A stretch of DNA of 64,000 nucleotides from Candidatus Uhrbacteria bacterium (GCA_963822405.1 CAWGHH010000004.1:70226-134225), one strand, 5' to 3'; shown: positions 1 through 64,000, numbered from the stretch's first letter. Notes: generated by a model not told the origin, from the letters alone. Made by a program: numbers and translations.

Positions 1-201
1 AGCAGCCGCAGTAATAGTGATGCCGCGCTCCTGTTCCTGCTCCATCCAGTCCATAGTAGCCTCGCCCTCATGAACCTCTCCGATCTTATGCTTTTTTCCG
101 GTATAGAAAAGCACGCGCTCTGTGGTAGTTGTTTTACCAGCGTCAATGTGCGCGATGATACCGATGTTGCGAACTCGCTCTAACGGATAATCACGGTTCA
201 T
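1..201 (-). CDS. fusA: Elongation factor G, N-terminal fragment (gene continues beyond window start)
   Basis: Minus-strand translation from ATG at 199-201 gives [67 protein letters not shown], the GTP-binding N-terminus of EF-G. Sits downstream of rpsG as in the str operon. Confidence 0.85.
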
Positions 202-213
202 AGATAATGGAAA

Positions 214-681
214 TTACCGAGCAAAGTGAGCGAAGGCACGGTTAGCATCTGCCATGCGCTGAACGTCAGCACGCTTCTTCACGGAATCGCCTTCGTTCTT
301 AGCAGCCATCATAATCTCTTCAGCTAGCTTTTCTGCCATTGGCTTGCCCTTCTTGCTGCGAGCAGCGTCTAGAAGCCAGCGATAAGCCAAAGCGTAACGA
401 CGATCACCGCGAACTGGCATAGGCACCTGGTAGTTTGCACCGCCAACGCGCTTGCTCTTAACTTCAACGGTAGGTGTAATGTTTTTCAAGGCGTTATCAA
501 AGACAACCATTGGGTCTTCCTTTGTTTCAGAAGCTACAATAGCGAAACAATCATACACGACTCTTTCTGCAGTAGACTTCTTACCATCCTTCATGACGTA
601 ATTGATGAGCTTCGAAACTAAAACATTCCCGTACTTAAAGTCAGGAATGAGGACGCGTTTTATAGCGGATTTACCACGCAT
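214..681 (-). CDS. rpsG: 30S ribosomal protein S7
   Basis: 155 aa ORF with typical S7 sequence (…NALKNITPTVEVKSKRVGGANYQVP…). TAA stop. str operon context. Confidence 0.95.
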   Translation of the reverse strand: MRGKSAIKRVLIPDFKYGNVLVSKLINYVMKDGKKSTAERVVYDCFAIVASETKEDPMVVFDNALKNITPTVEVKSKRVGGANYQVPMPVRGDRRYALAYRWLLDAARSKKGKPMAEKLAEEIMMAAKNEGDSVKKRADVQRMADANRAFAHFAR

Positions 682-754
682 ATTATGTTAGTGTTTTAGG
701 TTTCCGTTTTACTTCCCGCGTGGGCGGTACTCGGAAACTATGAATAATTTACCT

Positions 755-784
755 GAGAGGGTCGACACAAAGGTCGACCCCTAC
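755..784. repeat. Family A palindromic element (GAGAGGGTCGAC-acaaag-GTCGACCCCTAC), intergenic rpsG/rpsL
   Basis: Perfect 8-bp arms containing SalI sites. Same 30-nt consensus as copies inside leuS and the rsmB-like gene. Confidence 0.8.
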
Positions 785-790
785 AACACG

Positions 791-1231
791 CTATTTCTTG
801 GCTGCTGCCTTACCGGCCTTTGGCTTCTTTGTGCCGTAGCGTGAACGGCTACGGTTACGACCCTCAACACCCGTAGCGTCATAACGACCGCGCACGATGT
901 GATAACGAACACCTGGAAGGTCCTTCACACGTCCACCACGGATCATGACGATGGAGTGTTCCTGAAGGTTATGACCTTCGCCTGGAATATAAGCCGAAAC
1001 TTCCGTACCATTAGAAAGACGAACACGAGCGATTTTACGAAGGGCCGAGTTTGGCTTCTTCGGGGTCATAGTAGTGACCTTCACACATACACCGCGCTTA
1101 AACGGAGCTCCCTTAGGGAGAACGGTGCGCTTACGGTGCAAAGAATCGTGCGTGTACTGCATGGCAGGAGATTTGCTCTTGCGTTTTGCAGTCTTGCGCC
1201 CTTTTCTAACTAGCTGGTTGATTGTCGGCAT
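791..1231 (-). CDS. rpsL: 30S ribosomal protein S12
   Basis: 146 aa ORF beginning [12 protein letters not shown] with [16 protein letters not shown] motif. Long basic C-terminal tail. Confidence 0.95.
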
Positions 1232-1342
1232 AAAAGTGGCAAAACTCTAACATAAGAGAAATTATTGGTCAACACACGCTATCCCCCTTGTGACCCGTAA
1301 GAATTTCCGCTAACCTTAGATGGAACCAGACGTGGAGGGATC

Positions 1343-1669
1343 ATGGCTCAAGTCATTGCTCAACTCGTCCCGCTCAATCGCGATGGTTCCGTGATCATGG
1401 AATTGCCCGAAGACGTGGCGGATGCTGACGAACCGATGGGGTTCATTAACCCGCTCGTCGGCGATCATCTGGGTTGTCTTGGATACTTCGCCCTGCGAGC
1501 GCTCGAAAACGACGCAGGAATCAGTACCACTGACCTCGTGCTCAAGTGCACGTTCTGCAACTCTTCACTCGTCATCCCGGCAAAAGTCAGGACGTACAAA
1601 GGTCTGTGGCTCTACCTCGTTGATGCTGGCGTAGTAGACGAAGATGATCTCTGGCCACGGATCTACTGA
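1343..1669 (+). CDS. Hypothetical protein (108 aa), GC-richer than surroundings
   Basis: ORF preceded by GGAGGG 5 nt upstream of ATG. TGA stop followed immediately by a GC hairpin plus T-run terminator. No recognisable family. Confidence 0.55.
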   Translation: MAQVIAQLVPLNRDGSVIMELPEDVADADEPMGFINPLVGDHLGCLGYFALRALENDAGISTTDLVLKCTFCNSSLVIPAKVRTYKGLWLYLVDAGVVDEDDLWPRIY

Positions 1670-1687
1670 CCCCGAACTGCCCTAAGG

Positions 1688-1718
1688 CCCCGCCTGAGCG
1701 CAGCGCGGGGTCCTTTTC
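1688..1718. terminator. Rho-independent terminator shared by the convergent 1343..1669 ORF and the M50 protease gene
   Basis: CCCCGCctgagcgcaGCGGGG hairpin followed by tccttttc. Confidence 0.6.
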
Positions 1719-2398
1719 TATTGACCAAGATAGTGACCAAGAAGCCCAAGACAAGACATTTGAGACAATGTGTCACAAGCGAAAGTGGCCGGAGCCTGGA
1801 CGACGATAAAAACATTCAACGGAGTTAGAAGAGAAAGGATAACTAAACCAAGAAGAATCTTTGGTCCATTCATCTCAAGCCAAGCACGAGCCTGATGGGC
1901 ATTCCCGTGAACAAGAGCTGCATCAAGAACCTTTGAGCCATCAAGTGGAGGGACTGGAATGAGGTTGAAAAATAACAAAAGCATATTTACTAACATAACG
2001 AAAACTAAAAACGCAGGAAGAATAGAATTTGGATCAAGCGAACCACTTTTAGCAAGGCCATGAAAAATCCCTGCAGCTATAAACGCCACAATTAAATTCG
2101 CAAGCGGTCCGGCAAGCGCAATAGCCACGCCATCAGCCAATGGATTTTTTAAACGCATCGGGTTGAATGGAACTGGCTTTGCCCAACCAAAACCCACAAT
2201 CAACAACATGAGCGTACCGGCAACATCTAGGTGAGCCAGTGGGTTCAATGACAATCGACCCATTTGCTCTGCCGTATCATCACCCCGCCACTTCCCCACT
2301 AGCGCATGCGCAAACTCGTGGACCGTCAAAGAAAGAATCAATGCTGTTGCCCAAGCGAGAGCGAGAAAGGGAGACGAGAAAAGAAGTTCTAGAAACAT
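1718..2398 (-). CDS. M50 family zinc metalloprotease (site-2 protease-like), integral membrane
   Basis: HEFAHAL (HExxH) motif inside a hydrophobic multi-TM protein of 226 aa. Confidence 0.75.
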   Translation of the reverse strand: MFLELLFSSPFLALAWATALILSLTVHEFAHALVGKWRGDDTAEQMGRLSLNPLAHLDVAGTLMLLIVGFGWAKPVPFNPMRLKNPLADGVAIALAGPLANLIVAFIAAGIFHGLAKSGSLDPNSILPAFLVFVMLVNMLLLFFNLIPVPPLDGSKVLDAALVHGNAHQARAWLEMNGPKILLGLVILSLLTPLNVFIVVQAPATFACDTLSQMSCLGLLGHYLGQ

Positions 2399-2401
2399 AA
2401 A

Positions 2402-3700
2402 TTATTCAACAGTTATATCTGCGCCAACCGCTCGAAGTTTGCCGAACAAATCTTCGTAACCGCGTTCGAGATGCTCGATGCCGGTTAGCGTTGAGGTACC
2501 GTCCGCCACGAGAGCAGCGATCACATAAGCTAACCCAGCGCGAATATCCGGAACCTTCAATTCAGTCGCCGGCTTCAACGTTGCCGGTCCCTTGATAACT
2601 GCCGAATGCTTATAGTTCTGGTCCTTAAAACGACAAGCAACTTCACCTAAACAATTTTCAAACAACGTAATGTCTGCGCCCATTTTTACTAGTTCATCAG
2701 TATAACCAAAACGCTCCTGGTAAACCGTCTCATGCACAACACTCGTTCCCTCAGCCTGTGTAAGCGCAACAACAAACGGCTGTTGCCAATCAGTCATAAA
2801 GCCAGGATGCGTATCAGTTTCCAACTGCAAACCCTTATATTTTTGACCGCCGATGAATCGGATGCCGCCTTCCTCGACAATATATTCACCGCCCATTCGC
2901 CTAACAGCGTTCAAGAATGTCACCATGTCTCTATGCTCAGCGCCTTCGCAGAAAATCTCACCACGAGTGGCCAACGCCATAGAAGCATATGATGCAGCCT
3001 CCATCCGATCCGGAAGAATTCGGTGCGTACAACCGTGAAGCTTTTCAACGCCAGTGATTTCAATATGTCTACCCGCGCCCATCTCAATAATCGCGCCCAT
3101 CTTCTGGAGCATCATGATCAAATCAACGATCTCTGGTTCGATGGCCGCATTCTTAATCACTGTCCTGCCCCGAGCGAGCACACCGGCGAGTATCGCTGTT
3201 TCAGTCGCCCCAACTGATGGATACGGCAACTCGATCAATGTGCCTTTAAGTCCATCTTTCGCGGTTGCTCGGTATCCTTCTTTGTCAGCTTCGATTGTCG
3301 CTCCCATCTTTTCAAGCGCGTCAATATGAAAGTTGACTGGTCGAGGACCGATCTTGTCACCGCCGAGCATTGGCACGTATCCCTCCCCCGCCCGATGAAG
3401 CAATGGAGCGAGCGCGAGAATAGCCAAACGATTCTTTCTTGAAAGCTGCATGGCCGAGGTACTCGCAATCTCCTTCACCTGAATCTTCATGGTGTGATCG
3501 GTCAACTCAGTCTTAGCGCCGAGCATAGTGATCAGCTCGCGCGCGATCTCACTCTCTTGCTGAAGCGGAACGTTCTCAAGCGTCACTTCATCAGCCGTCA
3601 GCAAACAAGCGATTAGCATTTTTGACGCCGCATTTTTTGCGCCGGCAATTTTTACGGAGCCGTGAAGAGGTTTACCACCAGTGACTTTCAGGGTATTCAT
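2402..3700 (-). CDS. murA: UDP-N-acetylglucosamine 1-carboxyvinyltransferase
   Basis: Starts MNTLKVTGGKPLHGSVKIAGAKNAASKMLIACLL…, classic MurA. Start ATG at 3698-3700 chosen over the longer upstream ORF extension. Confidence 0.9.
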   Translation of the reverse strand: MNTLKVTGGKPLHGSVKIAGAKNAASKMLIACLLTADEVTLENVPLQQESEIARELITMLGAKTELTDHTMKIQVKEIASTSAMQLSRKNRLAILALAPLLHRAGEGYVPMLGGDKIGPRPVNFHIDALEKMGATIEADKEGYRATAKDGLKGTLIELPYPSVGATETAILAGVLARGRTVIKNAAIEPEIVDLIMMLQKMGAIIEMGAGRHIEITGVEKLHGCTHRILPDRMEAASYASMALATRGEIFCEGAEHRDMVTFLNAVRRMGGEYIVEEGGIRFIGGQKYKGLQLETDTHPGFMTDWQQPFVVALTQAEGTSVVHETVYQERFGYTDELVKMGADITLFENCLGEVACRFKDQNYKHSAVIKGPATLKPATELKVPDIRAGLAYVIAALVADGTSTLTGIEHLERGYEDLFGKLRAVGADITVE

Positions 3701-3706
3701 ATTTAG

Positions 3707-3735
3707 AAGGGTCGACGCATGGGTCGACCCCAACG
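3707..3735. repeat. Family A element (GGGTCGACgcatGGGTCGACCCC), 6 nt upstream of murA start
   Basis: Same sequence class as copies at 29993, 30719, 43655 and 57627. Confidence 0.8.
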
Positions 3736-3740
3736 GCGAG

Positions 3741-4265
3741 TTATTGGACGAACTTCTTAAGAGTCTCAAGGCTCAAATCCACGAATTTGTCGGCCTTCTC
3801 AAGCCAATCAGCCGGTGGGTTTTGCTCATCGAATTGTTCGACTGATGGCGTTGGCAAAAACATCGGCAAGGCAATGCCCTTATTTCCAAGCCAAATTAAT
3901 TGCAACTCTTTGATGGCTCGCACGCCACCGAATGGACCGCTAGAAACCGCCACGGAAGCGAGTGGCTTGTTCGCCATTACTCCCCCGCCAAGATAATCAA
4001 TCGCATCCTTAAGTACGCCTGGAATCGCGTGATTGTATTCCGGAGTCACGATCATTACCCCGTCTGCCAATTTCACGCCTTCAGCCAATTTCAACACACC
4101 TGGATGACTATAACTTTCCCCGTCATATCTAGGAAGATCTAGTTCCGCAAGATCAAGAGCCGTAACTTCTATTCCCTTCTGTTTCAAAATCCCTAATAGT
4201 ACTTTATAAACTTTTTCTGATTGGCGACCCTTTCGCACCGTTCCGAGAATTACAGCGATGTTCAT
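3741..4265 (-). CDS. NADPH-dependent FMN reductase / flavodoxin-like fold protein
   Basis: MNIAVILGTVRKGRQSEKV…TPEYNHAIPGVLKDAIDYL matches the NADPH-dependent FMN reductase family. Start at ATG 4263-4265. Confidence 0.7.
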   Translation of the reverse strand: MNIAVILGTVRKGRQSEKVYKVLLGILKQKGIEVTALDLAELDLPRYDGESYSHPGVLKLAEGVKLADGVMIVTPEYNHAIPGVLKDAIDYLGGGVMANKPLASVAVSSGPFGGVRAIKELQLIWLGNKGIALPMFLPTPSVEQFDEQNPPADWLEKADKFVDLSLETLKKFVQ

Positions 4266-4282
4266 AGTATTAAAGCTTGTAA

Positions 4283-4379
4283 GGTAAAAGAATATATTCG
4301 TCAAAATTTGAGTCGGACCCTCGGCTGAGCCTACGGGCAAGTTACCTCCTAAAAATTTTACCGAACATATTCTTTTACC
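4283..4379. repeat. Family C long hairpin with conserved loop core (expanded variant)
   Basis: Arms GGTAAAAGAATATATTCG / CGAACATATTCTTTTACC around AAATTTGAGTCGGA…TTACCTCCTAAAAATTT. Confidence 0.7.
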
Positions 4380-4455
4380 TTTGGATAGAGTACACGAGCT
4401 AGAAAAAAAGAGGAACCGCGCCCCAGGCATGCGAGCCCAGGAACGCGGTTTACGG

Positions 4456-5766
4456 CTAGCACTTCAAGCTGAAGCGCTCTTTCCAATACTCGTACAATTC
4501 ACGACGAACTTCCTGGTCCTCCCAATTAACCCCAAAGATTTCTCTATCCCAGTAGTAGTTCACGTGCGTGAGGAGCTGTTCCCCACGCCGAATACCGTGG
4601 TTCAAGTTATCCGTTGCGTACGCCTCGTTAATCCCGTCGCGCAACGTCGTCACCTTCTGTTCGACGAAGGACCGAATGATCCGATCTTCTTCATCGCGCG
4701 AGATTGTACCGATCAGCTTCACGTCCCAATAATCAATGTTTCGGTTAGGTTTCTTACTGGATTCTTCCTCGCTGCGAATGTGCTCAATGGCCAGTGGAGC
4801 CTCACCCCACAGCTTTTCGCACACGTAGGCAAAAAGGCGCAGAGCATCCTCACGTGTCGGAACACGAAGTTCTCCGTGCTCAAGCACTGCCGCCACAACG
4901 TAGAGTCCGCGTCGCGAATCTTTCACCACGGGATAACCGCTCTCAATGCCGATACACTCCCGCTCGTGCTTCATGGCTCGCGAGAACATGCGCTTACGCG
5001 GGTCATCACTCAAAACAAATTGCGTGAACCCGTTGTGTTTGATGATGCGACACGGAAACTCGGACATGACTACCCGTTGGTGACTCTCCGATTTCGCGCG
5101 CAGATCATTTGCCCACCGTTCGGCCTCTGCTTTATCAAATGTGACCCTTGGCTCCTCAATCAACCGACGTTGTTTACTTGAGTTCAGTCGAAACACAGCG
5201 TAGACCGTAGCCGAATCCTCGGCAAACAACCGATTCGCTGCCAAGTTCTCAAGCATAATGACGTCTTTCGAGATCCACCCGTCAGGATCTACAAGTTCGA
5301 GCTGGAACAACTGCGACGCGATGGCGAAGTTCCGTCGAGCCTCAAAAGCCGCCTGACACGCGAGTGTATCCGTACGTTTTTCCATCTTTTGCCAGAGGTA
5401 CATGAGACCAACCGGGTCAAGCTCGTTCGCGCTCGTGTTGTACGTACGCAAGGACAACGCCTTCGGAAAGAAATAATTTCCGATCAGATATTCCAGATAC
5501 AAGTCTGTGAGCTTAATTGCCTCAACAAACATGTCCCAGAATTTCTCAGCTCCAAGCGACGGGAGATCGATCTCGTCATTCGTTCGGTGTGCCCTCTTCC
5601 AGGCGTGATAAAACGCACCCTTTATACCCGCACCTTTCTTCCGTCGTGCCTCGTACAAACGCAAGATCTTATCGAGCAACTCCATTTCTCGGGCGATCGG
5701 TAAGAATTGAAGCACCTCAGCGGGACAAAAAACGCAATCCGTACGCAGAACCATGACAACCCCCAA
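4456..5766 (-). CDS. Hypothetical protein (436 aa), no recognisable family
   Basis: Long clean ORF. Arg/Glu/Trp-rich soluble protein. C-terminal R-x6-H (RRGEQLLTH) is weakly HEPN-like. Confidence 0.6.
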   Translation of the reverse strand: MGVVMVLRTDCVFCPAEVLQFLPIAREMELLDKILRLYEARRKKGAGIKGAFYHAWKRAHRTNDEIDLPSLGAEKFWDMFVEAIKLTDLYLEYLIGNYFFPKALSLRTYNTSANELDPVGLMYLWQKMEKRTDTLACQAAFEARRNFAIASQLFQLELVDPDGWISKDVIMLENLAANRLFAEDSATVYAVFRLNSSKQRRLIEEPRVTFDKAEAERWANDLRAKSESHQRVVMSEFPCRIIKHNGFTQFVLSDDPRKRMFSRAMKHERECIGIESGYPVVKDSRRGLYVVAAVLEHGELRVPTREDALRLFAYVCEKLWGEAPLAIEHIRSEEESSKKPNRNIDYWDVKLIGTISRDEEDRIIRSFVEQKVTTLRDGINEAYATDNLNHGIRRGEQLLTHVNYYWDREIFGVNWEDQEVRRELYEYWKERFSLKC

Positions 5767-5805
5767 GCGTAAAAAGTAAATTTAAGAATAAGACATTGAC
5801 CCTAA

Positions 5806-5838
5806 CAAATAGCAAAAGACGGCGCAAGTGCGCCGCCT
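5806..5838. terminator. Rho-independent terminator downstream of ndk (minus strand)
   Basis: GGCGCAcTTGCGCC hairpin followed on the minus strand by GTCTTTTGCTATTT. Confidence 0.5.
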
Positions 5839-5840
5839 TC

Positions 5841-5890
5841 AACCACCCTGAACCCCCTTTGGTCCCCCTGGGAGGGGGAAGCGAACCAAC
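5841..5890. repeat. Family B C5/G5 hairpin element, intergenic (downstream of ndk)
   Basis: aaccaccctgaaCCCCCtttggtCCCCCtgggaGGGGGaagcgaacc. Confidence 0.75.
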
Positions 5891-5892
5891 CA

Positions 5893-6360
5893 TTAGATGC
5901 CTTCGCCGAAGTGGTAGATGTCGGTCAATTTGTCGTAGGCGAAGACTTCTTCTGGTTTAAAGAAACGATTAATTTCAACGGTAGCTGCTTCAACGGAGTC
6001 AGAAGCGTGAACCATGTTTGATGGGACGTTCATGGAAAGATCAGCACGGATTGTACCTGCATCAGCTACGCGTGGATTTGTAGCACCGACGATTACGCGG
6101 ACTGTTTCAATGACATCCAAGCCCTCAAGCACCATAGCGATCACCGGGGTCTGCATCATGAACTTTAGAAGTGCCGGAAAGAAAGACTTTTCCTTCAAGT
6201 GGCCGTAGTGCTCAGTGAGTGTAGCTTCATCAAGATGAGCCATCTTCATAGCAACAATCTTCAAACCCTTACGCTCAAAGCGACCAATCACTTCACCGGC
6301 CAATTCACGCTGCAATGCATCTGGTTTAATGAGCACTAATGTCTTTTGAACTTCAGCCAT
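5893..6360 (-). CDS. ndk: Nucleoside diphosphate kinase
   Basis: MAEVQKTLVLIKPDALQRELAGEVIGRFERKGLKIVAMK… is typical NDK. Start at ATG 6358-6360. The longer ORF extension overlaps the upstream gene. Confidence 0.9.
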   Translation of the reverse strand: MAEVQKTLVLIKPDALQRELAGEVIGRFERKGLKIVAMKMAHLDEATLTEHYGHLKEKSFFPALLKFMMQTPVIAMVLEGLDVIETVRVIVGATNPRVADAGTIRADLSMNVPSNMVHASDSVEAATVEINRFFKPEEVFAYDKLTDIYHFGEGI

Positions 6361-6409
6361 AAAAAGTTTGTTTAATTTGCGTAGAAGATACGGGAGGCGG
6401 AAACGTTTG

Positions 6410-7321
6410 TCAAAAGTTGAATGAAGTAATTGAGGGTTCTCCACCGGTACTCGTAACCCTAATACTTCCAAGTTCATCGGTTCGATAAATAGTTGCACCA
6501 AATTTTTCTAGTCGAGTGATTGAATCTTCGTCGGGTAAACCGTATGAGTTTCCTGCGCCAACGGAAATTATCGCCGAGTCTGGGGTGATTGCTTGCAAGA
6601 GTTTTTCACTGGTTGACGTACGGCTGCCGTGGTGGCCAACTTTGAGAACGTCGATGTGACCCATTCGACCCCCCGCATTCAGGCCTGAACCCCCTTTGTC
6701 CCCCTGGAAGGGGGAAGAAGCGAGAAATGCGGCTTCCTGTGCAACACCGGCGTCGCCGGTGAGTAGCATCGTCGTGTCGCCGTAAGTAAGAAGGGCGACA
6801 ACGGAGCCGTCGTTAGCGTCGGACAGCAACGCGCCATCGTATGACTCATTCGGCCAAACGAAATCTAGTCGCGCTCCCCCGCCGAGATCATAAGTGTCGC
6901 CGGCCTTCAAGTGGAGCGCGTCGGGCGCGAGTTTTTCGTACTCATGAAACTCGGGTGTGCCATATCCTTGTCCGCTATCGGCCACCTGCGCAACACGGTA
7001 GCGCTCGAGTACCGGCACGAGACCCATAATGTGATCTGCGTGCGGGTGCGTGTCGATTACGAGGTCTATCGAGCTATCCCACGGCAACATCACACTGGCC
7101 AATTTTTCGAGAATTGACGTATCGGGACCGCCATCGATCAACACCTGCTTCTCGGGACCGTCAATGAATATAGCGTCGCCTTGGCCAACATCAAAAACAA
7201 ATACAGACAACTTTGCAGGTTCAAATAATTTGTCGTTCACGAGTTCAACTCGCCCAATCAAGATACCGACGATAATTATCGGAGTCAGGACTGCTAAAAT
7301 ATTTTTTTTCGAAATCTTCAT
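6410..7321 (-). CDS. ComEC C-terminal metallo-beta-lactamase domain protein, encoded as a separate gene
   Basis: VFDVGQGDAIFI…DTHPHADH…GHHGS MBL motifs. N-terminal TM. 4-nt overlap with the upstream comEC channel gene. Contains the family B repeat in-frame. Confidence 0.8.
   Translation of the reverse strand: MKISKKNILAVLTPIIIVGILIGRVELVNDKLFEPAKLSVFVFDVGQGDAIFIDGPEKQVLIDGGPDTSILEKLASVMLPWDSSIDLVIDTHPHADHIMGLVPVLERYRVAQVADSGQGYGTPEFHEYEKLAPDALHLKAGDTYDLGGGARLDFVWPNESYDGALLSDANDGSVVALLTYGDTTMLLTGDAGVAQEAAFLASSPFQGDKGGSGLNAGGRMGHIDVLKVGHHGSRTSTSEKLLQAITPDSAIISVGAGNSYGLPDEDSITRLEKFGATIYRTDELGSIRVTSTGGEPSITSFNF
6674..6732. repeat. Family B element inside the ComEC-MBL gene, in-frame, flanked by 7-bp inverted repeat CCGCATT/AATGCGG
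   Basis: Encodes SSPFQGDKGGSGLNAGG. Confidence 0.75.
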
Positions 7322-8757
7322 AGGTTAATCGCAGCGAAAGGCAAGGCGGCCATGGCGTCGATGATCCGCAAGATGACGTCGAGGAAGAGCCAACCAGGAA
7401 GAACCAAACCCCCTTTTATTCCCCCTAAAAGGGGGAACCAAGTGAATACATGAACCAATACCCCGAATGTGCCGGTAGCCATGGCGTAAGGTAGAAACGG
7501 GAGGACGAGGAGGTTTGTCACGGGACCGATGATTGATAGCCGATGAAAACCGAAGATGATTACTGGCAAAGTTGCGAACGTGGCGGCGAGGGTGCAAGAG
7601 AGTGATTCGCGTAAACCAAAAGCTTCGGGGATCCATTCAAGTTTAGCAGCAATTGGTTTGGCAAACGCAATTAATCCGGTAGTCGACAAAACAGATAATT
7701 GAAAACCGGTATCGTCCCGCAGGATCCGGGGCTCGATCATGACCATGATGGCCGTTGTCAGCAACAGAGCATTTCGCGCCGAACTTTTGCGACCAAGCTG
7801 CGTCGCTGAAACTGCAATGGCGCCCATGATGCCGGCTCGTAAAACAGCACCGGACCCACCGGCAATAATCACAAACGAAGCAATCGCAAATAACACAAAC
7901 GGAAATGCATACTGTCGTCGGAGTCCCGCATAGATGAGGAACGCTAGCGCCAGCGAAGACACGAGCGCAACGTTGTATCCGCTGGCCGCAACTACATGCG
8001 ACGTACCCGTAGTAATGAATTTCTGTTTCCACTTATCGGAAAATGAATTGTCGCCTAGCAACAAACCGGCGAGTAATTGAGCGTGTGGCTCGCCGTACGT
8101 TCGACGAATTTCCCCCACCGCCTTCTCGTGAATCTTCCCAAGAATAACTTTCGGATTATTTACCTCTTCTCGCTTTAAAATAAATGGTTCACTTCTCGAA
8201 TAACACTGCGCATAAATACTTTTCGCCGCAAGATATCTGTCATATCTAAAACCATCGAGTGGCTCAGGCGCTTCAAGATCGCAATGAACGCCAACTCTGT
8301 CGCCGAGCTCACCGTGAGAATAGAGCGGGACGAAGGTGAGAATTTTGTCGCCAACTTGTTCGCCGTTCACAGCCAATCGTTCGAGCGTTAACGTCTCGCC
8401 TTTCTCGCCAACTGAGTGCGTCATGATGACGCCAGTAACGCTCGCATTTTTTGCGAGGTGAAAAGCGACGGAGTTGGTCGAAGGCGTTGCAAGGGAGTAA
8501 CGCCAGATGCCGAGAAGTGAGGAGAGGGTGAAGAGAGTGAGGAGAACCCCCTTGGTCCCCCTGGAAGGGGGAAGCGAACCACTCCTGACCACCGACTCCC
8601 CCGTAGCCCCCTCTTTGAAAGAGGGGGAGGATACCACCCAACCCACGGCGCAGACGCCGAAGAGAACCAAGACTGGCCAGCCGTAGGACGCAAAAGCGAC
8701 TCCGAAGAGGAGACCTGCGAGGATGCTCGTCAGGATTCTGCTCGGAGTCGCCTTCAT
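7318..8757 (-). CDS. comEC: Competence protein ComEC/Rec2 membrane channel domain (DUF4131 + competence domain)
   Basis: Polytopic membrane protein with ComEC-like sequence. GTG at 8760 or ATG at 8755-8757, overlapping the leuS TGA stop. Carries three family B repeats in-frame. Confidence 0.75.
   Translation of the reverse strand: MKATPSRILTSILAGLLFGVAFASYGWPVLVLFGVCAVGWVVSSPSFKEGATGESVVRSGSLPPSRGTKGVLLTLFTLSSLLGIWRYSLATPSTNSVAFHLAKNASVTGVIMTHSVGEKGETLTLERLAVNGEQVGDKILTFVPLYSHGELGDRVGVHCDLEAPEPLDGFRYDRYLAAKSIYAQCYSRSEPFILKREEVNNPKVILGKIHEKAVGEIRRTYGEPHAQLLAGLLLGDNSFSDKWKQKFITTGTSHVVAASGYNVALVSSLALAFLIYAGLRRQYAFPFVLFAIASFVIIAGGSGAVLRAGIMGAIAVSATQLGRKSSARNALLLTTAIMVMIEPRILRDDTGFQLSVLSTTGLIAFAKPIAAKLEWIPEAFGLRESLSCTLAATFATLPVIIFGFHRLSIIGPVTNLLVLPFLPYAMATGTFGVLVHVFTWFPLLGGIKGGLVLPGWLFLDVILRIIDAMAALPFAAINL
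7401..7440. repeat. Family B element inside comEC, in-frame (encodes FPLLGGIKGG)
   Basis: GAACCaaaCCCCCttttattCCCCCTaaaaGGGGGAACC, flanked by GAACC direct repeats. Confidence 0.75.
8544..8632. repeat. Two adjacent family B elements inside comEC, in-frame
   Basis: Encode SPSFKEGATGES and SLPPSRGTKGVL. Second copy contains the perfect palindrome CCCCCTCTTTgAAAGAGGGGG. Confidence 0.75.
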
Positions 8758-11150
8758 CACACTACGAAGTTCACGATTTTGTTTTTAACAACGATTGTCT
8801 TCTTTGGTTCACTGGTCAAAAACTTCTGCACGTTCTGATCGGCCTTCGCGACCGCAACCACTTCGTCGTCCGCAGAATCTGGGGGCACGGAGATTGTGCC
8901 GCGGAGTTTGCCGTTTACTTGAACAGAGATCGTTACGGCTTCGTCGACGAGTAAAGCAGGATCCACTCCAGGCCAAGCTTGCGCCTCTACAAATCCTTCA
9001 TGCCCAAGCTGTTCCCAAAGTTCGTTTGCGAGATGCGGAGCGAACGGCACCAATAGAAGAAGAAACTTTTCAAAACTTTCTTTTGAAACGCCTTTTTCCT
9101 GAGCCTCGTTCACAAAGATCATGAGGGAAGAGATCGCCGTATTGAAACGGAAACCGGCGATGTCGTCTGTGACTTTTTTGATGGTTTTATTCAATGTGCG
9201 ATCGATCGAGAGAGGGTCGACATTGAAGTCGACCCCTACGCGCTCGGATAACCTCGCGATCTTGTCCAAAAATCGACGAACGCCAATCACGCCATTTGTA
9301 TTCCATGGCACTGGCTCCTCAAATGGTCCCATGAACAACTCGTACACGCGCAAAGTATCCGCACCGAATTCTTTTACAATTTCGTCAGGGTTCACTACGT
9401 TACCTTTTGACTTACTCATCTTTGTTCCGTCCTCAGACATGATGAGGCCATGGGAATGGCGACGAACATATGGCTCACTCGCCGGCACCAATCCTTGATC
9501 AAATAAAAACTTGTTCCAGAACCGTGAGTACAACAAGTGAAGCGTGGTGTGCTCCATGCCACCATTATACAAGTCGACTGGCATCCAGTATTTAAGTGCT
9601 TCTTTCGACGCAAACGCGTTGTCATTATGCGGATCCGCGTAACGCAAGAAGTACCAGCTCGAGCCAGCCCAGTTAGGCATAGTGTCGGTTTCGCGCTTCG
9701 CCGGTCCTCCACATTGAGGACATGCTGTGTTCACAAATGACTCGATAGAAGCGAGAGGAGATTCGCCGTTGTCAGTTGGTTCGTAACGTTCGACTTGAGG
9801 GAGTTCCACGGGGAGTTGAGAGTCGGGAATCGCAACCCAACCACCCTGAGACTCCCCCGTAGCCCCCTCTTGGAAAGAGGGGGAATGTGCACCGTCCTGA
9901 TCACCCTGAGCACAATGCTCGCAGTAGACTAGGGGGATCGGCTCGCCCCAGTAGCGTTGACGGGAAAAGACCCAGTCGCGGAGTTTGAAGGTGGTTTTCT
10001 TAGTACCACCTGACTTAACTATGGCCTCGTCGAACGATACGAGTGGCTTATCGACAATTGACAACTCGAAGGTCTCGGCGAACGCTCGATCACGTTCATC
10101 GTGTTGCGGAACAGCCATAACTGCGCCGGTGCCATAATGGCCAAGTACGTAATCAGCAACCCAAACCGGAACTTTTTCACCGTTAAAAGGGTTGGTCACA
10201 AATGAACCAGTAAACACGCCGGTTTTTTCTTTCGTGTCGTCGCCACGTTCAATCTCTGTTTTCTTTTTTACATCCGCAAGATATTTCGCAACTGCCTTCT
10301 TCTGTTCATCGGTAGTTAGTTTCTCGACCAATGAATGTTCGGGAGCGAGAACCACATAAGTGACGCCATCGATCGTGTCGGGGCGGGTTGTAAATACCCG
10401 GAGGGGGCCGACATCGAAGTCGGCCCGTACGACCCCCTCTGCTCCCCCTAAAAGGGGGAAGGTGATTTCGGCGCCCTCGCTTCGGCCGATCCAGTCTTCC
10501 TGTTGCTTTTTAATCTTTGGCAAATAGTCGACGTCCTTAAGGTCGTCGATCAAACGGTCGGCATACTTGGTGATGGCAATCATCCACTGCTCCTTCTCGC
10601 GCTTTTCAACGGGTGTACCACAGCGTTCGCAGCAACCGCCGACAACTTCCTCGTTCGCCAAACCAATCTTGTCTTTAGGGCACCAGTTGATCATGGTCTT
10701 CGCTTTATAGGCGAGACCAGCTTTAAAAAACTGCAAAAACTGCCACTGCGTCCAACGATAATATTTTGGATCAGTTGTATTGATCTCCCTCGACCAGTCA
10801 AAACTAAAACCAATAGATTGAAGTTGGCGACGGAAATTATCGACGTTTGTCTTAGTGACAACGGCCGGATGAACACCCATCTTTATGGCGTAATTTTCCG
10901 TCGGCAATCCAAATGCGTCCCAACCCATTGGGAACAAAACATTTTTGCCTTCCATTCTTTTCTTTCGAGCGACAACATCAAGTGCGGTATAACTGCGCGG
11001 ATGACCCACGTGAAGTCCCTCGCCGGACGGATAAGGAAACTCGACCAAAACATAATACTTGTCTTGACCCGAATCCTTCGCGTGAAAAATGCCAGAATCT
11101 TCCCAACGCTTCTGCCACTTGGGATCAATCAAAGAATGGTTGTAGGACAT
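8757..11150 (-). CDS. leuS: Leucyl-tRNA synthetase
   Basis: Begins MSYNHSLIDPKWQKRWEDSGIFHAKDSGQDKYYVLVEFPYPSGEGLHVGHP with HIGH and KMSKS (KMSKSKGN) motifs. TGA stop. Contains two family A and two family B repeats in-frame. Confidence 0.95.
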   Translation of the reverse strand: MSYNHSLIDPKWQKRWEDSGIFHAKDSGQDKYYVLVEFPYPSGEGLHVGHPRSYTALDVVARKKRMEGKNVLFPMGWDAFGLPTENYAIKMGVHPAVVTKTNVDNFRRQLQSIGFSFDWSREINTTDPKYYRWTQWQFLQFFKAGLAYKAKTMINWCPKDKIGLANEEVVGGCCERCGTPVEKREKEQWMIAITKYADRLIDDLKDVDYLPKIKKQQEDWIGRSEGAEITFPLLGGAEGVVRADFDVGPLRVFTTRPDTIDGVTYVVLAPEHSLVEKLTTDEQKKAVAKYLADVKKKTEIERGDDTKEKTGVFTGSFVTNPFNGEKVPVWVADYVLGHYGTGAVMAVPQHDERDRAFAETFELSIVDKPLVSFDEAIVKSGGTKKTTFKLRDWVFSRQRYWGEPIPLVYCEHCAQGDQDGAHSPSFQEGATGESQGGWVAIPDSQLPVELPQVERYEPTDNGESPLASIESFVNTACPQCGGPAKRETDTMPNWAGSSWYFLRYADPHNDNAFASKEALKYWMPVDLYNGGMEHTTLHLLYSRFWNKFLFDQGLVPASEPYVRRHSHGLIMSEDGTKMSKSKGNVVNPDEIVKEFGADTLRVYELFMGPFEEPVPWNTNGVIGVRRFLDKIARLSERVGVDFNVDPLSIDRTLNKTIKKVTDDIAGFRFNTAISSLMIFVNEAQEKGVSKESFEKFLLLLVPFAPHLANELWEQLGHEGFVEAQAWPGVDPALLVDEAVTISVQVNGKLRGTISVPPDSADDEVVAVAKADQNVQKFLTSEPKKTIVVKNKIVNFVV
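9208..9239. repeat. Family A element inside leuS, in-frame (encodes GVDFNVDPL)
   Basis: GAGAGAGGGTCGACattgaaGTCGACCCCTAC within the leuS reading frame. Confidence 0.8.
9841..9910. repeat. Family B element inside leuS, in-frame (encodes SPSFQEGATGESQGG), bounded by 9-bp direct repeats CACCCTGAG
   Basis: CCCCCTCTTggAAAGAGGGGG core. Direct repeats at 9842-9850 and 9902-9910. Confidence 0.75.
10401..10463. repeat. Composite family A variant (GGGCCGACatcgaaGTCGGCCC) + family B element inside leuS, in-frame
   Basis: Encodes …RADFDVGPL… and …FPLLGGAEG… in LeuS. Adjacent CCCCCTAAAAGGGGG hairpin. Confidence 0.75.
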
Positions 11151-11165
11151 ACGTCCGCCATCCTA

Positions 11166-11519
11166 CTATGAAGCCTTCCCGCCTTCAACCGCATATCCCG
11201 CTTCCATCCAACCCATAAGTCCTCCCGTGAGTCTGATCAACTTTGTGTACCCCGCAGCTGCCAGCACATCCGTGGCCTGCGAGCCCTTACCAAGTTCGTC
11301 AAATTCGCCATAAACAATAATAGTCGCGTCCTTGTCTTTGAGGACATCGGCGCAAGTTTCATCGCACTTATCGCTCATGGGAATATTCACCGCCCCTGGA
11401 ATATGACGGTGCTCGAACTCATGCGGATCTTGAAGATCAACTAGCGTAAACGCCTCGCCTGCCTCGATCTTTGCTTTCAGATCCTGAACGGAGAGAGTAT
11501 CCATAATAAAATGCTTCAT
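11166..11519 (-). CDS. Rhodanese-domain protein (sulfurtransferase)
   Basis: Rhodanese fold sequence with catalytic Cys context (…IIVYGEFDELG…). Start at MKHFIMD (ATG 11517-11519). The longer ORF extension runs through a family C hairpin and is rejected. Confidence 0.7.
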   Translation of the reverse strand: MKHFIMDTLSVQDLKAKIEAGEAFTLVDLQDPHEFEHRHIPGAVNIPMSDKCDETCADVLKDKDATIIVYGEFDELGKGSQATDVLAAAGYTKLIRLTGGLMGWMEAGYAVEGGKAS

Positions 11520-11526
11520 GGGACTA

Positions 11527-11588
11527 CGAATGTCCTCGTTAAAATTTGGAGTCGGATTACCTCCTGGCAAATTTTTCCGAGAACATTC
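11527..11588. repeat. Family C hairpin between the GDH-like gene and the rhodanese gene
   Basis: Arms CGAATGTCCTCG / CGAGAACATTCG around AAATTTgGAGTCGGATTACCTCCTggcAAATTTTT. Confidence 0.65.
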
Positions 11589-11596
11589 TTCGTCCA

Positions 11597-12808
11597 TTAA
11601 TTGATAGACTTTGCGGATAGTATACGATCAATTGCCCTAAGAAATGCTCCGCGGCGCAAATCAGTGTGATATTTTTCACTCATAGTCCAAGTGTCCAGCG
11701 CAGCCGCCTCCATGCGCTCCTTCAGCATTTCGTCGACCTTCTCTGCCGTCCAAACCTCATTCTTCATATTCTGATCCCACTCGAAATAGCTGACCGTCAC
11801 TCCCCCGCTATTAGCAAGAATATCCGGGATTACAACGACTCCTTTACCCAACAAAATATCATCAGCCTCTACAGTTGTTGGACCATTAGCAAGTTCAAGA
11901 ACAACTTTTGCTTTTATTCTTGACGCATTCTCTTCGGTAATTTGATTTTCAAGCGCAGCCGAAACAAGCACTCCACACTCAAGTTCAAGCAACTCGGCAT
12001 TCGAAATCTGTTGGGCGCCAGGAAAACCGACAAGCGATCCCGTCGATGTTTTGTATGCGTGCACCGCCGGAACATCAAGTCCCGCTTCTGAATAGATCCC
12101 GCTCTTCGAGTCCGAAACTGCTACTACTTTGACCTCGTGTCTCACACAAATATCGGCAAAAGTAGCCCCTGCATTTCCAAATCCCTGAATCGCTACCGTA
12201 AATGTTTCTGGATCCAGGAATAGCTTCTCTTTCAACGCAGACAACACATACCAGCCTCCCATAGCTGTGGCCGTATCTCGACCGAGTGATCCGCCATGTT
12301 CGATACTCTTCCCAGTGACAACGGCTGGGTGACCAAATTCTTCCGCAATAATATCCATCTCTCTGCTGGTTGTGTTTACATCCGGTGCCGGCACGTCGAT
12401 AGTTGGTCCGAGCACATCACGAAACGTTTTTGCATACGCGCGCGCGACCTCATCCTTTTCTCGTACTGACAACGTTTTTGGATCAACAGCCACCCCCCCT
12501 TTTCCGCCACCCATCGGAATATTCGCCACAGCTGTCTTGAATGACATGAGTGCCGCCAGCGTCTTCACTTCGTCTTGATCAACATTCGGGTGAAAGCGAA
12601 TTCCGCCCTTGTACGGACCTCGCCAATTGTTATGTTGGATTCGGTACGCAGATAGTTCGAGGCTAGAGCCATCATCCCGCGTAATAGAAAGTGATCGTAA
12701 GACTTCTTTCTGCGGCGCCTTAAGAACCTCTGCTTGAGTTGCCAACGCCTCATCAAATACTAAAGCCCGATCAAGCTGACGAATAAAATTCTGGTAAGAG
12801 TTTGACAT
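11597..12808 (-). CDS. Glu/Leu/Phe/Val dehydrogenase family protein (glutamate dehydrogenase-like)
   Basis: GGGKGG motif (IPMGGGKGGVAVDPK) and NAD-binding GFGNAG. Confidence 0.85.
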   Translation of the reverse strand: MSNSYQNFIRQLDRALVFDEALATQAEVLKAPQKEVLRSLSITRDDGSSLELSAYRIQHNNWRGPYKGGIRFHPNVDQDEVKTLAALMSFKTAVANIPMGGGKGGVAVDPKTLSVREKDEVARAYAKTFRDVLGPTIDVPAPDVNTTSREMDIIAEEFGHPAVVTGKSIEHGGSLGRDTATAMGGWYVLSALKEKLFLDPETFTVAIQGFGNAGATFADICVRHEVKVVAVSDSKSGIYSEAGLDVPAVHAYKTSTGSLVGFPGAQQISNAELLELECGVLVSAALENQITEENASRIKAKVVLELANGPTTVEADDILLGKGVVVIPDILANSGGVTVSYFEWDQNMKNEVWTAEKVDEMLKERMEAAALDTWTMSEKYHTDLRRGAFLRAIDRILSAKSIN

Positions 12809-12900
12809 AGGTTTGTAGAACTTCAGCGTACAGAGCCTAAGCCCATTTGAATACCAAGCATGTGGATGATGTATTATTCACCTATCTTGATGGCCATTTT

Positions 12901-13578
12901 ATGCACAAATATTTTCTATATTCAGGCGTAACTGCATCCCTAGTTCTCTGTCTGACTGGCGCGGTCTATGTCAACGCTCAAACTAACCGCATACTTCTTG
13001 ATAACCGCGCGATCATTAATACTAATCCGGTAGTGAATAAATATTTTACCAGTACCGGCACGTATTCCTCTGCAAATATTGATCCACAAACTGAACAAGG
13101 AACACTGTCAGCCAGCAAGACAGACGTCAAATATGGAAAAGTTATAACCGATTTCCTGATTACCCCGCAGACTACTTTTCTGAGAAAATATGGAGGCTCA
13201 ACTACCCTGAGTGATTTCAAGCTAGATGAAGAGCTATCAATCTACGCCCAACGAAATACTGACGGTTCGCTCACAGCAATTACCGTAACGGACAATAATC
13301 TTTGGTTCCTCGATCCCGTCATCTCGATTGGCGAAATATCAGCCATTGACCTTGAAAAAAATACTTTATCCGTCATAGATTCCGCCTCAAAGAAAACCTA
13401 TGCCGTAGCGTATACGGACGAAACTGACATCCAAAAACCAAAAGCTGTCTCTGGTACAGAATCAGACCTTGTGGTAGGAAAAAACATCCGCGTCCGAGGT
13501 TTGGTACGCAAAACAGGTTCAACCACTAACATTGAACAGGCGTACGTAATTTGGATTCTCCCCGAACACGGCGAATAA
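12901..13578 (+). CDS. Secreted hypothetical protein
   Basis: Signal-peptide-like MHKYFLYSGVTASLVLCLTGAVYVNAQ. ORF may start at 12847. Confidence 0.5.
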   Translation: MHKYFLYSGVTASLVLCLTGAVYVNAQTNRILLDNRAIINTNPVVNKYFTSTGTYSSANIDPQTEQGTLSASKTDVKYGKVITDFLITPQTTFLRKYGGSTTLSDFKLDEELSIYAQRNTDGSLTAITVTDNNLWFLDPVISIGEISAIDLEKNTLSVIDSASKKTYAVAYTDETDIQKPKAVSGTESDLVVGKNIRVRGLVRKTGSTTNIEQAYVIWILPEHGE

Positions 13579-13579
13579 C

Positions 13580-14512
13580 ATGAAAGACCCACTTCCAGCG
13601 GCACTACGCGAAAGGCTAATAAAACAATGGGGCACGGGAACCTATTCCGCCATGCTCCAGGCTTTTTCCGTTAACCGAAAACCAACTTTCCGCGTCAACA
13701 CATTAAAAGCCACGGACGAAGAAGTAATGAGCATTTTTCGTGATGAACAAATCATGTTCGAACGGATCAAAACCGTCCCTCACGCCTTCATGGTTAAGAA
13801 TTTAACGGATGACGAATTACTCGAGCGCCCCCTCACCAAAGAAGGGAAAATTTACATGCAGGGGGTTTCGTCGATGATTCCACCAATCGTTCTCCTTGAA
13901 GAGAGAGGGCCGACATCGAAGTCGGCCCCTACCACCGCGTTGCGGGTTCTTGATCTTTGCGCGGCGCCGGGATCGAAGACGACCGAGATGGCAATGATGA
14001 CAAATAACTCAACGGAAATTATTGCGACCGAGGATAACGAGGTACGTTTTCAAAAGCTCGAAAATACGATTCGGATACAAGGCGCAAAAGTTGACGCCCG
14101 ACATACGGATGGCACGCTTCTGCACAAAGAATTTCCGGAATATTTTGACAAGGTCTTGGTCGATGCTCCCTGCTCTGCTGAAGGTCGAATTAACATCAAT
14201 GAAAAACGGACTTTTGGCTATTGGTCAGAAAAAAATATTGTCGAGCATGCCAAACTCCAACGTCGGCTTCTACGAGCCGCTGTGAGCTGTCTCAAGCCCG
14301 GTGGAACACTCGTCTACTCTACCTGTACCCTTGCACCCGAAGAAAATGAAAAAATGGTCGAGTGGCTCATCACCGAGTTCCCCCAAATGAAACCCGCCGA
14401 AATCACACTCTCCCTCCAAAACATCAAAAAAACTGCTCACAAAACCATCACGATGTTGCCAGCCGAAAACATGGAGGGGTTCTTTGTGGCGAAACTGGTA
14501 AAGGCCTCATAG
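13580..14512 (+). CDS. 16S rRNA m5C methyltransferase, RsmB/RsmF (NOL1/NOP2/Sun) family
   Basis: LDLCAAPGSKT (SAM-binding) and DAPCSAEG / YSTCT catalytic Cys motifs. Family A repeat in-frame at 13901-13933. Confidence 0.8.
   Translation: MKDPLPAALRERLIKQWGTGTYSAMLQAFSVNRKPTFRVNTLKATDEEVMSIFRDEQIMFERIKTVPHAFMVKNLTDDELLERPLTKEGKIYMQGVSSMIPPIVLLEERGPTSKSAPTTALRVLDLCAAPGSKTTEMAMMTNNSTEIIATEDNEVRFQKLENTIRIQGAKVDARHTDGTLLHKEFPEYFDKVLVDAPCSAEGRININEKRTFGYWSEKNIVEHAKLQRRLLRAAVSCLKPGGTLVYSTCTLAPEENEKMVEWLITEFPQMKPAEITLSLQNIKKTAHKTITMLPAENMEGFFVAKLVKAS
13901..13933. repeat. Family A variant inside the rsmB-like gene, in-frame (encodes ERGPTSKSAPT)
   Basis: GAGAGAGGGCCGACatcgaaGTCGGCCCCTACC. Confidence 0.8.
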
Positions 14513-14525
14513 CCCAGAAGCGAAC

Positions 14526-14602
14526 GGGTAATGAGACATTATTCCCAAAAATTTGAGTCGGATTACCTCCTAAAAATTTTTAGAAACAATGTCTCATTAC
14601 CC
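14526..14602. repeat. Family C hairpin between convergent rsmB-like gene and 14666 ORF
   Basis: Arms GGGTAATGAGACATT / AATGTCTCATTACCC around AAATTTGAGTCGGATTACCTCCTAAAAATTT. Confidence 0.75.
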
Positions 14603-14665
14603 GAAAAGAAAAACCGTCCAAGCCACGAGGCTCGGACGGTCTGTTGCTGACGATGTACCTTGATG

Positions 14666-15406
14666 CTACTCGGCGGAGAGGGCAAGGCGCAGATGCGCGT
14701 TCACGAGACCGCGCCGACGAACTTCCGCGAGAACGTCCCGGGTAACCCAGACGAAATCGGCCTGAGCAGCTTCTTTCAGCTCGCCCACGTACCGGTCGGC
14801 CACTTCACGACTCGACATCTTGAGCACGGCGACCGCGTCCACCTTCTCGTAGAACCGCGCGCCGTCCTGGGGAGCGTCCTCCCACCTGGCATCCTTGAGC
14901 TCAGCGTCAAAGATGATGCCCGCGAGCGGAACCGACTGCACGCCCGACTCACCAGCGCGGAACTTGTTGTGCTGATCCAAGTTCCCCTGAGAGAACTGCA
15001 CGCTCGGGGCCATGAGCACCCGGGAGTTCGTGCCGTCTGCGAGCTTCACACCGATGTTGCCGATGTCCGCTTTTGCGCGGACGAGCACGAGTTGCGGCGG
15101 AAGCGGTGTCGCGGTGAGACGGATCTCATCATCACCGGTGACCACGATAGCCGCCTTCGCGTTCTGCTCGCCGGCGATCATCGGCTGCTTCCAGAACGGA
15201 ACTTCACGGCCGGCGACTTTCTTCGCCCACGCCCCGATCACCTGGAAGAACGAGCCATCCGGACGGAACAACTGCTTCCAGGAGATCTGCCACGCCGGTC
15301 CACAATCGGACAGGTTGCACGGCTCGACCTCCATAGCGAGCGCATTTGCCCGCTCGTTCAACCACGCCGCGAACGCCTCCCAATCGGTAAAAACGAGAAT
15401 AGCCAA
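14666..15406 (-). CDS. Hypothetical protein (246 aa) in a GC-rich island
   Basis: Local GC content is markedly above neighbours. The minus ORF has ordinary composition, whereas the overlapping plus ORF is Arg-rich and antisense-like. Confidence 0.5.
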   Translation of the reverse strand: MAILVFTDWEAFAAWLNERANALAMEVEPCNLSDCGPAWQISWKQLFRPDGSFFQVIGAWAKKVAGREVPFWKQPMIAGEQNAKAAIVVTGDDEIRLTATPLPPQLVLVRAKADIGNIGVKLADGTNSRVLMAPSVQFSQGNLDQHNKFRAGESGVQSVPLAGIIFDAELKDARWEDAPQDGARFYEKVDAVAVLKMSSREVADRYVGELKEAAQADFVWVTRDVLAEVRRRGLVNAHLRLALSAE

Positions 15407-15479
15407 GATCCACCTCGCGTGAAAAGGTTTCGCTAGGAAACCAAACGCTGGCGGAGGTTAGCTAAAAAAGAGAATGGTG

Positions 15480-18400
15480 TCAACGGAATAACCTTGAAAT
15501 ATTAGAAAATACAGGGATAGGCGATGCCCAACCAACGAGCCCTTCGATGTATTGAATGGTAAACCGCAGGAAGCTAGCGATACGCTCCGCTAGGTCAGCG
15601 CGTTTTACAAGGTTTGCGGTGTCGACCGTCGACGTACCATCAAGTGGAGTCCCGACGGTTAGGCGTCCGAATGATGTTGGATCAAGATCGATAATATAGT
15701 CAGCCCAATGAGCTCCAAAGAGTGCAGCTGCCAGTTCCTCTGTTGGAACCCAGTGAATAATTGGATTATCAATCGTAGCTTCGACATCAAATGCGTACAC
15801 CCTGGTTGAACCTGGAGTTTTCAGGAGAACTGTGCCGGGTTTTGGTGGCATTGGCTTGCCGAGCGCGTAACTCAAGAGCTTTTCATTAGTAATAACTTTG
15901 ACCACAGAAAAATCCTTCGCATAAGTGAAGAACTCAACTGCGGTAATGAACGAATGACGCACATCATTTTCATCAACAAAATAGACGATGGACGAATCAG
16001 GCGTTCTGATAAAGTTATTGAAAGTTTGCTTGACTATAGGCACAACGACAGGCGGTTCAACAATCGGACCTGATCCGGGAGATATCTCACAACCCACGGA
16101 AAGCGTCACTGTGTCTGAAATTGCTAACGATGTCTCGCCTGTTGCTGACCTAAATTGCACCGTCACTATCTTTTCACCAGCTCCAGAAGAAAGTGCCCAG
16201 GGGAGAGTCATTGTTCGAATAAAAACTCCGGAACTATTCGTGGTCACCGTAACAGTTTCGTCCACAACAAACGGAATAAAACTGCCTCCATCAATACTGA
16301 CCGCCGTTGCATTAGCTGCTCGCATTGTTAAAATTACATCCGAAGAAGAAACACATTGAACTCCATTAGCAATAACAACGCTCACATCAGTCGGACTTTC
16401 GCTCACGGAAGATCCTTGACCGGCGAGTGTGAAGACAACGGAATCCACAGCTGGATGGCTAGCAACACTATCAGTTTCTAGCGTCACCGCCAGATCGATA
16501 TTTGAAGTGGTCGGCATGAATCCGCCGGTAAGCGACCAGTTGGTACGCTTAACTGCGCCCAGCACTGTCCCGGTCATCCGGTTATTCGTCGGCCCATTCT
16601 CAACTGCCAGTGAAATTGCTTCTGCGGGAGTGTTCGTAGGAGCCGGAGTCCACACGCTAGCATCGTTTCGATAATACCAATTACCGTTCACTCCCCCATG
16701 ATCAGTTGCCAGACTCGACGCTATAGTTCGCCAAGAAGTCCCGAACACCTTAAAACTTTGTCGAGCGTCAAAAGAAATTGAATAGTCAGCATTTCCCCCA
16801 TCAAGCGATTCGCTGACCGTTGCCGAACCAATTCTATTTGTTCCAGTGAAGTCTATATTCGAGGAAGCAGTAGTTAGTGTTGTGTAGTACTTACCGGCGG
16901 GAGCAGCGCCAATTATTAATTGATCCAACTCATTTGTAGGATAGGAATTGTAACTCCAGAACGTATCGCTGCTTTGTAGAGCAAATTGTAGGAGACCACT
17001 ACTCATAGGATACGTAGCCAAGCGATCGCCGGTATTCGCATCAAAAACAATGAGGCTCGCCGACTCCCCTCCAGGAGGCCCAAGCTCAACAGGAGAATAA
17101 CCAACGTACACCCTGCCTAAAACCGTATCAATATCAAGACCTTGAGCGTAAGTACCGGTATCATATGAAGCTAGAACGTTTCCCGTCGCGGCGTCAACTT
17201 TTACCAACGGATCAACGCCGTCAGCTTCAAATGCAGACAGCACCCAAATAATATTATTCGTTGCATCGAAGCGAATTGAGTCGTCCCCGCTATCCGCATA
17301 TCCAGGAATGGGGTATGTACTCGCTGATAGCGTTCCGTTCGCAAACGTCCCTGTAGTTGCCGAGAATTTATATAGAGCGGTACTAAAAGTATTGCCACCG
17401 GAAATCCAAACAGCGTGCTGAACGGAATCATAAACGATTCCGTTTGCCTCAATACCCAAAACGATCGTATTGATCACCGCTCCATTAGTCGGATTAATTC
17501 TGACGAGTTTACTTGAGGGATATGTGACAACCCAAATCTCATCAAGGTCTGGGTTATACACTACATCCCATGCATGACCAGAAACAGAGAATGAACTTGC
17601 TCCAAGCGTCCCGAACGCGTAGTTACCCGTTCCCGCATCAAACGCAACTAATTTGTTACTATCATAATCAGCAAACCAAAGCCTGTTTCGCGTCGGATCA
17701 ATGGCGAAATTATACGAAGAACCTGTCATTGATTTTCTCGCTACTTCAAGACCAGTCGCCATAGAAACCTCTACTAAAGCTGGAACACCGGCGTTGCCCA
17801 ACCAAATACGTCCATTTGTTTCATCAGCCAAAATTCCACCGTGCCCGGCGCCGGCCGACAAGAGATTCAAACTCCCAACGGAAATACGCGCGGTGCTACC
17901 ACCGAGTTGAGCGGCATCAACCAGCTCTGAGGTACATGCAATCTTCGTAACCGTAGCGTCAACAAGCGTGAGATATATTTGGTCAGGAGGCGTTATGCCG
18001 TCTGTAAGAAGCACTTGTCCGGTAGTAATCGGGTCTACCCGTAGAATCCGATAATCAACTCCGCCAACCGTCACCCTACAACCCGGCAAGATCTTAGTAC
18101 CGGCAAGACTTACCGCAGATCCGCCATTTGCCGTACGGAAAACACCCTCGCCCTGATTTGTCCGGTCAAACCACGCGACGGTGCCTTTTACATCTTCTTC
18201 CGTTAACATTGCGCCATTATCAAAATCAACTGTCATCAAATCCCGATCATCGTCTTCAGTAAAAAGAGAAACATCCACGGGGTTCAGAACCCCGTAAAGC
18301 GTGTCAGTACTAGTAGGAACAGCGAGGATGATGGAGGAAGCAATGCCTCCGTCATCCGCGGTGTCATCAACGCCCGTAACAGTCACAGTCTGTGGCGTAG

Positions 18401-19442
18401 CGTAATTTGACGAAGTAAAAACAAGAGAAGAAGGCGAGACGCTTGCCTCCGTAGAGTCCGATACCGATACTGGGATAGTCACGTTCGCTGTTGGCTCACC
18501 ACGAAGTGCCACAGTAAATGTTGCAGTCGCACCAGCCTCTGTTACGTTATTGGATGCTTGAGTAATCGCAAACCCCGGTTCGCCAAAACGAATATTTGTA
18601 TTATTTCCGTTGTTAATACATTGAGAATAACAATGGATTTGGCTCGTTCCGATGTTATTCACATCCGTAACATGAGCCGCGAACATCGCAAGAGCTCCTT
18701 GAAAATCCACACTCGCCTGAACCCCAGAAGAGCTACTAACAATTGTCAGCTTATTATCAACGGGCACATTATGGGTGCTGGCTAAAAGTCGTGTTGTGCC
18801 GAGCACTGTCGTGGTAAGGGACGCCGGCAACGTCAACGTCACATCAAGATTTGTTGTTGTCGCAATGTATAAATCATTAAACGTCGTAGCACCGGAAAGC
18901 GTCGGAGTAGCTCCGCTTAACTGCACCGTTCCGCTATTGTGCGCAAACGTTCCCGCTGAATGCGTAAAATTTCCGCCTATCAGCGTCGTACCGGACGAAG
19001 CCGTAAATACACCGCCAGAAAGTAAAAAGTTTGTGCCAACGGTGAGCGATTGACTCGACGCACCGAACGAACCATCAGCCTGAGAGAATGCCGCACTCGT
19101 CGTAAGCGATCTCGCGAGAGTAACGGTTCCCGTGTAACCAGCATTAATACTGACACTCGTAACAGTGCTGGTAAAACTCGCATCAGCCGTTGCATCTTTC
19201 GTCGAGGTTCCATCAAATACAACAGCGTCACCTGCGCCCGGTTCTACATCCCCCACCCAATTAGCGTCCTCACTCCAATCATTCGTAGCTCCCCCACCGT
19301 CCCAAGTTATTGTAGCTGCGTGAGCAGGTCTCAACAGCAATGAAACAATCAATGTGGGCACTGTGATGGCAACGAGAATCGGTAAGATGATTCTGTGCAA
19401 TCTATGATTTGTAAAAAAACTTCGCCGGTTGTTACTTGGCAT
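15480..19442 (-). CDS. Giant secreted surface protein (~1320 aa) with beta-propeller-like repeats and Thr/Gly-rich beta-rich regions
   Basis: Signal peptide MPSNNRRSFF…LIVSLLLRPAHA at ATG 19440-19442. NHL/YVTN-like repeats (IWVVTYPSSKLVRINPTNG, RLWFADYDSNKLVAFDAGTG). Upstream in-frame extension rejected because it overlaps rarA. Confidence 0.7.
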   Translation of the reverse strand: MPSNNRRSFFTNHRLHRIILPILVAITVPTLIVSLLLRPAHAATITWDGGGATNDWSEDANWVGDVEPGAGDAVVFDGTSTKDATADASFTSTVTSVSINAGYTGTVTLARSLTTSAAFSQADGSFGASSQSLTVGTNFLLSGGVFTASSGTTLIGGNFTHSAGTFAHNSGTVQLSGATPTLSGATTFNDLYIATTTNLDVTLTLPASLTTTVLGTTRLLASTHNVPVDNKLTIVSSSSGVQASVDFQGALAMFAAHVTDVNNIGTSQIHCYSQCINNGNNTNIRFGEPGFAITQASNNVTEAGATATFTVALRGEPTANVTIPVSVSDSTEASVSPSSLVFTSSNYATPQTVTVTGVDDTADDGGIASSIILAVPTSTDTLYGVLNPVDVSLFTEDDDRDLMTVDFDNGAMLTEEDVKGTVAWFDRTNQGEGVFRTANGGSAVSLAGTKILPGCRVTVGGVDYRILRVDPITTGQVLLTDGITPPDQIYLTLVDATVTKIACTSELVDAAQLGGSTARISVGSLNLLSAGAGHGGILADETNGRIWLGNAGVPALVEVSMATGLEVARKSMTGSSYNFAIDPTRNRLWFADYDSNKLVAFDAGTGNYAFGTLGASSFSVSGHAWDVVYNPDLDEIWVVTYPSSKLVRINPTNGAVINTIVLGIEANGIVYDSVQHAVWISGGNTFSTALYKFSATTGTFANGTLSASTYPIPGYADSGDDSIRFDATNNIIWVLSAFEADGVDPLVKVDAATGNVLASYDTGTYAQGLDIDTVLGRVYVGYSPVELGPPGGESASLIVFDANTGDRLATYPMSSGLLQFALQSSDTFWSYNSYPTNELDQLIIGAAPAGKYYTTLTTASSNIDFTGTNRIGSATVSESLDGGNADYSISFDARQSFKVFGTSWRTIASSLATDHGGVNGNWYYRNDASVWTPAPTNTPAEAISLAVENGPTNNRMTGTVLGAVKRTNWSLTGGFMPTTSNIDLAVTLETDSVASHPAVDSVVFTLAGQGSSVSESPTDVSVVIANGVQCVSSSDVILTMRAANATAVSIDGGSFIPFVVDETVTVTTNSSGVFIRTMTLPWALSSGAGEKIVTVQFRSATGETSLAISDTVTLSVGCEISPGSGPIVEPPVVVPIVKQTFNNFIRTPDSSIVYFVDENDVRHSFITAVEFFTYAKDFSVVKVITNEKLLSYALGKPMPPKPGTVLLKTPGSTRVYAFDVEATIDNPIIHWVPTEELAAALFGAHWADYIIDLDPTSFGRLTVGTPLDGTSTVDTANLVKRADLAERIASFLRFTIQYIEGLVGWASPIPVFSNISRLFR

Positions 19443-19470
19443 ATTAGGCCAAGTATAGCAAACTCTGAGT

Positions 19471-20727
19471 ATGGATCTCTTTGAGACGCAACTTAAAACA
19501 AACCTTCCCTCTACTCCCCTGGCCGAACGGATGCGTCCGCGCACGCTTGAGGAATTCTTTGGGCAATCAAATATTGTCGGCGAAGGAAAATATTTGCGGC
19601 TCATGATCGAGCAGGACAATCTCCCATCACTCATCTTTTGGGGACCGCCAGGAGTTGGTAAGACCACGCTCGCCCAAATCATCGCCAAGATGACTAAGGC
19701 TCGCTTCCTGCCACTAAGCGCGGTATCAGGCGGAGTAAAGGATGTACGCGACGTCATCAAGGACGCGGAAGAACGCCGAAAGTTTTACGGCGAACGAACT
19801 ATTCTCTTTGTCGACGAAATCCACAGGTTCAACAAATCACAACAAGATGCATTCTTGCCTGCTGTCGAAAAAGGAATCATCACCCTTATCGGGGCAACCA
19901 CAGAAAATCCGTCTTTCGAAATCAATTCAGCGCTTCTCTCGCGTGCTCGAGTGATTGTACTTGAGCGACTCAATGAATCAGAACTCGAAAATGTTATCCG
20001 ACGAGCTATAACAGACAAAGAAAATGGCCTCGGCCAAGAACCAATTAGCGTAGACGACGAAACAATTACTGAGTTGGCTAATTTGGCGAATGGAGATGCA
20101 AGAAATGCACTGAATACATTGGAGATATCCACCAAAATATCCCCACTTGTGGATAATAAAATTGCCATTACTAAAGATGTGCTGGCTCAGGCGCTACAAC
20201 GCACGCATTTGTTTTATGATCGAGCCGGTGAAGAACACTACAACATTATTTCGGCGCTACATAAATCCATGCGTGGAAGTGATGCGAATGCTGCGCTGTA
20301 CTGGCTCGGCCGAATGCTTGAAGCCGGTGAAGATCCACTATACGTGGCTCGCCGACTTGTTAGATTCGCGTCAGAAGACATCGGTCTCGCCGATCCGCAA
20401 GCACTTGTCCAAGCAGTCACAGCATTTCAAGCCTCCCACATGCTTGGTCTACCAGAGTGCAATGTCATCCTAGCTCAATGCGTTGCATATTTGTCGAACG
20501 CCCCGAAATCTAACGCTCTTTACGAGGCATACGGTAAAGTCCAAGAAGATATCCGCAATCTCCCAAACGAACCAGTCCCTCTCCACATTCGCAATGCCCC
20601 GACTAAACTCATGAAAAATTTGGACTACGGCAAAGGCTACAAGTACACACCGACGTTCAAGAAAAAAGAAGACGCTAAACAAGACTATTTGCCGGAGAAA
20701 CTTAAAAAAAGAAAATATCTAACATAA
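19471..20727 (+). CDS. rarA: Replication-associated recombination protein A (AAA+ ATPase)
   Basis: GPPGVGKTTLAQIIA Walker A, ILFVDEIHRFNKSQQDAFLP Walker B and sensor. RarA/MgsA C-terminal region. Confidence 0.9.
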   Translation: MDLFETQLKTNLPSTPLAERMRPRTLEEFFGQSNIVGEGKYLRLMIEQDNLPSLIFWGPPGVGKTTLAQIIAKMTKARFLPLSAVSGGVKDVRDVIKDAEERRKFYGERTILFVDEIHRFNKSQQDAFLPAVEKGIITLIGATTENPSFEINSALLSRARVIVLERLNESELENVIRRAITDKENGLGQEPISVDDETITELANLANGDARNALNTLEISTKISPLVDNKIAITKDVLAQALQRTHLFYDRAGEEHYNIISALHKSMRGSDANAALYWLGRMLEAGEDPLYVARRLVRFASEDIGLADPQALVQAVTAFQASHMLGLPECNVILAQCVAYLSNAPKSNALYEAYGKVQEDIRNLPNEPVPLHIRNAPTKLMKNLDYGKGYKYTPTFKKKEDAKQDYLPEKLKKRKYLT

Positions 20728-20856
20728 TTTCTCTTTTATCCACACCTTCTACACTATTTAGCGAAAACTGTGCACATGCTTGAATAATAAGCAATTTTCT
20801 GCTACACTCCCGGTATCAGTCGGCACCCGCCAGCTGTAAACACGCAGGAGTTCACC

Positions 20857-21603
20857 ATGCGCACGATTTCAATCATCGTCGCTCTTTCACTCGTTATGTT
20901 CACGGGTTGCAAACCCGGAGGAATCTTCGGTGGCGATCAGCTCATGCTCCGCTACACCTTCATCGCGAACGGGGAATCTCGCGTGGTTCCGCTCAACGTG
21001 GAAGGCAAGACCCTTGGCAATACGGGAGAAGAAGATATTCCGGTCTCGTTCAAAGACCACGAGATCACCTTCGGAAATCCTGATAGCATCAAACAAACCG
21101 ATGCCTTCAGCGTTCCGATCGTCGAAATCGAGGAATCGGACGGAACCATCTCGCACTACATCCATGAACCCGTCGAGGTAACCGTCGAACCGTCTTCCGC
21201 CCGCGAAGACATGGGGCTCGACTCGGCGACTCCGCCCGTCGATACCGCCACTCCCGTGATCGACAACGGCCTCATCATCAGCACAGCAATCGGCAGTTTT
21301 CTCGCAGAAGGAATCTGGACGTGTCGAAGTGCCGATCAAACGGAAATCAGCACTACGGAAGTGTCATATCCCGACGCATCCACCGTCACTGTGCCCATAT
21401 TTGGCAATATGGCAATCGAAGATATCAGACTTCACCGTGCCGATAATGGAACAAATGAAGTTTTCGGAAACTTCTCAATACCGTTCCCCAACGTCACGGT
21501 TATCATGATCAACGTGAACCCGACCGACGGTAGTAATACCGAAGTTGGTCAGTATGATTGTTGGGCTGGACAACCTGCAGACAATCCGTGGGAAAACAGG
21601 TAA
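20857..21603 (+). CDS. Putative lipoprotein, hypothetical
   Basis: N-terminus MRTISIIVALSLVMFTGCKPGG carries a lipobox. Confidence 0.55.
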   Translation: MRTISIIVALSLVMFTGCKPGGIFGGDQLMLRYTFIANGESRVVPLNVEGKTLGNTGEEDIPVSFKDHEITFGNPDSIKQTDAFSVPIVEIEESDGTISHYIHEPVEVTVEPSSAREDMGLDSATPPVDTATPVIDNGLIISTAIGSFLAEGIWTCRSADQTEISTTEVSYPDASTVTVPIFGNMAIEDIRLHRADNGTNEVFGNFSIPFPNVTVIMINVNPTDGSNTEVGQYDCWAGQPADNPWENR

Positions 21604-21614
21604 TCCCACGCTTA

Positions 21615-21653
21615 GCCCCCCCCCTCGCGCGCCTGCGCGGGGGTCTTTTTTTA
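21615..21653. terminator. Rho-independent terminator after the lipoprotein gene
   Basis: GC-rich hairpin ccccTCGCGCgccTGCGCGgggg followed by tcttttttt. Confidence 0.6.
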
Positions 21654-21748
21654 ATCAAAAACTTAATCTAAAACATAGGGGATAAGCATAAAATTTCCTT
21701 CACCACCGATATATAATATAGAGAGGCGTGATGGCAGAAGAATAAAAC

Positions 21749-22261
21749 ATGAGTTTTCCCAATAGAACATTCAGGCTCGTCTGGAGCGTTTGTCTATTAA
21801 TCGGACTTTCATTTTCCGGTCTTTTAATTGCGCGCGCTACTACCCCAAATCCAGGACACGCTTGGTCAGGAGTTGGTGACGGACTTTTTGCTACTACGGG
21901 TCCAACTGTGCTTCGCACTTTTACCTTCCCGGATGCTGACGCCACCATCCTGACTTCGCTTACAACAGACTTTGGTGGTGCAAACTCAACCATGACCGTT
22001 TGTAACACGGCCACTTGTGACACTCTTTCTCTAGCCACGAACACTGATGCCGACACTGTTTCAATTGGCGATTCCTTAGACACTCTCAACTTTGCCGGCA
22101 CGACGGTTGCCACAACACTCACTACAACGAGCAGTGCTACTTTCGCTTCATCAACCACAAATAGCGACATACTGGCAATTAAGCCTCAATCTGGTACAGC
22201 TACAGCAACCTACACCGGAACAATCACTTCCGCGGATCTGGCGACTACTAATCGTACTTGA
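21749..22261 (+). CDS. Giant surface protein, N-terminal segment with signal peptide, ended by an in-frame TGA
   Basis: Signal peptide MSFPNRTFRLVWSVCLLIGLSFSGLLIARA. Sequence continues in the same frame after TGA 22259-22261 into the next segment. Confidence 0.7.
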   Translation: MSFPNRTFRLVWSVCLLIGLSFSGLLIARATTPNPGHAWSGVGDGLFATTGPTVLRTFTFPDADATILTSLTTDFGGANSTMTVCNTATCDTLSLATNTDADTVSIGDSLDTLNFAGTTVATTLTTTSSATFASSTTNSDILAIKPQSGTATATYTGTITSADLATTNRT

Positions 22262-24574
22262 ACCTTCCCAGATGCCACCGGTACAATCGCGCTGACCTCT
22301 GATCTCACATCTTCCGGCGGTTGGACAGATGGCGGAACGGACGTGCTCTTAACGACCTCGACGGATAACGTCGGCATAGGTGGCGCTTCTCTCGGCAAGT
22401 TATCAGTTGATGGCGACACTGACGAAATCCAACTCCTCATCCAAGGCAACGGAACGCAAACATCTAATCTCGCTGTCTTCGAAAATAGTTCCGGAACTGA
22501 TCTCGTGACCATCTCCAATACTGGACTACTCACTTCAAACTCATGGTCAGACAACACAAACACCATTTCTACATTTGGCGGGCGAACAACTTTTAGAAAA
22601 GCTTCGGCCGGAGTTACAGAATTTGTAGTTAGTCCGAGTGGATCACAAGCATATGACACTGCTGTGTTGAAAATTTCCGGCAGTGACTATGGCGCAGACC
22701 AAACAAACAATTGGGGTATGCTGTTTGATAACTTTGGCTCAAACGGAGCTACCGGATTCACTCTTTCAAACATGGCCAATGCCGGATTATTAACAATGTC
22801 TAATAGCGGAAGTACAACAGGCTATCATGACTTCGTTCTTGGTATTCAAAATGGAACAGGTGCCGAGTCAGCAGTAGTAGAAGGCATTCGTCTTGATTCA
22901 GCGGCTACACCAGCAGTAGACTTTTTCGTCGACAAAGTCATCATCACCTCTGGCACGGGAAACATTTCAACAACTGGTGACATCGCGGTAAACGGCGGAG
23001 ATGTAACCTCGACCAGCACTTTGAACCTAACATCAGCAACCTCAAGTGCGATCACCCTTGATTCTGGTACGACAGGTACGATCAACATCGGTACTGGAGC
23101 CTCCGGCAAGTCGATCAACATCGGCACGGACAACAGCAACGCCGATACGATTGGAATTGGTTCGGCTTTAGATACTTTGAGTATTGCCGCTACCACTTTT
23201 ACTACAACACTCACCACAACGAGCAGCGCCGCTTTTGCATCATCGACTACAAACAGTGACGTTATCGCCATTAAACCACAATCCGGCACAGCTACCACAA
23301 CCTATACTGGAACGATCACTTCAGCTGATCTTACAGCTGCCCGAACCTGGACATTGCCAGATGCCACCGGAACAATCGCGCTTACATCCGACATCGCTGG
23401 AGCCTTTGGCTGGACGGATGGCGGAACAGATGTAACGCTCACAACCTCTACAGATAATGTCGGAATCGGTGGCGCGTCACTCGGCAAACTATCAGTTGAC
23501 GGTGACACGGACGAGATCCAATTGTTAGTCCAAGGCAACGGAACGCAAACTTCTAATCTCGCTGTCTTCGAGAATAGTTCCGGCACGGATCTTGTCACCA
23601 TCTCAAATGCCGGCTTGCTCACCTCGAACTCATGGTCAGACAATACAAACACCATTTCTACTTTCGGTGGTCGCACAACCTTCAGAAAAGCTTCAGCTGG
23701 AGTAACGGAGTTTGTAGTCAGCCCAAGCGGAACACAGAGCTGGGACACTGCGGTACTAAAAATATCTGGAAGTGACTATGGCGCAGATCAAACAAACCAA
23801 TGGGGAATGCTTTTTGATAACTTCGGCTCAAGTGGAGCTGGTGGTTTTAGCCTTACCAACATGGCTTATGCGGGATTATTAACCATGTCCAACAGCGGAG
23901 GCACCACCGGCTACCATGACTTGGTCTTTGGTGTGCAAAATGGAACCGGCGCTGAGTCGGCAGTAGTCGAAGGCATCCGTCTTGATTCAGCGGCCACACC
24001 AGCCGTAAATTTCTTCGTCGATAAAGTCATCATCACTTCTGGTACAGGAGACATTTCAACTACTGGCGACATCGCAGTGAATGGAGGCGACGTGACATCA
24101 ACCGGCGCGCTCAATGTGACGTCTGCCACTTCGAACGCCTTGACACTCGATTCCGGCACGACGGGTACGGTCAATATCGGCACAGGAACTTCCGGTAAAA
24201 CAATCAACATCGGCACGAGCAACTCTAACGCTGACACCATCGCAATCGGTTCTGCGCTTGATACTCTCTCAATTTCTTCCTCTGCCTTTGCAGTCTCTAC
24301 CGCGGGCGTTGCCTCTGGACTCACCGGGCTTACCTCAACGGGAAACCTCACCTTCACCGGTGCAAATATTACTGGCGCTTCCCCACTTGTATTTGATGGG
24401 GCCACCGCTGATGCCGTGAAAACAACTTTTGCAATTACAGATCCAATACTCATCAGCAAAATCATAACGTTCCCTAACGCAACAGGCACCGTTGCTCTAA
24501 CGTCAGACTTAGCGATTGCTGGCGGTTCGAGCCGACGGCGGAACAGACATAACGCTCACAACCTCAACCGATAA
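22262..24574 (+). CDS. Giant surface protein, middle segment (same frame as 21749..22261)
   Basis: Continuous homology to tandem ~385-aa modules. Ends through a 1-nt frameshift near 24528. Confidence 0.65.
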   Translation, partial: TFPDATGTIALTSDLTSSGGWTDGGTDVLLTTSTDNVGIGGASLGKLSVDGDTDEIQLLIQGNGTQTSNLAVFENSSGTDLVTISNTGLLTSNSWSDNTNTISTFGGRTTFRKASAGVTEFVVSPSGSQAYDTAVLKISGSDYGADQTNNWGMLFDNFGSNGATGFTLSNMANAGLLTMSNSGSTTGYHDFVLGIQNGTGAESAVVEGIRLDSAATPAVDFFVDKVIITSGTGNISTTGDIAVNGGDVTSTSTLNLTSATSSAITLDSGTTGTINIGTGASGKSINIGTDNSNADTIGIGSALDTLSIAATTFTTTLTTTSSAAFASSTTNSDVIAIKPQSGTATTTYTGTITSADLTAARTWTLPDATGTIALTSDIAGAFGWTDGGTDVTLTTSTDNVGIGGASLGKLSVDGDTDEIQLLVQGNGTQTSNLAVFENSSGTDLVTISNAGLLTSNSWSDNTNTISTFGGRTTFRKASAGVTEFVVSPSGTQSWDTAVLKISGSDYGADQTNQWGMLFDNFGSSGAGGFSLTNMAYAGLLTMSNSGGTTGYHDLVFGVQNGTGAESAVVEGIRLDSAATPAVNFFVDKVIITSGTGDISTTGDIAVNGGDVTSTGALNVTSATSNALTLDSGTTGTVNIGTGTSGKTINIGTSNSNADTIAIGSALDTLSISSSAFAVSTAGVASGLTGLTSTGNLTFTGANITGASPLVFDGATADAVKTTFAITDPILISKIITFPNATGTVALTSDLAIAGGSSRRRNRHNAHNLNR

Positions 24575-25560
24575 CGTCGGGATCGGTGGCGCATCACTTG
24601 GCAAGTTATCCGTCGACGGCGACACTGACGAAATTCAATTGTTGATCCAAGGAAATGCCACCCAAACCTCTAACCTGGCGGTTTTCGAAACAAGCGCGGG
24701 CACTGACCTCTTTGCGATTTCAGGAGCGGGTGAATTAACACAAACCTACACCGGCGCAGGCAACGCATCTTCCATCACGTCCACCACTACTACCAATGGA
24801 TCTAAAGGCTTAATAGTATCAAATACTGGCGTTGTAACAGGGAGGGGTTACGCGGGATTCTTCTCTAAAACTGGAGCATCCACAACCAACGTTGGTCTTT
24901 ATGCCTCCGCCTCCGGGGCAACAGATAATTACGCGGCCATTTTTGACTCTGGGTACGTAGGAATCGGGACCACAAGTCCTATTGCAAAATTGAACATTCA
25001 GGGTTGGTGGGCTCAAACCCTAATGGACGGCGATAGCCTTGCCATAAGAAAACCAAACTACGCCGGTGGCGGATGGGCCAGAACTTTGATGGACTTCCAA
25101 GAATATGACGGCTCAACTCTAACAAGCATGGGAGCATTTGGCTCAAATAATACATTCGTTTACGGATATATTGGAGCTGCGTACAATGACACTACTTTCC
25201 AATGGTACCCAGATAAAAGCGTAGCCTTCAACGGTAGCGTCGGTATCGGCGACACCAGTCCGGCTGCCGCTTTCGTGGTTGGCAACGGAGACCTGTTCCA
25301 AGTAACTTCCGCCGGAATCATTGCCGCCGCCACCGGGATCACTTCAACGGGTAACGTCAACTTCACTGGAGCAATTCTTACCGGCGCTTCGCCGCTCTCT
25401 TTTGACGGTGCAACGGCAGGTGGCATCAAAACGATTTTTGCCATTACCGATCCTACCGTTGCAGATAAAACAATCACCTTCCCAAATGCCACCGGTACTG
25501 TTGCTCTGACTTCCGACCTAGCAATTGCCGGTGGTTGGACAGATGGCGGAACTGACGTAA
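22270..25560 (+). repeat. Three tandem ~1.1 kb near-identical coding modules within the giant surface gene
   Basis: Modules beginning WTDGGTDVTLTTSTDNVGIGGASLGKLSVDGDTDEIQLL recur at ~22320, ~23420 and ~25540 with high DNA identity. Confidence 0.75.
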
Positions 25561-28500
25561 CTCTCACAACCTCAACCGACAACGTCGGAGTAGGTGGTGC
25601 GTCGCTCGGCAAGCTATCAGTGGATGGTGATACTGATGAAATTCAATTTTTGGTACAAGGAAACGCGACTCAAAATGCGAACCTAGCTGTTTTTGAAAAT
25701 AGTTCAGGCACAGATCTAGTTACCATCGACAGCCTGGGAGCAATCGCTCAAACATACGCCGGCACTGCGTCAACCGCCACCACTATCTCCATGACCAACC
25801 TTACTTACGGCAGCGGACTACTAGTCATCGGAAGTGGAGCGGCGATGCAAAGTGGAGGGAATCTATTAAACCTCTCCATGGGTGCAGCCACCCAAGGACA
25901 GGCAATATCTATTGCCACTACCGGTATCTACACAGATACCTCTGGAGTCATAAACATGTTTGCAGGCTCTCTCACAAGTGGCATAGCAGAAAATATCGAA
26001 ATCAGCGGACTCACAACAGGCACAGGAATTAACGTTACTGGCGGCTACTCAATGGCGACTGGAAGCGAACTGTTAAATCTCAACATGGGCGCGGCAACTG
26101 CCGGAAACGGAGCTATCGTTACTACAACTGGCATCTATACAGGAACTGGACTTGCGACGCTCACCGCCAACTCCGCCACGACCGGCACGGGCGAAGCCAT
26201 CTCCATGACAGGTGTTACAACCGGTACCGGCCTTTCTATCACCGGCGGTTCGAGCATGACGACCAACGGCGAGTTGCTTGATCTCACAATGGGAACTGCC
26301 GCAGCTGGCAATGCGATCAATATTACCTCAACTGGAGTCTATACCGGCACTGGCATCATAAAAGCAAATGCTAACATCCTTACCTCGGGAACGCTCCTTG
26401 CCCTTTCTTCACCTAGTTCCGCTCAGTCCACAGCAATATTTCTTGACCTAGCTCAAACGGGGGTAACAACTGGTTTCAGTGGAAATCTAATCAATCTATC
26501 CTCTACCGCAACGACCGGTGCAGCAAAATTCATAAACTTAACAGCCGACTCTTCCACCGTCGGAATTGGAGAAAACATTTCCATGACCGGCCTCACCACA
26601 GGCACCGGTCTTTCTATTACCGGCGGATCAAGCATGACGGCTAATGGAGAACTCATCTACCTAAACACGAGCACAGCTGCTACCGGAAGCGCGATCAACA
26701 TAGACAACGCCGGAACTTACACCGGCACCGGTCTCATAGATCTCTCTGCAACCGGAATGACCACCGGTACCGGACTTGCCATCACCGCGGGTGGATTACT
26801 AGGCACCGGCGGAAGACTCACGGAACTTGACATGGGGACATCGACAGCTGGTAACGCGATCAATATAGACGCTATATCAAATTGGTATGAAGGCACCGGT
26901 CTGATAGCAATGACTGCCCCCTATTTAGATCAGGGCACGGCACTCTCCATAAACTCCGGCACAGTAGGTGACAATATGGCCGATGCTGGAGAACTAATTG
27001 ACCTCCAATTAGGTCCAAGCAGTATTGGACACGGAATAAAAATAACTGATAGTGGCGCATATACAGGAACTGGTCTTATCCTGATAACGGCCAACGGACT
27101 CACTACAGGTAAAGTCATCAACATTCCGCACACCACATCCGTCATTGCGTCCGGTGGTTCATTAATTAATCTTTCATCTACATCCATTGACACCGCTACA
27201 ACATCCGGCTCCCTTCTTAACCTATCCTCCACTGCATCTACAGCCGGCACACAATTCTTACAAACATATTCCGGACTGACCACTGGCATCGGACAAAGCA
27301 TAGTCAGCAACGCACTCACCTCCGGCAAACTTCTTTCATTAGCTTCCTCTTCAACAGGTCAAACAAGCGGAACTTTTCTTGATATCGCTCAAACTGGCGT
27401 TACAACAGGCTATACAGGAAACCTCCTGAACATCAGTTCCTCTAGCACGACGGGTGCTGCAAAATTCTTAAATATCCTCGCCGATGCGTCAACTGTGGGC
27501 ACCGGGATTGAACTCTCAATGGATGCGCTCACCACCGGAAAAGGAATCAACATAACCTCAACGAGCGCAGGACAAACATCAGCCAGTCTTCTGAATATCG
27601 CTCAAACCGGCGTAACTACTGGCTTCACGGGCAGCTTAGTCAACATCAGCTCGTCATCTACCACTGGCGCTGGATCAAAGTTTTTAAACATCGTTGCCGA
27701 TGCGTCAACAGTAGGTACAGGCATAAACCTCTCAATGGCGGCAATGACTTCTGGAGTTGGAATCTCCATCACCGGGAGCGGAGCGAGTATGTCAACTGGA
27801 AAACTAATCGATCTTCAACTGGGGGCCAATACTACAGGCAATGGCCTAGCCATAGTATCATCAGGTGCGTATTCCGGAGCAGGAATTATTTCGATCACCG
27901 CTGATAGCGCTACAAATGGGACAGGAGTTTATATATCGATGACCGGAAGAACGGGAGGTCAGGCACTCGCCATAATAGGAGGTACGGGTATGGCGAATGG
28001 TACATACTTAGCTAATCTTGACCTGGGCGCCGCAACAGCAGGGGCAGGGTTTATTGCACAAACTTCAGGAGCATACACAGGCACCGGACTTGGAATCATT
28101 TCAGCGCCGAACGCAACATCAGGAGAAATGCTCTTAATTTCCAGCAGCGGTCTCACCTCATCTGGACATGCTATTAGCATAGTTTCTGGATCGACCAGCG
28201 GAGGCATCATCATTGCAGGAAACGGCAATACTGCAACATCTATTGACGCGGATGGGCAGGTCAGAATTGGATTCTCTACAACGACTAGCTCTGTAGCGGT
28301 CTGTTCGACGCTCGGTGCCGGAGCCGCTCCGGTCTCCGGAACATCATATTTCCTTCGAGATTGTGCCGGAACAATCACCGCTGACTATGCTGAAATGTAC
28401 CCAGTAGAAACTGGAATTGAGTATGGAGATATTTTAACCACCGGCACAACTCCAATCAGCGTATACGCAGCACTCCCAGACGGTAGTGGCCTAGACCCGA

Positions 28501-30284
28501 CTAACGCTATCGGTAGCGTAACCTCCTTAGTAAAATCTGTCAGCGAATACCAAGCAAACATAATCGGCATCGCCTCAGATAACCACGGCGATTTCTCGAG
28601 TGCCGGTTACAACGTAATGGATGCCGATAACCCCATGCCCGTCGCCCTTAACGGTCGCGTCCCAGTCAAGATTGCGAACACCTCCGCCCCAATCGTCGCC
28701 GGCGACTACATCACCACCTCAAGTGAAGCTGGCAAAGGCATGAAAGCTACACTGTCCGGCGTTGTTATCGGTAAAGCACTCGAATCATGGATCCCTGACA
28801 ACGGCCAAGCGACCGTCATGGTTTTCGTCGAGCAGGGATACAGTACCGGCTCCGGAACCGACCTCGCAGAAATGTATTACTCGACAGATGAAACTATCGC
28901 GAAGGGCGACCTCGTTCGCATTGACGACAACATTCACGCCGGCGTAGCAAAAACAAACGGTACTTACGACGGAACTATCCTCGGCATTGTCGCTAGCCGA
29001 CCAGGTCTCGTGCTTCACGATCCAAAAGAAGCACATGAAGGCACAGCAGTACTCGTTGCTCTTGTTGGTCGAGTGCCTGTCAAAGTAACTACCGCTAACG
29101 GAGATGTTCATGCTGGCGACCTACTTACTTCCTCAGCTATTCCAGGAGTAGCCATGAAAGCTACCGCCGGCGGTCGAGTGATTGGTCAGGCGCTCTCTTC
29201 ATACACAGACGCCGGTGAAGGAATAGTGCAGGTATTTATTAATAATTCTTACGCCCCGACAGAAGTCTTTGCGCAGATAAATGCAGGTGCTTCAGTCACT
29301 AATCCAACTGTCGATCCAGTTGCCCCGGCATTCGTCACCACTGCCGATTTCGCTACAGCTCTCAATGAGATGAACAGTAGTTTGAACGCGCACGTTGCAA
29401 ACGAGCTTATCATCACGGACGCTCTCTCGGCTGGTGTATCTGGTCTTAATGATCGAGTCACCACCCTCGAAACCACCGTTTCCGCCAATGTTTCTGCACT
29501 TGCGGACGTTTCGACCCGTTTAATTGCGCTAGAACAAAATAGCCTAAGCCTTACTAGCCTGAATTTGCCTGGCGCCTTAGAAGTTACTGGTACCACAAAA
29601 CTCACCGGCGGATTACAGGTTGATTCGATAAGTTCTATCGGTTCTTCGATCAACTTCGCATCCGACATCAATCTCATCGGTCGCCCACTCTTTAATAAGG
29701 ACACAGGTGGCTTTGCGATTATCCACACCGGCGACACGTTCGTTCGCGTCACGTTTGAAAAGCCTTATGTCACTACGCCGGTTGTCGATGCATCCGTGAC
29801 TTTCAATGCTATCACTGATGAAATCGTGGCCGCGCAAGCTGAAGCTGATTATTTCGCGAGCGGAATGCACCTCATCGTAACCAGAAAAGACGTAACGGGA
29901 TTCACCATCATGTTGAATGCCCCGGCAACTACAGACCTGTCGTTCAACTGGATCGCGCTTGCCATTACGGATGCGAGAACGGATGAGTCGGTAGGGTCGA
30001 CGCTTGGGTCGACCCCGACACCGGTTGTTGCTGGCGCTACTGATCCTGCGCCTATTGATCCGACACCAATCCCAGATCCAACTCCGGTAGTTGATCCAGC
30101 ACCAATCATTGATCCCGTTCCCGTCGATCCAACACCTGTCGTAGACCCAACCCCAATCATCGATCCAGCCCCAATCGTTGACCCCGCTCCGATCGATCCA
30201 GTATTGGTCGACCCAATACCTGCCCCTATCGATCCGGCTCCGATTATTGATCCCGTGCCAGTCGATCCAGCCCCTGTAATCTAA
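24516..30284 (+). CDS. Giant surface protein, main segment (1922 aa)
   Basis: Continues the module WTDGGTDVTLTTSTDNVG exactly where the previous frame breaks. C-terminal DPxPI(I/V)DP repeats. Family A repeat in-frame at 29993-30020. Confidence 0.7.
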   Translation: MLAVRADGGTDITLTTSTDNVGIGGASLGKLSVDGDTDEIQLLIQGNATQTSNLAVFETSAGTDLFAISGAGELTQTYTGAGNASSITSTTTTNGSKGLIVSNTGVVTGRGYAGFFSKTGASTTNVGLYASASGATDNYAAIFDSGYVGIGTTSPIAKLNIQGWWAQTLMDGDSLAIRKPNYAGGGWARTLMDFQEYDGSTLTSMGAFGSNNTFVYGYIGAAYNDTTFQWYPDKSVAFNGSVGIGDTSPAAAFVVGNGDLFQVTSAGIIAAATGITSTGNVNFTGAILTGASPLSFDGATAGGIKTIFAITDPTVADKTITFPNATGTVALTSDLAIAGGWTDGGTDVTLTTSTDNVGVGGASLGKLSVDGDTDEIQFLVQGNATQNANLAVFENSSGTDLVTIDSLGAIAQTYAGTASTATTISMTNLTYGSGLLVIGSGAAMQSGGNLLNLSMGAATQGQAISIATTGIYTDTSGVINMFAGSLTSGIAENIEISGLTTGTGINVTGGYSMATGSELLNLNMGAATAGNGAIVTTTGIYTGTGLATLTANSATTGTGEAISMTGVTTGTGLSITGGSSMTTNGELLDLTMGTAAAGNAINITSTGVYTGTGIIKANANILTSGTLLALSSPSSAQSTAIFLDLAQTGVTTGFSGNLINLSSTATTGAAKFINLTADSSTVGIGENISMTGLTTGTGLSITGGSSMTANGELIYLNTSTAATGSAINIDNAGTYTGTGLIDLSATGMTTGTGLAITAGGLLGTGGRLTELDMGTSTAGNAINIDAISNWYEGTGLIAMTAPYLDQGTALSINSGTVGDNMADAGELIDLQLGPSSIGHGIKITDSGAYTGTGLILITANGLTTGKVINIPHTTSVIASGGSLINLSSTSIDTATTSGSLLNLSSTASTAGTQFLQTYSGLTTGIGQSIVSNALTSGKLLSLASSSTGQTSGTFLDIAQTGVTTGYTGNLLNISSSSTTGAAKFLNILADASTVGTGIELSMDALTTGKGINITSTSAGQTSASLLNIAQTGVTTGFTGSLVNISSSSTTGAGSKFLNIVADASTVGTGINLSMAAMTSGVGISITGSGASMSTGKLIDLQLGANTTGNGLAIVSSGAYSGAGIISITADSATNGTGVYISMTGRTGGQALAIIGGTGMANGTYLANLDLGAATAGAGFIAQTSGAYTGTGLGIISAPNATSGEMLLISSSGLTSSGHAISIVSGSTSGGIIIAGNGNTATSIDADGQVRIGFSTTTSSVAVCSTLGAGAAPVSGTSYFLRDCAGTITADYAEMYPVETGIEYGDILTTGTTPISVYAALPDGSGLDPTNAIGSVTSLVKSVSEYQANIIGIASDNHGDFSSAGYNVMDADNPMPVALNGRVPVKIANTSAPIVAGDYITTSSEAGKGMKATLSGVVIGKALESWIPDNGQATVMVFVEQGYSTGSGTDLAEMYYSTDETIAKGDLVRIDDNIHAGVAKTNGTYDGTILGIVASRPGLVLHDPKEAHEGTAVLVALVGRVPVKVTTANGDVHAGDLLTSSAIPGVAMKATAGGRVIGQALSSYTDAGEGIVQVFINNSYAPTEVFAQINAGASVTNPTVDPVAPAFVTTADFATALNEMNSSLNAHVANELIITDALSAGVSGLNDRVTTLETTVSANVSALADVSTRLIALEQNSLSLTSLNLPGALEVTGTTKLTGGLQVDSISSIGSSINFASDINLIGRPLFNKDTGGFAIIHTGDTFVRVTFEKPYVTTPVVDASVTFNAITDEIVAAQAEADYFASGMHLIVTRKDVTGFTIMLNAPATTDLSFNWIALAITDARTDESVGSTLGSTPTPVVAGATDPAPIDPTPIPDPTPVVDPAPIIDPVPVDPTPVVDPTPIIDPAPIVDPAPIDPVLVDPIPAPIDPAPIIDPVPVDPAPVI
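29993..30020. repeat. Family A element inside giant surface gene, in-frame (encodes GSTLGSTPTP)
   Basis: GGGTCGACgcttGGGTCGACCCC. Confidence 0.8.
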
Positions 30285-30307
30285 ACCGTCGCTCAGTTTT
30301 AGAACGC

Positions 30308-30814
30308 GTGGTAGCATTATGCAGTATGAAAACAATTTCAAAGGCTAAGCCTGACTCTATGAACAAACTCACGGTCATCGGTCTCCTTATATTTGCCCTG
30401 GCATCCGTAGGCGGAAACGTTTTTCTTGGAGTGAAGTATTTCTCCGCACCAAAAGTAATCAGCGTGCTTGATGAAAATCAAAAAATTATTGCTGACGTGG
30501 GTAAACTCATGGAACTACCAACTGACGAGTTGCCGACTGTAGCTAAAGTCGACGATCCGCAGCAACTCATAGATCAAGGCGTGTTCACTAAAGTTCAAAA
30601 AGATGACACGGTGCTTATTTATCCAAAAGCTAAGCGAGCTATTCTTTACCGCCCAAGCACCAATAAAATTATCGAGGTGGCCACCGTGAATATCACTGAT
30701 ACACCACCAGCGGCTACGAACGGGTCGACGCTTGGGTCGACCCCAACGCCAACGACGCCACCGGCTCCCGCGCCAATCCCGGCACCTGCCCCAACACCCA
30801 CCCCTACGCCGTAG
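30308..30814 (+). CDS. Membrane-anchored protein, paralog of the N-terminal domain of 47241..47933
   Basis: TM helix, then LPTDE…ILYRPSTNKIIEVATVNIT aligning to the LPTDE…ILYRPSTDQIIQVASINVS domain of 47241..47933. Pro/Thr-rich tail. Family A repeat in-frame. Confidence 0.6.
   Translation: MVALCSMKTISKAKPDSMNKLTVIGLLIFALASVGGNVFLGVKYFSAPKVISVLDENQKIIADVGKLMELPTDELPTVAKVDDPQQLIDQGVFTKVQKDDTVLIYPKAKRAILYRPSTNKIIEVATVNITDTPPAATNGSTLGSTPTPTTPPAPAPIPAPAPTPTPTP
30719..30748. repeat. Family A element inside 30308..30814, in-frame (encodes GSTLGSTPTP)
   Basis: Identical 23-nt core to the copy at 29993. Confidence 0.8.
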
Positions 30815-30823
30815 GCCCTTCTG

Positions 30824-31831
30824 GTGTACGGGCTTGGCGCCGCCAAGCCCTTACGTATGATTACATCCAAACCAATCATTCTCTACGCGGCATTGATAGG
30901 CCTTCTTTTTGGCATGCCTTTTCAAGCGCTCGCCGGCACTCTCTCTTGCTCGGTAACAACCTCATGCCCAACGGGCACTGTGCTTTACCGCCTTTATGAT
31001 CCGAACGGCAATCACGCCGAGATGCCCAGCCAATCACTCTATACATATATGGTGTGCTGCACCGGCGTCGCTGGCCTGGGCAATAGCTGTGCTACTGGCG
31101 TGAACGCAGTTGTCGTCAAACTTTCGAGCACAACAAATGCACACATAGAACAAAACTCCCAGTCCAACTATTCCGGTAATGACGCCTGCTTATCAGTCGA
31201 TGCTGGTGGCTCGGTCTCGGTTGGTTATCAAGCCACTAATTGCAGCGGCTACGATACAACCATTGGCTCAATGACAGCGGTAACCAATAGCCACGTTGGG
31301 GATGGCGCCGCCTATGCCGTCAAAATCTGCGCGACCGCCCTACCGCCACAGACATTAACCTTCAACGTCTCAGATAACACGATCGGATTCGGAACACTTT
31401 CCGCAATTGTTCCCAGGTATGCAACGGGAGACGCCCAAGGGTCAGGCGCGGAAGTAGAAGCGCATACCTTAGCGATCAGTACATCAGCAGCAAACGGCTA
31501 CACGCTCACAATTAGAGGCACAACTCTTGCGGACGGTGGGAATGTCATAACCCCGATAGGCGGAACTAACACAGCCCCAATCCCCGGGTCAGAACAGTTC
31601 GGCTTAAGGCTAGTGGCAACTGGTGGATCAGGTACGGTAACTTCCCTGTATGGAGCTTCAGGATTTGCTTTCAATGCCACTGACTCTACTACCATCCAAG
31701 TAGCCACAGAGAATCCTGGAGATGAAGTGACCACCACATACTCAGCACGCTATCTTGCAAACATTACAAACACCACACAACCTGGAAGTTACGCAGCCAC
31801 ACTCACCTATATAGTAACGGGATCATTTTAA
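30824..31831 (+). CDS. Secreted Cys-rich beta-protein, paralog of 31945..33075
   Basis: Signal peptide. Shared C-terminal domain TLTFNVSDNTIGFGTL … YxxTLxYIxTGxF. Confidence 0.6.
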   Translation: MYGLGAAKPLRMITSKPIILYAALIGLLFGMPFQALAGTLSCSVTTSCPTGTVLYRLYDPNGNHAEMPSQSLYTYMVCCTGVAGLGNSCATGVNAVVVKLSSTTNAHIEQNSQSNYSGNDACLSVDAGGSVSVGYQATNCSGYDTTIGSMTAVTNSHVGDGAAYAVKICATALPPQTLTFNVSDNTIGFGTLSAIVPRYATGDAQGSGAEVEAHTLAISTSAANGYTLTIRGTTLADGGNVITPIGGTNTAPIPGSEQFGLRLVATGGSGTVTSLYGASGFAFNATDSTTIQVATENPGDEVTTTYSARYLANITNTTQPGSYAATLTYIVTGSF

Positions 31832-31880
31832 TTTTTTCCGTACGTATCGTAAGAATGTTATAAACAACCCGCCTTATATT

Positions 31881-31912
31881 TTACTAACATAAATTATTTG
31901 AGTGCTATAATG
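31881..31912 (+). promoter_or_regulatory. Candidate sigma70 promoter with extended -10 (TGcTATAAT)
   Basis: TG-n-TATAAT at 31904-31912 in an AT-rich intergenic region about 30 nt upstream of the 31945 ATG. Confidence 0.35.
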
Positions 31913-31944
31913 CTAAGTATTAATTACCAGGATACAATATTGAT

Positions 31945-33075
31945 ATGCGCACACCGTCATTTAAAAAAAGTTTTAGGTCTGGTGTCAGCCTTATAGTGGC
32001 GACTACCGCCATGATCGCCGGACCGCTTCTCCAGATTGGCGCACTTACTCAATACGCACACGCCGCTACCCTCACCACAATGTCAGATACCATGACTGAT
32101 CAGGCTCCATCAGCAGAATCAACCCATACGATCAAATGGACAACGGCCGGCCAAAACGTAACCGGAGACACTGTGATTATTGATTTCGTTGCGGCAGACT
32201 TCGTTCCCTCGGGAACATGGGCTACTACGGACTTCGCCCTTACTGACATTGGCGGGGGTCGCACAGCTACCGCTCCTGTATCTGTTGGCACTTACCTAAT
32301 CCCAGGAACATGTTCCTCCGGCGCAACTAATTATATTGTTGATGTTGATGCCACGAGCGGTTCATTCCGCATCACATTTTGTGCCGGCTGGACCGCAAGC
32401 ACGGCCGCTAACCTAACCACCTTCGTGATCGATGCCGATGCTCTGGCGACCGGCGGTATCATGACAAACAGTGCATCGAACGTTGAATCATCAGTAGTGA
32501 ACATTGCCTACGCTACTTCCAACTCAGACAGTGGTATGTTGGCCATCGTCGTTGAATCACTGGCAAACGTAAACATCACTGCCACGGCTGCCGTTGGACC
32601 AACACTCACTTTTAACGTCAGCGACAACACAATTGGCTTTGGAACGCTAAGTTCAGTGGCCGCTAGATACGCTTCGCCTGATACGCTTGGAAGTGCCCTC
32701 TCCACAACCGTCGCGCACACATTCTACGTTGATACTAACGCGACCGGCGGATATATTGTCACATTCAAAGGGGCTACACTAACATCCGGTGGTAACACCA
32801 TCACTGCGATCGGCAGTTCGAACACCGCATCCACCCCAGGAACAGAACAGTTCGGACTGCGGGCTACGGTAGCCAGCGGTAGCGGAACAGTAACGGCTCC
32901 GTATGCAGCGGCTGGATTTGCCTTCACGGCAGGTACCACACAACCAGTAGCGTCATACACCGGAGTTGATGCAGGCACTACTTTTAACGCCATTTATCTG
33001 GCCAACATCACCGGTGCCACGGAAGCCGGTGCTTACTCAACAACCTTGAAATACATTGCTACCGGAACTTTTTAA
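31945..33075 (+). CDS. Secreted beta-protein, paralog of 30824..31831
   Basis: Signal peptide. Same C-terminal domain as the 30824..31831 gene. Confidence 0.6.
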   Translation: MRTPSFKKSFRSGVSLIVATTAMIAGPLLQIGALTQYAHAATLTTMSDTMTDQAPSAESTHTIKWTTAGQNVTGDTVIIDFVAADFVPSGTWATTDFALTDIGGGRTATAPVSVGTYLIPGTCSSGATNYIVDVDATSGSFRITFCAGWTASTAANLTTFVIDADALATGGIMTNSASNVESSVVNIAYATSNSDSGMLAIVVESLANVNITATAAVGPTLTFNVSDNTIGFGTLSSVAARYASPDTLGSALSTTVAHTFYVDTNATGGYIVTFKGATLTSGGNTITAIGSSNTASTPGTEQFGLRATVASGSGTVTAPYAAAGFAFTAGTTQPVASYTGVDAGTTFNAIYLANITGATEAGAYSTTLKYIATGTF

Positions 33076-33088
33076 GCAATTAACTGAA

Positions 33089-33118
33089 AATACCGCCGAA
33101 AAGGCGGTATTTTTTATA
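33089..33118 (+). terminator. Rho-independent terminator
   Basis: ATACCGCCgaaaaGGCGGTAT followed by TTTTTTAT. Confidence 0.7.
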
Positions 33119-33184
33119 CACAGAATTTCACAAATTCATCATAGACACGAGCCGTCATACCTGAGAAAATGCAACTTAGAACAT

Positions 33185-34177
33185 ATGAAATACCTGTCTC
33201 TCAGCTTTCTCGGTGCGTTACTCGGCCTCTGTCTGTCAGTACAAAGCGCATTCGCAATTACCGTATCTCCAGTGAAAATAGAGGTGTCTGGGGATCCTGG
33301 ACATGCAGTTACCGGAGAACTAGAGCTGTTCAACGGCGAAAAAAATGCCGTAACTCTCTACTCATCTTTTGAAAAATTTGAAGCCCAAGGAGAAACCGGC
33401 AACCCTGTCTTCACCCCCGGAACGGAAGATCTTAGTACGTGGATTCAAGTCACTCCCAGTATCACTCTCCAGCCGATGGACCGAGTAAAGCTCCCCTTCC
33501 GTATCACCATCCCGGCTGACGCCACCCCAGGCGGACACTTTGCAGCAATATTCTGGAATAATGCGCCACCAACTGACTTACAGAATAGCGAGGTGAGAGT
33601 CGGTTCTAAAATTGGCATATTAGTCTTACTGAAAGTTTCCGGGGAAGTAACTGAATCTGGTAATTTCATTGGATTTGGCACTGAAAATGATCAAACATTT
33701 TTCACCTCGCCTCCAGTAAATTTCTGGTATCGATTTCAAAATGCCGGTTCAGATCGGGTGAAACCAACTGGAACTATTCTTATCAAGAATACTTTCGGCC
33801 TAAAGGCTACTGAATTCAACGCTAACCCAACAGATGGCAACGTGCTACCGCAAAGCATTCGTCGATTAACAGCTTCGTGGCTAGAAAAAGATCACTGGGA
33901 TAATGTAGTAAAAATACCAGACGATAAAAGCTTTCTATCGCTCGCGTCCTACGAATTACAGCATTTTCATTTCGGTCGCTTTACCGCCCACCTCAATCTT
34001 GAGTATGGCACCGAAGGAAAGATAGCTTACGCAAAAGTCTCTTTCCTGATGATTCCATGGCATGCGCTCATCATAGTCATTCCCACGCTCTTCATCATCT
34101 TTATTCTTGGTATAATCTTCTTGAAGCGGTATAACCGTTGGATTATTCGCCAAGCAAATGCGAAAACGCAGGGTTAA
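33185..34177 (+). CDS. DUF916 (CscA)-like cell-surface protein with C-terminal TM anchor
   Basis: Signal peptide MKYLSLSFLGALLGLCLSVQSAFA. ITVSPVKIEVS…LPFRITIPADATPGGHFAAIFW pattern resembling DUF916. C-terminal hydrophobic helix plus basic tail. Confidence 0.5.
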   Translation: MKYLSLSFLGALLGLCLSVQSAFAITVSPVKIEVSGDPGHAVTGELELFNGEKNAVTLYSSFEKFEAQGETGNPVFTPGTEDLSTWIQVTPSITLQPMDRVKLPFRITIPADATPGGHFAAIFWNNAPPTDLQNSEVRVGSKIGILVLLKVSGEVTESGNFIGFGTENDQTFFTSPPVNFWYRFQNAGSDRVKPTGTILIKNTFGLKATEFNANPTDGNVLPQSIRRLTASWLEKDHWDNVVKIPDDKSFLSLASYELQHFHFGRFTAHLNLEYGTEGKIAYAKVSFLMIPWHALIIVIPTLFIIFILGIIFLKRYNRWIIRQANAKTQG

Positions 34178-35228
34178 TCACAAGCATAAAGGACTTCTCG
34201 TCATCGCTCTCGCCGCCTTATTATTAGCGGCGGGAGTTTGGCATCTTGTCGAGTTAACCCGCGCTGATCCACCACCAGTCGAAATAGATGTCACAATTTC
34301 AACTATGGTTCTTGGCTGCGGCGACGGCATAGTCGAGCTAGGCGAAGATTGTGACGGAACAGAGATGAACGGACACACCTGCGCAACAGAGGGCTTCTTA
34401 TACGGCTCTATCAGCTGTCAGGCTAGTTGCGTAGTCCAAACCTCAGCCTGCACTATGGCCACACCAAGTGGAGGAGGTTCTACACCAGTCGTCCCGGTCT
34501 CCTCGACCAAAGAAATATTTACGGGTTACGCATCTCCGGAAAGTACCGTAAACATCTTTAAAGATGGTATTGTCGTCGCTACCGTTACAACAGATGCAAC
34601 CGGAGTATTTTTCGCCCAAATCAATAATGTGACAAATGGTAATTACATATTCGGTTTTCTAGCGACTGATGCTTCCGGCAACGCTTCTGCCTTTTCTACC
34701 CTAAATATTACGGCCAGTGGAGGAATTGCTACGAATGTAGATATGCTACTTTCGCCAATAATGGTTCCGATGATATCGCCTGGGACAACCGGAAATTCAG
34801 TCATGATGTCAGGCAGTACCGCTCCCAATGCTAGTGTAAAAGTATCGCTGTATTCACCGCTAGGAATATCGCTATCGAATCAGACCGTGTCAGCCGATGA
34901 CCAGGGGCTCTACATGGCAATGTTCGATGCATCTTTGTTAACTACGGATGGAGTCTATACAGATATTGATCAAGCATCACTGGGCACACTAACTAGCGAC
35001 TTCAGTCTCCCTGGCCTATTTACCGTTGGTGCCCCTGTCCCTCTCTACATGCCCGGTGACTATGACGAAAACTTGAGAGTAAATTTGGTCGACTTTTCGA
35101 TTGCCATGTACTGGTACAAATGGCCACTAACCGACGCTTTCAAAATTCTTGAACTTCGACACGGCAATGGAGACGGTCTCTTGAACTTGATCGACATCAG
35201 CATTATGGCTTACTGGTGGACTGGATAA
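34158..35228 (+). CDS. Secreted protein with C-terminal dockerin-like repeat pair
   Basis: N-terminal TM/signal. C-terminus has two EF-hand-like dockerin repeats (DENLRVNLVDFSIAMYWY / GNGDGLLNLIDISIMAYWW). Confidence 0.5.
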   Translation: MRKRRVNHKHKGLLVIALAALLLAAGVWHLVELTRADPPPVEIDVTISTMVLGCGDGIVELGEDCDGTEMNGHTCATEGFLYGSISCQASCVVQTSACTMATPSGGGSTPVVPVSSTKEIFTGYASPESTVNIFKDGIVVATVTTDATGVFFAQINNVTNGNYIFGFLATDASGNASAFSTLNITASGGIATNVDMLLSPIMVPMISPGTTGNSVMMSGSTAPNASVKVSLYSPLGISLSNQTVSADDQGLYMAMFDASLLTTDGVYTDIDQASLGTLTSDFSLPGLFTVGAPVPLYMPGDYDENLRVNLVDFSIAMYWYKWPLTDAFKILELRHGNGDGLLNLIDISIMAYWWTG

Positions 35229-35232
35229 TTCT

Positions 35233-36141
35233 ATGCACTCCCCTGCAAAAAAAATTATCGTCATCATCGTTTCACTCACCGCTCTTCTGGCGCCGCATTT
35301 ACTTTTCGCTGCCCAGGTTACCGTATTGCCGGGAAGTAAAGCGGTCATTCAAACGGCCGAATTTCAAACTGACGTCACAATCGATACTAATGGCGAATCA
35401 ATTAATGTCTTTTCGGGAAAAATTGTTTTTCCGAGTGATATTGTCGAACTAAAAGAAATTCGAAGTGGCAACTCAATAGTAAATTATTGGGTCGAGGAAC
35501 CAAAAAATGTGAACGGCGAAATCGCCTTCGCCGGCATGACGCCTGGAGGCTACAACGGCAATCACGGGGTAATCTTTTCACTCATCTTCACCGCTACTGC
35601 CCAAGGTCAAGGGAGTATAGTCGTTAAAGACCCACTGTTCCTAAAGAACGACGGCAAAGGAACCTCGGCTAACATCAATATCAGCAATTCGATCCTCACC
35701 GTTCTTGCGCCAGACCAAAGACGGAACATCGTCGTCCCGCCAATTACTGATACAACGCCACCTGAACTCTTCGCCCCGGAAATTTCACGCTCCCCGTCAA
35801 TCTTAAACAATGCTTGGCTACTATTCTTCAGCGCGCAAGACAAAGGATCTGGCATTGGTCACTATGAAATTCAAGAATATCAAAACGGCCTATTCAGCTT
35901 CTTCGCCCCATGGCAGATAGCGTCAAGCCCGTACTTGCTCAAAGATCAATCGGCCAGCAGCCAACTCAATGTTCGTGCAATAGATAAATCGGGAAACATT
36001 CGCACCGTTCATGTCTCGCCCCTTCATGCGCCGGTTTGGTACCTCAATATAATAAATTGGTTCGTTGTTATTGGTATACTGGCGCTGATCGTTACCCTGA
36101 AAACGGTACTATGGCGAAAGCGTGGAAAAATTTCCTCTTAG
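35233..36141 (+). CDS. Cohesin-like domain protein with C-terminal membrane anchor
   Basis: Signal peptide, QVTVLPGSKAVIQTAEFQTDVTIDTNG… cohesin-like beta-sandwich pattern, C-terminal TM helix plus KR tail. Confidence 0.45.
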   Translation: MHSPAKKIIVIIVSLTALLAPHLLFAAQVTVLPGSKAVIQTAEFQTDVTIDTNGESINVFSGKIVFPSDIVELKEIRSGNSIVNYWVEEPKNVNGEIAFAGMTPGGYNGNHGVIFSLIFTATAQGQGSIVVKDPLFLKNDGKGTSANINISNSILTVLAPDQRRNIVVPPITDTTPPELFAPEISRSPSILNNAWLLFFSAQDKGSGIGHYEIQEYQNGLFSFFAPWQIASSPYLLKDQSASSQLNVRAIDKSGNIRTVHVSPLHAPVWYLNIINWFVVIGILALIVTLKTVLWRKRGKISS

Positions 36142-37238
36142 GTTTTACCGCGCTCTTATTTTTCTTGCTCGGCACGTTACCGAATACTAGCCAAGCAGCT
36201 GGCTTCTTGTTTTCGCCGTCATCCGGCACAGGAACTGTCGGCGTTCCGCTAACTGTTACCGCAATCCTGAACACAAACGGCGTCATTGCGAACGCGGCTG
36301 ATGCGTCTATTTCATTTCCGCCTAGCTTACTGAATGTTTCTTCTGTTTCAAAAACTGGCTCCGTCATGGCGCTCTGGATCCTCGATCCTACGTTCTCCAA
36401 CAGCACCGGAGAAATCACTTTCACCGGTGGCACGCCTCGTCCTGGTTTCAGCGGCTCATCGCTCACTCTCGCTACCATCACCTTTATCCCAAAGGCCGCA
36501 GGAACAGCCACCATCTCTTTCACGGGAGTATCCGTCTTATCAGGCGACGGCCTAGCAACTGAGCTCTTAAACAGCCTCGGATCCGCAACATTCGTGATCA
36601 ACGCTGCGCCACCTCCCCCGCCACCACCTCCGCCGGTAGTCGTAGTCCCGCCACCAGCACCACCGCCAGTAATCATTTACGTTCCAGTTCCAGCAGTAAC
36701 TCCGCCAGCTCCGCCACCAGCTCCCCCAGCCCCACCTCCAGAACCCGTAGTCTGTCCACCAACGGGCACGGGCTATGTGCCACCGTCGACAATACCGACC
36801 GAACCACCGATTGCTCCAATAGAAATACCCGCCCCACCTACAGTGGCCGAGTTAGTAAATCTTGTTCCAACCTCAATCCCAGAACTAATTACTACGCCCG
36901 CGCAAATTTCGGCTTCATTTGATAGCGCAGCCACGGCCATGAGCAACATAGTCGGTAAAACAATAACTAGGTTCCTACAACCGGCACCGGTTGCACCAAT
37001 CGTGGACAAACAAGGCAACCTCCAATGTCCAGCCGCCTCAGCTATCACTATAACTCCCCCATCAGATGGTGGTTGGTTAGCATATCTTATTGCCGGACTC
37101 GCCGGTATCATCATCGGCTACCTCCTCAGAGAGTTGATCGAAAAGAAAAAGAAACGCAAAGAGCTTAAAGCCAAACCTACTCAGCCAAAAATCGTTCCGC
37201 CTCCAAAGCCGCCATACATCCCGTTCCCGCCGCGGTAA
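36111..37238 (+). CDS. Cohesin-like domain surface protein with proline-rich stalk and C-terminal TM anchor
   Basis: Start MAKAWKNF. Signal peptide, TVGVPLTVTAILNTNGVIANAADASISF domain, poly-Pro linker, TM helix + KKKKRKELK tail. Confidence 0.5.
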   Translation: MAKAWKNFLLGFTALLFFLLGTLPNTSQAAGFLFSPSSGTGTVGVPLTVTAILNTNGVIANAADASISFPPSLLNVSSVSKTGSVMALWILDPTFSNSTGEITFTGGTPRPGFSGSSLTLATITFIPKAAGTATISFTGVSVLSGDGLATELLNSLGSATFVINAAPPPPPPPPPVVVVPPPAPPPVIIYVPVPAVTPPAPPPAPPAPPPEPVVCPPTGTGYVPPSTIPTEPPIAPIEIPAPPTVAELVNLVPTSIPELITTPAQISASFDSAATAMSNIVGKTITRFLQPAPVAPIVDKQGNLQCPAASAITITPPSDGGWLAYLIAGLAGIIIGYLLRELIEKKKKRKELKAKPTQPKIVPPPKPPYIPFPPR

Positions 37239-38097
37239 TCGCTTGACGGTAGTGCGGATCCATAACATCCCCACAAGCAAACACGCCGGGGATGTTTGTT
37301 TTTGTAGATTTGCCTTCCGTCACAATATAGCCCTTTTGGTCGAGGGTGATCGAATTCGTGAATAATTCAGTATTCGGCTTGTGACCAATCGCGACAAATA
37401 ATCCTTGAGTCGCAAACTCGCTCATCTCACCCGTCTTCGTGTTCTTCAGTTTTAATGCACGAATACTTGCATCGCCGAGTACTTCTTCGACCGTCGAATC
37501 CATCAAAAATGAAATCTTCGGATTATTCTTCGCGCGGTCAAGCATGATTTTCGAGGCTCTAAAAGATTCGCTCCGGTGAATAATCGTAATCTTGCTCGCA
37601 AACCGGGACAAAAAGTTAGCCTCTTCCATAGCGCTGTCTCCCCCGCCAACTACGACAATTTCTTTACCGCGGAAAAAGAATCCGTCACATGTTGCACACG
37701 CAGAAACACCCTTGCCCTGGAATTCTTTTTCGCCAACACAACCAATCCACTTCGCACTCGCGCCCGTCGAAATAATGATCGAGTCCGTGGTTATTTCTTT
37801 GCCGTTTTCGCTCTTGATGGCATATGGCCTGGTCGAAAAGTCCACCGAGGTGACAACATCTTGAAAAACTTCTGTTCCAAATTTCTCCGCCTGCTTCTTC
37901 AGCTTGTCCATGAGCTCGACGCCCAAAACTCCGTTTGGTTCCCCCGGCCAGTTCTCAACTTCACTCGTCAGCATTAATTGTCCCCCGGGTTCGCGCCCCG
38001 CAAACAACACCGGCTTCAACATGGCTCGCGCCGCATAAATCGCCGCCGTGTAACCAGCAGGTCCCGAACCAATGATAACAAGAGAGTGGTGATTCAT
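37177..38097 (-). CDS. trxB: Thioredoxin reductase
   Basis: GSGPAGYTAAIYAAR FAD-binding, CATCDG redox-active disulfide, GGGDSAMEEA NADPH-binding. Confidence 0.9.
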   Translation of the reverse strand: MNHHSLVIIGSGPAGYTAAIYAARAMLKPVLFAGREPGGQLMLTSEVENWPGEPNGVLGVELMDKLKKQAEKFGTEVFQDVVTSVDFSTRPYAIKSENGKEITTDSIIISTGASAKWIGCVGEKEFQGKGVSACATCDGFFFRGKEIVVVGGGDSAMEEANFLSRFASKITIIHRSESFRASKIMLDRAKNNPKISFLMDSTVEEVLGDASIRALKLKNTKTGEMSEFATQGLFVAIGHKPNTELFTNSITLDQKGYIVTEGKSTKTNIPGVFACGDVMDPHYRQAITAAGTGCMAALEAERFLAE

Positions 38098-38210
38098 AGT
38101 TGCCAAAGTCTAGCACGCCCTCCTCGAACAACAAACTACAAAATACACACACCTCAAAACTAAACCGCCCCAGGTCATTAAGACCCGAGGCGGAGGACGA
38201 GAGAGAACGA

Positions 38211-39086
38211 TCAGCCGGTCATGAGCGACCAGGCGTAGAGGCTGGACGGGTGATCCTGGTAGTCCCAATTGATCATGGCACCGTAGATGCCTTCCCGCGG
38301 ACCGGCCAGGATAAAGCCGGTAACGGTGCGGAAGTCGTTGGAGCCAGGATAGAACCCGCGGAACCACGTACGGCTGTCGGAGTCGGTCTGCAGCGCGACC
38401 AAGCGGAGCTTGATCTCAGCTCCACCCTGGTACGGAAACACTTCCCGCACATCTTCGAGCTTCTCGCGCCGGATGACGGACAAACGCTCTTTGTGAGGTA
38501 CCCGGCTGGTCTGAAGCGCACAGTTCGGAAGTGTAATCGCCGGTTGCCCGGTGATGTAGTGGAGCGAACACGTGTTGTTCGCGAGAGATCCTCGCTGGTC
38601 GAACGGCGTGCTGATCACCTCCTTCCCCGGACCGTTGCGCTGGGCAGGAACGAGAGCATCCCAGGCATAGTCGATCGGCGGTTCTCCCCGATGATCCCAC
38701 ACTGTCACTACGCCATACGGGTACGCCTGCTCCTTCTTCAGGTAGAGAAACCCGCTCACCAGGTTGCGCTGTTCGCTGTAGGACGTGTAGCCCTCAAAGT
38801 GCACCACACCCGCTACTCGGTTCACGCGCACCTTCGTGATGTGCGCGTTGAGCACGGTCCACTGGAAGTCAAACCGTCTCGGCTCCACGGAAGAACGCGT
38901 CATGGGATTCGTGTAGCGCTCCATCTGCGGCGCTGTTGCATGGCGCATGTGCGCAAGGTTGAGGTCAAAGCTCAGCCGCTCCGACACTCCGTCAACATTA
39001 CCGATGAGGGCGAGGAACTCCGCGAAATTCTCCACCGTACGAATAACAGACACACACCCAGCAGCCCGATCAAGAACCTGTGACAT
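38211..39086 (-). CDS. Hypothetical protein (291 aa) in a GC-rich island inserted between trxB and trxA
   Basis: GGAGGT 4 nt upstream of ATG 39084-39086. Elevated GC. Own terminator-like hairpin at 38150-38190. Overlapping plus-strand ORF is Arg-rich and antisense-like. Confidence 0.5.
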   Translation of the reverse strand: MSQVLDRAAGCVSVIRTVENFAEFLALIGNVDGVSERLSFDLNLAHMRHATAPQMERYTNPMTRSSVEPRRFDFQWTVLNAHITKVRVNRVAGVVHFEGYTSYSEQRNLVSGFLYLKKEQAYPYGVVTVWDHRGEPPIDYAWDALVPAQRNGPGKEVISTPFDQRGSLANNTCSLHYITGQPAITLPNCALQTSRVPHKERLSVIRREKLEDVREVFPYQGGAEIKLRLVALQTDSDSRTWFRGFYPGSNDFRTVTGFILAGPREGIYGAMINWDYQDHPSSLYAWSLMTG

Positions 39087-39147
39087 GAAACCTCCAACAG
39101 TGAACGTGAACCGTGGCATTAGATATGAAAAAGTAGTTTTCGTCAAC

Positions 39148-39172
39148 CAAAAACGCCCCTTTCGGGGCGCCA
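39148..39172 (-). terminator. Rho-independent terminator of trxA
   Basis: GGCGCCCCgaaaGGGGCGtt followed by TTTTT on the minus strand. Confidence 0.65.
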
Positions 39173-39184
39173 TTGGCAATCAAA

Positions 39185-39496
39185 CTAACCAATAATCTGC
39201 TTAACTCTTTCCTTGAATGTTTCTTTGCTCATCGCTCCAGAGAATCTGCCAACTTCGCTTCCGCCCTTCATAACTACGAAGGTAGGAATCGACAAGACAT
39301 TGAAACGCATGGCCAGCTCCTGAGCATCATCTACGTTTACTTTAGCGAATGATACTTCAGTCATCTCGTTGCTCAGCTCCTCGATCATTGGGCCCATCAA
39401 GCGACACGGTCCGCACCAAGTAGCCCAGAAGTCGACAACTACAGGAGTTGTAGATTGAGTGATCTGTGAATCGAAGTTTGCGGTTGTAAGATCCAT
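39185..39496 (-). CDS. trxA: Thioredoxin
   Basis: WATWCGPCR active site. Confidence 0.95.
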   Translation of the reverse strand: MDLTTANFDSQITQSTTPVVVDFWATWCGPCRLMGPMIEELSNEMTEVSFAKVNVDDAQELAMRFNVLSIPTFVVMKGGSEVGRFSGAMSKETFKERVKQIIG

Positions 39497-39500
39497 AATT

Positions 39501-41522
39501 TTACACGGCTAATGTTCTAGCTTGTAATTCCTCTTTATACGCCTCGAGTGTATCACCAACTTCAATCTTGGTCTTGCCCTGGAAGGACAGTCCGCAGTCT
39601 TGACCGGCGAGCACGTCTTTAACTGTTGATTTACCGCTCTGCAAAGCCTCAATTCTTCCTTCGCCCATGATGTTACCGGCACGAAGGATACGGACAACCG
39701 CACCAGGAACAAATTTACCCTTCTTAACTTTAGCACCGACAATCTGTCCCTTATCCGTCTTCTTGAAGAGGGCGAGCACTTCACCTGTACCAAGTTCCGT
39801 GTAGATATTCTCAGACGGAATAAGTTTCTTCAAACGTTCAACTATGTTCTCAAAGATTCTGTAAATAACTGTATGTAGCTCTACATCAACATTCTTTGTT
39901 CTAGCTGCATCAGCGGCCGTAGTGCTAGCTTTTACGTTGAATCCGTAAATAACTGCCTGGGAACCTTCTGCTCGGTCAACGTCTACATCAGTAATGTTCC
40001 CGAGTCCTTTGTGAACGATCTTCACACCAACGTGCGGGTTCTCAATCTTTTCAATCATACCAACAAGCGCTTCAAGCGAGCCAAGTACGTCAGCCTTCAC
40101 CATGAGGTTCAAATATACCTTCTTGCTTCCGGCGTCTTCCGTGGTGTCAGCGGCCTTAGCCATCTTAGTACCAATATCCTGCGCACCACTCTTGTGCTTC
40201 ACGTCCTGGCGAACATCTTCTAATTCATCTGGATTTTCTGGCACTTCAAGGATGTCGCCAACTGACGGCGCAACTTTGAAACCAAGAATTTTTACTGGTG
40301 TAGAAGGCAACGCTTCTTTGATCGTCTTGCCGTCGTAAGTCGTCAAAGCACGAACCTTACCGTATAAGAAACCGCCAACGCTCAAGATGTCGCCGACTCG
40401 GAGAGTTCCAGTCTGAACGATAATAGTCGCAATTGGTCCTTGGCCTTTGTCGATTTTGGACTCGATAATAGTTCCAAGTGCTTTACGATCTGGATTAGCA
40501 ACAACGTTATCCTTCTCCATGTCAGCAACGAGCAATAGAACGTCAAGCAGCTGATCAATATGCAAATTCTTCTTAGCAGAAATTGGGACGCAAATAGTTT
40601 TGCCACCCCAATCTTCAGGAACAAGTCCAGCCTCGGCCAGCTGGCTCTTTACTAGCTCCATGTTAGCATTGTCTTTGTCGATCTTGTTGATCGCGACGAT
40701 GAATGGCAACTTAGCGGCCTTGATAATATCGATCGCTTCTTTAGTTTGTGGCTGTACACCGTCATCCGCTGCTACAACTAGAATAGCGATGTCCGCAACT
40801 TTTGCACCACGGGAACGCATGACCGTGAACGCTTCGTGACCTGGGGTATCAATAAATGTCAGCAAACGTTCATTGCGAACAACTTGGTACGCACCAATGT
40901 GCTGTGTGATTCCACCAGACTCGCCAGCAACAACGTTTGCCTTTCGAATAACGTCCAAGAGCGAAGTCTTACCGTGGTCAACGTGACCCATGACAACGAT
41001 AACTGGTGGACGAGCTGCAAAGTGCACACCCTCTCCACGCTCATCTTCACGCGCCTTTGCCAGGCGATCTTCACCGGCACCAAGGAGAGATTCCGTTACA
41101 ACATCTTGAGGCTCAGCAATAAATCCCAAATCTTCCGCAATAATAGAAGCAGACTCGTAGTCGATCGGTTCATTCAAGGACGCCAAAATTCCAGAACGCA
41201 TCAGTTCCTGCATCACTTTCTGCACCGGTAAGTTCAAGAGAGTAGAAAATTCGCGCACCGTAATTTTACCTGGGATCTTTACATGTTCAGCCGTACCAGA
41301 AAGAACAGACGCCTTCTTTTCTAGGCGAGACTTCTGATCTTCCATTTTCTTCTGGAGATACTGGCGCTTTTTCAAATCCTGCCAGGCGTTCTGGATCTTT
41401 CCAACGTCCCGATCTGGAATCTTCAAAGCCTTACCTCCAATGTCAAAACCAAGCTCCGGTAGCTTGGATCTCAATTCTTCTGTGGACACCCGTAGGCGCC
41501 GTGCTAATTCAGAAATGTTCAT
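39501..41522 (-). CDS. infB: Translation initiation factor IF-2
   Basis: G-domain [30 protein letters not shown]-2 C-terminal beta-barrels. Confidence 0.95.
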
Positions 41523-41562
41523 GGCAAGAGAATACGGGAAACAGGCTGTAAAGTCAAAAAAG

Positions 41563-42060
41563 TTATGGGGCGAATGTCTCCAACTGAATCACCCCCGTAT
41601 CAGCCCCACAGGAACCAACTTCGATCATATCGTTATGAGTGGTAACAAAGTAACCGGTACCGAAGAGACCGAAAACAGAATGTGCAGGGTCACTTGGCGC
41701 GTCTTCGGGCTTATTGAAGATTTCCTCGGGAGGTAGGCAGTCGTCGGCGACCTCGACATCCGGGCAGAATCTCCCCCAATCGCCGGAACAGGAAGTACCG
41801 GTACCAAGGAGGAACTTTGCGCCGTCCCGACCATGCAACCGGCGAAGTAAAGCGTCGTATTTGTCACTCTTTTGCTGAGAAAGCGTGAGAATGGAGGTCA
41901 TAACCCTTCTGACGTCATCGCTCCTCTTCATGTCCCTCACAATAGACAACGAATATATCGGATTCACTGCAATGATAATCACGATAGTCGTTACTAAAAG
42001 CAATCCAATGGCCATTAGATAGTCGAGTCTAGTTCCGCGCATGTAGTGGCCATGAGGCAT
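41563..42060 (-). CDS. Hypothetical membrane-anchored protein
   Basis: Single N-terminal TM helix (LMAIGLLLVTTIVIIIAV). No family recognised. Confidence 0.45.
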   Translation of the reverse strand: MPHGHYMRGTRLDYLMAIGLLLVTTIVIIIAVNPIYSLSIVRDMKRSDDVRRVMTSILTLSQQKSDKYDALLRRLHGRDGAKFLLGTGTSCSGDWGRFCPDVEVADDCLPPEEIFNKPEDAPSDPAHSVFGLFGTGYFVTTHNDMIEVGSCGADTGVIQLETFAP

Positions 42061-42064
42061 ATGG

Positions 42065-42100
42065 TTGCATTATAGCTGATTTTTCGCTAAGGTAAGGGTG
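42065..42100 (+). promoter_or_regulatory. Candidate promoter TTGCAT-N17-TAAGGT plus strong RBS for the 42118 ORF
   Basis: TTGCAT at 42065-42070, TAAGGT about 17 nt later, AAGGAGG 7 nt upstream of ATG 42118. Confidence 0.4.
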
Positions 42101-42117
42101 GTACCAAAGGAGGTCCC

Positions 42118-42492
42118 ATGCCAGATGACGCAGATCCCGATTCCGCTCACAAGCGGTTCGCCACGAGCGCCGGTCGGTACGGGGTAACCCTCGTGGTACG
42201 TACCGTCGGAAGAGGCCTGATTGCAGGCACCGTGAAGGTTCGAGACGTTGTCACGGAACGCGAAGTTGATGACATAGGCACGGACGAGATCACGCTCGAG
42301 TCCGAATCCGTCAGAACCCCTCGTGACGTAGCCAGCTGGCTCATCAACGAAGCGTTACCGGAAGTGATCAAGAGTAGAAAACTGTCTGCGCTCATCACCG
42401 AACGAATCGGATCCATTCGAACGGCGTTCGGAAGGATTGAGACGCAACTGCTCAATCGGGCAGAACCGTCTACCAAGACAAGAGCCGAATAG
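42118..42492 (+). CDS. Hypothetical protein (124 aa)
   Basis: Strong SD AAGGAGG. Terminator hairpin directly after TAG stop. Confidence 0.55.
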   Translation: MPDDADPDSAHKRFATSAGRYGVTLVVRTVGRGLIAGTVKVRDVVTEREVDDIGTDEITLESESVRTPRDVASWLINEALPEVIKSRKLSALITERIGSIRTAFGRIETQLLNRAEPSTKTRAE

Positions 42493-42513
42493 ATGGTTGG
42501 CAACAACCTCGCT

Positions 42514-42552
42514 CGCGACCCCCTTCACTGGCGGGTCGCGTTTCTTATTTCT
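42514..42552. terminator. Bidirectional terminator between convergent 42118 ORF and mutM
   Basis: CGCGACCCccttcactggcGGGTCGCG followed by tttcttatttct. Confidence 0.6.
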
Positions 42553-43360
42553 GGCAGGTTGGACAGTAGTGCGTACCCCGGCCAGCAACAACGATTTTCT
42601 TAATTGACGTCTTGCATTTCTTACACGGCTCCCCTGCTCGACCGTAAACTTTTAACAAAGCCGAAAATCCACCTTGAGCACCATTTGTATCCTTGTAGTC
42701 GTTCGAGGTGGTGCCATTCATCTCAATCGACTTCTGCAAAATCTTTTGGACTTCATTTATCACCTTCAGGCGATCCTTTTCCGTTAAAGTCTTTAGCCGT
42801 CGAGTAGGCCGAATCCCCGCTCGGTGACAAGCCTCGTCCGCATAGATATTCCCCACGCCAGCAATGCATTCCTGGTTAAGTAAAGCGGCTTTAATAGTCC
42901 TTGATGCTGGTGTACGAAGTCTCTCGGCGAGCAGATCGATCGGAGTTTCGAGTGGCTCTGGTCCATACTTCGATAAGACTCCCTCAAGACCCTCTTTGGC
43001 CACGCATTTTAGGTAGCCGAAAGTTCGCATATCAGACCACACCACTCGCTCTTTTCCCCCGTCGAACACAAAAAGTATTCGATCGTGTTTCTGTCGAACA
43101 TAATCCTTATCGACGAACAGAAACTTTCCCGTCATCTTCAAATGACCAATTACGGTCGTCCCATTATCGAGCCTGAACAGTAACAGTTTCGCCCGCCTCT
43201 CTACCCCCTTTAACCTTTCACCTTTAACCTTCTTTTCGAACCTCTTCCCTGCTGGGGTTTCCCTCCCAGTCTTCCAAATTTCAACGCTCGAAATCACCCG
43301 CCCCTTGAGGCGATCATGTAATTGGCGTTTAATGGTCTCGACTTCTGGTAGTTCGGGCAT
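42545..43360 (-). CDS. mutM: Formamidopyrimidine-DNA glycosylase
   Basis: N-terminal MPELPEVE catalytic Pro2/Glu3. C-terminal zinc finger CKKC…CPTC. Confidence 0.9.
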   Translation of the reverse strand: MPELPEVETIKRQLHDRLKGRVISSVEIWKTGRETPAGKRFEKKVKGERLKGVERRAKLLLFRLDNGTTVIGHLKMTGKFLFVDKDYVRQKHDRILFVFDGGKERVVWSDMRTFGYLKCVAKEGLEGVLSKYGPEPLETPIDLLAERLRTPASRTIKAALLNQECIAGVGNIYADEACHRAGIRPTRRLKTLTEKDRLKVINEVQKILQKSIEMNGTTSNDYKDTNGAQGGFSALLKVYGRAGEPCKKCKTSIKKIVVAGRGTHYCPTCQK

Positions 43361-43381
43361 ATATTCAATAATAGCTATTCT

Positions 43382-44062
43382 ATGCCATTTCTGTTAATCG
43401 ACAAGCCCGCCGGAATAACGTCGCATGATGTTGTAGACAAAGTTCGTAAGATAACCGGCGAACGGACTGTTGGTCACGCAGGAACTCTTGACCCTTTCGC
43501 GACAGGCTTATTGATCGTTGGCGTTGGGCGAGACTGCACCAAGCAACTTTCGACATATTTGGGCATGGATAAGGAGTATGAGGCTGAATTCGTGATAGGA
43601 GCGACCACAGAAACATTAGACCCGGAAGGAACGGTCGTCATTTCCCCATCACCGTGGGTCGACGCACGGGTCGACCCCAACGCCGAGATCCGTGACGCAA
43701 TGAAGAAACTCACCGGCGAAATCTCCCAAGTCCCTCCAATGCACTCGGCCATAAAAATAGGGGGACAAAAGATGTATGACCTAGCCAGAAAGGGAGAAAC
43801 GGTGGATATTCCGCCTCGAACACTCACCATTCACTCTTTTGAGTTACTCGACCAGCCAGATTTATCTATTTGGCCAATGGTGCTCAAGGTTAGAATTTCG
43901 TGTTCCTCGGGTACCTATATTAGAGCCTTAGCCCGAGACCTCAGCCAGCTTTTAGGTACAACGGGTTACGTTTCAGCACTTCGACGTACTAAAATCGGGG
44001 AATATTCGGTAACCTCTGCAAAAACCCTTGGCGAGCTGAGCTCTCCCGTGTTACCCTCTTAG
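43382..44062 (+). CDS. truB: tRNA pseudouridine(55) synthase
   Basis: HAGTLDPFATGLL catalytic Asp motif. Family A repeat in-frame (WVDARVDP) at 43655-43680. Confidence 0.9.
   Translation: MPFLLIDKPAGITSHDVVDKVRKITGERTVGHAGTLDPFATGLLIVGVGRDCTKQLSTYLGMDKEYEAEFVIGATTETLDPEGTVVISPSPWVDARVDPNAEIRDAMKKLTGEISQVPPMHSAIKIGGQKMYDLARKGETVDIPPRTLTIHSFELLDQPDLSIWPMVLKVRISCSSGTYIRALARDLSQLLGTTGYVSALRRTKIGEYSVTSAKTLGELSSPVLPS
43655..43680. repeat. Family A element inside truB, in-frame (encodes WVDARVDP)
   Basis: GGGTCGACgcacGGGTCGACCCC. Confidence 0.8.
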
Positions 44063-44092
44063 ACGTAAGATTGATTCTGGTAGAACTAAATT

Positions 44093-45619
44093 ATGCTCAT
44101 CCCCCTTATTCTTGCTCTCGGGGGGTTGGTCCTTGGCAGCGTAGCCGGCTATTTTGTCCGCGCTTACATAGTCAAAAACCAAACAAACTCCGCCGAGGCA
44201 CGTGCTGCTAGAGTAGTTGAACAGGCTAAAGATCAGGAACAGAAGATCATCATTGAGGGAAAAGAGAAGGCCATGGCCTTCATTGAAGAAGGAAAAAAGG
44301 AACTTCAGGGCAAGGAACGGGACATTAAGGTAATGCAGGATAGACTCGCTGATCGCGAGAAGCTTTTTGATAAGACACTGATGGATTTTGAGACTCGCAA
44401 GCTCCAGCTTGATGACTATAAAGCTAAGCTTGAAACAGCCAAAGCTAAAATTGATGAGGTACGGCTGGCAGCTGAACTTAAGCTTGAAGAAGTGGCCGGC
44501 ATGGGCAAGGCAGCGGCGCTTGAAGTCATCATGAAACGCGTGGAAACTGATAATGAAGATGCACTCATGAGCTTGATCCGTAAGTACGATCAGCATTCAG
44601 AAGAGGAACTTGAAAATCATTCTCGTAAGATTCTCTCGCTCGTTATTCAGCGTTTTGCTTCCAGCCAAGTTGTCGACTCTGCTACTACTTTTGTCGAGCT
44701 CACGAGCGAGGACATGAAGGGACGCATCATTGGCAAGGAAGGCCGCAATATCAAAGCGATCGAACATTTAACCGGCTGTGAACTCATTGTCGACGACACC
44801 CCAGGAATGATCACTATCTCCGGCTTCTCCCCTGTCCGCCGCCAAGTGGCTAAACGCGCACTCGAGATATTAATGAAAGATGGTCGAATCCAACCAGCCA
44901 AAATTGAAGACGCCGTTAAAGAATCCAAAAACGATCTAGCTAAAGAAATGAAGAAGGCTGGTGAAGACGCGCTTTACGAGCTCGGCATTCCAGTTTCATC
45001 TATTGATCCAAAGCTCGTTTCAATCCTAGGCCGCCTAAAGTACCGCACGAGCTACGGCCAGAATGTACTGCAACACTCTATTGAAGTTGCTCGCATTGCC
45101 GGCATGATTGGTGACGAACTTGGCATGGATTCATTCCCGCTTAAGAAAGGTGGTCTATTTCATGACATTGGTAAAGCCGTTGACCATGACATGCAGGGGT
45201 CACACCCGCAGATTGGTTACAACATCATGAAGAAGTTCGGTTTCCCAGAAGAGCTCTGCTATCAGTCTATTGCGCACCACGAAGATAAACCACGAACGAT
45301 CGAAGGCGTTGTTGTCAAAGCTGCTGACGCTATCTCTGGCGCACGTCCTGGTGCTCGTCGGAATTCCGTCGAGGAATATCTCCAGCGTCTGCAGAACCTT
45401 GAAATGACAGCCGCGGGCTTCCCGGGAGTTGAGAAGGCTTACGCTATTCAAGCAGGCCGTGAAGTGCGCGTTTTTGTGCAGCCAGGAACAATCAATGATT
45501 TCCAAGCACACGAACTCGCCAGAGACATTGCAAAGAAAATAGAAAGCGAACTCACGTACCCTGGAGAAGTGAAAGTAACCGTTATTCGCGAGACTCGGGT
45601 GATCGAGTTTGCCAGGTAA
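44093..45619 (+). CDS. rny: Ribonuclease Y
   Basis: N-terminal TM, coiled coil, KH domain (IIGKEGRNIKAIE), HD domain (HSIEVARIAG…LFHDIGK). Confidence 0.9.
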   Translation: MLIPLILALGGLVLGSVAGYFVRAYIVKNQTNSAEARAARVVEQAKDQEQKIIIEGKEKAMAFIEEGKKELQGKERDIKVMQDRLADREKLFDKTLMDFETRKLQLDDYKAKLETAKAKIDEVRLAAELKLEEVAGMGKAAALEVIMKRVETDNEDALMSLIRKYDQHSEEELENHSRKILSLVIQRFASSQVVDSATTFVELTSEDMKGRIIGKEGRNIKAIEHLTGCELIVDDTPGMITISGFSPVRRQVAKRALEILMKDGRIQPAKIEDAVKESKNDLAKEMKKAGEDALYELGIPVSSIDPKLVSILGRLKYRTSYGQNVLQHSIEVARIAGMIGDELGMDSFPLKKGGLFHDIGKAVDHDMQGSHPQIGYNIMKKFGFPEELCYQSIAHHEDKPRTIEGVVVKAADAISGARPGARRNSVEEYLQRLQNLEMTAAGFPGVEKAYAIQAGREVRVFVQPGTINDFQAHELARDIAKKIESELTYPGEVKVTVIRETRVIEFAR

Positions 45620-45660
45620 TACTTGACGGCGTTCTCATACTCCGCTAACATAAGCGCATT

Positions 45661-45978
45661 ATGAACAAAGCAGAACTCGCATTGAAGCTTTCCGAGCGTC
45701 TAGATATCCCTAAAAAGCTAGCTGAAGACTTCCTTGAGAACTTTGAACAGCTAGTTGTCCAGGCTCTCGTAGCTGGCAACGAAGTAACAATCGCCGGTTT
45801 TGGTACGTTCTCTGCTCGCACGCGCTCAGCACGCATGGGCGTGAACCCCCGGAACCCTACAGAGAAGATCCGCGTTCCAGAAGTCCGCGTTCCAAAGTTC
45901 AAAGCTGGCAAAGGCCTAAAGGATGCCTTGAAAAAGACGCACATGCCTAAGACAGAAACTGCTGTTACCGCTTCCTAA
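45661..45978 (+). CDS. hup: DNA-binding protein HU
   Basis: MNKAELALKLSERLDIPKKLAEDFLENF…GFGTFSARTRSARMGVNPRNPTEKI is typical HU/IHF. C-terminal Lys-rich extension. Confidence 0.9.
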   Translation: MNKAELALKLSERLDIPKKLAEDFLENFEQLVVQALVAGNEVTIAGFGTFSARTRSARMGVNPRNPTEKIRVPEVRVPKFKAGKGLKDALKKTHMPKTETAVTAS

Positions 45979-45981
45979 GAA

Positions 45982-46068
45982 GACAAAACAAAAGACCAGT
46001 ATTGCCTCGAAATTTGAGTCGGAGTACCTCCTAAAAATTTCTCGACAACACTGGTCTTTTGTTTTGTC
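45982..46068. repeat. Family C hairpin between convergent HU gene and 46074 ORF
   Basis: 23-bp perfect arms GACAAAACAAAAGACCAGTATTG / CAACACTGGTCTTTTGTTTTGTC around AAATTTGAGTCGGAGTACCTCCTAAAAATTT. Confidence 0.75.
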
Positions 46069-46073
46069 TGACG

Positions 46074-47234
46074 TTAATGCTTCCTGATCCAGAAACTTCT
46101 AGAGAATCGGAACGCAAGTAGGATGATAAGTAGTAAGAAACTTACAAAAGCGGCAAGACCCACAATAACCTTTCCTTGAATTTTTGCGCCTTGAGGAGCG
46201 ACCGGAACAACCTGCGGAGCGATAGGCTTCGCCGCCTCCGGTTGAACAGTTGGTGTTGCAATATGAGGAGACACGACCGGTGTAGATCCTGGGACAGGTT
46301 CGATCGGCAAACTCGGCGGCTTCTGTTCAACCGCTAGTCCACCAAAAATGGCGAACTTTGTTAAGTGACCCACTTGGAACGTCACTTTTGAAGAAGTGAA
46401 CACGGCATCGGGAATAAGTGCCCACTCGCGGTTAGCCTCAACGTAATAATAAACCCCGAGATCTTTAAGGCCTAGAAGATTTTGATCAATCGGCAAAGTA
46501 ATAGTTAGTGGCGGAGAGAATGAATCGACAATATTTCCTGCCGAATCTCGTGCGTAGATATTATAAAATTCACCGTTGATTAACACCTTGTCCGTTGGCA
46601 CTAGTCCTTCCGAACTAGGGGTCAAAGGTTCATGCTCAATAATAATGGTTATTTGGGATCCGGAAGTGTTAGCGGGAATAGTGATGATTACCGGTCCCGC
46701 TGGAGTATCCACAGTTAGCACACCAGCCTGATCAGGCTCCAAAATAAGTGGTTGATCAACAACTTCGACCTGCGCCGGAATACCGATAGTCTGTGCGCCT
46801 AAGACATGACCACCGCCAGGGTTTACCGTCACTCGCCAATCAGTTTGCACGTCACAATAAGTTGGACAACCAAAGTTTATAGTTCCAACCAGCGTGCCCG
46901 TAGCCGTTCCCGTGAATAGCCCGTCGGAATTAATGCTTACTCCGCTGAAATCAATCCAACCAAGCTGCTCGCCCCAAGCAGAACCAGAAAGATTGCCACT
47001 GCCGTCATTCATGACGCCTCCCCTGGCGGGATTAAACTTAATAAAACCCTTGCTCTCAGACCATGCGTAACCACTAAGCGCACTCTCGCCAACAATTACA
47101 TTTTTGAAATTAATGTAGCCGACATTATTGCTCCAAGCGTATTGATGGCTGGTCAGCACCGTGCCTGTCATAGCCAAAACACTCAACGGAGAATATATCC
47201 CCAAGAGTGTAATTATGGCTATTCTTTTCTGCAT
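46074..47234 (-). CDS. Secreted repeat protein with C-terminal TM anchor
   Basis: Signal peptide. Three ~24-aa repeats (YAWSNNVGYINF / YAWSESKGFIKF / SAWGEQLGWIDF). C-terminal TM + RFSRSFWIRKH. Confidence 0.5.
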   Translation of the reverse strand: MQKRIAIITLLGIYSPLSVLAMTGTVLTSHQYAWSNNVGYINFKNVIVGESALSGYAWSESKGFIKFNPARGGVMNDGSGNLSGSAWGEQLGWIDFSGVSINSDGLFTGTATGTLVGTINFGCPTYCDVQTDWRVTVNPGGGHVLGAQTIGIPAQVEVVDQPLILEPDQAGVLTVDTPAGPVIITIPANTSGSQITIIIEHEPLTPSSEGLVPTDKVLINGEFYNIYARDSAGNIVDSFSPPLTITLPIDQNLLGLKDLGVYYYVEANREWALIPDAVFTSSKVTFQVGHLTKFAIFGGLAVEQKPPSLPIEPVPGSTPVVSPHIATPTVQPEAAKPIAPQVVPVAPQGAKIQGKVIVGLAAFVSFLLLIILLAFRFSRSFWIRKH

Positions 47235-47240
47235 ACCAAA

Positions 47241-47933
47241 TTACTTACCGGAAATTATAAGCAGATCAGCATTTGGCTTCACCTCACCGTCTGGCAACTG
47301 AGCCACCACTCCATGAACTAACTGCGCCAGCTGAGTCGCCTCCGTAACGTGCTGACCTGACACATCGATCACCATTGTCTCCGTGTAATTAGTCTTGGCC
47401 GCAGTCTCTACAGAAACAGTTTTCAAATTGCTAAATGATTCTTTTACAGCCTTCTCTACCTCAGCCGACAAACCTGCCGTTGTAGTTCCATTGTAATACG
47501 CCACAGTAAGTTCCGCCGGCGTAGTCTGCGAGGCAGCGGTTTCAGCGCTTACGTTTATTGAAGCAACCTGGATGATTTGGTCAGTCGACGGTCGATACAA
47601 AATCGCTTCTTTGGTATTTACGTAGGCAAAGAGAACATCGCCATTTTCTGCCATCTTAAAAAATGGCTGGTCAGCTAATTTTGTTTTGTCTGAAATAGTG
47701 ACCACTGATGGTTCTTCGTCGGTGGGCAACAAGATATGCTTGCCGAGTGCCGCAATAAGTGCCGCGCTCTGCTTCTGAGCTTCTATATTTGGATTTGCTC
47801 GAAGTGCCGAATATTTCTGATAGAAGTACATTGATCCACCCACACCAAGCACCGCAACAGCCACAAGTAGCCCAAGAAGAACCTGCTTAATATCGAGAGA
47901 ACGAAGTGACTTAACAACATTCGGTTTGATCAT
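47241..47933 (-). CDS. Membrane-anchored protein with LytR_C-like C-terminal domain; paralog of 30308..30814
   Basis: N-terminal TM, shared LPTDE…ILYRPSTDQIIQVASINVS domain, C-terminal VAYYNGTTTAGLSAEVEKAV…TMVIDVSG resembling LytR_C. Confidence 0.55.
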   Translation of the reverse strand: MIKPNVVKSLRSLDIKQVLLGLLVAVAVLGVGGSMYFYQKYSALRANPNIEAQKQSAALIAALGKHILLPTDEEPSVVTISDKTKLADQPFFKMAENGDVLFAYVNTKEAILYRPSTDQIIQVASINVSAETAASQTTPAELTVAYYNGTTTAGLSAEVEKAVKESFSNLKTVSVETAAKTNYTETMVIDVSGQHVTEATQLAQLVHGVVAQLPDGEVKPNADLLIISGK

Positions 47934-47940
47934 AATTAGT

Positions 47941-49545
47941 TTATTGAACTATTGGAGTTTCTACCGGAACGTCAATCGGGACAACAACTGCGTCCATAAC
48001 AGGAGGAACATCAATAACTACCGGTTCCATCACAGGCTCTACTATTGCTTCAGGAATAGGCTCAGCGATAGGCTCGGTAACCGGCTCAATGACAGGCTCG
48101 ACAACTGGCTCTGCGACTGTTTCGGCGACTGGTGCCGGCGACGAATTGTCTACGGGCACAAAACTACTCGACGTGACCACTCCCCCGCTAATAACCTGTT
48201 GCAACTGGTCGCCGTCAACACATATCTCCGTTCCGTCAGTTTTCTTCACACAAAGCTGTTCTGTGTGTACTTTCTTCGTAAAGACTTCATCAAAGTAGCC
48301 ACGAATTGCAGTAACACGAGCAGACACAAAGTCAGTCAAGAACTGTTCGCCACTAGCAATCTTAGACGTGATAATCGAAATCGGATCTCGAGCAATCTCG
48401 GTCTGAATAATAGCCATTAAGCCGTTATCAGTTCCATTGGCTGACACCTCGCCCAAGAGCACGCCTTCCTCACCAAGATCAAGATTTTTTGCAAAGGCCA
48501 TAATCATTCCAACCCCCTCACCTTCATACGATTCCATCGCCTCTCCAATAACAAGACCCGCTCCAATCGATTTTGTCGCAACGCCGGGGGTTGATGAGAG
48601 AGCAAGATAGTCGCCGGCATGAATGCTGCCATTTTCCGTTGTGACTTTTACAGGAACCCGTCCGGATAGCGCAACCGGAACAGCGCCCACTCCCTCTCTA
48701 TTCACTCCCCCAATAAGCGATCCTGGTCTTGTCGAAACAATACCGATAGCATGTTCACCATGAACTCCTGAACTTTTCTTCACGCCAGTTTTCAAAGTAG
48801 AATCTAACGAGACAACATCTCCAGCTTCTAAACCAGAGTCTCTGGTGGTATAAATTTCGGCCAAGTCAGCGCCAGTATCTATAACAATGGCTTCAATGCC
48901 CCAGTTCAAAATATCAGAGTCTCCTCCACCAGATGTCACAGCGGCACATAACGAATAAGGCTGAGCGGATGTGCCCACATCAACTGCGATGCCTGATACG
49001 CGGATGGTTCCTCTGTCATTCACCGCGCTACTTGATGAGGTAATGGTATACGTCACCGTTGCATTCCCAACCGTTGCACCCGTACAATTCGCGGTAGTCT
49101 CAATAACAATTTGTAGCGGCTGGTCAGTACCACTGCCACTGTACACGTCAGCCCAACCTGTAACGTAGACATCCCCGAGCGCAGTTGTTGGTGTCAAAGA
49201 AATGGTTCCGAGAGTGATCTGGGCTCCGCCTGTGGGAATATTCGTCGGTGATTCATTCGTGTCATAAAGTGCCGCATGCTGAAGATCGGAGCCGGCACTC
49301 CTGCAGTTTACCCAAGCGCCGTTTTCATAACAACGGAACTTATTCGTTCCTGTGCTGTAATACATTCCGCCGTTAACCCCAGTTGGATCTGCCGTGCCGT
49401 TATCGAGAACCAACAAATCAGGAGTTGCGGTGCCCGCTATTACCAATTCGAACCATGTCGCTAGCACTCGTTGCTCCCACCGCCAGAAGAATATCACCAG
49501 TACCTGATTGAAGGTTGAGCGAAGTGGCACTGGTGGTGTTGCCAA
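47941..49545 (-). CDS. C-terminal segment of giant surface protein (separated from 49418..55591 by a 1-nt frameshift)
   Basis: The module …IAGTATPDLLVLDNG…KFRCYENGAW continues the repeat pattern of the upstream ORF in another frame. Confidence 0.6.
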   Translation of the reverse strand: MATPPVPLRSTFNQVLVIFFWRWEQRVLATWFELVIAGTATPDLLVLDNGTADPTGVNGGMYYSTGTNKFRCYENGAWVNCRSAGSDLQHAALYDTNESPTNIPTGGAQITLGTISLTPTTALGDVYVTGWADVYSGSGTDQPLQIVIETTANCTGATVGNATVTYTITSSSSAVNDRGTIRVSGIAVDVGTSAQPYSLCAAVTSGGGDSDILNWGIEAIVIDTGADLAEIYTTRDSGLEAGDVVSLDSTLKTGVKKSSGVHGEHAIGIVSTRPGSLIGGVNREGVGAVPVALSGRVPVKVTTENGSIHAGDYLALSSTPGVATKSIGAGLVIGEAMESYEGEGVGMIMAFAKNLDLGEEGVLLGEVSANGTDNGLMAIIQTEIARDPISIITSKIASGEQFLTDFVSARVTAIRGYFDEVFTKKVHTEQLCVKKTDGTEICVDGDQLQQVISGGVVTSSSFVPVDNSSPAPVAETVAEPVVEPVIEPVTEPIAEPIPEAIVEPVMEPVVIDVPPVMDAVVVPIDVPVETPIVQ

Positions 49546-52500
49546 TAGTTATCGTCTTAGCGTTTGCTCCAGTACCAAGATTCACGGCACCGGTTGTGCC
49601 AGAATCAAGCGTCAAGGCTGATGTGGTAGCTGAAGCAATTGAGGTGGCTCCCGTACCGGTCAAAGTTGTTGCTCCAGCCGCAAGAGTAAAACGAGTAGCA
49701 CCACCGGTGATAAGATTCAAAGCATTGGCATCCGTGGTTCCAAGTACTGCCGTTGCAGAGTATGCGTTCCCTCCTTGGATGAAAACCGTTGCGCCCAAGG
49801 TGCTGCTGGTAACGGGCATGGAAACCGTTCGCCAACGTGACGCGCCGGAATCATATTGAAAAGCAACAGTGGTATCTGGTGAGATAGTAAGTCCGCCTCC
49901 GTTTGCAGTAATGATTCTATTCGCAGCAATAGATCCAACATCCTGGTTAGCAAAAATGATACTGGAGGCCGAGGCGTTCATGATGCGCATATAGCGTCCG
50001 TCGGCACCCCCGGCAAAACCAGTGATGGTTGCCGAACCGGCACCGTTGTAGCGGAATAATGAGCCGTTTCCGAGGTCTACATCATTTGTAGTGCCGGTAG
50101 TGATATAGTCGGTTCCCTTTGGCGTGTACCAACCATCTGTAGCGCTAAGTGCGCCGGTCACGGTCAAACCACCATTCATAGTCACCAAACCAGAGCCAAA
50201 AGTAACAGCTCGATTAGTAGTTGTATTTATGCCGAGTATCCCCGCGCCTGTCATGTCCATTACCGTGCTAGCTCCAGCCAAGGTCAAAGCGGTCGAGTTA
50301 AACGTGGTGGCACCGGTACCAGTAGTGAAAGTATTACTACCCGAAACTGAAGCGTTTCCACCCATCACCACACCACCAGAACCGCTATTCAAGTTTAATG
50401 TTGTCGTGCCGGTGGTGTTACCAATAGTAACTATTTTCGAGCTCCCCCCAGTACCAAGGTTTACTGCGCCAGTTGAACCAGAATCAAGCGTCAGAACACC
50501 AGTCGTTCCAGTTGTAATGCCTATGGTCGAGGCCGCTGCTGATGAAAGCGTAAGCGATCCAGTTGACGTTAGTGTTGTCGAGCCTGTACCGGTCAAGGTC
50601 GAAGCAGCCGAGGCCACCTCAAACCGCGTGCTACCACCAGTCATCAAGTCCAACGCATATGCGTCAGTAGTTCCGATCGACAAGGCGGCGCCAATATTGT
50701 TCCCAGCTCCGCAAGCAAAAGAACCGGTCGTCGGACAAGTAGACGTATCAAGCAAAACGTTACCCGTCAGATTAGGGAAGGTCCAAGTCTTAGCGCTACC
50801 AGTTAGATCAGTTGAAGTGAGGGTTCCCGTAAACGAAGCTCCACCGCCAGTAGACGGTGTCAAAGCCAGCTCATCATTAGTAGCCGTACTAGTTTGGAAA
50901 TTTGTAGTTCCGGCAGTTAATGTTACGTTATTTGACCCAGCGTTGATGTTCACCGCAGTGGTTCCAGTTGTGTTACCTATAGTTATCGTCTTCGAGCTCG
51001 CCCCAGTGCCAAGATTGATTGCACCGGTTGACCCAGAGTCAAGCGTCAAAACACCAGTCGTTCCCGCAGTTACGTTTAACGACGTTGCGGATGGACTCGC
51101 AATGTCCCCACCGGTCACAGTTAAGTCCCCGGTTAAGTTTCCATTACCAGAAGTATCAAGTACTAAAGCGTTTGATCCATTCGTTTTCAAGTTCAAGGCG
51201 TAGGCGTCTGTGGTTCCAAAATTAGCGGCGGTCCCAAAGCCATTTCCGCCTTGGATATAGGCAAAGGAAGAAACTGAACCGCTCGATGCTGGCAAAATCA
51301 CTAGACGCCAACGCTGTGCAGTCGAATCGTATTGGAAAGTTGCGGTCACATCCGGATCGATCACTAAGTTTCCTCCAGTAGTAGTAATAATTCGGTTAAC
51401 GTCGGTCGAGCTAACATCTTGATTGCTAAATATCATGCTGGAAGCCGAGGCGTTGGTCAGACGAATCTGTTTTCCGTTAACAGGGTTAGCGATACCGGTA
51501 ATCGTGATCTGCGATGCGCCGGTAAATCTAAACCATGTTCCAGCGCCCAGGTTCAAGTTATTCTGTGTTCCAGTGACCGAGAAATCAGAACCACGAGTAT
51601 TAATCAAAGCTCCTGTATACGTCAGATCTCCATTGATAGTAGCCCCACCCCCAGTAGTAAACAATCCAGTTCCTGTAGAGATTGCTCGATTAGTTACAGT
51701 GTTCAAACTAAGTATTCCCGTGCCGGTCATGTCGATGACCGTGCTATTACCCGCAAATGTAACCGTCGAACCGTTTACCGTCACACTGTCGCCGGTAGCG
51801 TTGCCGAGAGTAGTCAAACCGTTAACTAGTAAATCATTACTAAAAGTTTTGTTCCCGGCCAAGGTCTGGGCGCCAGTTGTCACCAAACCTCGATTCGTTA
51901 CCGATGCATCAGGAATGTTGAACGTATGCGTACCTGATCCTGAAACGATATTAAAGTCAGTACCCGTTGTACCAATAACTAAAGTCTGTGACGCTCCACC
52001 TTCTCCGTTTAAACTAGTCAAACCAGCACCGCCCCCGGTGTCACAATCTTTCCAAGCGACACCTTCATAACATCTAAACTTACTGCTCGCTATATTGTAA
52101 TAGCTTGCTCCAGGCGTGCCGCCTGATGGATCTCCAGAACCACTGACCGCCGATTTTGTGTCGAGCACGAGCAAGTCTGGAGTAGCTGAGCCAGTCGAAC
52201 CAGCACCTATCTGCACATATGCAGTGGTACCCGTTCCCGCCACCTGTAACTTCAAATCCCCCGCGGTAGTTCCCCAGGTTGAGGTCGCACCAGCAGTGAA
52301 TGTCAAAGCATCGGCCGAAGTAAAACTTGACGCAGCTGTTGGTGTCAAAAGAACTGCGCCAGTACCAGTTGCCGTAAAGTTTCCAGAAGTCAGAGTAAGG
52401 GCAAAGTCAGCAGACGAACCAGTCGTAATTCCAGGACCGGCTGTATAGGCACTTTGCAAAGTAGTGGTTCCGCCGGTGGTGTCACAATCCTTCCATCCCC

Positions 52501-55500
52501 CACCTTCGTAACAACGGAACTTACTGCTCGTCGTGTTGTAGTAACTCGCGCCGTTTGTACCTCCAACAGGATCAGCTGAACTATTATTTTTAAGGTCAAG
52601 AACGAACAAATCCGGCGTAGCAGATCCACTACCTACACCGATCTGCACATTGCCGATAGCTCCCGTACCCGCCACCTGTAGCGAAATACCACCAGTTCCT
52701 GACTGCAAATTAAGAGTCGTCGAAGTCGTGGTATTACCAACGGTGACCGTCTTGGCGTTCGCCCCAGTTCCAAGATTTACCGCGCCAGTAGTACCGGAAT
52801 CAAGCGTCAACACGCCAGTAGAGCCAGAAGTCACATTCAAAGCCACGGTCGCGGCCGAAAGCACATCGCCACCGGTAACAGTTAGATCACCCGTTAAATT
52901 GGCGTTGCCGGAGGTATCAAGGGATAGGGCCGTTACATTGTTAGTAATCAAATTAAGTGGGTAACCATCAGTTGTGCCAACATTAAGCGCGGTATTGAAG
53001 CTATTTCCACCCGCCACAATTGCCACCGCCTCGACCGGTAAGGCGGTAACGCGCCAACGCAATGATCCTGAATCATATTGAAGACTGATAGACCCATTAG
53101 TGCCAATCGTTGCACTCTCCCCGTTCGCGGTAGCAATTCTATTTGCCGCCAATGACCCAGAATCCTGATTTGTAAGAACTATATTTGAAGATGAAACATT
53201 GGTGATTCGAATTTGTCTACCATCTGTTCCACCAGCAATACCCGTAACCGTTGCTGGGGCGCCGCCAGTAAAACGGAATAACATTCCAGAGCCAAAGTTT
53301 ACGTTGTTCTGAGTACCGGTAGACGAATAGTCAGTGCCCTTTGGCGTAATGAAATTACCGATGACTGAAAAGGCACCGGAACCAGAACTAAATGAGTTTC
53401 CATCCGTAAATGTTACGTTACCATCAATATTTATGCCTCCGGAACCAGCGTCAAGGTGAAGAGCGGTAGCACCCACGTTATTACCAATAGTAATTATTTT
53501 GGCGTTTGCTCCTGTTCCCAAATTAACGTCACCAGTAGTTCCAGAATCAAGGGTCAATACACCGGTCGTCCCTGTCTTCAAATTCATCGCCGTGACCGCT
53601 GGTGTTGAAATATCCCCGCCAGTGACCGTTAAATCTCCAGTTAAGTTACCGTTACCTGAAGTATCCAGTGTAAGTGCGTTTACTCCCCCAGTCTGCAAAT
53701 TCAGCCCATAAAAATCATCCGAGCCAAGAACTTCAGTAGCCCCGAAAGAATTTCCGCCCTGAATAAAACCAGTGGTCAAAATGTTTGCCACGTTAGATGG
53801 TGGCGACAAAACGTGCCAGTGTCCATAACCATTATAAATCTCGTATTGCAACATGACGGTTGTGTCTTCTGGAAGCACCAAGTCGCCCAACGTACCGGTG
53901 ATAATTCGATTATCAGTACTGGATCCCGCGTCTTCGTTCTTCAAAGTAATGGTGTTGGCACCCGCCGCGTTCATAAGCGTAAGTAGCTGACCGTCCGTGC
54001 CCGCCAAAATTCCAGTGAACGCCACTGGAGATGCTCCCGTATATCGAATCAATGCTCCGATACCAAAATTTGCATTATTCACGGTTCCAGTTGTCGTAAA
54101 ATCAACTCCATGGGGAGTGATTAAATTACCAGCAATCGTCAGACTGCCGTCTACATTATTATCTCCACCAACAGTGAATAGACCGGTACCAGTGGTGATC
54201 GCCCTATTTGTTGTTGTGTTTAGGCTGAGCGTACCCGTTCCGGTCATGTTTATCACCGTACTATTCCCCGCAAGTGTGATTCCCGTCGAGTTAATAGTGG
54301 TGATGCCTGTGCCGGTAGTGAAAGCGTTACTGCCAGTAATTGTTGTATTGCCACCAAGCGAGATGCCACTTGAGCCACTATTCAAGTTAAGTGCCGTCGT
54401 ACCTGACGTATTACCAATTGTGATTATTTTCGAGTTAGCCCCGTTACCAAAGTTAATCGCTCCGGTGGTGCCGGTATCGATCGTCAAAGTTCCCGTAGTG
54501 CCGGTAGTAATGCCTATAGTCGAGGCCGCCGCAGATGAAAGAGCAAGCGCACCAGTTGACGTGAGAGTTGTCGAGCCCGTACCAGTCAAGGTCGAGGCAC
54601 CCGCAGCTAGAGCAAACCTAGTCGCTCCGCCCGTGATAAGGTCTAGAGCGTAAGCGTCTGTTGTACCAATGGTTGCTATAGCTCCGAAAGAGTTACCGCC
54701 CTGCGCAAAATCGAGACTAGCGGTTGTAGGTAAAACAGCAACCCGCCAGCGAGACGCACCTGAGTCATACTGCATGTCAAACGTTGAGTTTGGCGGAATG
54801 ACTGCATCCAAACCAGTCTCTATGATAATTCTGTTGGCCGCCACCGAACTGGTATTTTGATGTCTAATGGTCAAATTAGATGAAGAAGCGTTTGTGATTC
54901 GGACCATCTGGCCGTCAACCCCGCCTGCAAAACCAGTAATCGTCGCCTCGCTCACGCCGGTATATCTAAAGAAAGAGCCAGTGCCAAGATCAACGTCATT
55001 CTGTACACCGGTCGTTGCGAAGTCGGTTCCCATTGGTCTCGCATAATCTCCAATGATGGTCAGTCCATCACCAAATGTCTTTGCGCCGGCAAATAACTGT
55101 GTTCCTGTCGTCACTAGTCCTCTATTTAAGGCCGAGGCATCAGGAATATTGAGTGTGTGAACGTTAGCCGCCGAAGCAAAACTAACATCCGTTCCAGATG
55201 TTCCGATGGCGAACGTTTGAGTGGTTCCAGTTTGGCCGTTCAAGCTGGTCAAACCAGCACCACCACTAACCGTCACCCACGCAGATCCATCATAGGCAAA
55301 GAAAGTCCCCCCAACTGTATCAAGATACAAGGCTCCCGTATCCGGGCTGACGAGTGCAGGCGCACCAGCACCAGTATTTGCGTCACCAATCGGCAACACG
55401 CCACAGTTGCTAGCGCCAGGTGCGCAATCTGGTTCTAGTGTTTCACCTGGTAAGTACACGGAAGCTTGGGCAAAAGGAGCCAAAACCAATGAAAATACAC

Positions 55501-55591
55501 AAAATAAAACAGATACACTAAATTTAGTAAATGTACTATGTACAAAATTCTGTCTATGGATGTCCATAGCGCACGTTAGGTTGACCAACAC
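49418..55591 (-). CDS. Giant Thr/Gly-rich secreted surface protein (2057 aa segment) with ~250-aa tandem modules
   Basis: Signal peptide. Repeated modules containing ATPDL(F/L)VLD…KFRCYEG(G/V)WKDCDT and long TGT-rich beta stretches. Confidence 0.7.
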   Translation of the reverse strand: MLVNLTCAMDIHRQNFVHSTFTKFSVSVLFCVFSLVLAPFAQASVYLPGETLEPDCAPGASNCGVLPIGDANTGAGAPALVSPDTGALYLDTVGGTFFAYDGSAWVTVSGGAGLTSLNGQTGTTQTFAIGTSGTDVSFASAANVHTLNIPDASALNRGLVTTGTQLFAGAKTFGDGLTIIGDYARPMGTDFATTGVQNDVDLGTGSFFRYTGVSEATITGFAGGVDGQMVRITNASSSNLTIRHQNTSSVAANRIIIETGLDAVIPPNSTFDMQYDSGASRWRVAVLPTTASLDFAQGGNSFGAIATIGTTDAYALDLITGGATRFALAAGASTLTGTGSTTLTSTGALALSSAAASTIGITTGTTGTLTIDTGTTGAINFGNGANSKIITIGNTSGTTALNLNSGSSGISLGGNTTITGSNAFTTGTGITTINSTGITLAGNSTVINMTGTGTLSLNTTTNRAITTGTGLFTVGGDNNVDGSLTIAGNLITPHGVDFTTTGTVNNANFGIGALIRYTGASPVAFTGILAGTDGQLLTLMNAAGANTITLKNEDAGSSTDNRIITGTLGDLVLPEDTTVMLQYEIYNGYGHWHVLSPPSNVANILTTGFIQGGNSFGATEVLGSDDFYGLNLQTGGVNALTLDTSGNGNLTGDLTVTGGDISTPAVTAMNLKTGTTGVLTLDSGTTGDVNLGTGANAKIITIGNNVGATALHLDAGSGGINIDGNVTFTDGNSFSSGSGAFSVIGNFITPKGTDYSSTGTQNNVNFGSGMLFRFTGGAPATVTGIAGGTDGRQIRITNVSSSNIVLTNQDSGSLAANRIATANGESATIGTNGSISLQYDSGSLRWRVTALPVEAVAIVAGGNSFNTALNVGTTDGYPLNLITNNVTALSLDTSGNANLTGDLTVTGGDVLSAATVALNVTSGSTGVLTLDSGTTGAVNLGTGANAKTVTVGNTTTSTTLNLQSGTGGISLQVAGTGAIGNVQIGVGSGSATPDLFVLDLKNNSSADPVGGTNGASYYNTTSSKFRCYEGGGWKDCDTTGGTTTLQSAYTAGPGITTGSSADFALTLTSGNFTATGTGAVLLTPTAASSFTSADALTFTAGATSTWGTTAGDLKLQVAGTGTTAYVQIGAGSTGSATPDLLVLDTKSAVSGSGDPSGGTPGASYYNIASSKFRCYEGVAWKDCDTGGGAGLTSLNGEGGASQTLVIGTTGTDFNIVSGSGTHTFNIPDASVTNRGLVTTGAQTLAGNKTFSNDLLVNGLTTLGNATGDSVTVNGSTVTFAGNSTVIDMTGTGILSLNTVTNRAISTGTGLFTTGGGATINGDLTYTGALINTRGSDFSVTGTQNNLNLGAGTWFRFTGASQITITGIANPVNGKQIRLTNASASSMIFSNQDVSSTDVNRIITTTGGNLVIDPDVTATFQYDSTAQRWRLVILPASSGSVSSFAYIQGGNGFGTAANFGTTDAYALNLKTNGSNALVLDTSGNGNLTGDLTVTGGDIASPSATSLNVTAGTTGVLTLDSGSTGAINLGTGASSKTITIGNTTGTTAVNINAGSNNVTLTAGTTNFQTSTATNDELALTPSTGGGASFTGTLTSTDLTGSAKTWTFPNLTGNVLLDTSTCPTTGSFACGAGNNIGAALSIGTTDAYALDLMTGGSTRFEVASAASTLTGTGSTTLTSTGSLTLSSAAASTIGITTGTTGVLTLDSGSTGAVNLGTGGSSKIVTIGNTTGTTTLNLNSGSGGVVMGGNASVSGSNTFTTGTGATTFNSTALTLAGASTVMDMTGAGILGINTTTNRAVTFGSGLVTMNGGLTVTGALSATDGWYTPKGTDYITTGTTNDVDLGNGSLFRYNGAGSATITGFAGGADGRYMRIMNASASSIIFANQDVGSIAANRIITANGGGLTISPDTTVAFQYDSGASRWRTVSMPVTSSTLGATVFIQGGNAYSATAVLGTTDANALNLITGGATRFTLAAGATTLTGTGATSIASATTSALTLDSGTTGAVNLGTGANAKTITIGNTTSATSLNLQSGTGDILLAVGATSASDMVRIGNSGHRNS

Positions 55592-55712
55592 CCCAATTCA
55601 ACTTTTCTCTAGCCACAGCATACCATGCACAACTATTACTGAGCATATCGGTGCATAACTTAAATCCCGCACCTCTTGGGGCGCGGGACGTTCGTATTCG
55701 GCCGTGGCCGAA

Positions 55713-56000
55713 TTACGAAGACGGACTGTTCGTCAGCACTTGGGTGCCGATTTTTCGGACGTTGTTCCAGGCGTGACGTATTCTCACTTCCGGTAGACTG
55801 TGGTCAATCGTGGCGTCAGCCGCATCGTACGGCGGCATGCGATCAACCTGTGTAGGGTCCATGTTTGCCCCCATCACGCGGTACGTAAGCACGTGAACCG
55901 CAACCATGAAGTCGCGCGAGGCAAACAGCTGGGGCGGCGGTTTCTGTGCCCCAATCCCAAACTGTAGCGTATCCACAGCAGTGAAATTATACTCGCCCAT
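55713..56000 (-). CDS. Hypothetical protein (95 aa), GC-rich
   Basis: ORF with elevated GC. Palindrome ATTCGGCCgtGGCCGAAT immediately downstream of its stop. Confidence 0.4.
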   Translation of the reverse strand: MGEYNFTAVDTLQFGIGAQKPPPQLFASRDFMVAVHVLTYRVMGANMDPTQVDRMPPYDAADATIDHSLPEVRIRHAWNNVRKIGTQVLTNSPSS

Positions 56001-56037
56001 CTTCCCTCCAAACGTTCAAACCTCCTACAGTTTACAC

Positions 56038-56122
56038 CAAAAAAACAAAAACCAGCGTTGTCGAGAAAATGTTAGGAGGTACTCCGACTCAAATTTCGAG
56101 ACAATACTGGTCTTTTGTTTTT
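56038..56122. repeat. Family C hairpin (inverted orientation) downstream of proS
   Basis: Near-identical arms to the 45982 copy, around AAATTTGAGTCGGAGTACCTCCTAACATTTT on the minus strand. Confidence 0.7.
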
Positions 56123-56126
56123 TGGT

Positions 56127-57383
56127 TTACACGAGTACGTTCATCACTTCATTGACCGCAACAATCTTCGCCTCGCCTCCGGCACGCTCTTTCCATTCTA
56201 CTCCCCCAGCAGCCAGAGATTTTTCGGAAACAACTAGTCGAACTGGAATTCCAATTAGATCAGCGTCGGCAAACTTAGCGCCAGGACCGATTCCTTCTCG
56301 ATCGTCCCATAACACCTCAACACCCTTTGCCAAAAGCTCTGAATACAATTTGTGTCCAGCCTCGTCGATCGTAATCTGAACCTCTGGGCTTTTCGCGTTT
56401 AGAGAGATGAGATGAACCGCAAATGGCGCTACAGCCTTTGGCCAAATGATACCGTTATCATCATGGGATGCCTCAACGATTGCGCCAACTAATCGAGAAA
56501 CGCCGATTCCGTAACAACCCATGAGAATAGGTGCTCGCGTACTATCCTCAAGTTGAACACTAAAATCAAAATCTTTAGAAAATCTATCGGCTAGGTCAAA
56601 GATATTCCCAACCTCTACGCCCTTTGTTGCCACTAGCGTTCCTTTGCAGTTTGGACAAGCATCCCCCTCTTTAACCGTGGCAATCTCAGTATTCTGCGCA
56701 AAGCTACAAGCTCGACAAAGAATAAGATTATCCTCACCGGCCGGAGTTTCAACTTGGAACTCGTGCGAGGCCTTTTTGGAAAATGAACCGCCAGACGACT
56801 CAGTCACCTTCGCGTCTAAGCCCATTCGGGTATACGCTTTTAAGTACGCTTGCTTGGCTTTTTCGTAGAATGCTTCAAAGTCCTCAGCTGTCGTATGGAA
56901 CGAATACATGTCCTTCATTAAGAATTCACGACCTCTAAGTACGCCACTCTTAGCGCGTAACTCGTCACGGAATTTTGTTTGGATCTGGTAAACGGCGAGC
57001 GGAAGGTCTCGATAGCTCTTAACGAATTCCTGAACAAGAGGCGTAACTATCTCTTCGGCAGTTGGTCCAAGACCGTACTCTTTTCCTGTTTGGCTTGGGA
57101 CTTTAAAAAGTACGTCAACGGAATCCCAACGGTTAGTTTTCATCCAGTTCTCCTTTGGCTGTAACGCTGTCATCAAAATTTCCTGTGCACCAAGGGCATT
57201 CATCTCCTCGCGAACAATCTTTTCGATATTACGAAGAACTCGCAATCCAAGTGGTAACCAAGAATAAACACCAGCCATTTCCTGGTGAACAAATCCGCCC
57301 TGGACTAAATATCGAGCATTGACGCTATCTGCATCAGCCGGACGATTCTTGGAAGATTTCGAAAAAAGTTGGGAGTACTTCAT
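56127..57383 (-). CDS. proS: Prolyl-tRNA synthetase, short form lacking insertion/editing domain
   Basis: Class II aaRS motifs with ProRS-like sequence (…FRDELRAKSGVLRGREFLMKDMYSFH…). 418 aa. Confidence 0.8.
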   Translation of the reverse strand: MKYSQLFSKSSKNRPADADSVNARYLVQGGFVHQEMAGVYSWLPLGLRVLRNIEKIVREEMNALGAQEILMTALQPKENWMKTNRWDSVDVLFKVPSQTGKEYGLGPTAEEIVTPLVQEFVKSYRDLPLAVYQIQTKFRDELRAKSGVLRGREFLMKDMYSFHTTAEDFEAFYEKAKQAYLKAYTRMGLDAKVTESSGGSFSKKASHEFQVETPAGEDNLILCRACSFAQNTEIATVKEGDACPNCKGTLVATKGVEVGNIFDLADRFSKDFDFSVQLEDSTRAPILMGCYGIGVSRLVGAIVEASHDDNGIIWPKAVAPFAVHLISLNAKSPEVQITIDEAGHKLYSELLAKGVEVLWDDREGIGPGAKFADADLIGIPVRLVVSEKSLAAGGVEWKERAGGEAKIVAVNEVMNVLV

Positions 57384-57409
57384 AGTGAAAGGATGGTAGC
57401 ACCCCTTCC

Positions 57410-57712
57410 CTACGGTGTCACCTGGATCATGGATCCAGCAAAATGCGCAATAATCAAAACAATTCCAATTCCCATAATAATGAGGGCGAGCTGGAAAATG
57501 GCCTTCGCGTCCTTATCGTCAGACACGAAACCGACGAATATATATGAGGCAAAACCCAGAATTAACATTGCTGGCACACCAGCCAAGACGATTCCAACCA
57601 GTAATAATGGTGACATATATGTGGTAGGGGTCGACCCATGCGTCGACCCATTTATATACATTATAACAGAAAAAATAATGGAGGGCGCATGAGCCCTCCG
57701 AACGACGGTCAC
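57410..57712 (-). CDS. Small hydrophobic membrane protein (start uncertain)
   Basis: Two predicted TM helices. A family A repeat lies within or just upstream of the N-terminus and encodes GSTHGSTPTT. Confidence 0.35.
   Translation of the reverse strand: MTVVRRAHAPSIIFSVIMYINGSTHGSTPTTYMSPLLLVGIVLAGVPAMLILGFASYIFVGFVSDDKDAKAIFQLALIIMGIGIVLIIAHFAGSMIQVTP
57627..57649. repeat. Family A element (GGGGTCGACCCatgcGTCGACCC) in small membrane ORF region
   Basis: Encodes GSTHGSTP in the 57410..57712 frame. A degenerate half-copy lies at 58055-58075. Confidence 0.7.
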
Positions 57713-57723
57713 TCAAACCGATT

Positions 57724-58008
57724 CTATTTCCCCTTTCGAGTCTTTTTGTACTTCTTGAGGATGTCACGGTACCGTCGCGGCATGGGACGACACGGAATAC
57801 CAGCTCGCTTGGCATTCTTTCGGACTATCTTGTCAATCCTCCACAGATCTTCAGCGGTGATTCGAATCTCACCTGGGTCATACGTCCTCACATCAGAATG
57901 CATCCTTGGACGAGTAGCGATTCGAGCAATCCTTCGTACCTCATCCAAAAACTCCTGACTTCCGCACAAATGAGTCACGACGACACACCGCACATCACTC
58001 GCCATCAC
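57724..58008 (-). CDS. Hypothetical basic protein (94 aa)
   Basis: ORF overlapping the upstream ORF by 4 nt. Lys/Arg-rich C-terminus. Confidence 0.4.
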   Translation of the reverse strand: MMASDVRCVVVTHLCGSQEFLDEVRRIARIATRPRMHSDVRTYDPGEIRITAEDLWRIDKIVRKNAKRAGIPCRPMPRRYRDILKKYKKTRKGK

Positions 58009-58310
58009 ACACCTCCCATTTGTCGTGACGCAGGTCCGTCGAAAACCGTGAACGAGTCGACCCCCACATACGAGCGGGAGACGATTTTTTCGTCGGACGG
58101 AACGTCGGGCACGTCGACATAAATCACACGTCCTTCAGTTTCCTTACACCCCCCACCACCGCGCGGAGGCCTTAATTCACCATGACGACCATGGAAGAGC
58201 CAGTACAAAAACCTCGGCACAAGGAGCGAGACCGCAACGCCCATCACCATCGCGGCAAACATTGAACTTGCGATTTGTTCGATGATAAACGACCAATCAA
58301 ATGCCCGCAT
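58005..58310 (-). CDS. Hypothetical small membrane protein (101 aa)
   Basis: N-terminal TM helix. Adjacent to the tRNA-Lys 3-prime end. Confidence 0.4.
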   Translation of the reverse strand: MRAFDWSFIIEQIASSMFAAMVMGVAVSLLVPRFLYWLFHGRHGELRPPRGGGGCKETEGRVIYVDVPDVPSDEKIVSRSYVGVDSFTVFDGPASRQMGGV

Positions 58311-58391
58311 GGAAACCTCCCAAAAGGGACAGTATGCAAAAACGGATGATTCGTCAAAACAAAACGACCCTTCTTTCGAAGGATCGGCTTG

Positions 58392-58467
58392 TGGTGCACC
58401 GGGCGGGACTCGAACCCGCGACCAAGAGATTAAGAGTCTCCTGCTCTACCAACTGAGCTACCGATGC
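58392..58467 (-). tRNA. tRNA-Lys (anticodon CTT)
   Basis: Cloverleaf folded by hand: acceptor GCATCGG/CCGGTGC, D-arm GCTC-AGTTGGTA-GAGC, anticodon loop CTCTTAA, T-arm GCGGG-TTCGAGT-CCCGC, encoded CCA. Confidence 0.85.
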
Positions 58468-58529
58468 GCATAAAGTCCATTTTATCCCCTTTTCAGGGAT
58501 AGATGACGGACGTCAGTATGCCAAATGCT

Positions 58530-58558
58530 TTGACTGTGGTCAAGATTTTTGCTAGTAT
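58530..58558 (+). promoter_or_regulatory. Promoter for tRNA-Arg: TTGACT-N17-TAGTAT
   Basis: Near-consensus -35/-10 with 17-nt spacer, ending 11 nt before the tRNA 5-prime end. Confidence 0.55.
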
Positions 58559-58569
58559 TCTAGCGTTCT

Positions 58570-58646
58570 GTGGTGTTAGCTCAGCTGGATAGAGCATCTG
58601 CCTTCGAAGCAGAGGGTCGGGGGTTCAAATCCCTCACACCACACCA
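58570..58646 (+). tRNA. tRNA-Arg (anticodon TCG)
   Basis: Acceptor GTGGTGT/ACACCAC, D-arm GCTC-AGCTGGATA-GAGC, anticodon loop CTTCGAA, 5-nt variable loop, T-arm GGGGG-TTCAAAT-CCCTC, encoded CCA. Confidence 0.85.
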
Positions 58647-58730
58647 GAAACAAAAGAGAGATATCTTGGTAAAATTTTTAGGAGGTAATCCGACTCAAAT
58701 TTTAACGAGATATCTCTCTTTTGTTTCTGG
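58644..58730. repeat. Family C hairpin between convergent tRNA-Arg and rnc
   Basis: 23-bp perfect arms CCAGAAACAAAAGAGAGATATCT / AGATATCTCTCTTTTGTTTCTGG around the conserved core (minus-strand orientation). Overlaps the tRNA CCA end. Confidence 0.75.
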
Positions 58731-58733
58731 TGC

Positions 58734-59426
58734 TCACCACCCCTTCTCTTTCACTGCCGCTTGGGCAGCTGCTACCTGCGCCTCCTGCTTGCTTGATCCT
58801 TCTGCTTGTGCAACAAGGTCTTTGCCGAGGAATGCGCCGACAACGAATATCTTTGCGTGGTCGGGACCGGTTTCGCTCAGCACTTTGTAGCTTGGTGTGA
58901 TGCCGAGTTTTGATTGGGAAGCTTCCTGGAAAACGCTCTTGGGATCCGCGAACAAACGCTTTTCAATAATATTCGGCAAGTGAGACAGGACGTGTTTCGT
59001 GATGAAGGTCTTCGACAACTCCCAACCAAAGTCCAAATAGATCGCGCCAATAATAGATTCCATCGCATTCGCCAAAATATATTTGCGCGCTTTTGAATTA
59101 GCGTCCTTCTCCTCGCCCTTCGACAAATACAGATACGGTTCAACCCCAAGTGACGCCGCGATTTCACCAAGCGAGTCACCGTTCACAAGCGCCGAACGCC
59201 AAGTAGTCAGATCTCCTTCTGGGTTTGGGTAGTTGATGTAGAGGTTCTCCGTGACGACGAGCTCAAGCACGGCGTCTCCGAGAAACTCCAATCGTTCGTT
59301 ATGATCAAGCGGAAAATCTGGGTGTTCATTAAGGTATGAACGGTGAACAACTGCCTGTTCTAAATGTCCGTCTGCCTTGAAAGGAATCTCGAGCTTATCT
59401 GCCAATTCTTGAATGTTCTTTTCCAT
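58734..59426 (-). CDS. rnc: Ribonuclease III
   Basis: ERLEFLGDAVLELVV catalytic signature. dsRBD at C-terminus. TGA stop. Confidence 0.9.
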   Translation of the reverse strand: MEKNIQELADKLEIPFKADGHLEQAVVHRSYLNEHPDFPLDHNERLEFLGDAVLELVVTENLYINYPNPEGDLTTWRSALVNGDSLGEIAASLGVEPYLYLSKGEEKDANSKARKYILANAMESIIGAIYLDFGWELSKTFITKHVLSHLPNIIEKRLFADPKSVFQEASQSKLGITPSYKVLSETGPDHAKIFVVGAFLGKDLVAQAEGSSKQEAQVAAAQAAVKEKGW

Positions 59427-59428
59427 AA

Positions 59429-59911
59429 TTATTTTTCAGCCAGTTCAGCAGCCTTCTTCTTCTCCATATCTACGTCTACTTGCTTAACTATCCCGTTATC
59501 AACTCTATCCTTGTAAATCGCGCCGAGGACTCCGTTCACAAATTTACCAGACGCATCTCCCCCAAAAGTCTTGCCGAGCTCAATCGCTTCATTGATCGCT
59601 ACCTTCGACGGAATCGTCTCGTCCAGCTTAAGCTCGTAAACACCAAGACGCAAAACGTTACGGTCGATCAAAGTCATCGTGTCGACTGTCCAGTTTGGCG
59701 CAAAACGGTTAATAGTTTCGTCTATCTCCCCCATTCGCTTAACAATATCTGTCACCTGACGCTCAACATAGCCACCGTCCTCAAAGTCCGGGGCAAACTC
59801 AGTTTTCACAAAATTCATGATCTCTGGTAATCGAGTCATTTCTCGGCCTCTGAAATCCCATTCGTAAAGGGCCTGCATGGCCATGGTTCTAGCTAGGTGA
59901 CGGTTGGACAT
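59429..59911 (-). CDS. nusB: Transcription antitermination factor NusB
   Basis: ARTMAMQALYEWDF… NusB family sequence. Confidence 0.85.
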   Translation of the reverse strand: MSNRHLARTMAMQALYEWDFRGREMTRLPEIMNFVKTEFAPDFEDGGYVERQVTDIVKRMGEIDETINRFAPNWTVDTMTLIDRNVLRLGVYELKLDETIPSKVAINEAIELGKTFGGDASGKFVNGVLGAIYKDRVDNGIVKQVDVDMEKKKAAELAEK

Positions 59912-59957
59912 ATTTCAAGGAACAGAATACCAAGATTCTCTTAAAACTGAAAACCGC

Positions 59958-60248
59958 TTATTCAGCGGCTTTCTTTTCTTCCTTTACTTTAGCTACTTTC
60001 TTTGGGGCTTTAGCTGCTTTTGCAACTTTTGGCGCCTTAACTTCTTTCTTCAAGACCTTCTTTACTTCTTCCATGCCCGTCTTCTTAACGGAGCGGTCAC
60101 CATACTTACCGCATTTCTTACAAGCACGGTGTGGAAGAGTGACGTAACCACAACCAGCACAGGTTGAAGTCATCACGGCCTTTAGGGCGTGGTGGGATCG
60201 GCGTCTTCGAACTTTTGAGCGAGAGCTTCTAAATGACGGTAGTGGCAT
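59958..60248 (-). CDS. rpmF: 50S ribosomal protein L32 with Lys-rich C-terminal extension
   Basis: RRRSHHAL…C-x2-C…C-x2-C zinc ribbon of L32. Start at MPLPSF. Confidence 0.75.
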   Translation of the reverse strand: MPLPSFRSSRSKVRRRRSHHALKAVMTSTCAGCGYVTLPHRACKKCGKYGDRSVKKTGMEEVKKVLKKEVKAPKVAKAAKAPKKVAKVKEEKKAAE

Positions 60249-60315
60249 AGAAATCAATTAAGGTTGGCCGAATAGTACAAAGATTGATGGAGAACGTCAA
60301 GAAATGACGGGTAGT

Positions 60316-62811
60316 CTATTTATCTGCCCCTTCTTCTCCCCCAACAATCGTGGCTGTTGCCACCTTATCTGATGGCGTCTTGAAGCGCATGACTTTCACG
60401 CCTTGAGTGGCTCGGCCAAGCACTGAAACCGTGTTCACGGCCGTTCTAATGATCTGACCAGCTACAGATACAACCAACAAATCCCTATCGTCTTTCTCTT
60501 TGACGATATGTGAGGCTACTAGTTTACCTGTTTTTGGCGACAACTGCGCTGCCTTGATTCCTTGTCCGCCACGATTCTGCAAGGTGTATTCCTCTACCGG
60601 CGAACGTTTGCCGTAACCGTTTTCCATGATGTTCAGGAATAGTCGGCCGTCCTTCAAGTCTTCCTGGGTGATCACGTCCATACCGATCACCTCATCTTCA
60701 CCCTTTAGTTTGATACCTCGAACACCAGCGGCGACTCTGCCCATGCCTCGAACATCCTCTTCCGAGAAGTGAATGGACATTCCGTTATAAGTAGTGAGCA
60801 GAATGTCATCTTTACCCGTCGAGGTCTTGACCCACTGCAAGTTATCGCCGTCGTTTAGCTTAATCGCAATCAAGCCAGACTTACGGACGTTTTCAAAATC
60901 GTCGAGTGATGTCTTCTTGATTGTTCCCCGGCTAGTCACCATGACAATGTATTTTGCTTTGCTCTTTTTCAAGTCGCCCGTGAGCACTGCAGTAACTTTT
61001 TCGCCTGGACCAAGTTCGAGGAAATTCACGATCGCCTGCCCCTTTGCAGTCCTTGATGCTTCTGGAATGTCATAAGCCTTCAAACGGAACACTCGGCCAC
61101 GAGACGTGAAGAACATCATGTCTTCATGGGTACTCGTCGACCAAATGTTTTCAACCGAATCTTCTTCTTTAGTCGTAAGACCGATAACACCCTTTCCGCC
61201 ACGGCCTTGAACAGTGAAATTATCAGGCGACACGCGCTTGATATAGCCGTCCTTGGTCATCAAAACAACCGTCTGGACATCTGGAATCAAATCCTCCATT
61301 GAGAACTCCTTCACGCCAGACTTAATGATTTTTGTTCGGCGAGCGTCACCGTATTCCTTCATGAGCACCTCGATTTCATCAGTAATCACCTTCATCATCT
61401 TTTTGTCAGACGCCAAAATTGATTCAAGCTCTTTCATGATCTTCGTCTTCTCCTTGTGCTCTTCTTCAACGCGCAAACGCTCAAGATTCGCGAGAGCTTG
61501 TAGGCGCATTTCAAGAATGGCAATTGCCTGACGCTCCGTCATCTTAAACCGCTTCATCAAATTAACTCGCGCCTCATCTTTATCAGCCGACTTCTTGATA
61601 GTAGCGATCACCTCGTCAATGTTCTCGAGTGCGATGATCAACCCGTCGAGGATATGCAAACGATCCTTGATCTTGTCGAGATCAAACTGGGTACGACGTT
61701 TAACAACAACTCGGCGGTGCTTGACGTGTTCTTCAAGAATCTGCTTCAAGTTCAAAATACGCGGCTGAATCCCGTCGACCAAAGCTAAAACGTTATAGTG
61801 GAACGAGGTCTGAAGTGGCGTCATCTGGTACAACATGTTCAACACTTTTCGAGGGTACGAGTCCTTCTTTAGCTCGATAACAATCCGCACACCCTCTTTG
61901 TTTGATTCGTCACGAAGATCACGAATACCCTCAATTTTCTTTTCGCGAACCAAATCTGCAATCTTTTCAATCAAGGTCGACTTGTTCACCATGTACGGGA
62001 TCTCGGACACCACGATCATGCTCATGTCCTTCTTGCCTTCGACAATTTCTGCCGTGGCCCTGCAAACTACTCCCCCGCGACCAGTTGAATACGCCGTTCT
62101 CAAATCATTTGCTCCGTAAACGATTCCTCCAGTTGGGAAATCAGGTCCCGGAATGTGCACCATTAGATCTTCAACCGTCATGTCAGGATTTTCGATCAAC
62201 GCCAAAAGACCAGCACAAACTTCCTTCACGTTATGTGGAGGAATGTTAGTGGCCATACCAACAGCAATACCGAGCGTGCCGTTTACGAGAAGGTTCGGTA
62301 ATTTTGTCGGCAAAACAACTGGCTCTTCATGAGAACCATCGTAGTTTGGGCGGAAATCAACTGTATTCTTTTCAATGTCGGTCAACAATTCCTCGGAAAT
62401 ATAAGAAAGCTTAGCTTCCGTGTAACGCATGGCAGCCGCTGAGTCTCCGTCCATTGAACCAAAGTTTCCTTGACCCTGAACGAGCAAATAACGCGTCGAA
62501 AAGTCCTGTGCCATGCGCACCATGGACTCGTAGATAGCCGAGTCACCATGAGGGTGATACTTGGCCATCACTTCTCCAACTACGTTGGCAGACTTACGGA
62601 AACGCGCCGTTGGCCTAAGACCAATAGTCCACATTGCGTACAAAATTCGACGATGCACCGGCTTCAAACCGTCACGCACATCAGGAAGCGCGCGCGAAAC
62701 AATCACGCTCATGGCGTAATCTAGGTAACATCTTCGCATCTCCTCTGTAATGCTCTGCTCAATGATTGTCCCAATTGGCTGTAACTTCTGTTCTTCAGGT
62801 TCTTTTGCCAT
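60316..62811 (-). CDS. gyrA: DNA gyrase subunit A
   Basis: [29 protein letters not shown] with active-site Tyr region. GyrA C-terminal beta-pinwheel repeats. Confidence 0.95.
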
Positions 62812-62817
62812 ACGAGC

Positions 62818-63147
62818 CTATTGTCCGCTAGGAGTTGTGGGTGCGGGTACCGAAGTATCCTGCAAAAGTTTCTTAAATTTTTCAACTGCAGTATCAGCAG
62901 CTGTAGGAGCAGCCTGTGCAACGCCTTCTTTAGCTGGCGCTGTAGCCGCTAAACTAGTATCAGCAAACTGCGTCTTCATGTCTGCGTAGTCAGTTCTCAC
63001 TGAAGCCAAAGCTCTAGTAGAGAGCGTAGCATTCAGCTGAGCAACTCCAACTATGACAACAACTACGAAGGCTCCAACAAAAATTGCTAAGAGTTCTTGC
63101 TTACCCTTTGGAATCTTCCGCTTGATAATGAGTCTATTTCCCTCCAT
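62818..63147 (-). CDS. Small membrane protein, hypothetical
   Basis: Single TM helix (LLAIFVGAFVVVVIVGVA) followed by an Ala/Thr-rich tail. Confidence 0.4.
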   Translation of the reverse strand: MEGNRLIIKRKIPKGKQELLAIFVGAFVVVVIVGVAQLNATLSTRALASVRTDYADMKTQFADTSLAATAPAKEGVAQAAPTAADTAVEKFKKLLQDTSVPAPTTPSGQ

Positions 63148-63155
63148 AAGCTATT

Positions 63156-63794
63156 TTATTTAGTGAAAATCACTAATTTCATATCTTCCTCGGGCAAACC
63201 AGACTTCACAATCTTCAGCTTGTTCACTTCTTCTGTTGGGCAACCAAGTTCTCGCTTAATAGCATCTGCCGTTCCGTAGTCATCTCCCCCGTCTACATAA
63301 GATGGGATCACTAGGCGAGGTTCGATTTGGGCAACAACCTCAGCTGCTAATGACGCGGTGAGTACATTCTTTCCCCCGGCTGGCAAAATGAGAATGTCGA
63401 TTGGCCCGAGCCCTTCGATCTCTTTCTCCGTCAAAACTCGATCAATCGCCCCAAGGAATCCAATCTTCACACCTTCAATATCAAAGTGATAAATAGTATG
63501 TGCAGTGCCATCTTTCTTAGTAGCATCAACTCCAGCAACTGCCACTCCCCCAACCTCATATTCCCCCGCGTGCGGAATGTTGAACACCTTTTTGTGATCC
63601 TCTGGATGTTCAGGTTCCACGGCCTTAAAGTTGTTCGCGTCAGCCTCATCATGGCTACTAACAACCAATGACGCAACCTGCGCTTTAAATTTAGTGTTCG
63701 GGCTATTAAATGGATTCGTCACCAAAGTAACATCAGCCTGCGCCGGTTTTGCCACAATCGTAAAACTCCCAAGTCCGTTATAAGCAATCTGCAT
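63156..63794 (-). CDS. MBL-fold metal-dependent hydrolase
   Basis: Beta-lactamase-fold pattern (VVSSHDEAD… ILILPAGG). Start at MQIAYNG. Confidence 0.55.
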   Translation of the reverse strand: MQIAYNGLGSFTIVAKPAQADVTLVTNPFNSPNTKFKAQVASLVVSSHDEADANNFKAVEPEHPEDHKKVFNIPHAGEYEVGGVAVAGVDATKKDGTAHTIYHFDIEGVKIGFLGAIDRVLTEKEIEGLGPIDILILPAGGKNVLTASLAAEVVAQIEPRLVIPSYVDGGDDYGTADAIKRELGCPTEEVNKLKIVKSGLPEEDMKLVIFTK

Positions 63795-63869
63795 AAGTGT
63801 ATTTCCCGTACAGATTACCACGACCCCCACAAAATACCAACACAAAATACACACACCAAATGCCAAACA

Positions 63870-64000
63870 ACTACTCCGCCCCCTCCTCTCTCACCTCCTC
63901 CTCTTCAAGCACCGTTGACCAATTCTCAATCTCCTTCATAATTTCATCCTCAACTGGATCACGCTCGACAATTGACCAACCTTCTTCGAATTGATCCGCC
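63870..64000 (-). CDS. C-terminal fragment of a hypothetical acidic protein (gene begins beyond window end)
   Basis: Open minus-strand frame ending …IMKEIENWSTVLEEEEVREEGAE-TAG at 63870. Confidence 0.3.

Follow-up and report, generated by a model that had tools for sequence, protein, structure and literature searches.

In this stretch of Candidatus Uhrbacteria DNA (64,000 nucleotides in full, referred to here as the window), a single open reading frame (ORF) of 291 codons, designated orfX, stands between the genes for thioredoxin and thioredoxin reductase. The locus raises the question of whether this ORF is a gene and, if it is, how it came to lie there. The initial annotation held that trxB and trxA are normally adjacent and suggested that orfX is a GC-rich cargo gene, acquired horizontally and inserted between them. 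We consider that orfX is probably a real minus-strand gene carried on an expression module and gained horizontally into a variable trxA-trxB slot, and the evidence so far makes it look like a commonplace orphan gene that reached an insertion hotspot by horizontal transfer. The ORF begins with ATG and ends with TGA; trxA lies on its upstream side and trxB on its downstream side, with all three on the minus strand (Table 1). Genes nearby include infB, trxA, trxB, fpg, truB, and rny. Scanned against Rfam, the region and the window as a whole yielded only two tRNAs, both far away, and no structured RNA signal.

Table 1. Features of the infB-trxA-orfX-trxB region, in window coordinates
Feature	Coordinates	Strand	Basis and remarks
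infB (IF-2)	41522..39501	-	Pfam; upstream of trxA
trxA, thioredoxin, 103 aa	39185..39496	-	Pfam Thioredoxin, E 1e-30; syntenic with relatives; upstream flank
Hairpin after trxA, GGCGCCCCGAAAGGGGCG + T-run	39152..39171	-	Intrinsic-terminator-like; -22.6 kcal/mol, z -4.2 versus shuffled
Promoter-like element	39118..39146 (TTGACG 39146..39141, 17-nt spacer, TCTAAT 39123..39118)	-	Read from the sequence
Shine-Dalgarno GGAGGT	39090..39095	-	3 nt before the orfX ATG; conserved position in L082 and L083
orfX, predicted 291-aa orphan protein-coding gene	38211..39086, stop codon included	-	ORF and composition; P0001 is the same protein in the public record
orfX domain 1, residues 1-152	38631..39086 (core residues 97-146, 38798..38649)	-	Internal repeat
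orfX domain 2, residues 153-291	38214..38630 (core residues 240-289, 38369..38220)	-	Internal repeat
Shadow ORF, 327 aa, Arg-rich, judged a non-gene	38100..39083	+	Codon-aligned antisense of orfX; without family hits
Hairpin after orfX, CCGCCTCGGGTC-TTAAT-GACCTGGGGCGG + T-run	38165..38193	-	Terminator-like; -24.5 kcal/mol, z -6.0
Spacer with putative trxB promoter	38107..38164	-	Comparison of empty and filled sites
trxB, thioredoxin reductase	37177..38097 (or from 38106)	-	Pfam Pyr_redox_2, E 8e-55; downstream flank

An open run of 291 codons would arise by chance with a probability of about 6e-5 in random sequence of the same base composition. The amino acid composition of the orfX product is natural, with a KL value of 0.04 from average proteins, versus 0.13 for the ORF on the plus strand, and the ORF shows strong three-base periodicity with the GC1<GC3 pattern of a gene of about 60% GC. 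On the strength of this composition and pattern, together with an RBS and both terminators on the minus strand, the minus-strand ORF was taken as the gene, and orfX is probably a real protein-coding gene, as predicted. The ORF itself with its own GGAGGT RBS, the terminator-like hairpin after it, and the separate terminator of trxA, whose T-run is on the minus strand, had all been described in the initial annotation and were all recovered, with the qualification that the hairpin after orfX is part of a frame shared with relatives and is not unique to this gene. The trxB gene probably starts at the ATG at 38097, giving 306 aa, as this codon is conserved in relatives and the TTG at 38106 is not; P0006 corresponds to the 306-aa form of TrxB. 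The 3-nt spacing between the RBS and the ATG of orfX is short, a feature that counts against the main explanation.

The elevated GC content noted at the outset was borne out when GC and GC3 were compared with those of other genes in the window, with orfX lying about 4 standard deviations above them. The window has a GC content of approximately 49%, and the 1-kb bin from 38001 to 39000 (0.583) is the highest of 64 bins. For orfX the GC content is 0.596 (GC1/2/3, 0.61/0.44/0.74), against 0.488 ± 0.028, with a GC3 of 0.486 ± 0.056, for the 42 other ORFs of the window, corresponding to z scores of about 3.9 for GC and 4.5 for GC3. Relative synonymous codon usage (RSCU) of orfX correlated poorly with that of the window genes (r = 0.25) and well with that of three other GC-rich genes, namely the hexose-dehydratase-like gene and both genes in the corresponding slot of L085 (r of about 0.8). 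A donor codon dialect common to these genes was considered and then downgraded: within codon boxes, the choice between C- and G-ending codons in orfX is the same as in the host, so the RSCU signal mostly reflects high GC3. In a synonymous-codon log-likelihood based on codon usage in the window, orfX did not stand out, because usage in the host is close to flat. The slot ORFs of L082 and L083 have GC3 values of 0.53 and 0.56, unlike the 0.74 of orfX, and those of L085 are also GC rich (0.61, with GC3 of 0.75 to 0.78, versus a locus GC of 0.54). The composition of orfX is compatible with a GC-richer relative as the donor and does not identify any one donor.

To place the insertion, relatives were reached through a TrxB protein search and contig look-ups, in which the closest TrxB proteins came from Patescibacteria metagenome-assembled genomes (MAGs). 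The gene order infB-trxA-trxB is kept in distant relatives whose TrxB is 60 to 65% identical, and the gap between trxA and trxB is 6 to 108 bp in L001 to L004, L025, and L038. Closer to the window, an empty spacer of 62 bp was found in L088 and L089 (TrxB, 86%) and in L090 (88%), and one of 73 bp in the P0025 contig (TrxB, 74%). In the 62-bp spacer, the trxA terminator leads into GTGCTAGACT, after which comes the trxB start. An uninterrupted pair is therefore present in genomes with TrxB identities from 60 to 88%, as the initial annotation had proposed should be checked; its premise that trxB and trxA are normally adjacent holds for this lineage, in the order infB-trxA-trxB, and does not hold for bacteria in general. 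Set against the empty allele, the inserted DNA of the window measures approximately 1,030 bp and reaches from about 39146 to about 38117. At the DNA level, the window can be matched to L082 and L083 across infB and trxA as far as 39142 and 39116, respectively, and again from 38192 and 38100.

The slot is occupied by different genes in other members of the group. L082 (TrxB, 92%) carries a 162-aa ORF, L083 and L084 (86%) a 147-aa ORF, and L085 (86%) two ORFs of 213 and 223 aa. In L086 and L087 the slot holds a gene on the opposite strand for a protein of 218 aa that has a hydrophobic segment at its N terminus, and in L091 and L092 an NYN-domain gene is placed just after GTGCTAGACT; the L091 cargo matched NYN in a PADLOC scan (E, 1e-4) and is unrelated to orfX. 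At least four cargo types unrelated to one another were distinguished: the orfX family, the 213- and 223-aa pair of L085, the secreted protein of L086, and the NYN protein of L091. The slot is accordingly filled in the window, L082 to L087, L091, and L092 and empty in L088 to L090, the P0025 contig, L001 to L004, L025, and L038, and the trxA-trxB spacer is a variable insertion slot within a narrow clade. Its state is discordant with the phylogeny of the flanking genes: by nucleotide identity across infB, trxA, and trxB, the filled L083 is nearest to the empty L088 (0.82 to 0.86), and the partner of the window is L082 (0.83). In L088 and L090 the empty allele looks like the sequence that the outgroup L091 had before its insertion, and it is therefore ancestral and not the product of a deletion.

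The different ORFs in four of these slots, those of the window, L082, L083, and L085, are set in a common frame. Its elements are, in order, the trxA terminator, which here reads GCGCCCCG..GGGGCGTTTTTGG; TTGACR, a 17-nt spacer, and a -10-like hexamer; an RBS, which is GGAGGT in three of the four; and, after the ORF, the hairpin CGCCTCGGGTCTT..GACCTGGGGCG with a T-run and compensated base changes. The trxA terminator hairpin was found in every relative, whether the slot was filled or empty. TTGACR and the 17-nt spacer are kept in the four cassette-type slots and are missing from empty sites; the TTGACG-17-TCTAAT element of the window is a putative promoter that falls below the strict consensus rule of the promoter scan. 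At the other end, the hairpin after orfX (Table 1) forms the right border of the frame and is present in a single copy in the window; L082, L083, and L085 retain it, and the bases that differ among them still pair. Beyond it, the extended -10-like GTGCTAGACT at 38116..38107 is part of the ancestral empty site. Divergence of the frame is about that of the flanking genes, at 50 to 79% identity. Conservation of the gene at this position across the lineage, which the initial annotation had named as evidence that would speak against its proposal, was found weakly and patchily, in that the frame recurs in L082, L083/L084, and L085 and probable remote homologues of the ORF occur in L082 and L083; otherwise, it was not found.

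The lack of a recognizable family, noted in the initial annotation, stood up to a much wider search. No match to the orfX product was found in Pfam, NCBIfam, PHROGs, PADLOC, or PDB sequences, and no real homologue was found among approximately 15 billion proteins. A word-indexed search of 5.8 billion clustered proteins returned only orfX itself, and an exhaustive HMMER search of 1.84 billion representatives returned orfX and P0002. The latter was rejected, as it is a tandem-repeat protein of 1,112 aa and owes its score to the addition of ten copies of one 55-aa match of 25% identity, each with a pairwise E value of only about 0.002 to 0.03. Relatives were absent from the viral contigs, metagenome contigs, plasmids, and phages scanned.

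Within the protein, residues 97 to 146 align with residues 240 to 289 (BLASTP E, 1e-5; Smith-Waterman z of 8.6 versus shuffles, p of about 1e-5), which shows that a ~145-aa domain is duplicated in tandem within the predicted product of orfX. Each half aligns colinearly, to the C terminus, with the 162-aa slot protein of L082 and the 147-aa slot protein of L083 (z, 3.7 to 4.8; p, 0.001 to 0.005), and none of 15 control comparisons involving the L085 and L086 cargo was significant. The L082 and L083 proteins compared directly with each other did not reach significance (p = 0.1). An HMM based on nothing but the two halves of orfX was run over 5,139 six-frame ORFs from the window and 92 loci, and the top non-self matches were the slot ORFs of L083 (E, 0.04) and L082 (E, 0.14), with the next hit at an E of 2.6; values of 0.04 to 0.14 are weak scores from a small database. 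The alignments and the HMM ranking, together with the common promoter, RBS, and terminator, make it likely that orfX is remotely homologous to the single-domain slot proteins of L082 and L083. A four-domain profile (alignment A1) searched against 5.8 billion proteins recovered only its own members, and no homologue was found beyond the three genomes (window, L082, and L083). As judged from these comparisons, the orphan protein appears to be a member of a tiny slot-resident family.

Structure prediction gave limited guidance. AlphaFold run on the whole of orfX as a single sequence yielded a pLDDT of 35, and domain 1 with a four-row alignment yielded a pLDDT of 53 and a pTM of 0.50. In the latter model residues 81 to 130 form a four-stranded beta-meander (pLDDT, 60 to 71) with flanking helices, and with low confidence the ~145-aa domain may be modelled as an alpha+beta fold containing such a meander. 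A Foldseek search of the PDB returned nothing at an E of <0.01 (TM of about 0.3). By eye, no signal peptide or membrane segment was seen, and neither a CxxC motif nor a Thioredoxin-family Pfam hit was found. In spite of its position, orfX does not appear to belong to the thioredoxin system: it lacks CxxC, is predicted to form its own transcription unit, and is absent from most relatives, and the terminators on both sides likewise make such a role not obvious. A PHROG scan of orfX and PADLOC scans of orfX and its slot relatives gave no phage or defence match. Rapidly evolving cargo of hotspots often serves conflict or niche adaptation, and the fast divergence, strain variability, and predicted separate transcription unit of orfX, together with the NYN nuclease-domain gene or secreted-protein gene that takes its place in other genomes, invite the tentative guess from context that orfX is a strain-variable accessory protein for biological conflict or niche adaptation, a role that it may well not have.

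Long ORFs on both strands called for a decision as to which, if either, is the gene. The plus-strand ORF is a little longer than orfX, but there is next to no chance that it is the true gene. Its product would contain 13.5% Arg and 6.4% His with no Trp (hence the KL of 0.13), its GC1 (0.70) exceeds its GC3 (0.61), and its TTG start overlaps the trxB start of the opposite strand. No RBS was found for it on the plus strand, nor was a terminator in the terminator scan; protein-family scans gave no hits, and the public record calls the minus-strand ORF instead. Its codons are the exact reverse complements of those of orfX, which contains no TTA, no CTA, and only one TCA, where 9.4 codons of these three kinds would be expected at the window's codon usage, and it is open because orfX is without TTA and CTA and has its single TCA at codon 2, the exact end of the plus-strand ORF. 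The window supplies an internal control, in that the minus-strand gene at 14666..15406 (GC, 0.62; NDP-hexose 2,3-dehydratase domain, Pfam E, 1e-16) likewise carries an Arg-rich shadow ORF on its opposite strand. The initial description of the plus-strand ORF as Arg rich and antisense-like, with the minus-strand gene as the real one, is thus supported by composition, RBS, terminators, and the codon-aligned shadow. This full account of the second open strand also bears on the idea that orfX is non-functional foreign GC-rich DNA or a decaying pseudogene, open merely from scarce stops, which the two open strands and the lack of homologues and of a confident fold would otherwise favor. We regard that idea as improbable given the low chance of so long an open run, the periodicity expected of a ~60% GC gene, the RBS at a conserved position, the significant protein-level repeat, and the slot homologues that end at the same C-terminal motif. 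More improbable still is the idea that orfX arose as an artefact of assembly or by contamination, with a GC-rich fragment of another organism joined into a MAG contig. Its composition is atypical, the organism is known from metagenome assembly only, and the independently assembled Logan contig L081 breaks within orfX at 38627; however, L081 matches trxB and the 3' half of orfX at 100% identity and thus crosses their junction. The insert is, moreover, placed exactly between regulatory elements, its promoter/RBS/terminator frame is common to three related genomes from other samples, and its protein is likely related to the slot proteins of those genomes.

With orfX taken as a gene, its arrival has to be explained. 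The arrangement would represent a self-contained module comprising a sigma-70-like putative promoter (TTGACG-17 nt-TCTAAT), the GGAGGT RBS, the 291-codon ORF, and an intrinsic terminator. This module of ~1.03 kb would occupy what was originally a spacer of 62 bp, with the trxA terminator on one side and the trxB promoter on the other, in the conserved infB-trxA-trxB cluster of a Patescibacteria (CPR) bacterium. The filled allele may move among related lineages by homologous recombination via the conserved trxA and trxB flanks, with DNA uptake as a likely route in view of the ComEC-like competence genes in the window, and the present orfX would have come from a GC-richer source, perhaps another Patescibacterium. 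Alternatively, orfX could be native to the slot, the outcome of a single ancestral entry followed by very fast divergence in place and internal duplication, which would make it the ortholog of the L082 and L083 slot ORFs. This reading draws on the homology of the promoter/RBS/terminator frame in the window, L082, L083, and L085, on frame identities that are in step with those of the flanking genes, and on slot ORFs that are colinear and probably remotely homologous. We nevertheless think it unlikely, though it keeps a modest share of our belief, since the flanks of the window and L082 are 83% identical at the DNA level while their ORFs (291 and 162 aa) show no DNA similarity, the shift in GC3 from 0.53/0.56 in the homologues and 0.49 in the host to 0.74 is too large for drift in place at this level of divergence, and the same subclade includes ancestral-type empty alleles. 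The GC3 mismatch and the absence of DNA similarity between ORFs within such similar flanks favor a replacement in which the incoming ORF was a distant member of the family and had a GC-richer origin. Exchange of single-ORF units with a conserved 3' hairpin at a fixed site could also suggest a site-specific mobile cassette with a dedicated recombinase that uses the hairpins as recombination sites, whether integron-type or of the palindrome-associated IS200/IS605 type, and the neighborhood of infB contains a faint Y1_Tnp hit in L089 and a diversity-generating retroelement (DGR) in L082. Such a cassette is very unlikely. The genes tested, which lie within about 6 kb, contained no integrase, transposase, or recombinase domain, both hairpins are terminator-like in having T-runs, and direct or inverted repeats at the borders are at chance level only. 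The orfX hairpin occurs once in 64 kb, scans of viral and metagenome sequences for it gave five unrelated contexts or nothing, and the frame has diverged in step with its flanks. The DGR adjoining infB in L082 is missing from the window, and a DGR target test found no second copy of any part of 38100-39200 within the 64 kb.

Horizontal gain into a recombining slot, the reading preferred here, accords with the suggestion of the initial annotation that orfX is a horizontally acquired cargo gene, which composition, empty sites, and the varied cargo of relatives support, with the addition that the insertion is not private to this genome; going by these comparisons, it would be a shared, recombining hotspot allele. 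A bolder version, in which the trxA-trxB spacer is a dedicated swap slot, the frame provides the recombination handles, and the orfX family forms a previously unseen, rapidly diversifying class of conflict proteins, is a long shot to which we give a small chance. If it were true, the orfX family would act in phage defence, immunity, or host interaction of episymbionts and would diversify by domain duplication.

Several known systems share features with this module. In the HK97/HK022 literature, a moron is defined as a promoter, a gene, and a terminator with deviant composition. The orfX module likewise has a single gene with a putative promoter of its own and a factor-independent terminator, set between genes that lie side by side in relatives; in base composition it is unlike its neighbors, and the cargo varies among relatives. 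A published account describes phage morons as independent transcription units that lie between genes adjacent in related phages and are spread horizontally (PMC3594210). Unlike a moron, orfX lies in a bacterial chromosome between housekeeping genes, with no phage or prophage genes nearby and no hit to PHROGs or phage collections. By analogy, the module resembles a phage moron, which may be its closest architectural counterpart.

Horizontal gene transfer and genomic islands are reported to be common in Patescibacteria (PMC12455944). The slot is like a genomic islet or hotspot in its presence/absence polymorphism, varied cargo, conserved flanks, atypical GC content, and orphan genes, but the orfX insert is one gene of about 1 kb without a tRNA, integrase, or repeats, and several of the slot alleles have a common promoter/terminator frame. 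Integron cassettes are also single-ORF units with a hairpin that are exchanged at a fixed position; the orfX locus differs in having no IntI among the genes tested nearby, no attI, and no array and in a unit with its own putative promoter. The hairpin at 38193..38165 and its flanks lack the GTTRRRY core of attC (RYYYAAC ... GTTRRRY), and the hairpin has a T-run. From IS200/IS605-type elements the locus differs in that the hairpin is present as one copy in 64 kb, without terminal repeats and with no transposase among the genes tested nearby.

As a case of gene gain, the locus offers a clean small example of acquisition and swapping in streamlined CPR genomes, in which one ready-to-express gene would have been inserted in a 62-bp spacer between essential genes, with alternative cargos and empty alleles persisting in relatives. 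The trxA-trxB locus may also serve as a natural marker for recombination among uncultured Patescibacteria. The tiny orphan family, with its domain of about 145 aa duplicated in orfX, would be evolving far faster than its surroundings, and it would be worth more if it acts in phage defence or host interaction. Like other orphan genes of CPR/Patescibacteria, orfX has no detectable homologue or domain in the databases searched and belongs to a poorly sampled host lineage, and many of the genes neighboring it are likewise without Pfam hits. It differs from such orphans in having an identifiable insertion history, a domain duplication, and two probable remote relatives in the slot.

The window contains a second GC-rich island besides orfX, the 291-aa orphan ORF in the trxA-trxB spacer. 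Like orfX, the 246-aa gene within it faces an Arg-rich shadow ORF on the plus strand. It also has a terminator-like hairpin of its own, and its product forms a singleton cluster in the protein collection. This is probably another acquired gene. The ComEC-like genes of the window are consistent with DNA uptake as one route by which genes may be acquired.

Among relatives, the slot in L085 equivalent to that of orfX holds two unrelated orphan ORFs of 213 and 223 aa, which, like orfX, are GC-rich (GC of 0.61 and GC3 of 0.75 to 0.78, versus a GC of 0.54 for the locus). What surrounds infB-trxA-trxB varies within the clade, as the closest relative, L082, carries a diversity-generating retroelement (DGR) inserted immediately upstream of infB that is absent from the window, while the same neighborhood harbors a 23S_rRNA_IVP gene in L088 and a faint Y1_Tnp match in L089. 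An element of approximately 35 nt with a C5/G5 hairpin (CTGAACCCCCTTTGGTCCCCCTGGGAGGGGGAAG) borders the inserted DGR in L082 and is found twice in the window, where one copy is intergenic and the other lies within the metallo-beta-lactamase-domain ORF.

Features identified in the window and in the loci of relatives
Feature	Location	Strand	Content
Second GC-rich island	window 14660-15436		GC 0.62
246-aa gene	window 14666..15406	minus	Pfam match (E 1e-16) to one NDP-hexose 2,3-dehydratase domain
ComEC-like competence genes	window 6413-8760		Lactamase_B domain ORF, then Competence/DUF4131 ORF
C5/G5 hairpin element	window 5848-5881 and 6684-6716; L082 4081-4117		CTGAACCCCCTTTGGTCCCCCTGGGAGGGGGAAG
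Extended -10-like sequence	window 38095-38116 region		GTGCTAGACT
Upstream motif	window 38138-38153 and 63842-63857		GGTGTGTGTATTTTGT
Filled slot	L085 2563-3902		Two orphan ORFs
DGR	L082 4035-6843		bAvd-like gene, RVT_1 reverse transcriptase, 219-aa ORF

An independently assembled Logan contig (L081; ERR12037365) was 100% identical to the window from 27177 to 38627, where it ends in codon 154 of orfX, at most 1 to 2 codons from the junction of the repeated halves of this ORF. The break may represent a strain variant or a branch in the assembly graph.

The conserved extended -10-like sequence lies just 9 nt upstream of a conserved trxB ATG (38097), with no Shine-Dalgarno motif, and an alternative TTG start at 38106 is not kept in relatives. 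Judged from these sequence features, translation of trxB probably begins at 38097, giving a protein of 306 aa, and the gene may be leaderless. One copy of the motif GGTGTGTGTATTTTGT is located upstream of the trxB -10-like box and the second upstream of a TGGTAATCT box preceding another minus-strand gene; the motif is approximately 90% conserved in the L085 slot and may be a shared promoter-upstream element.
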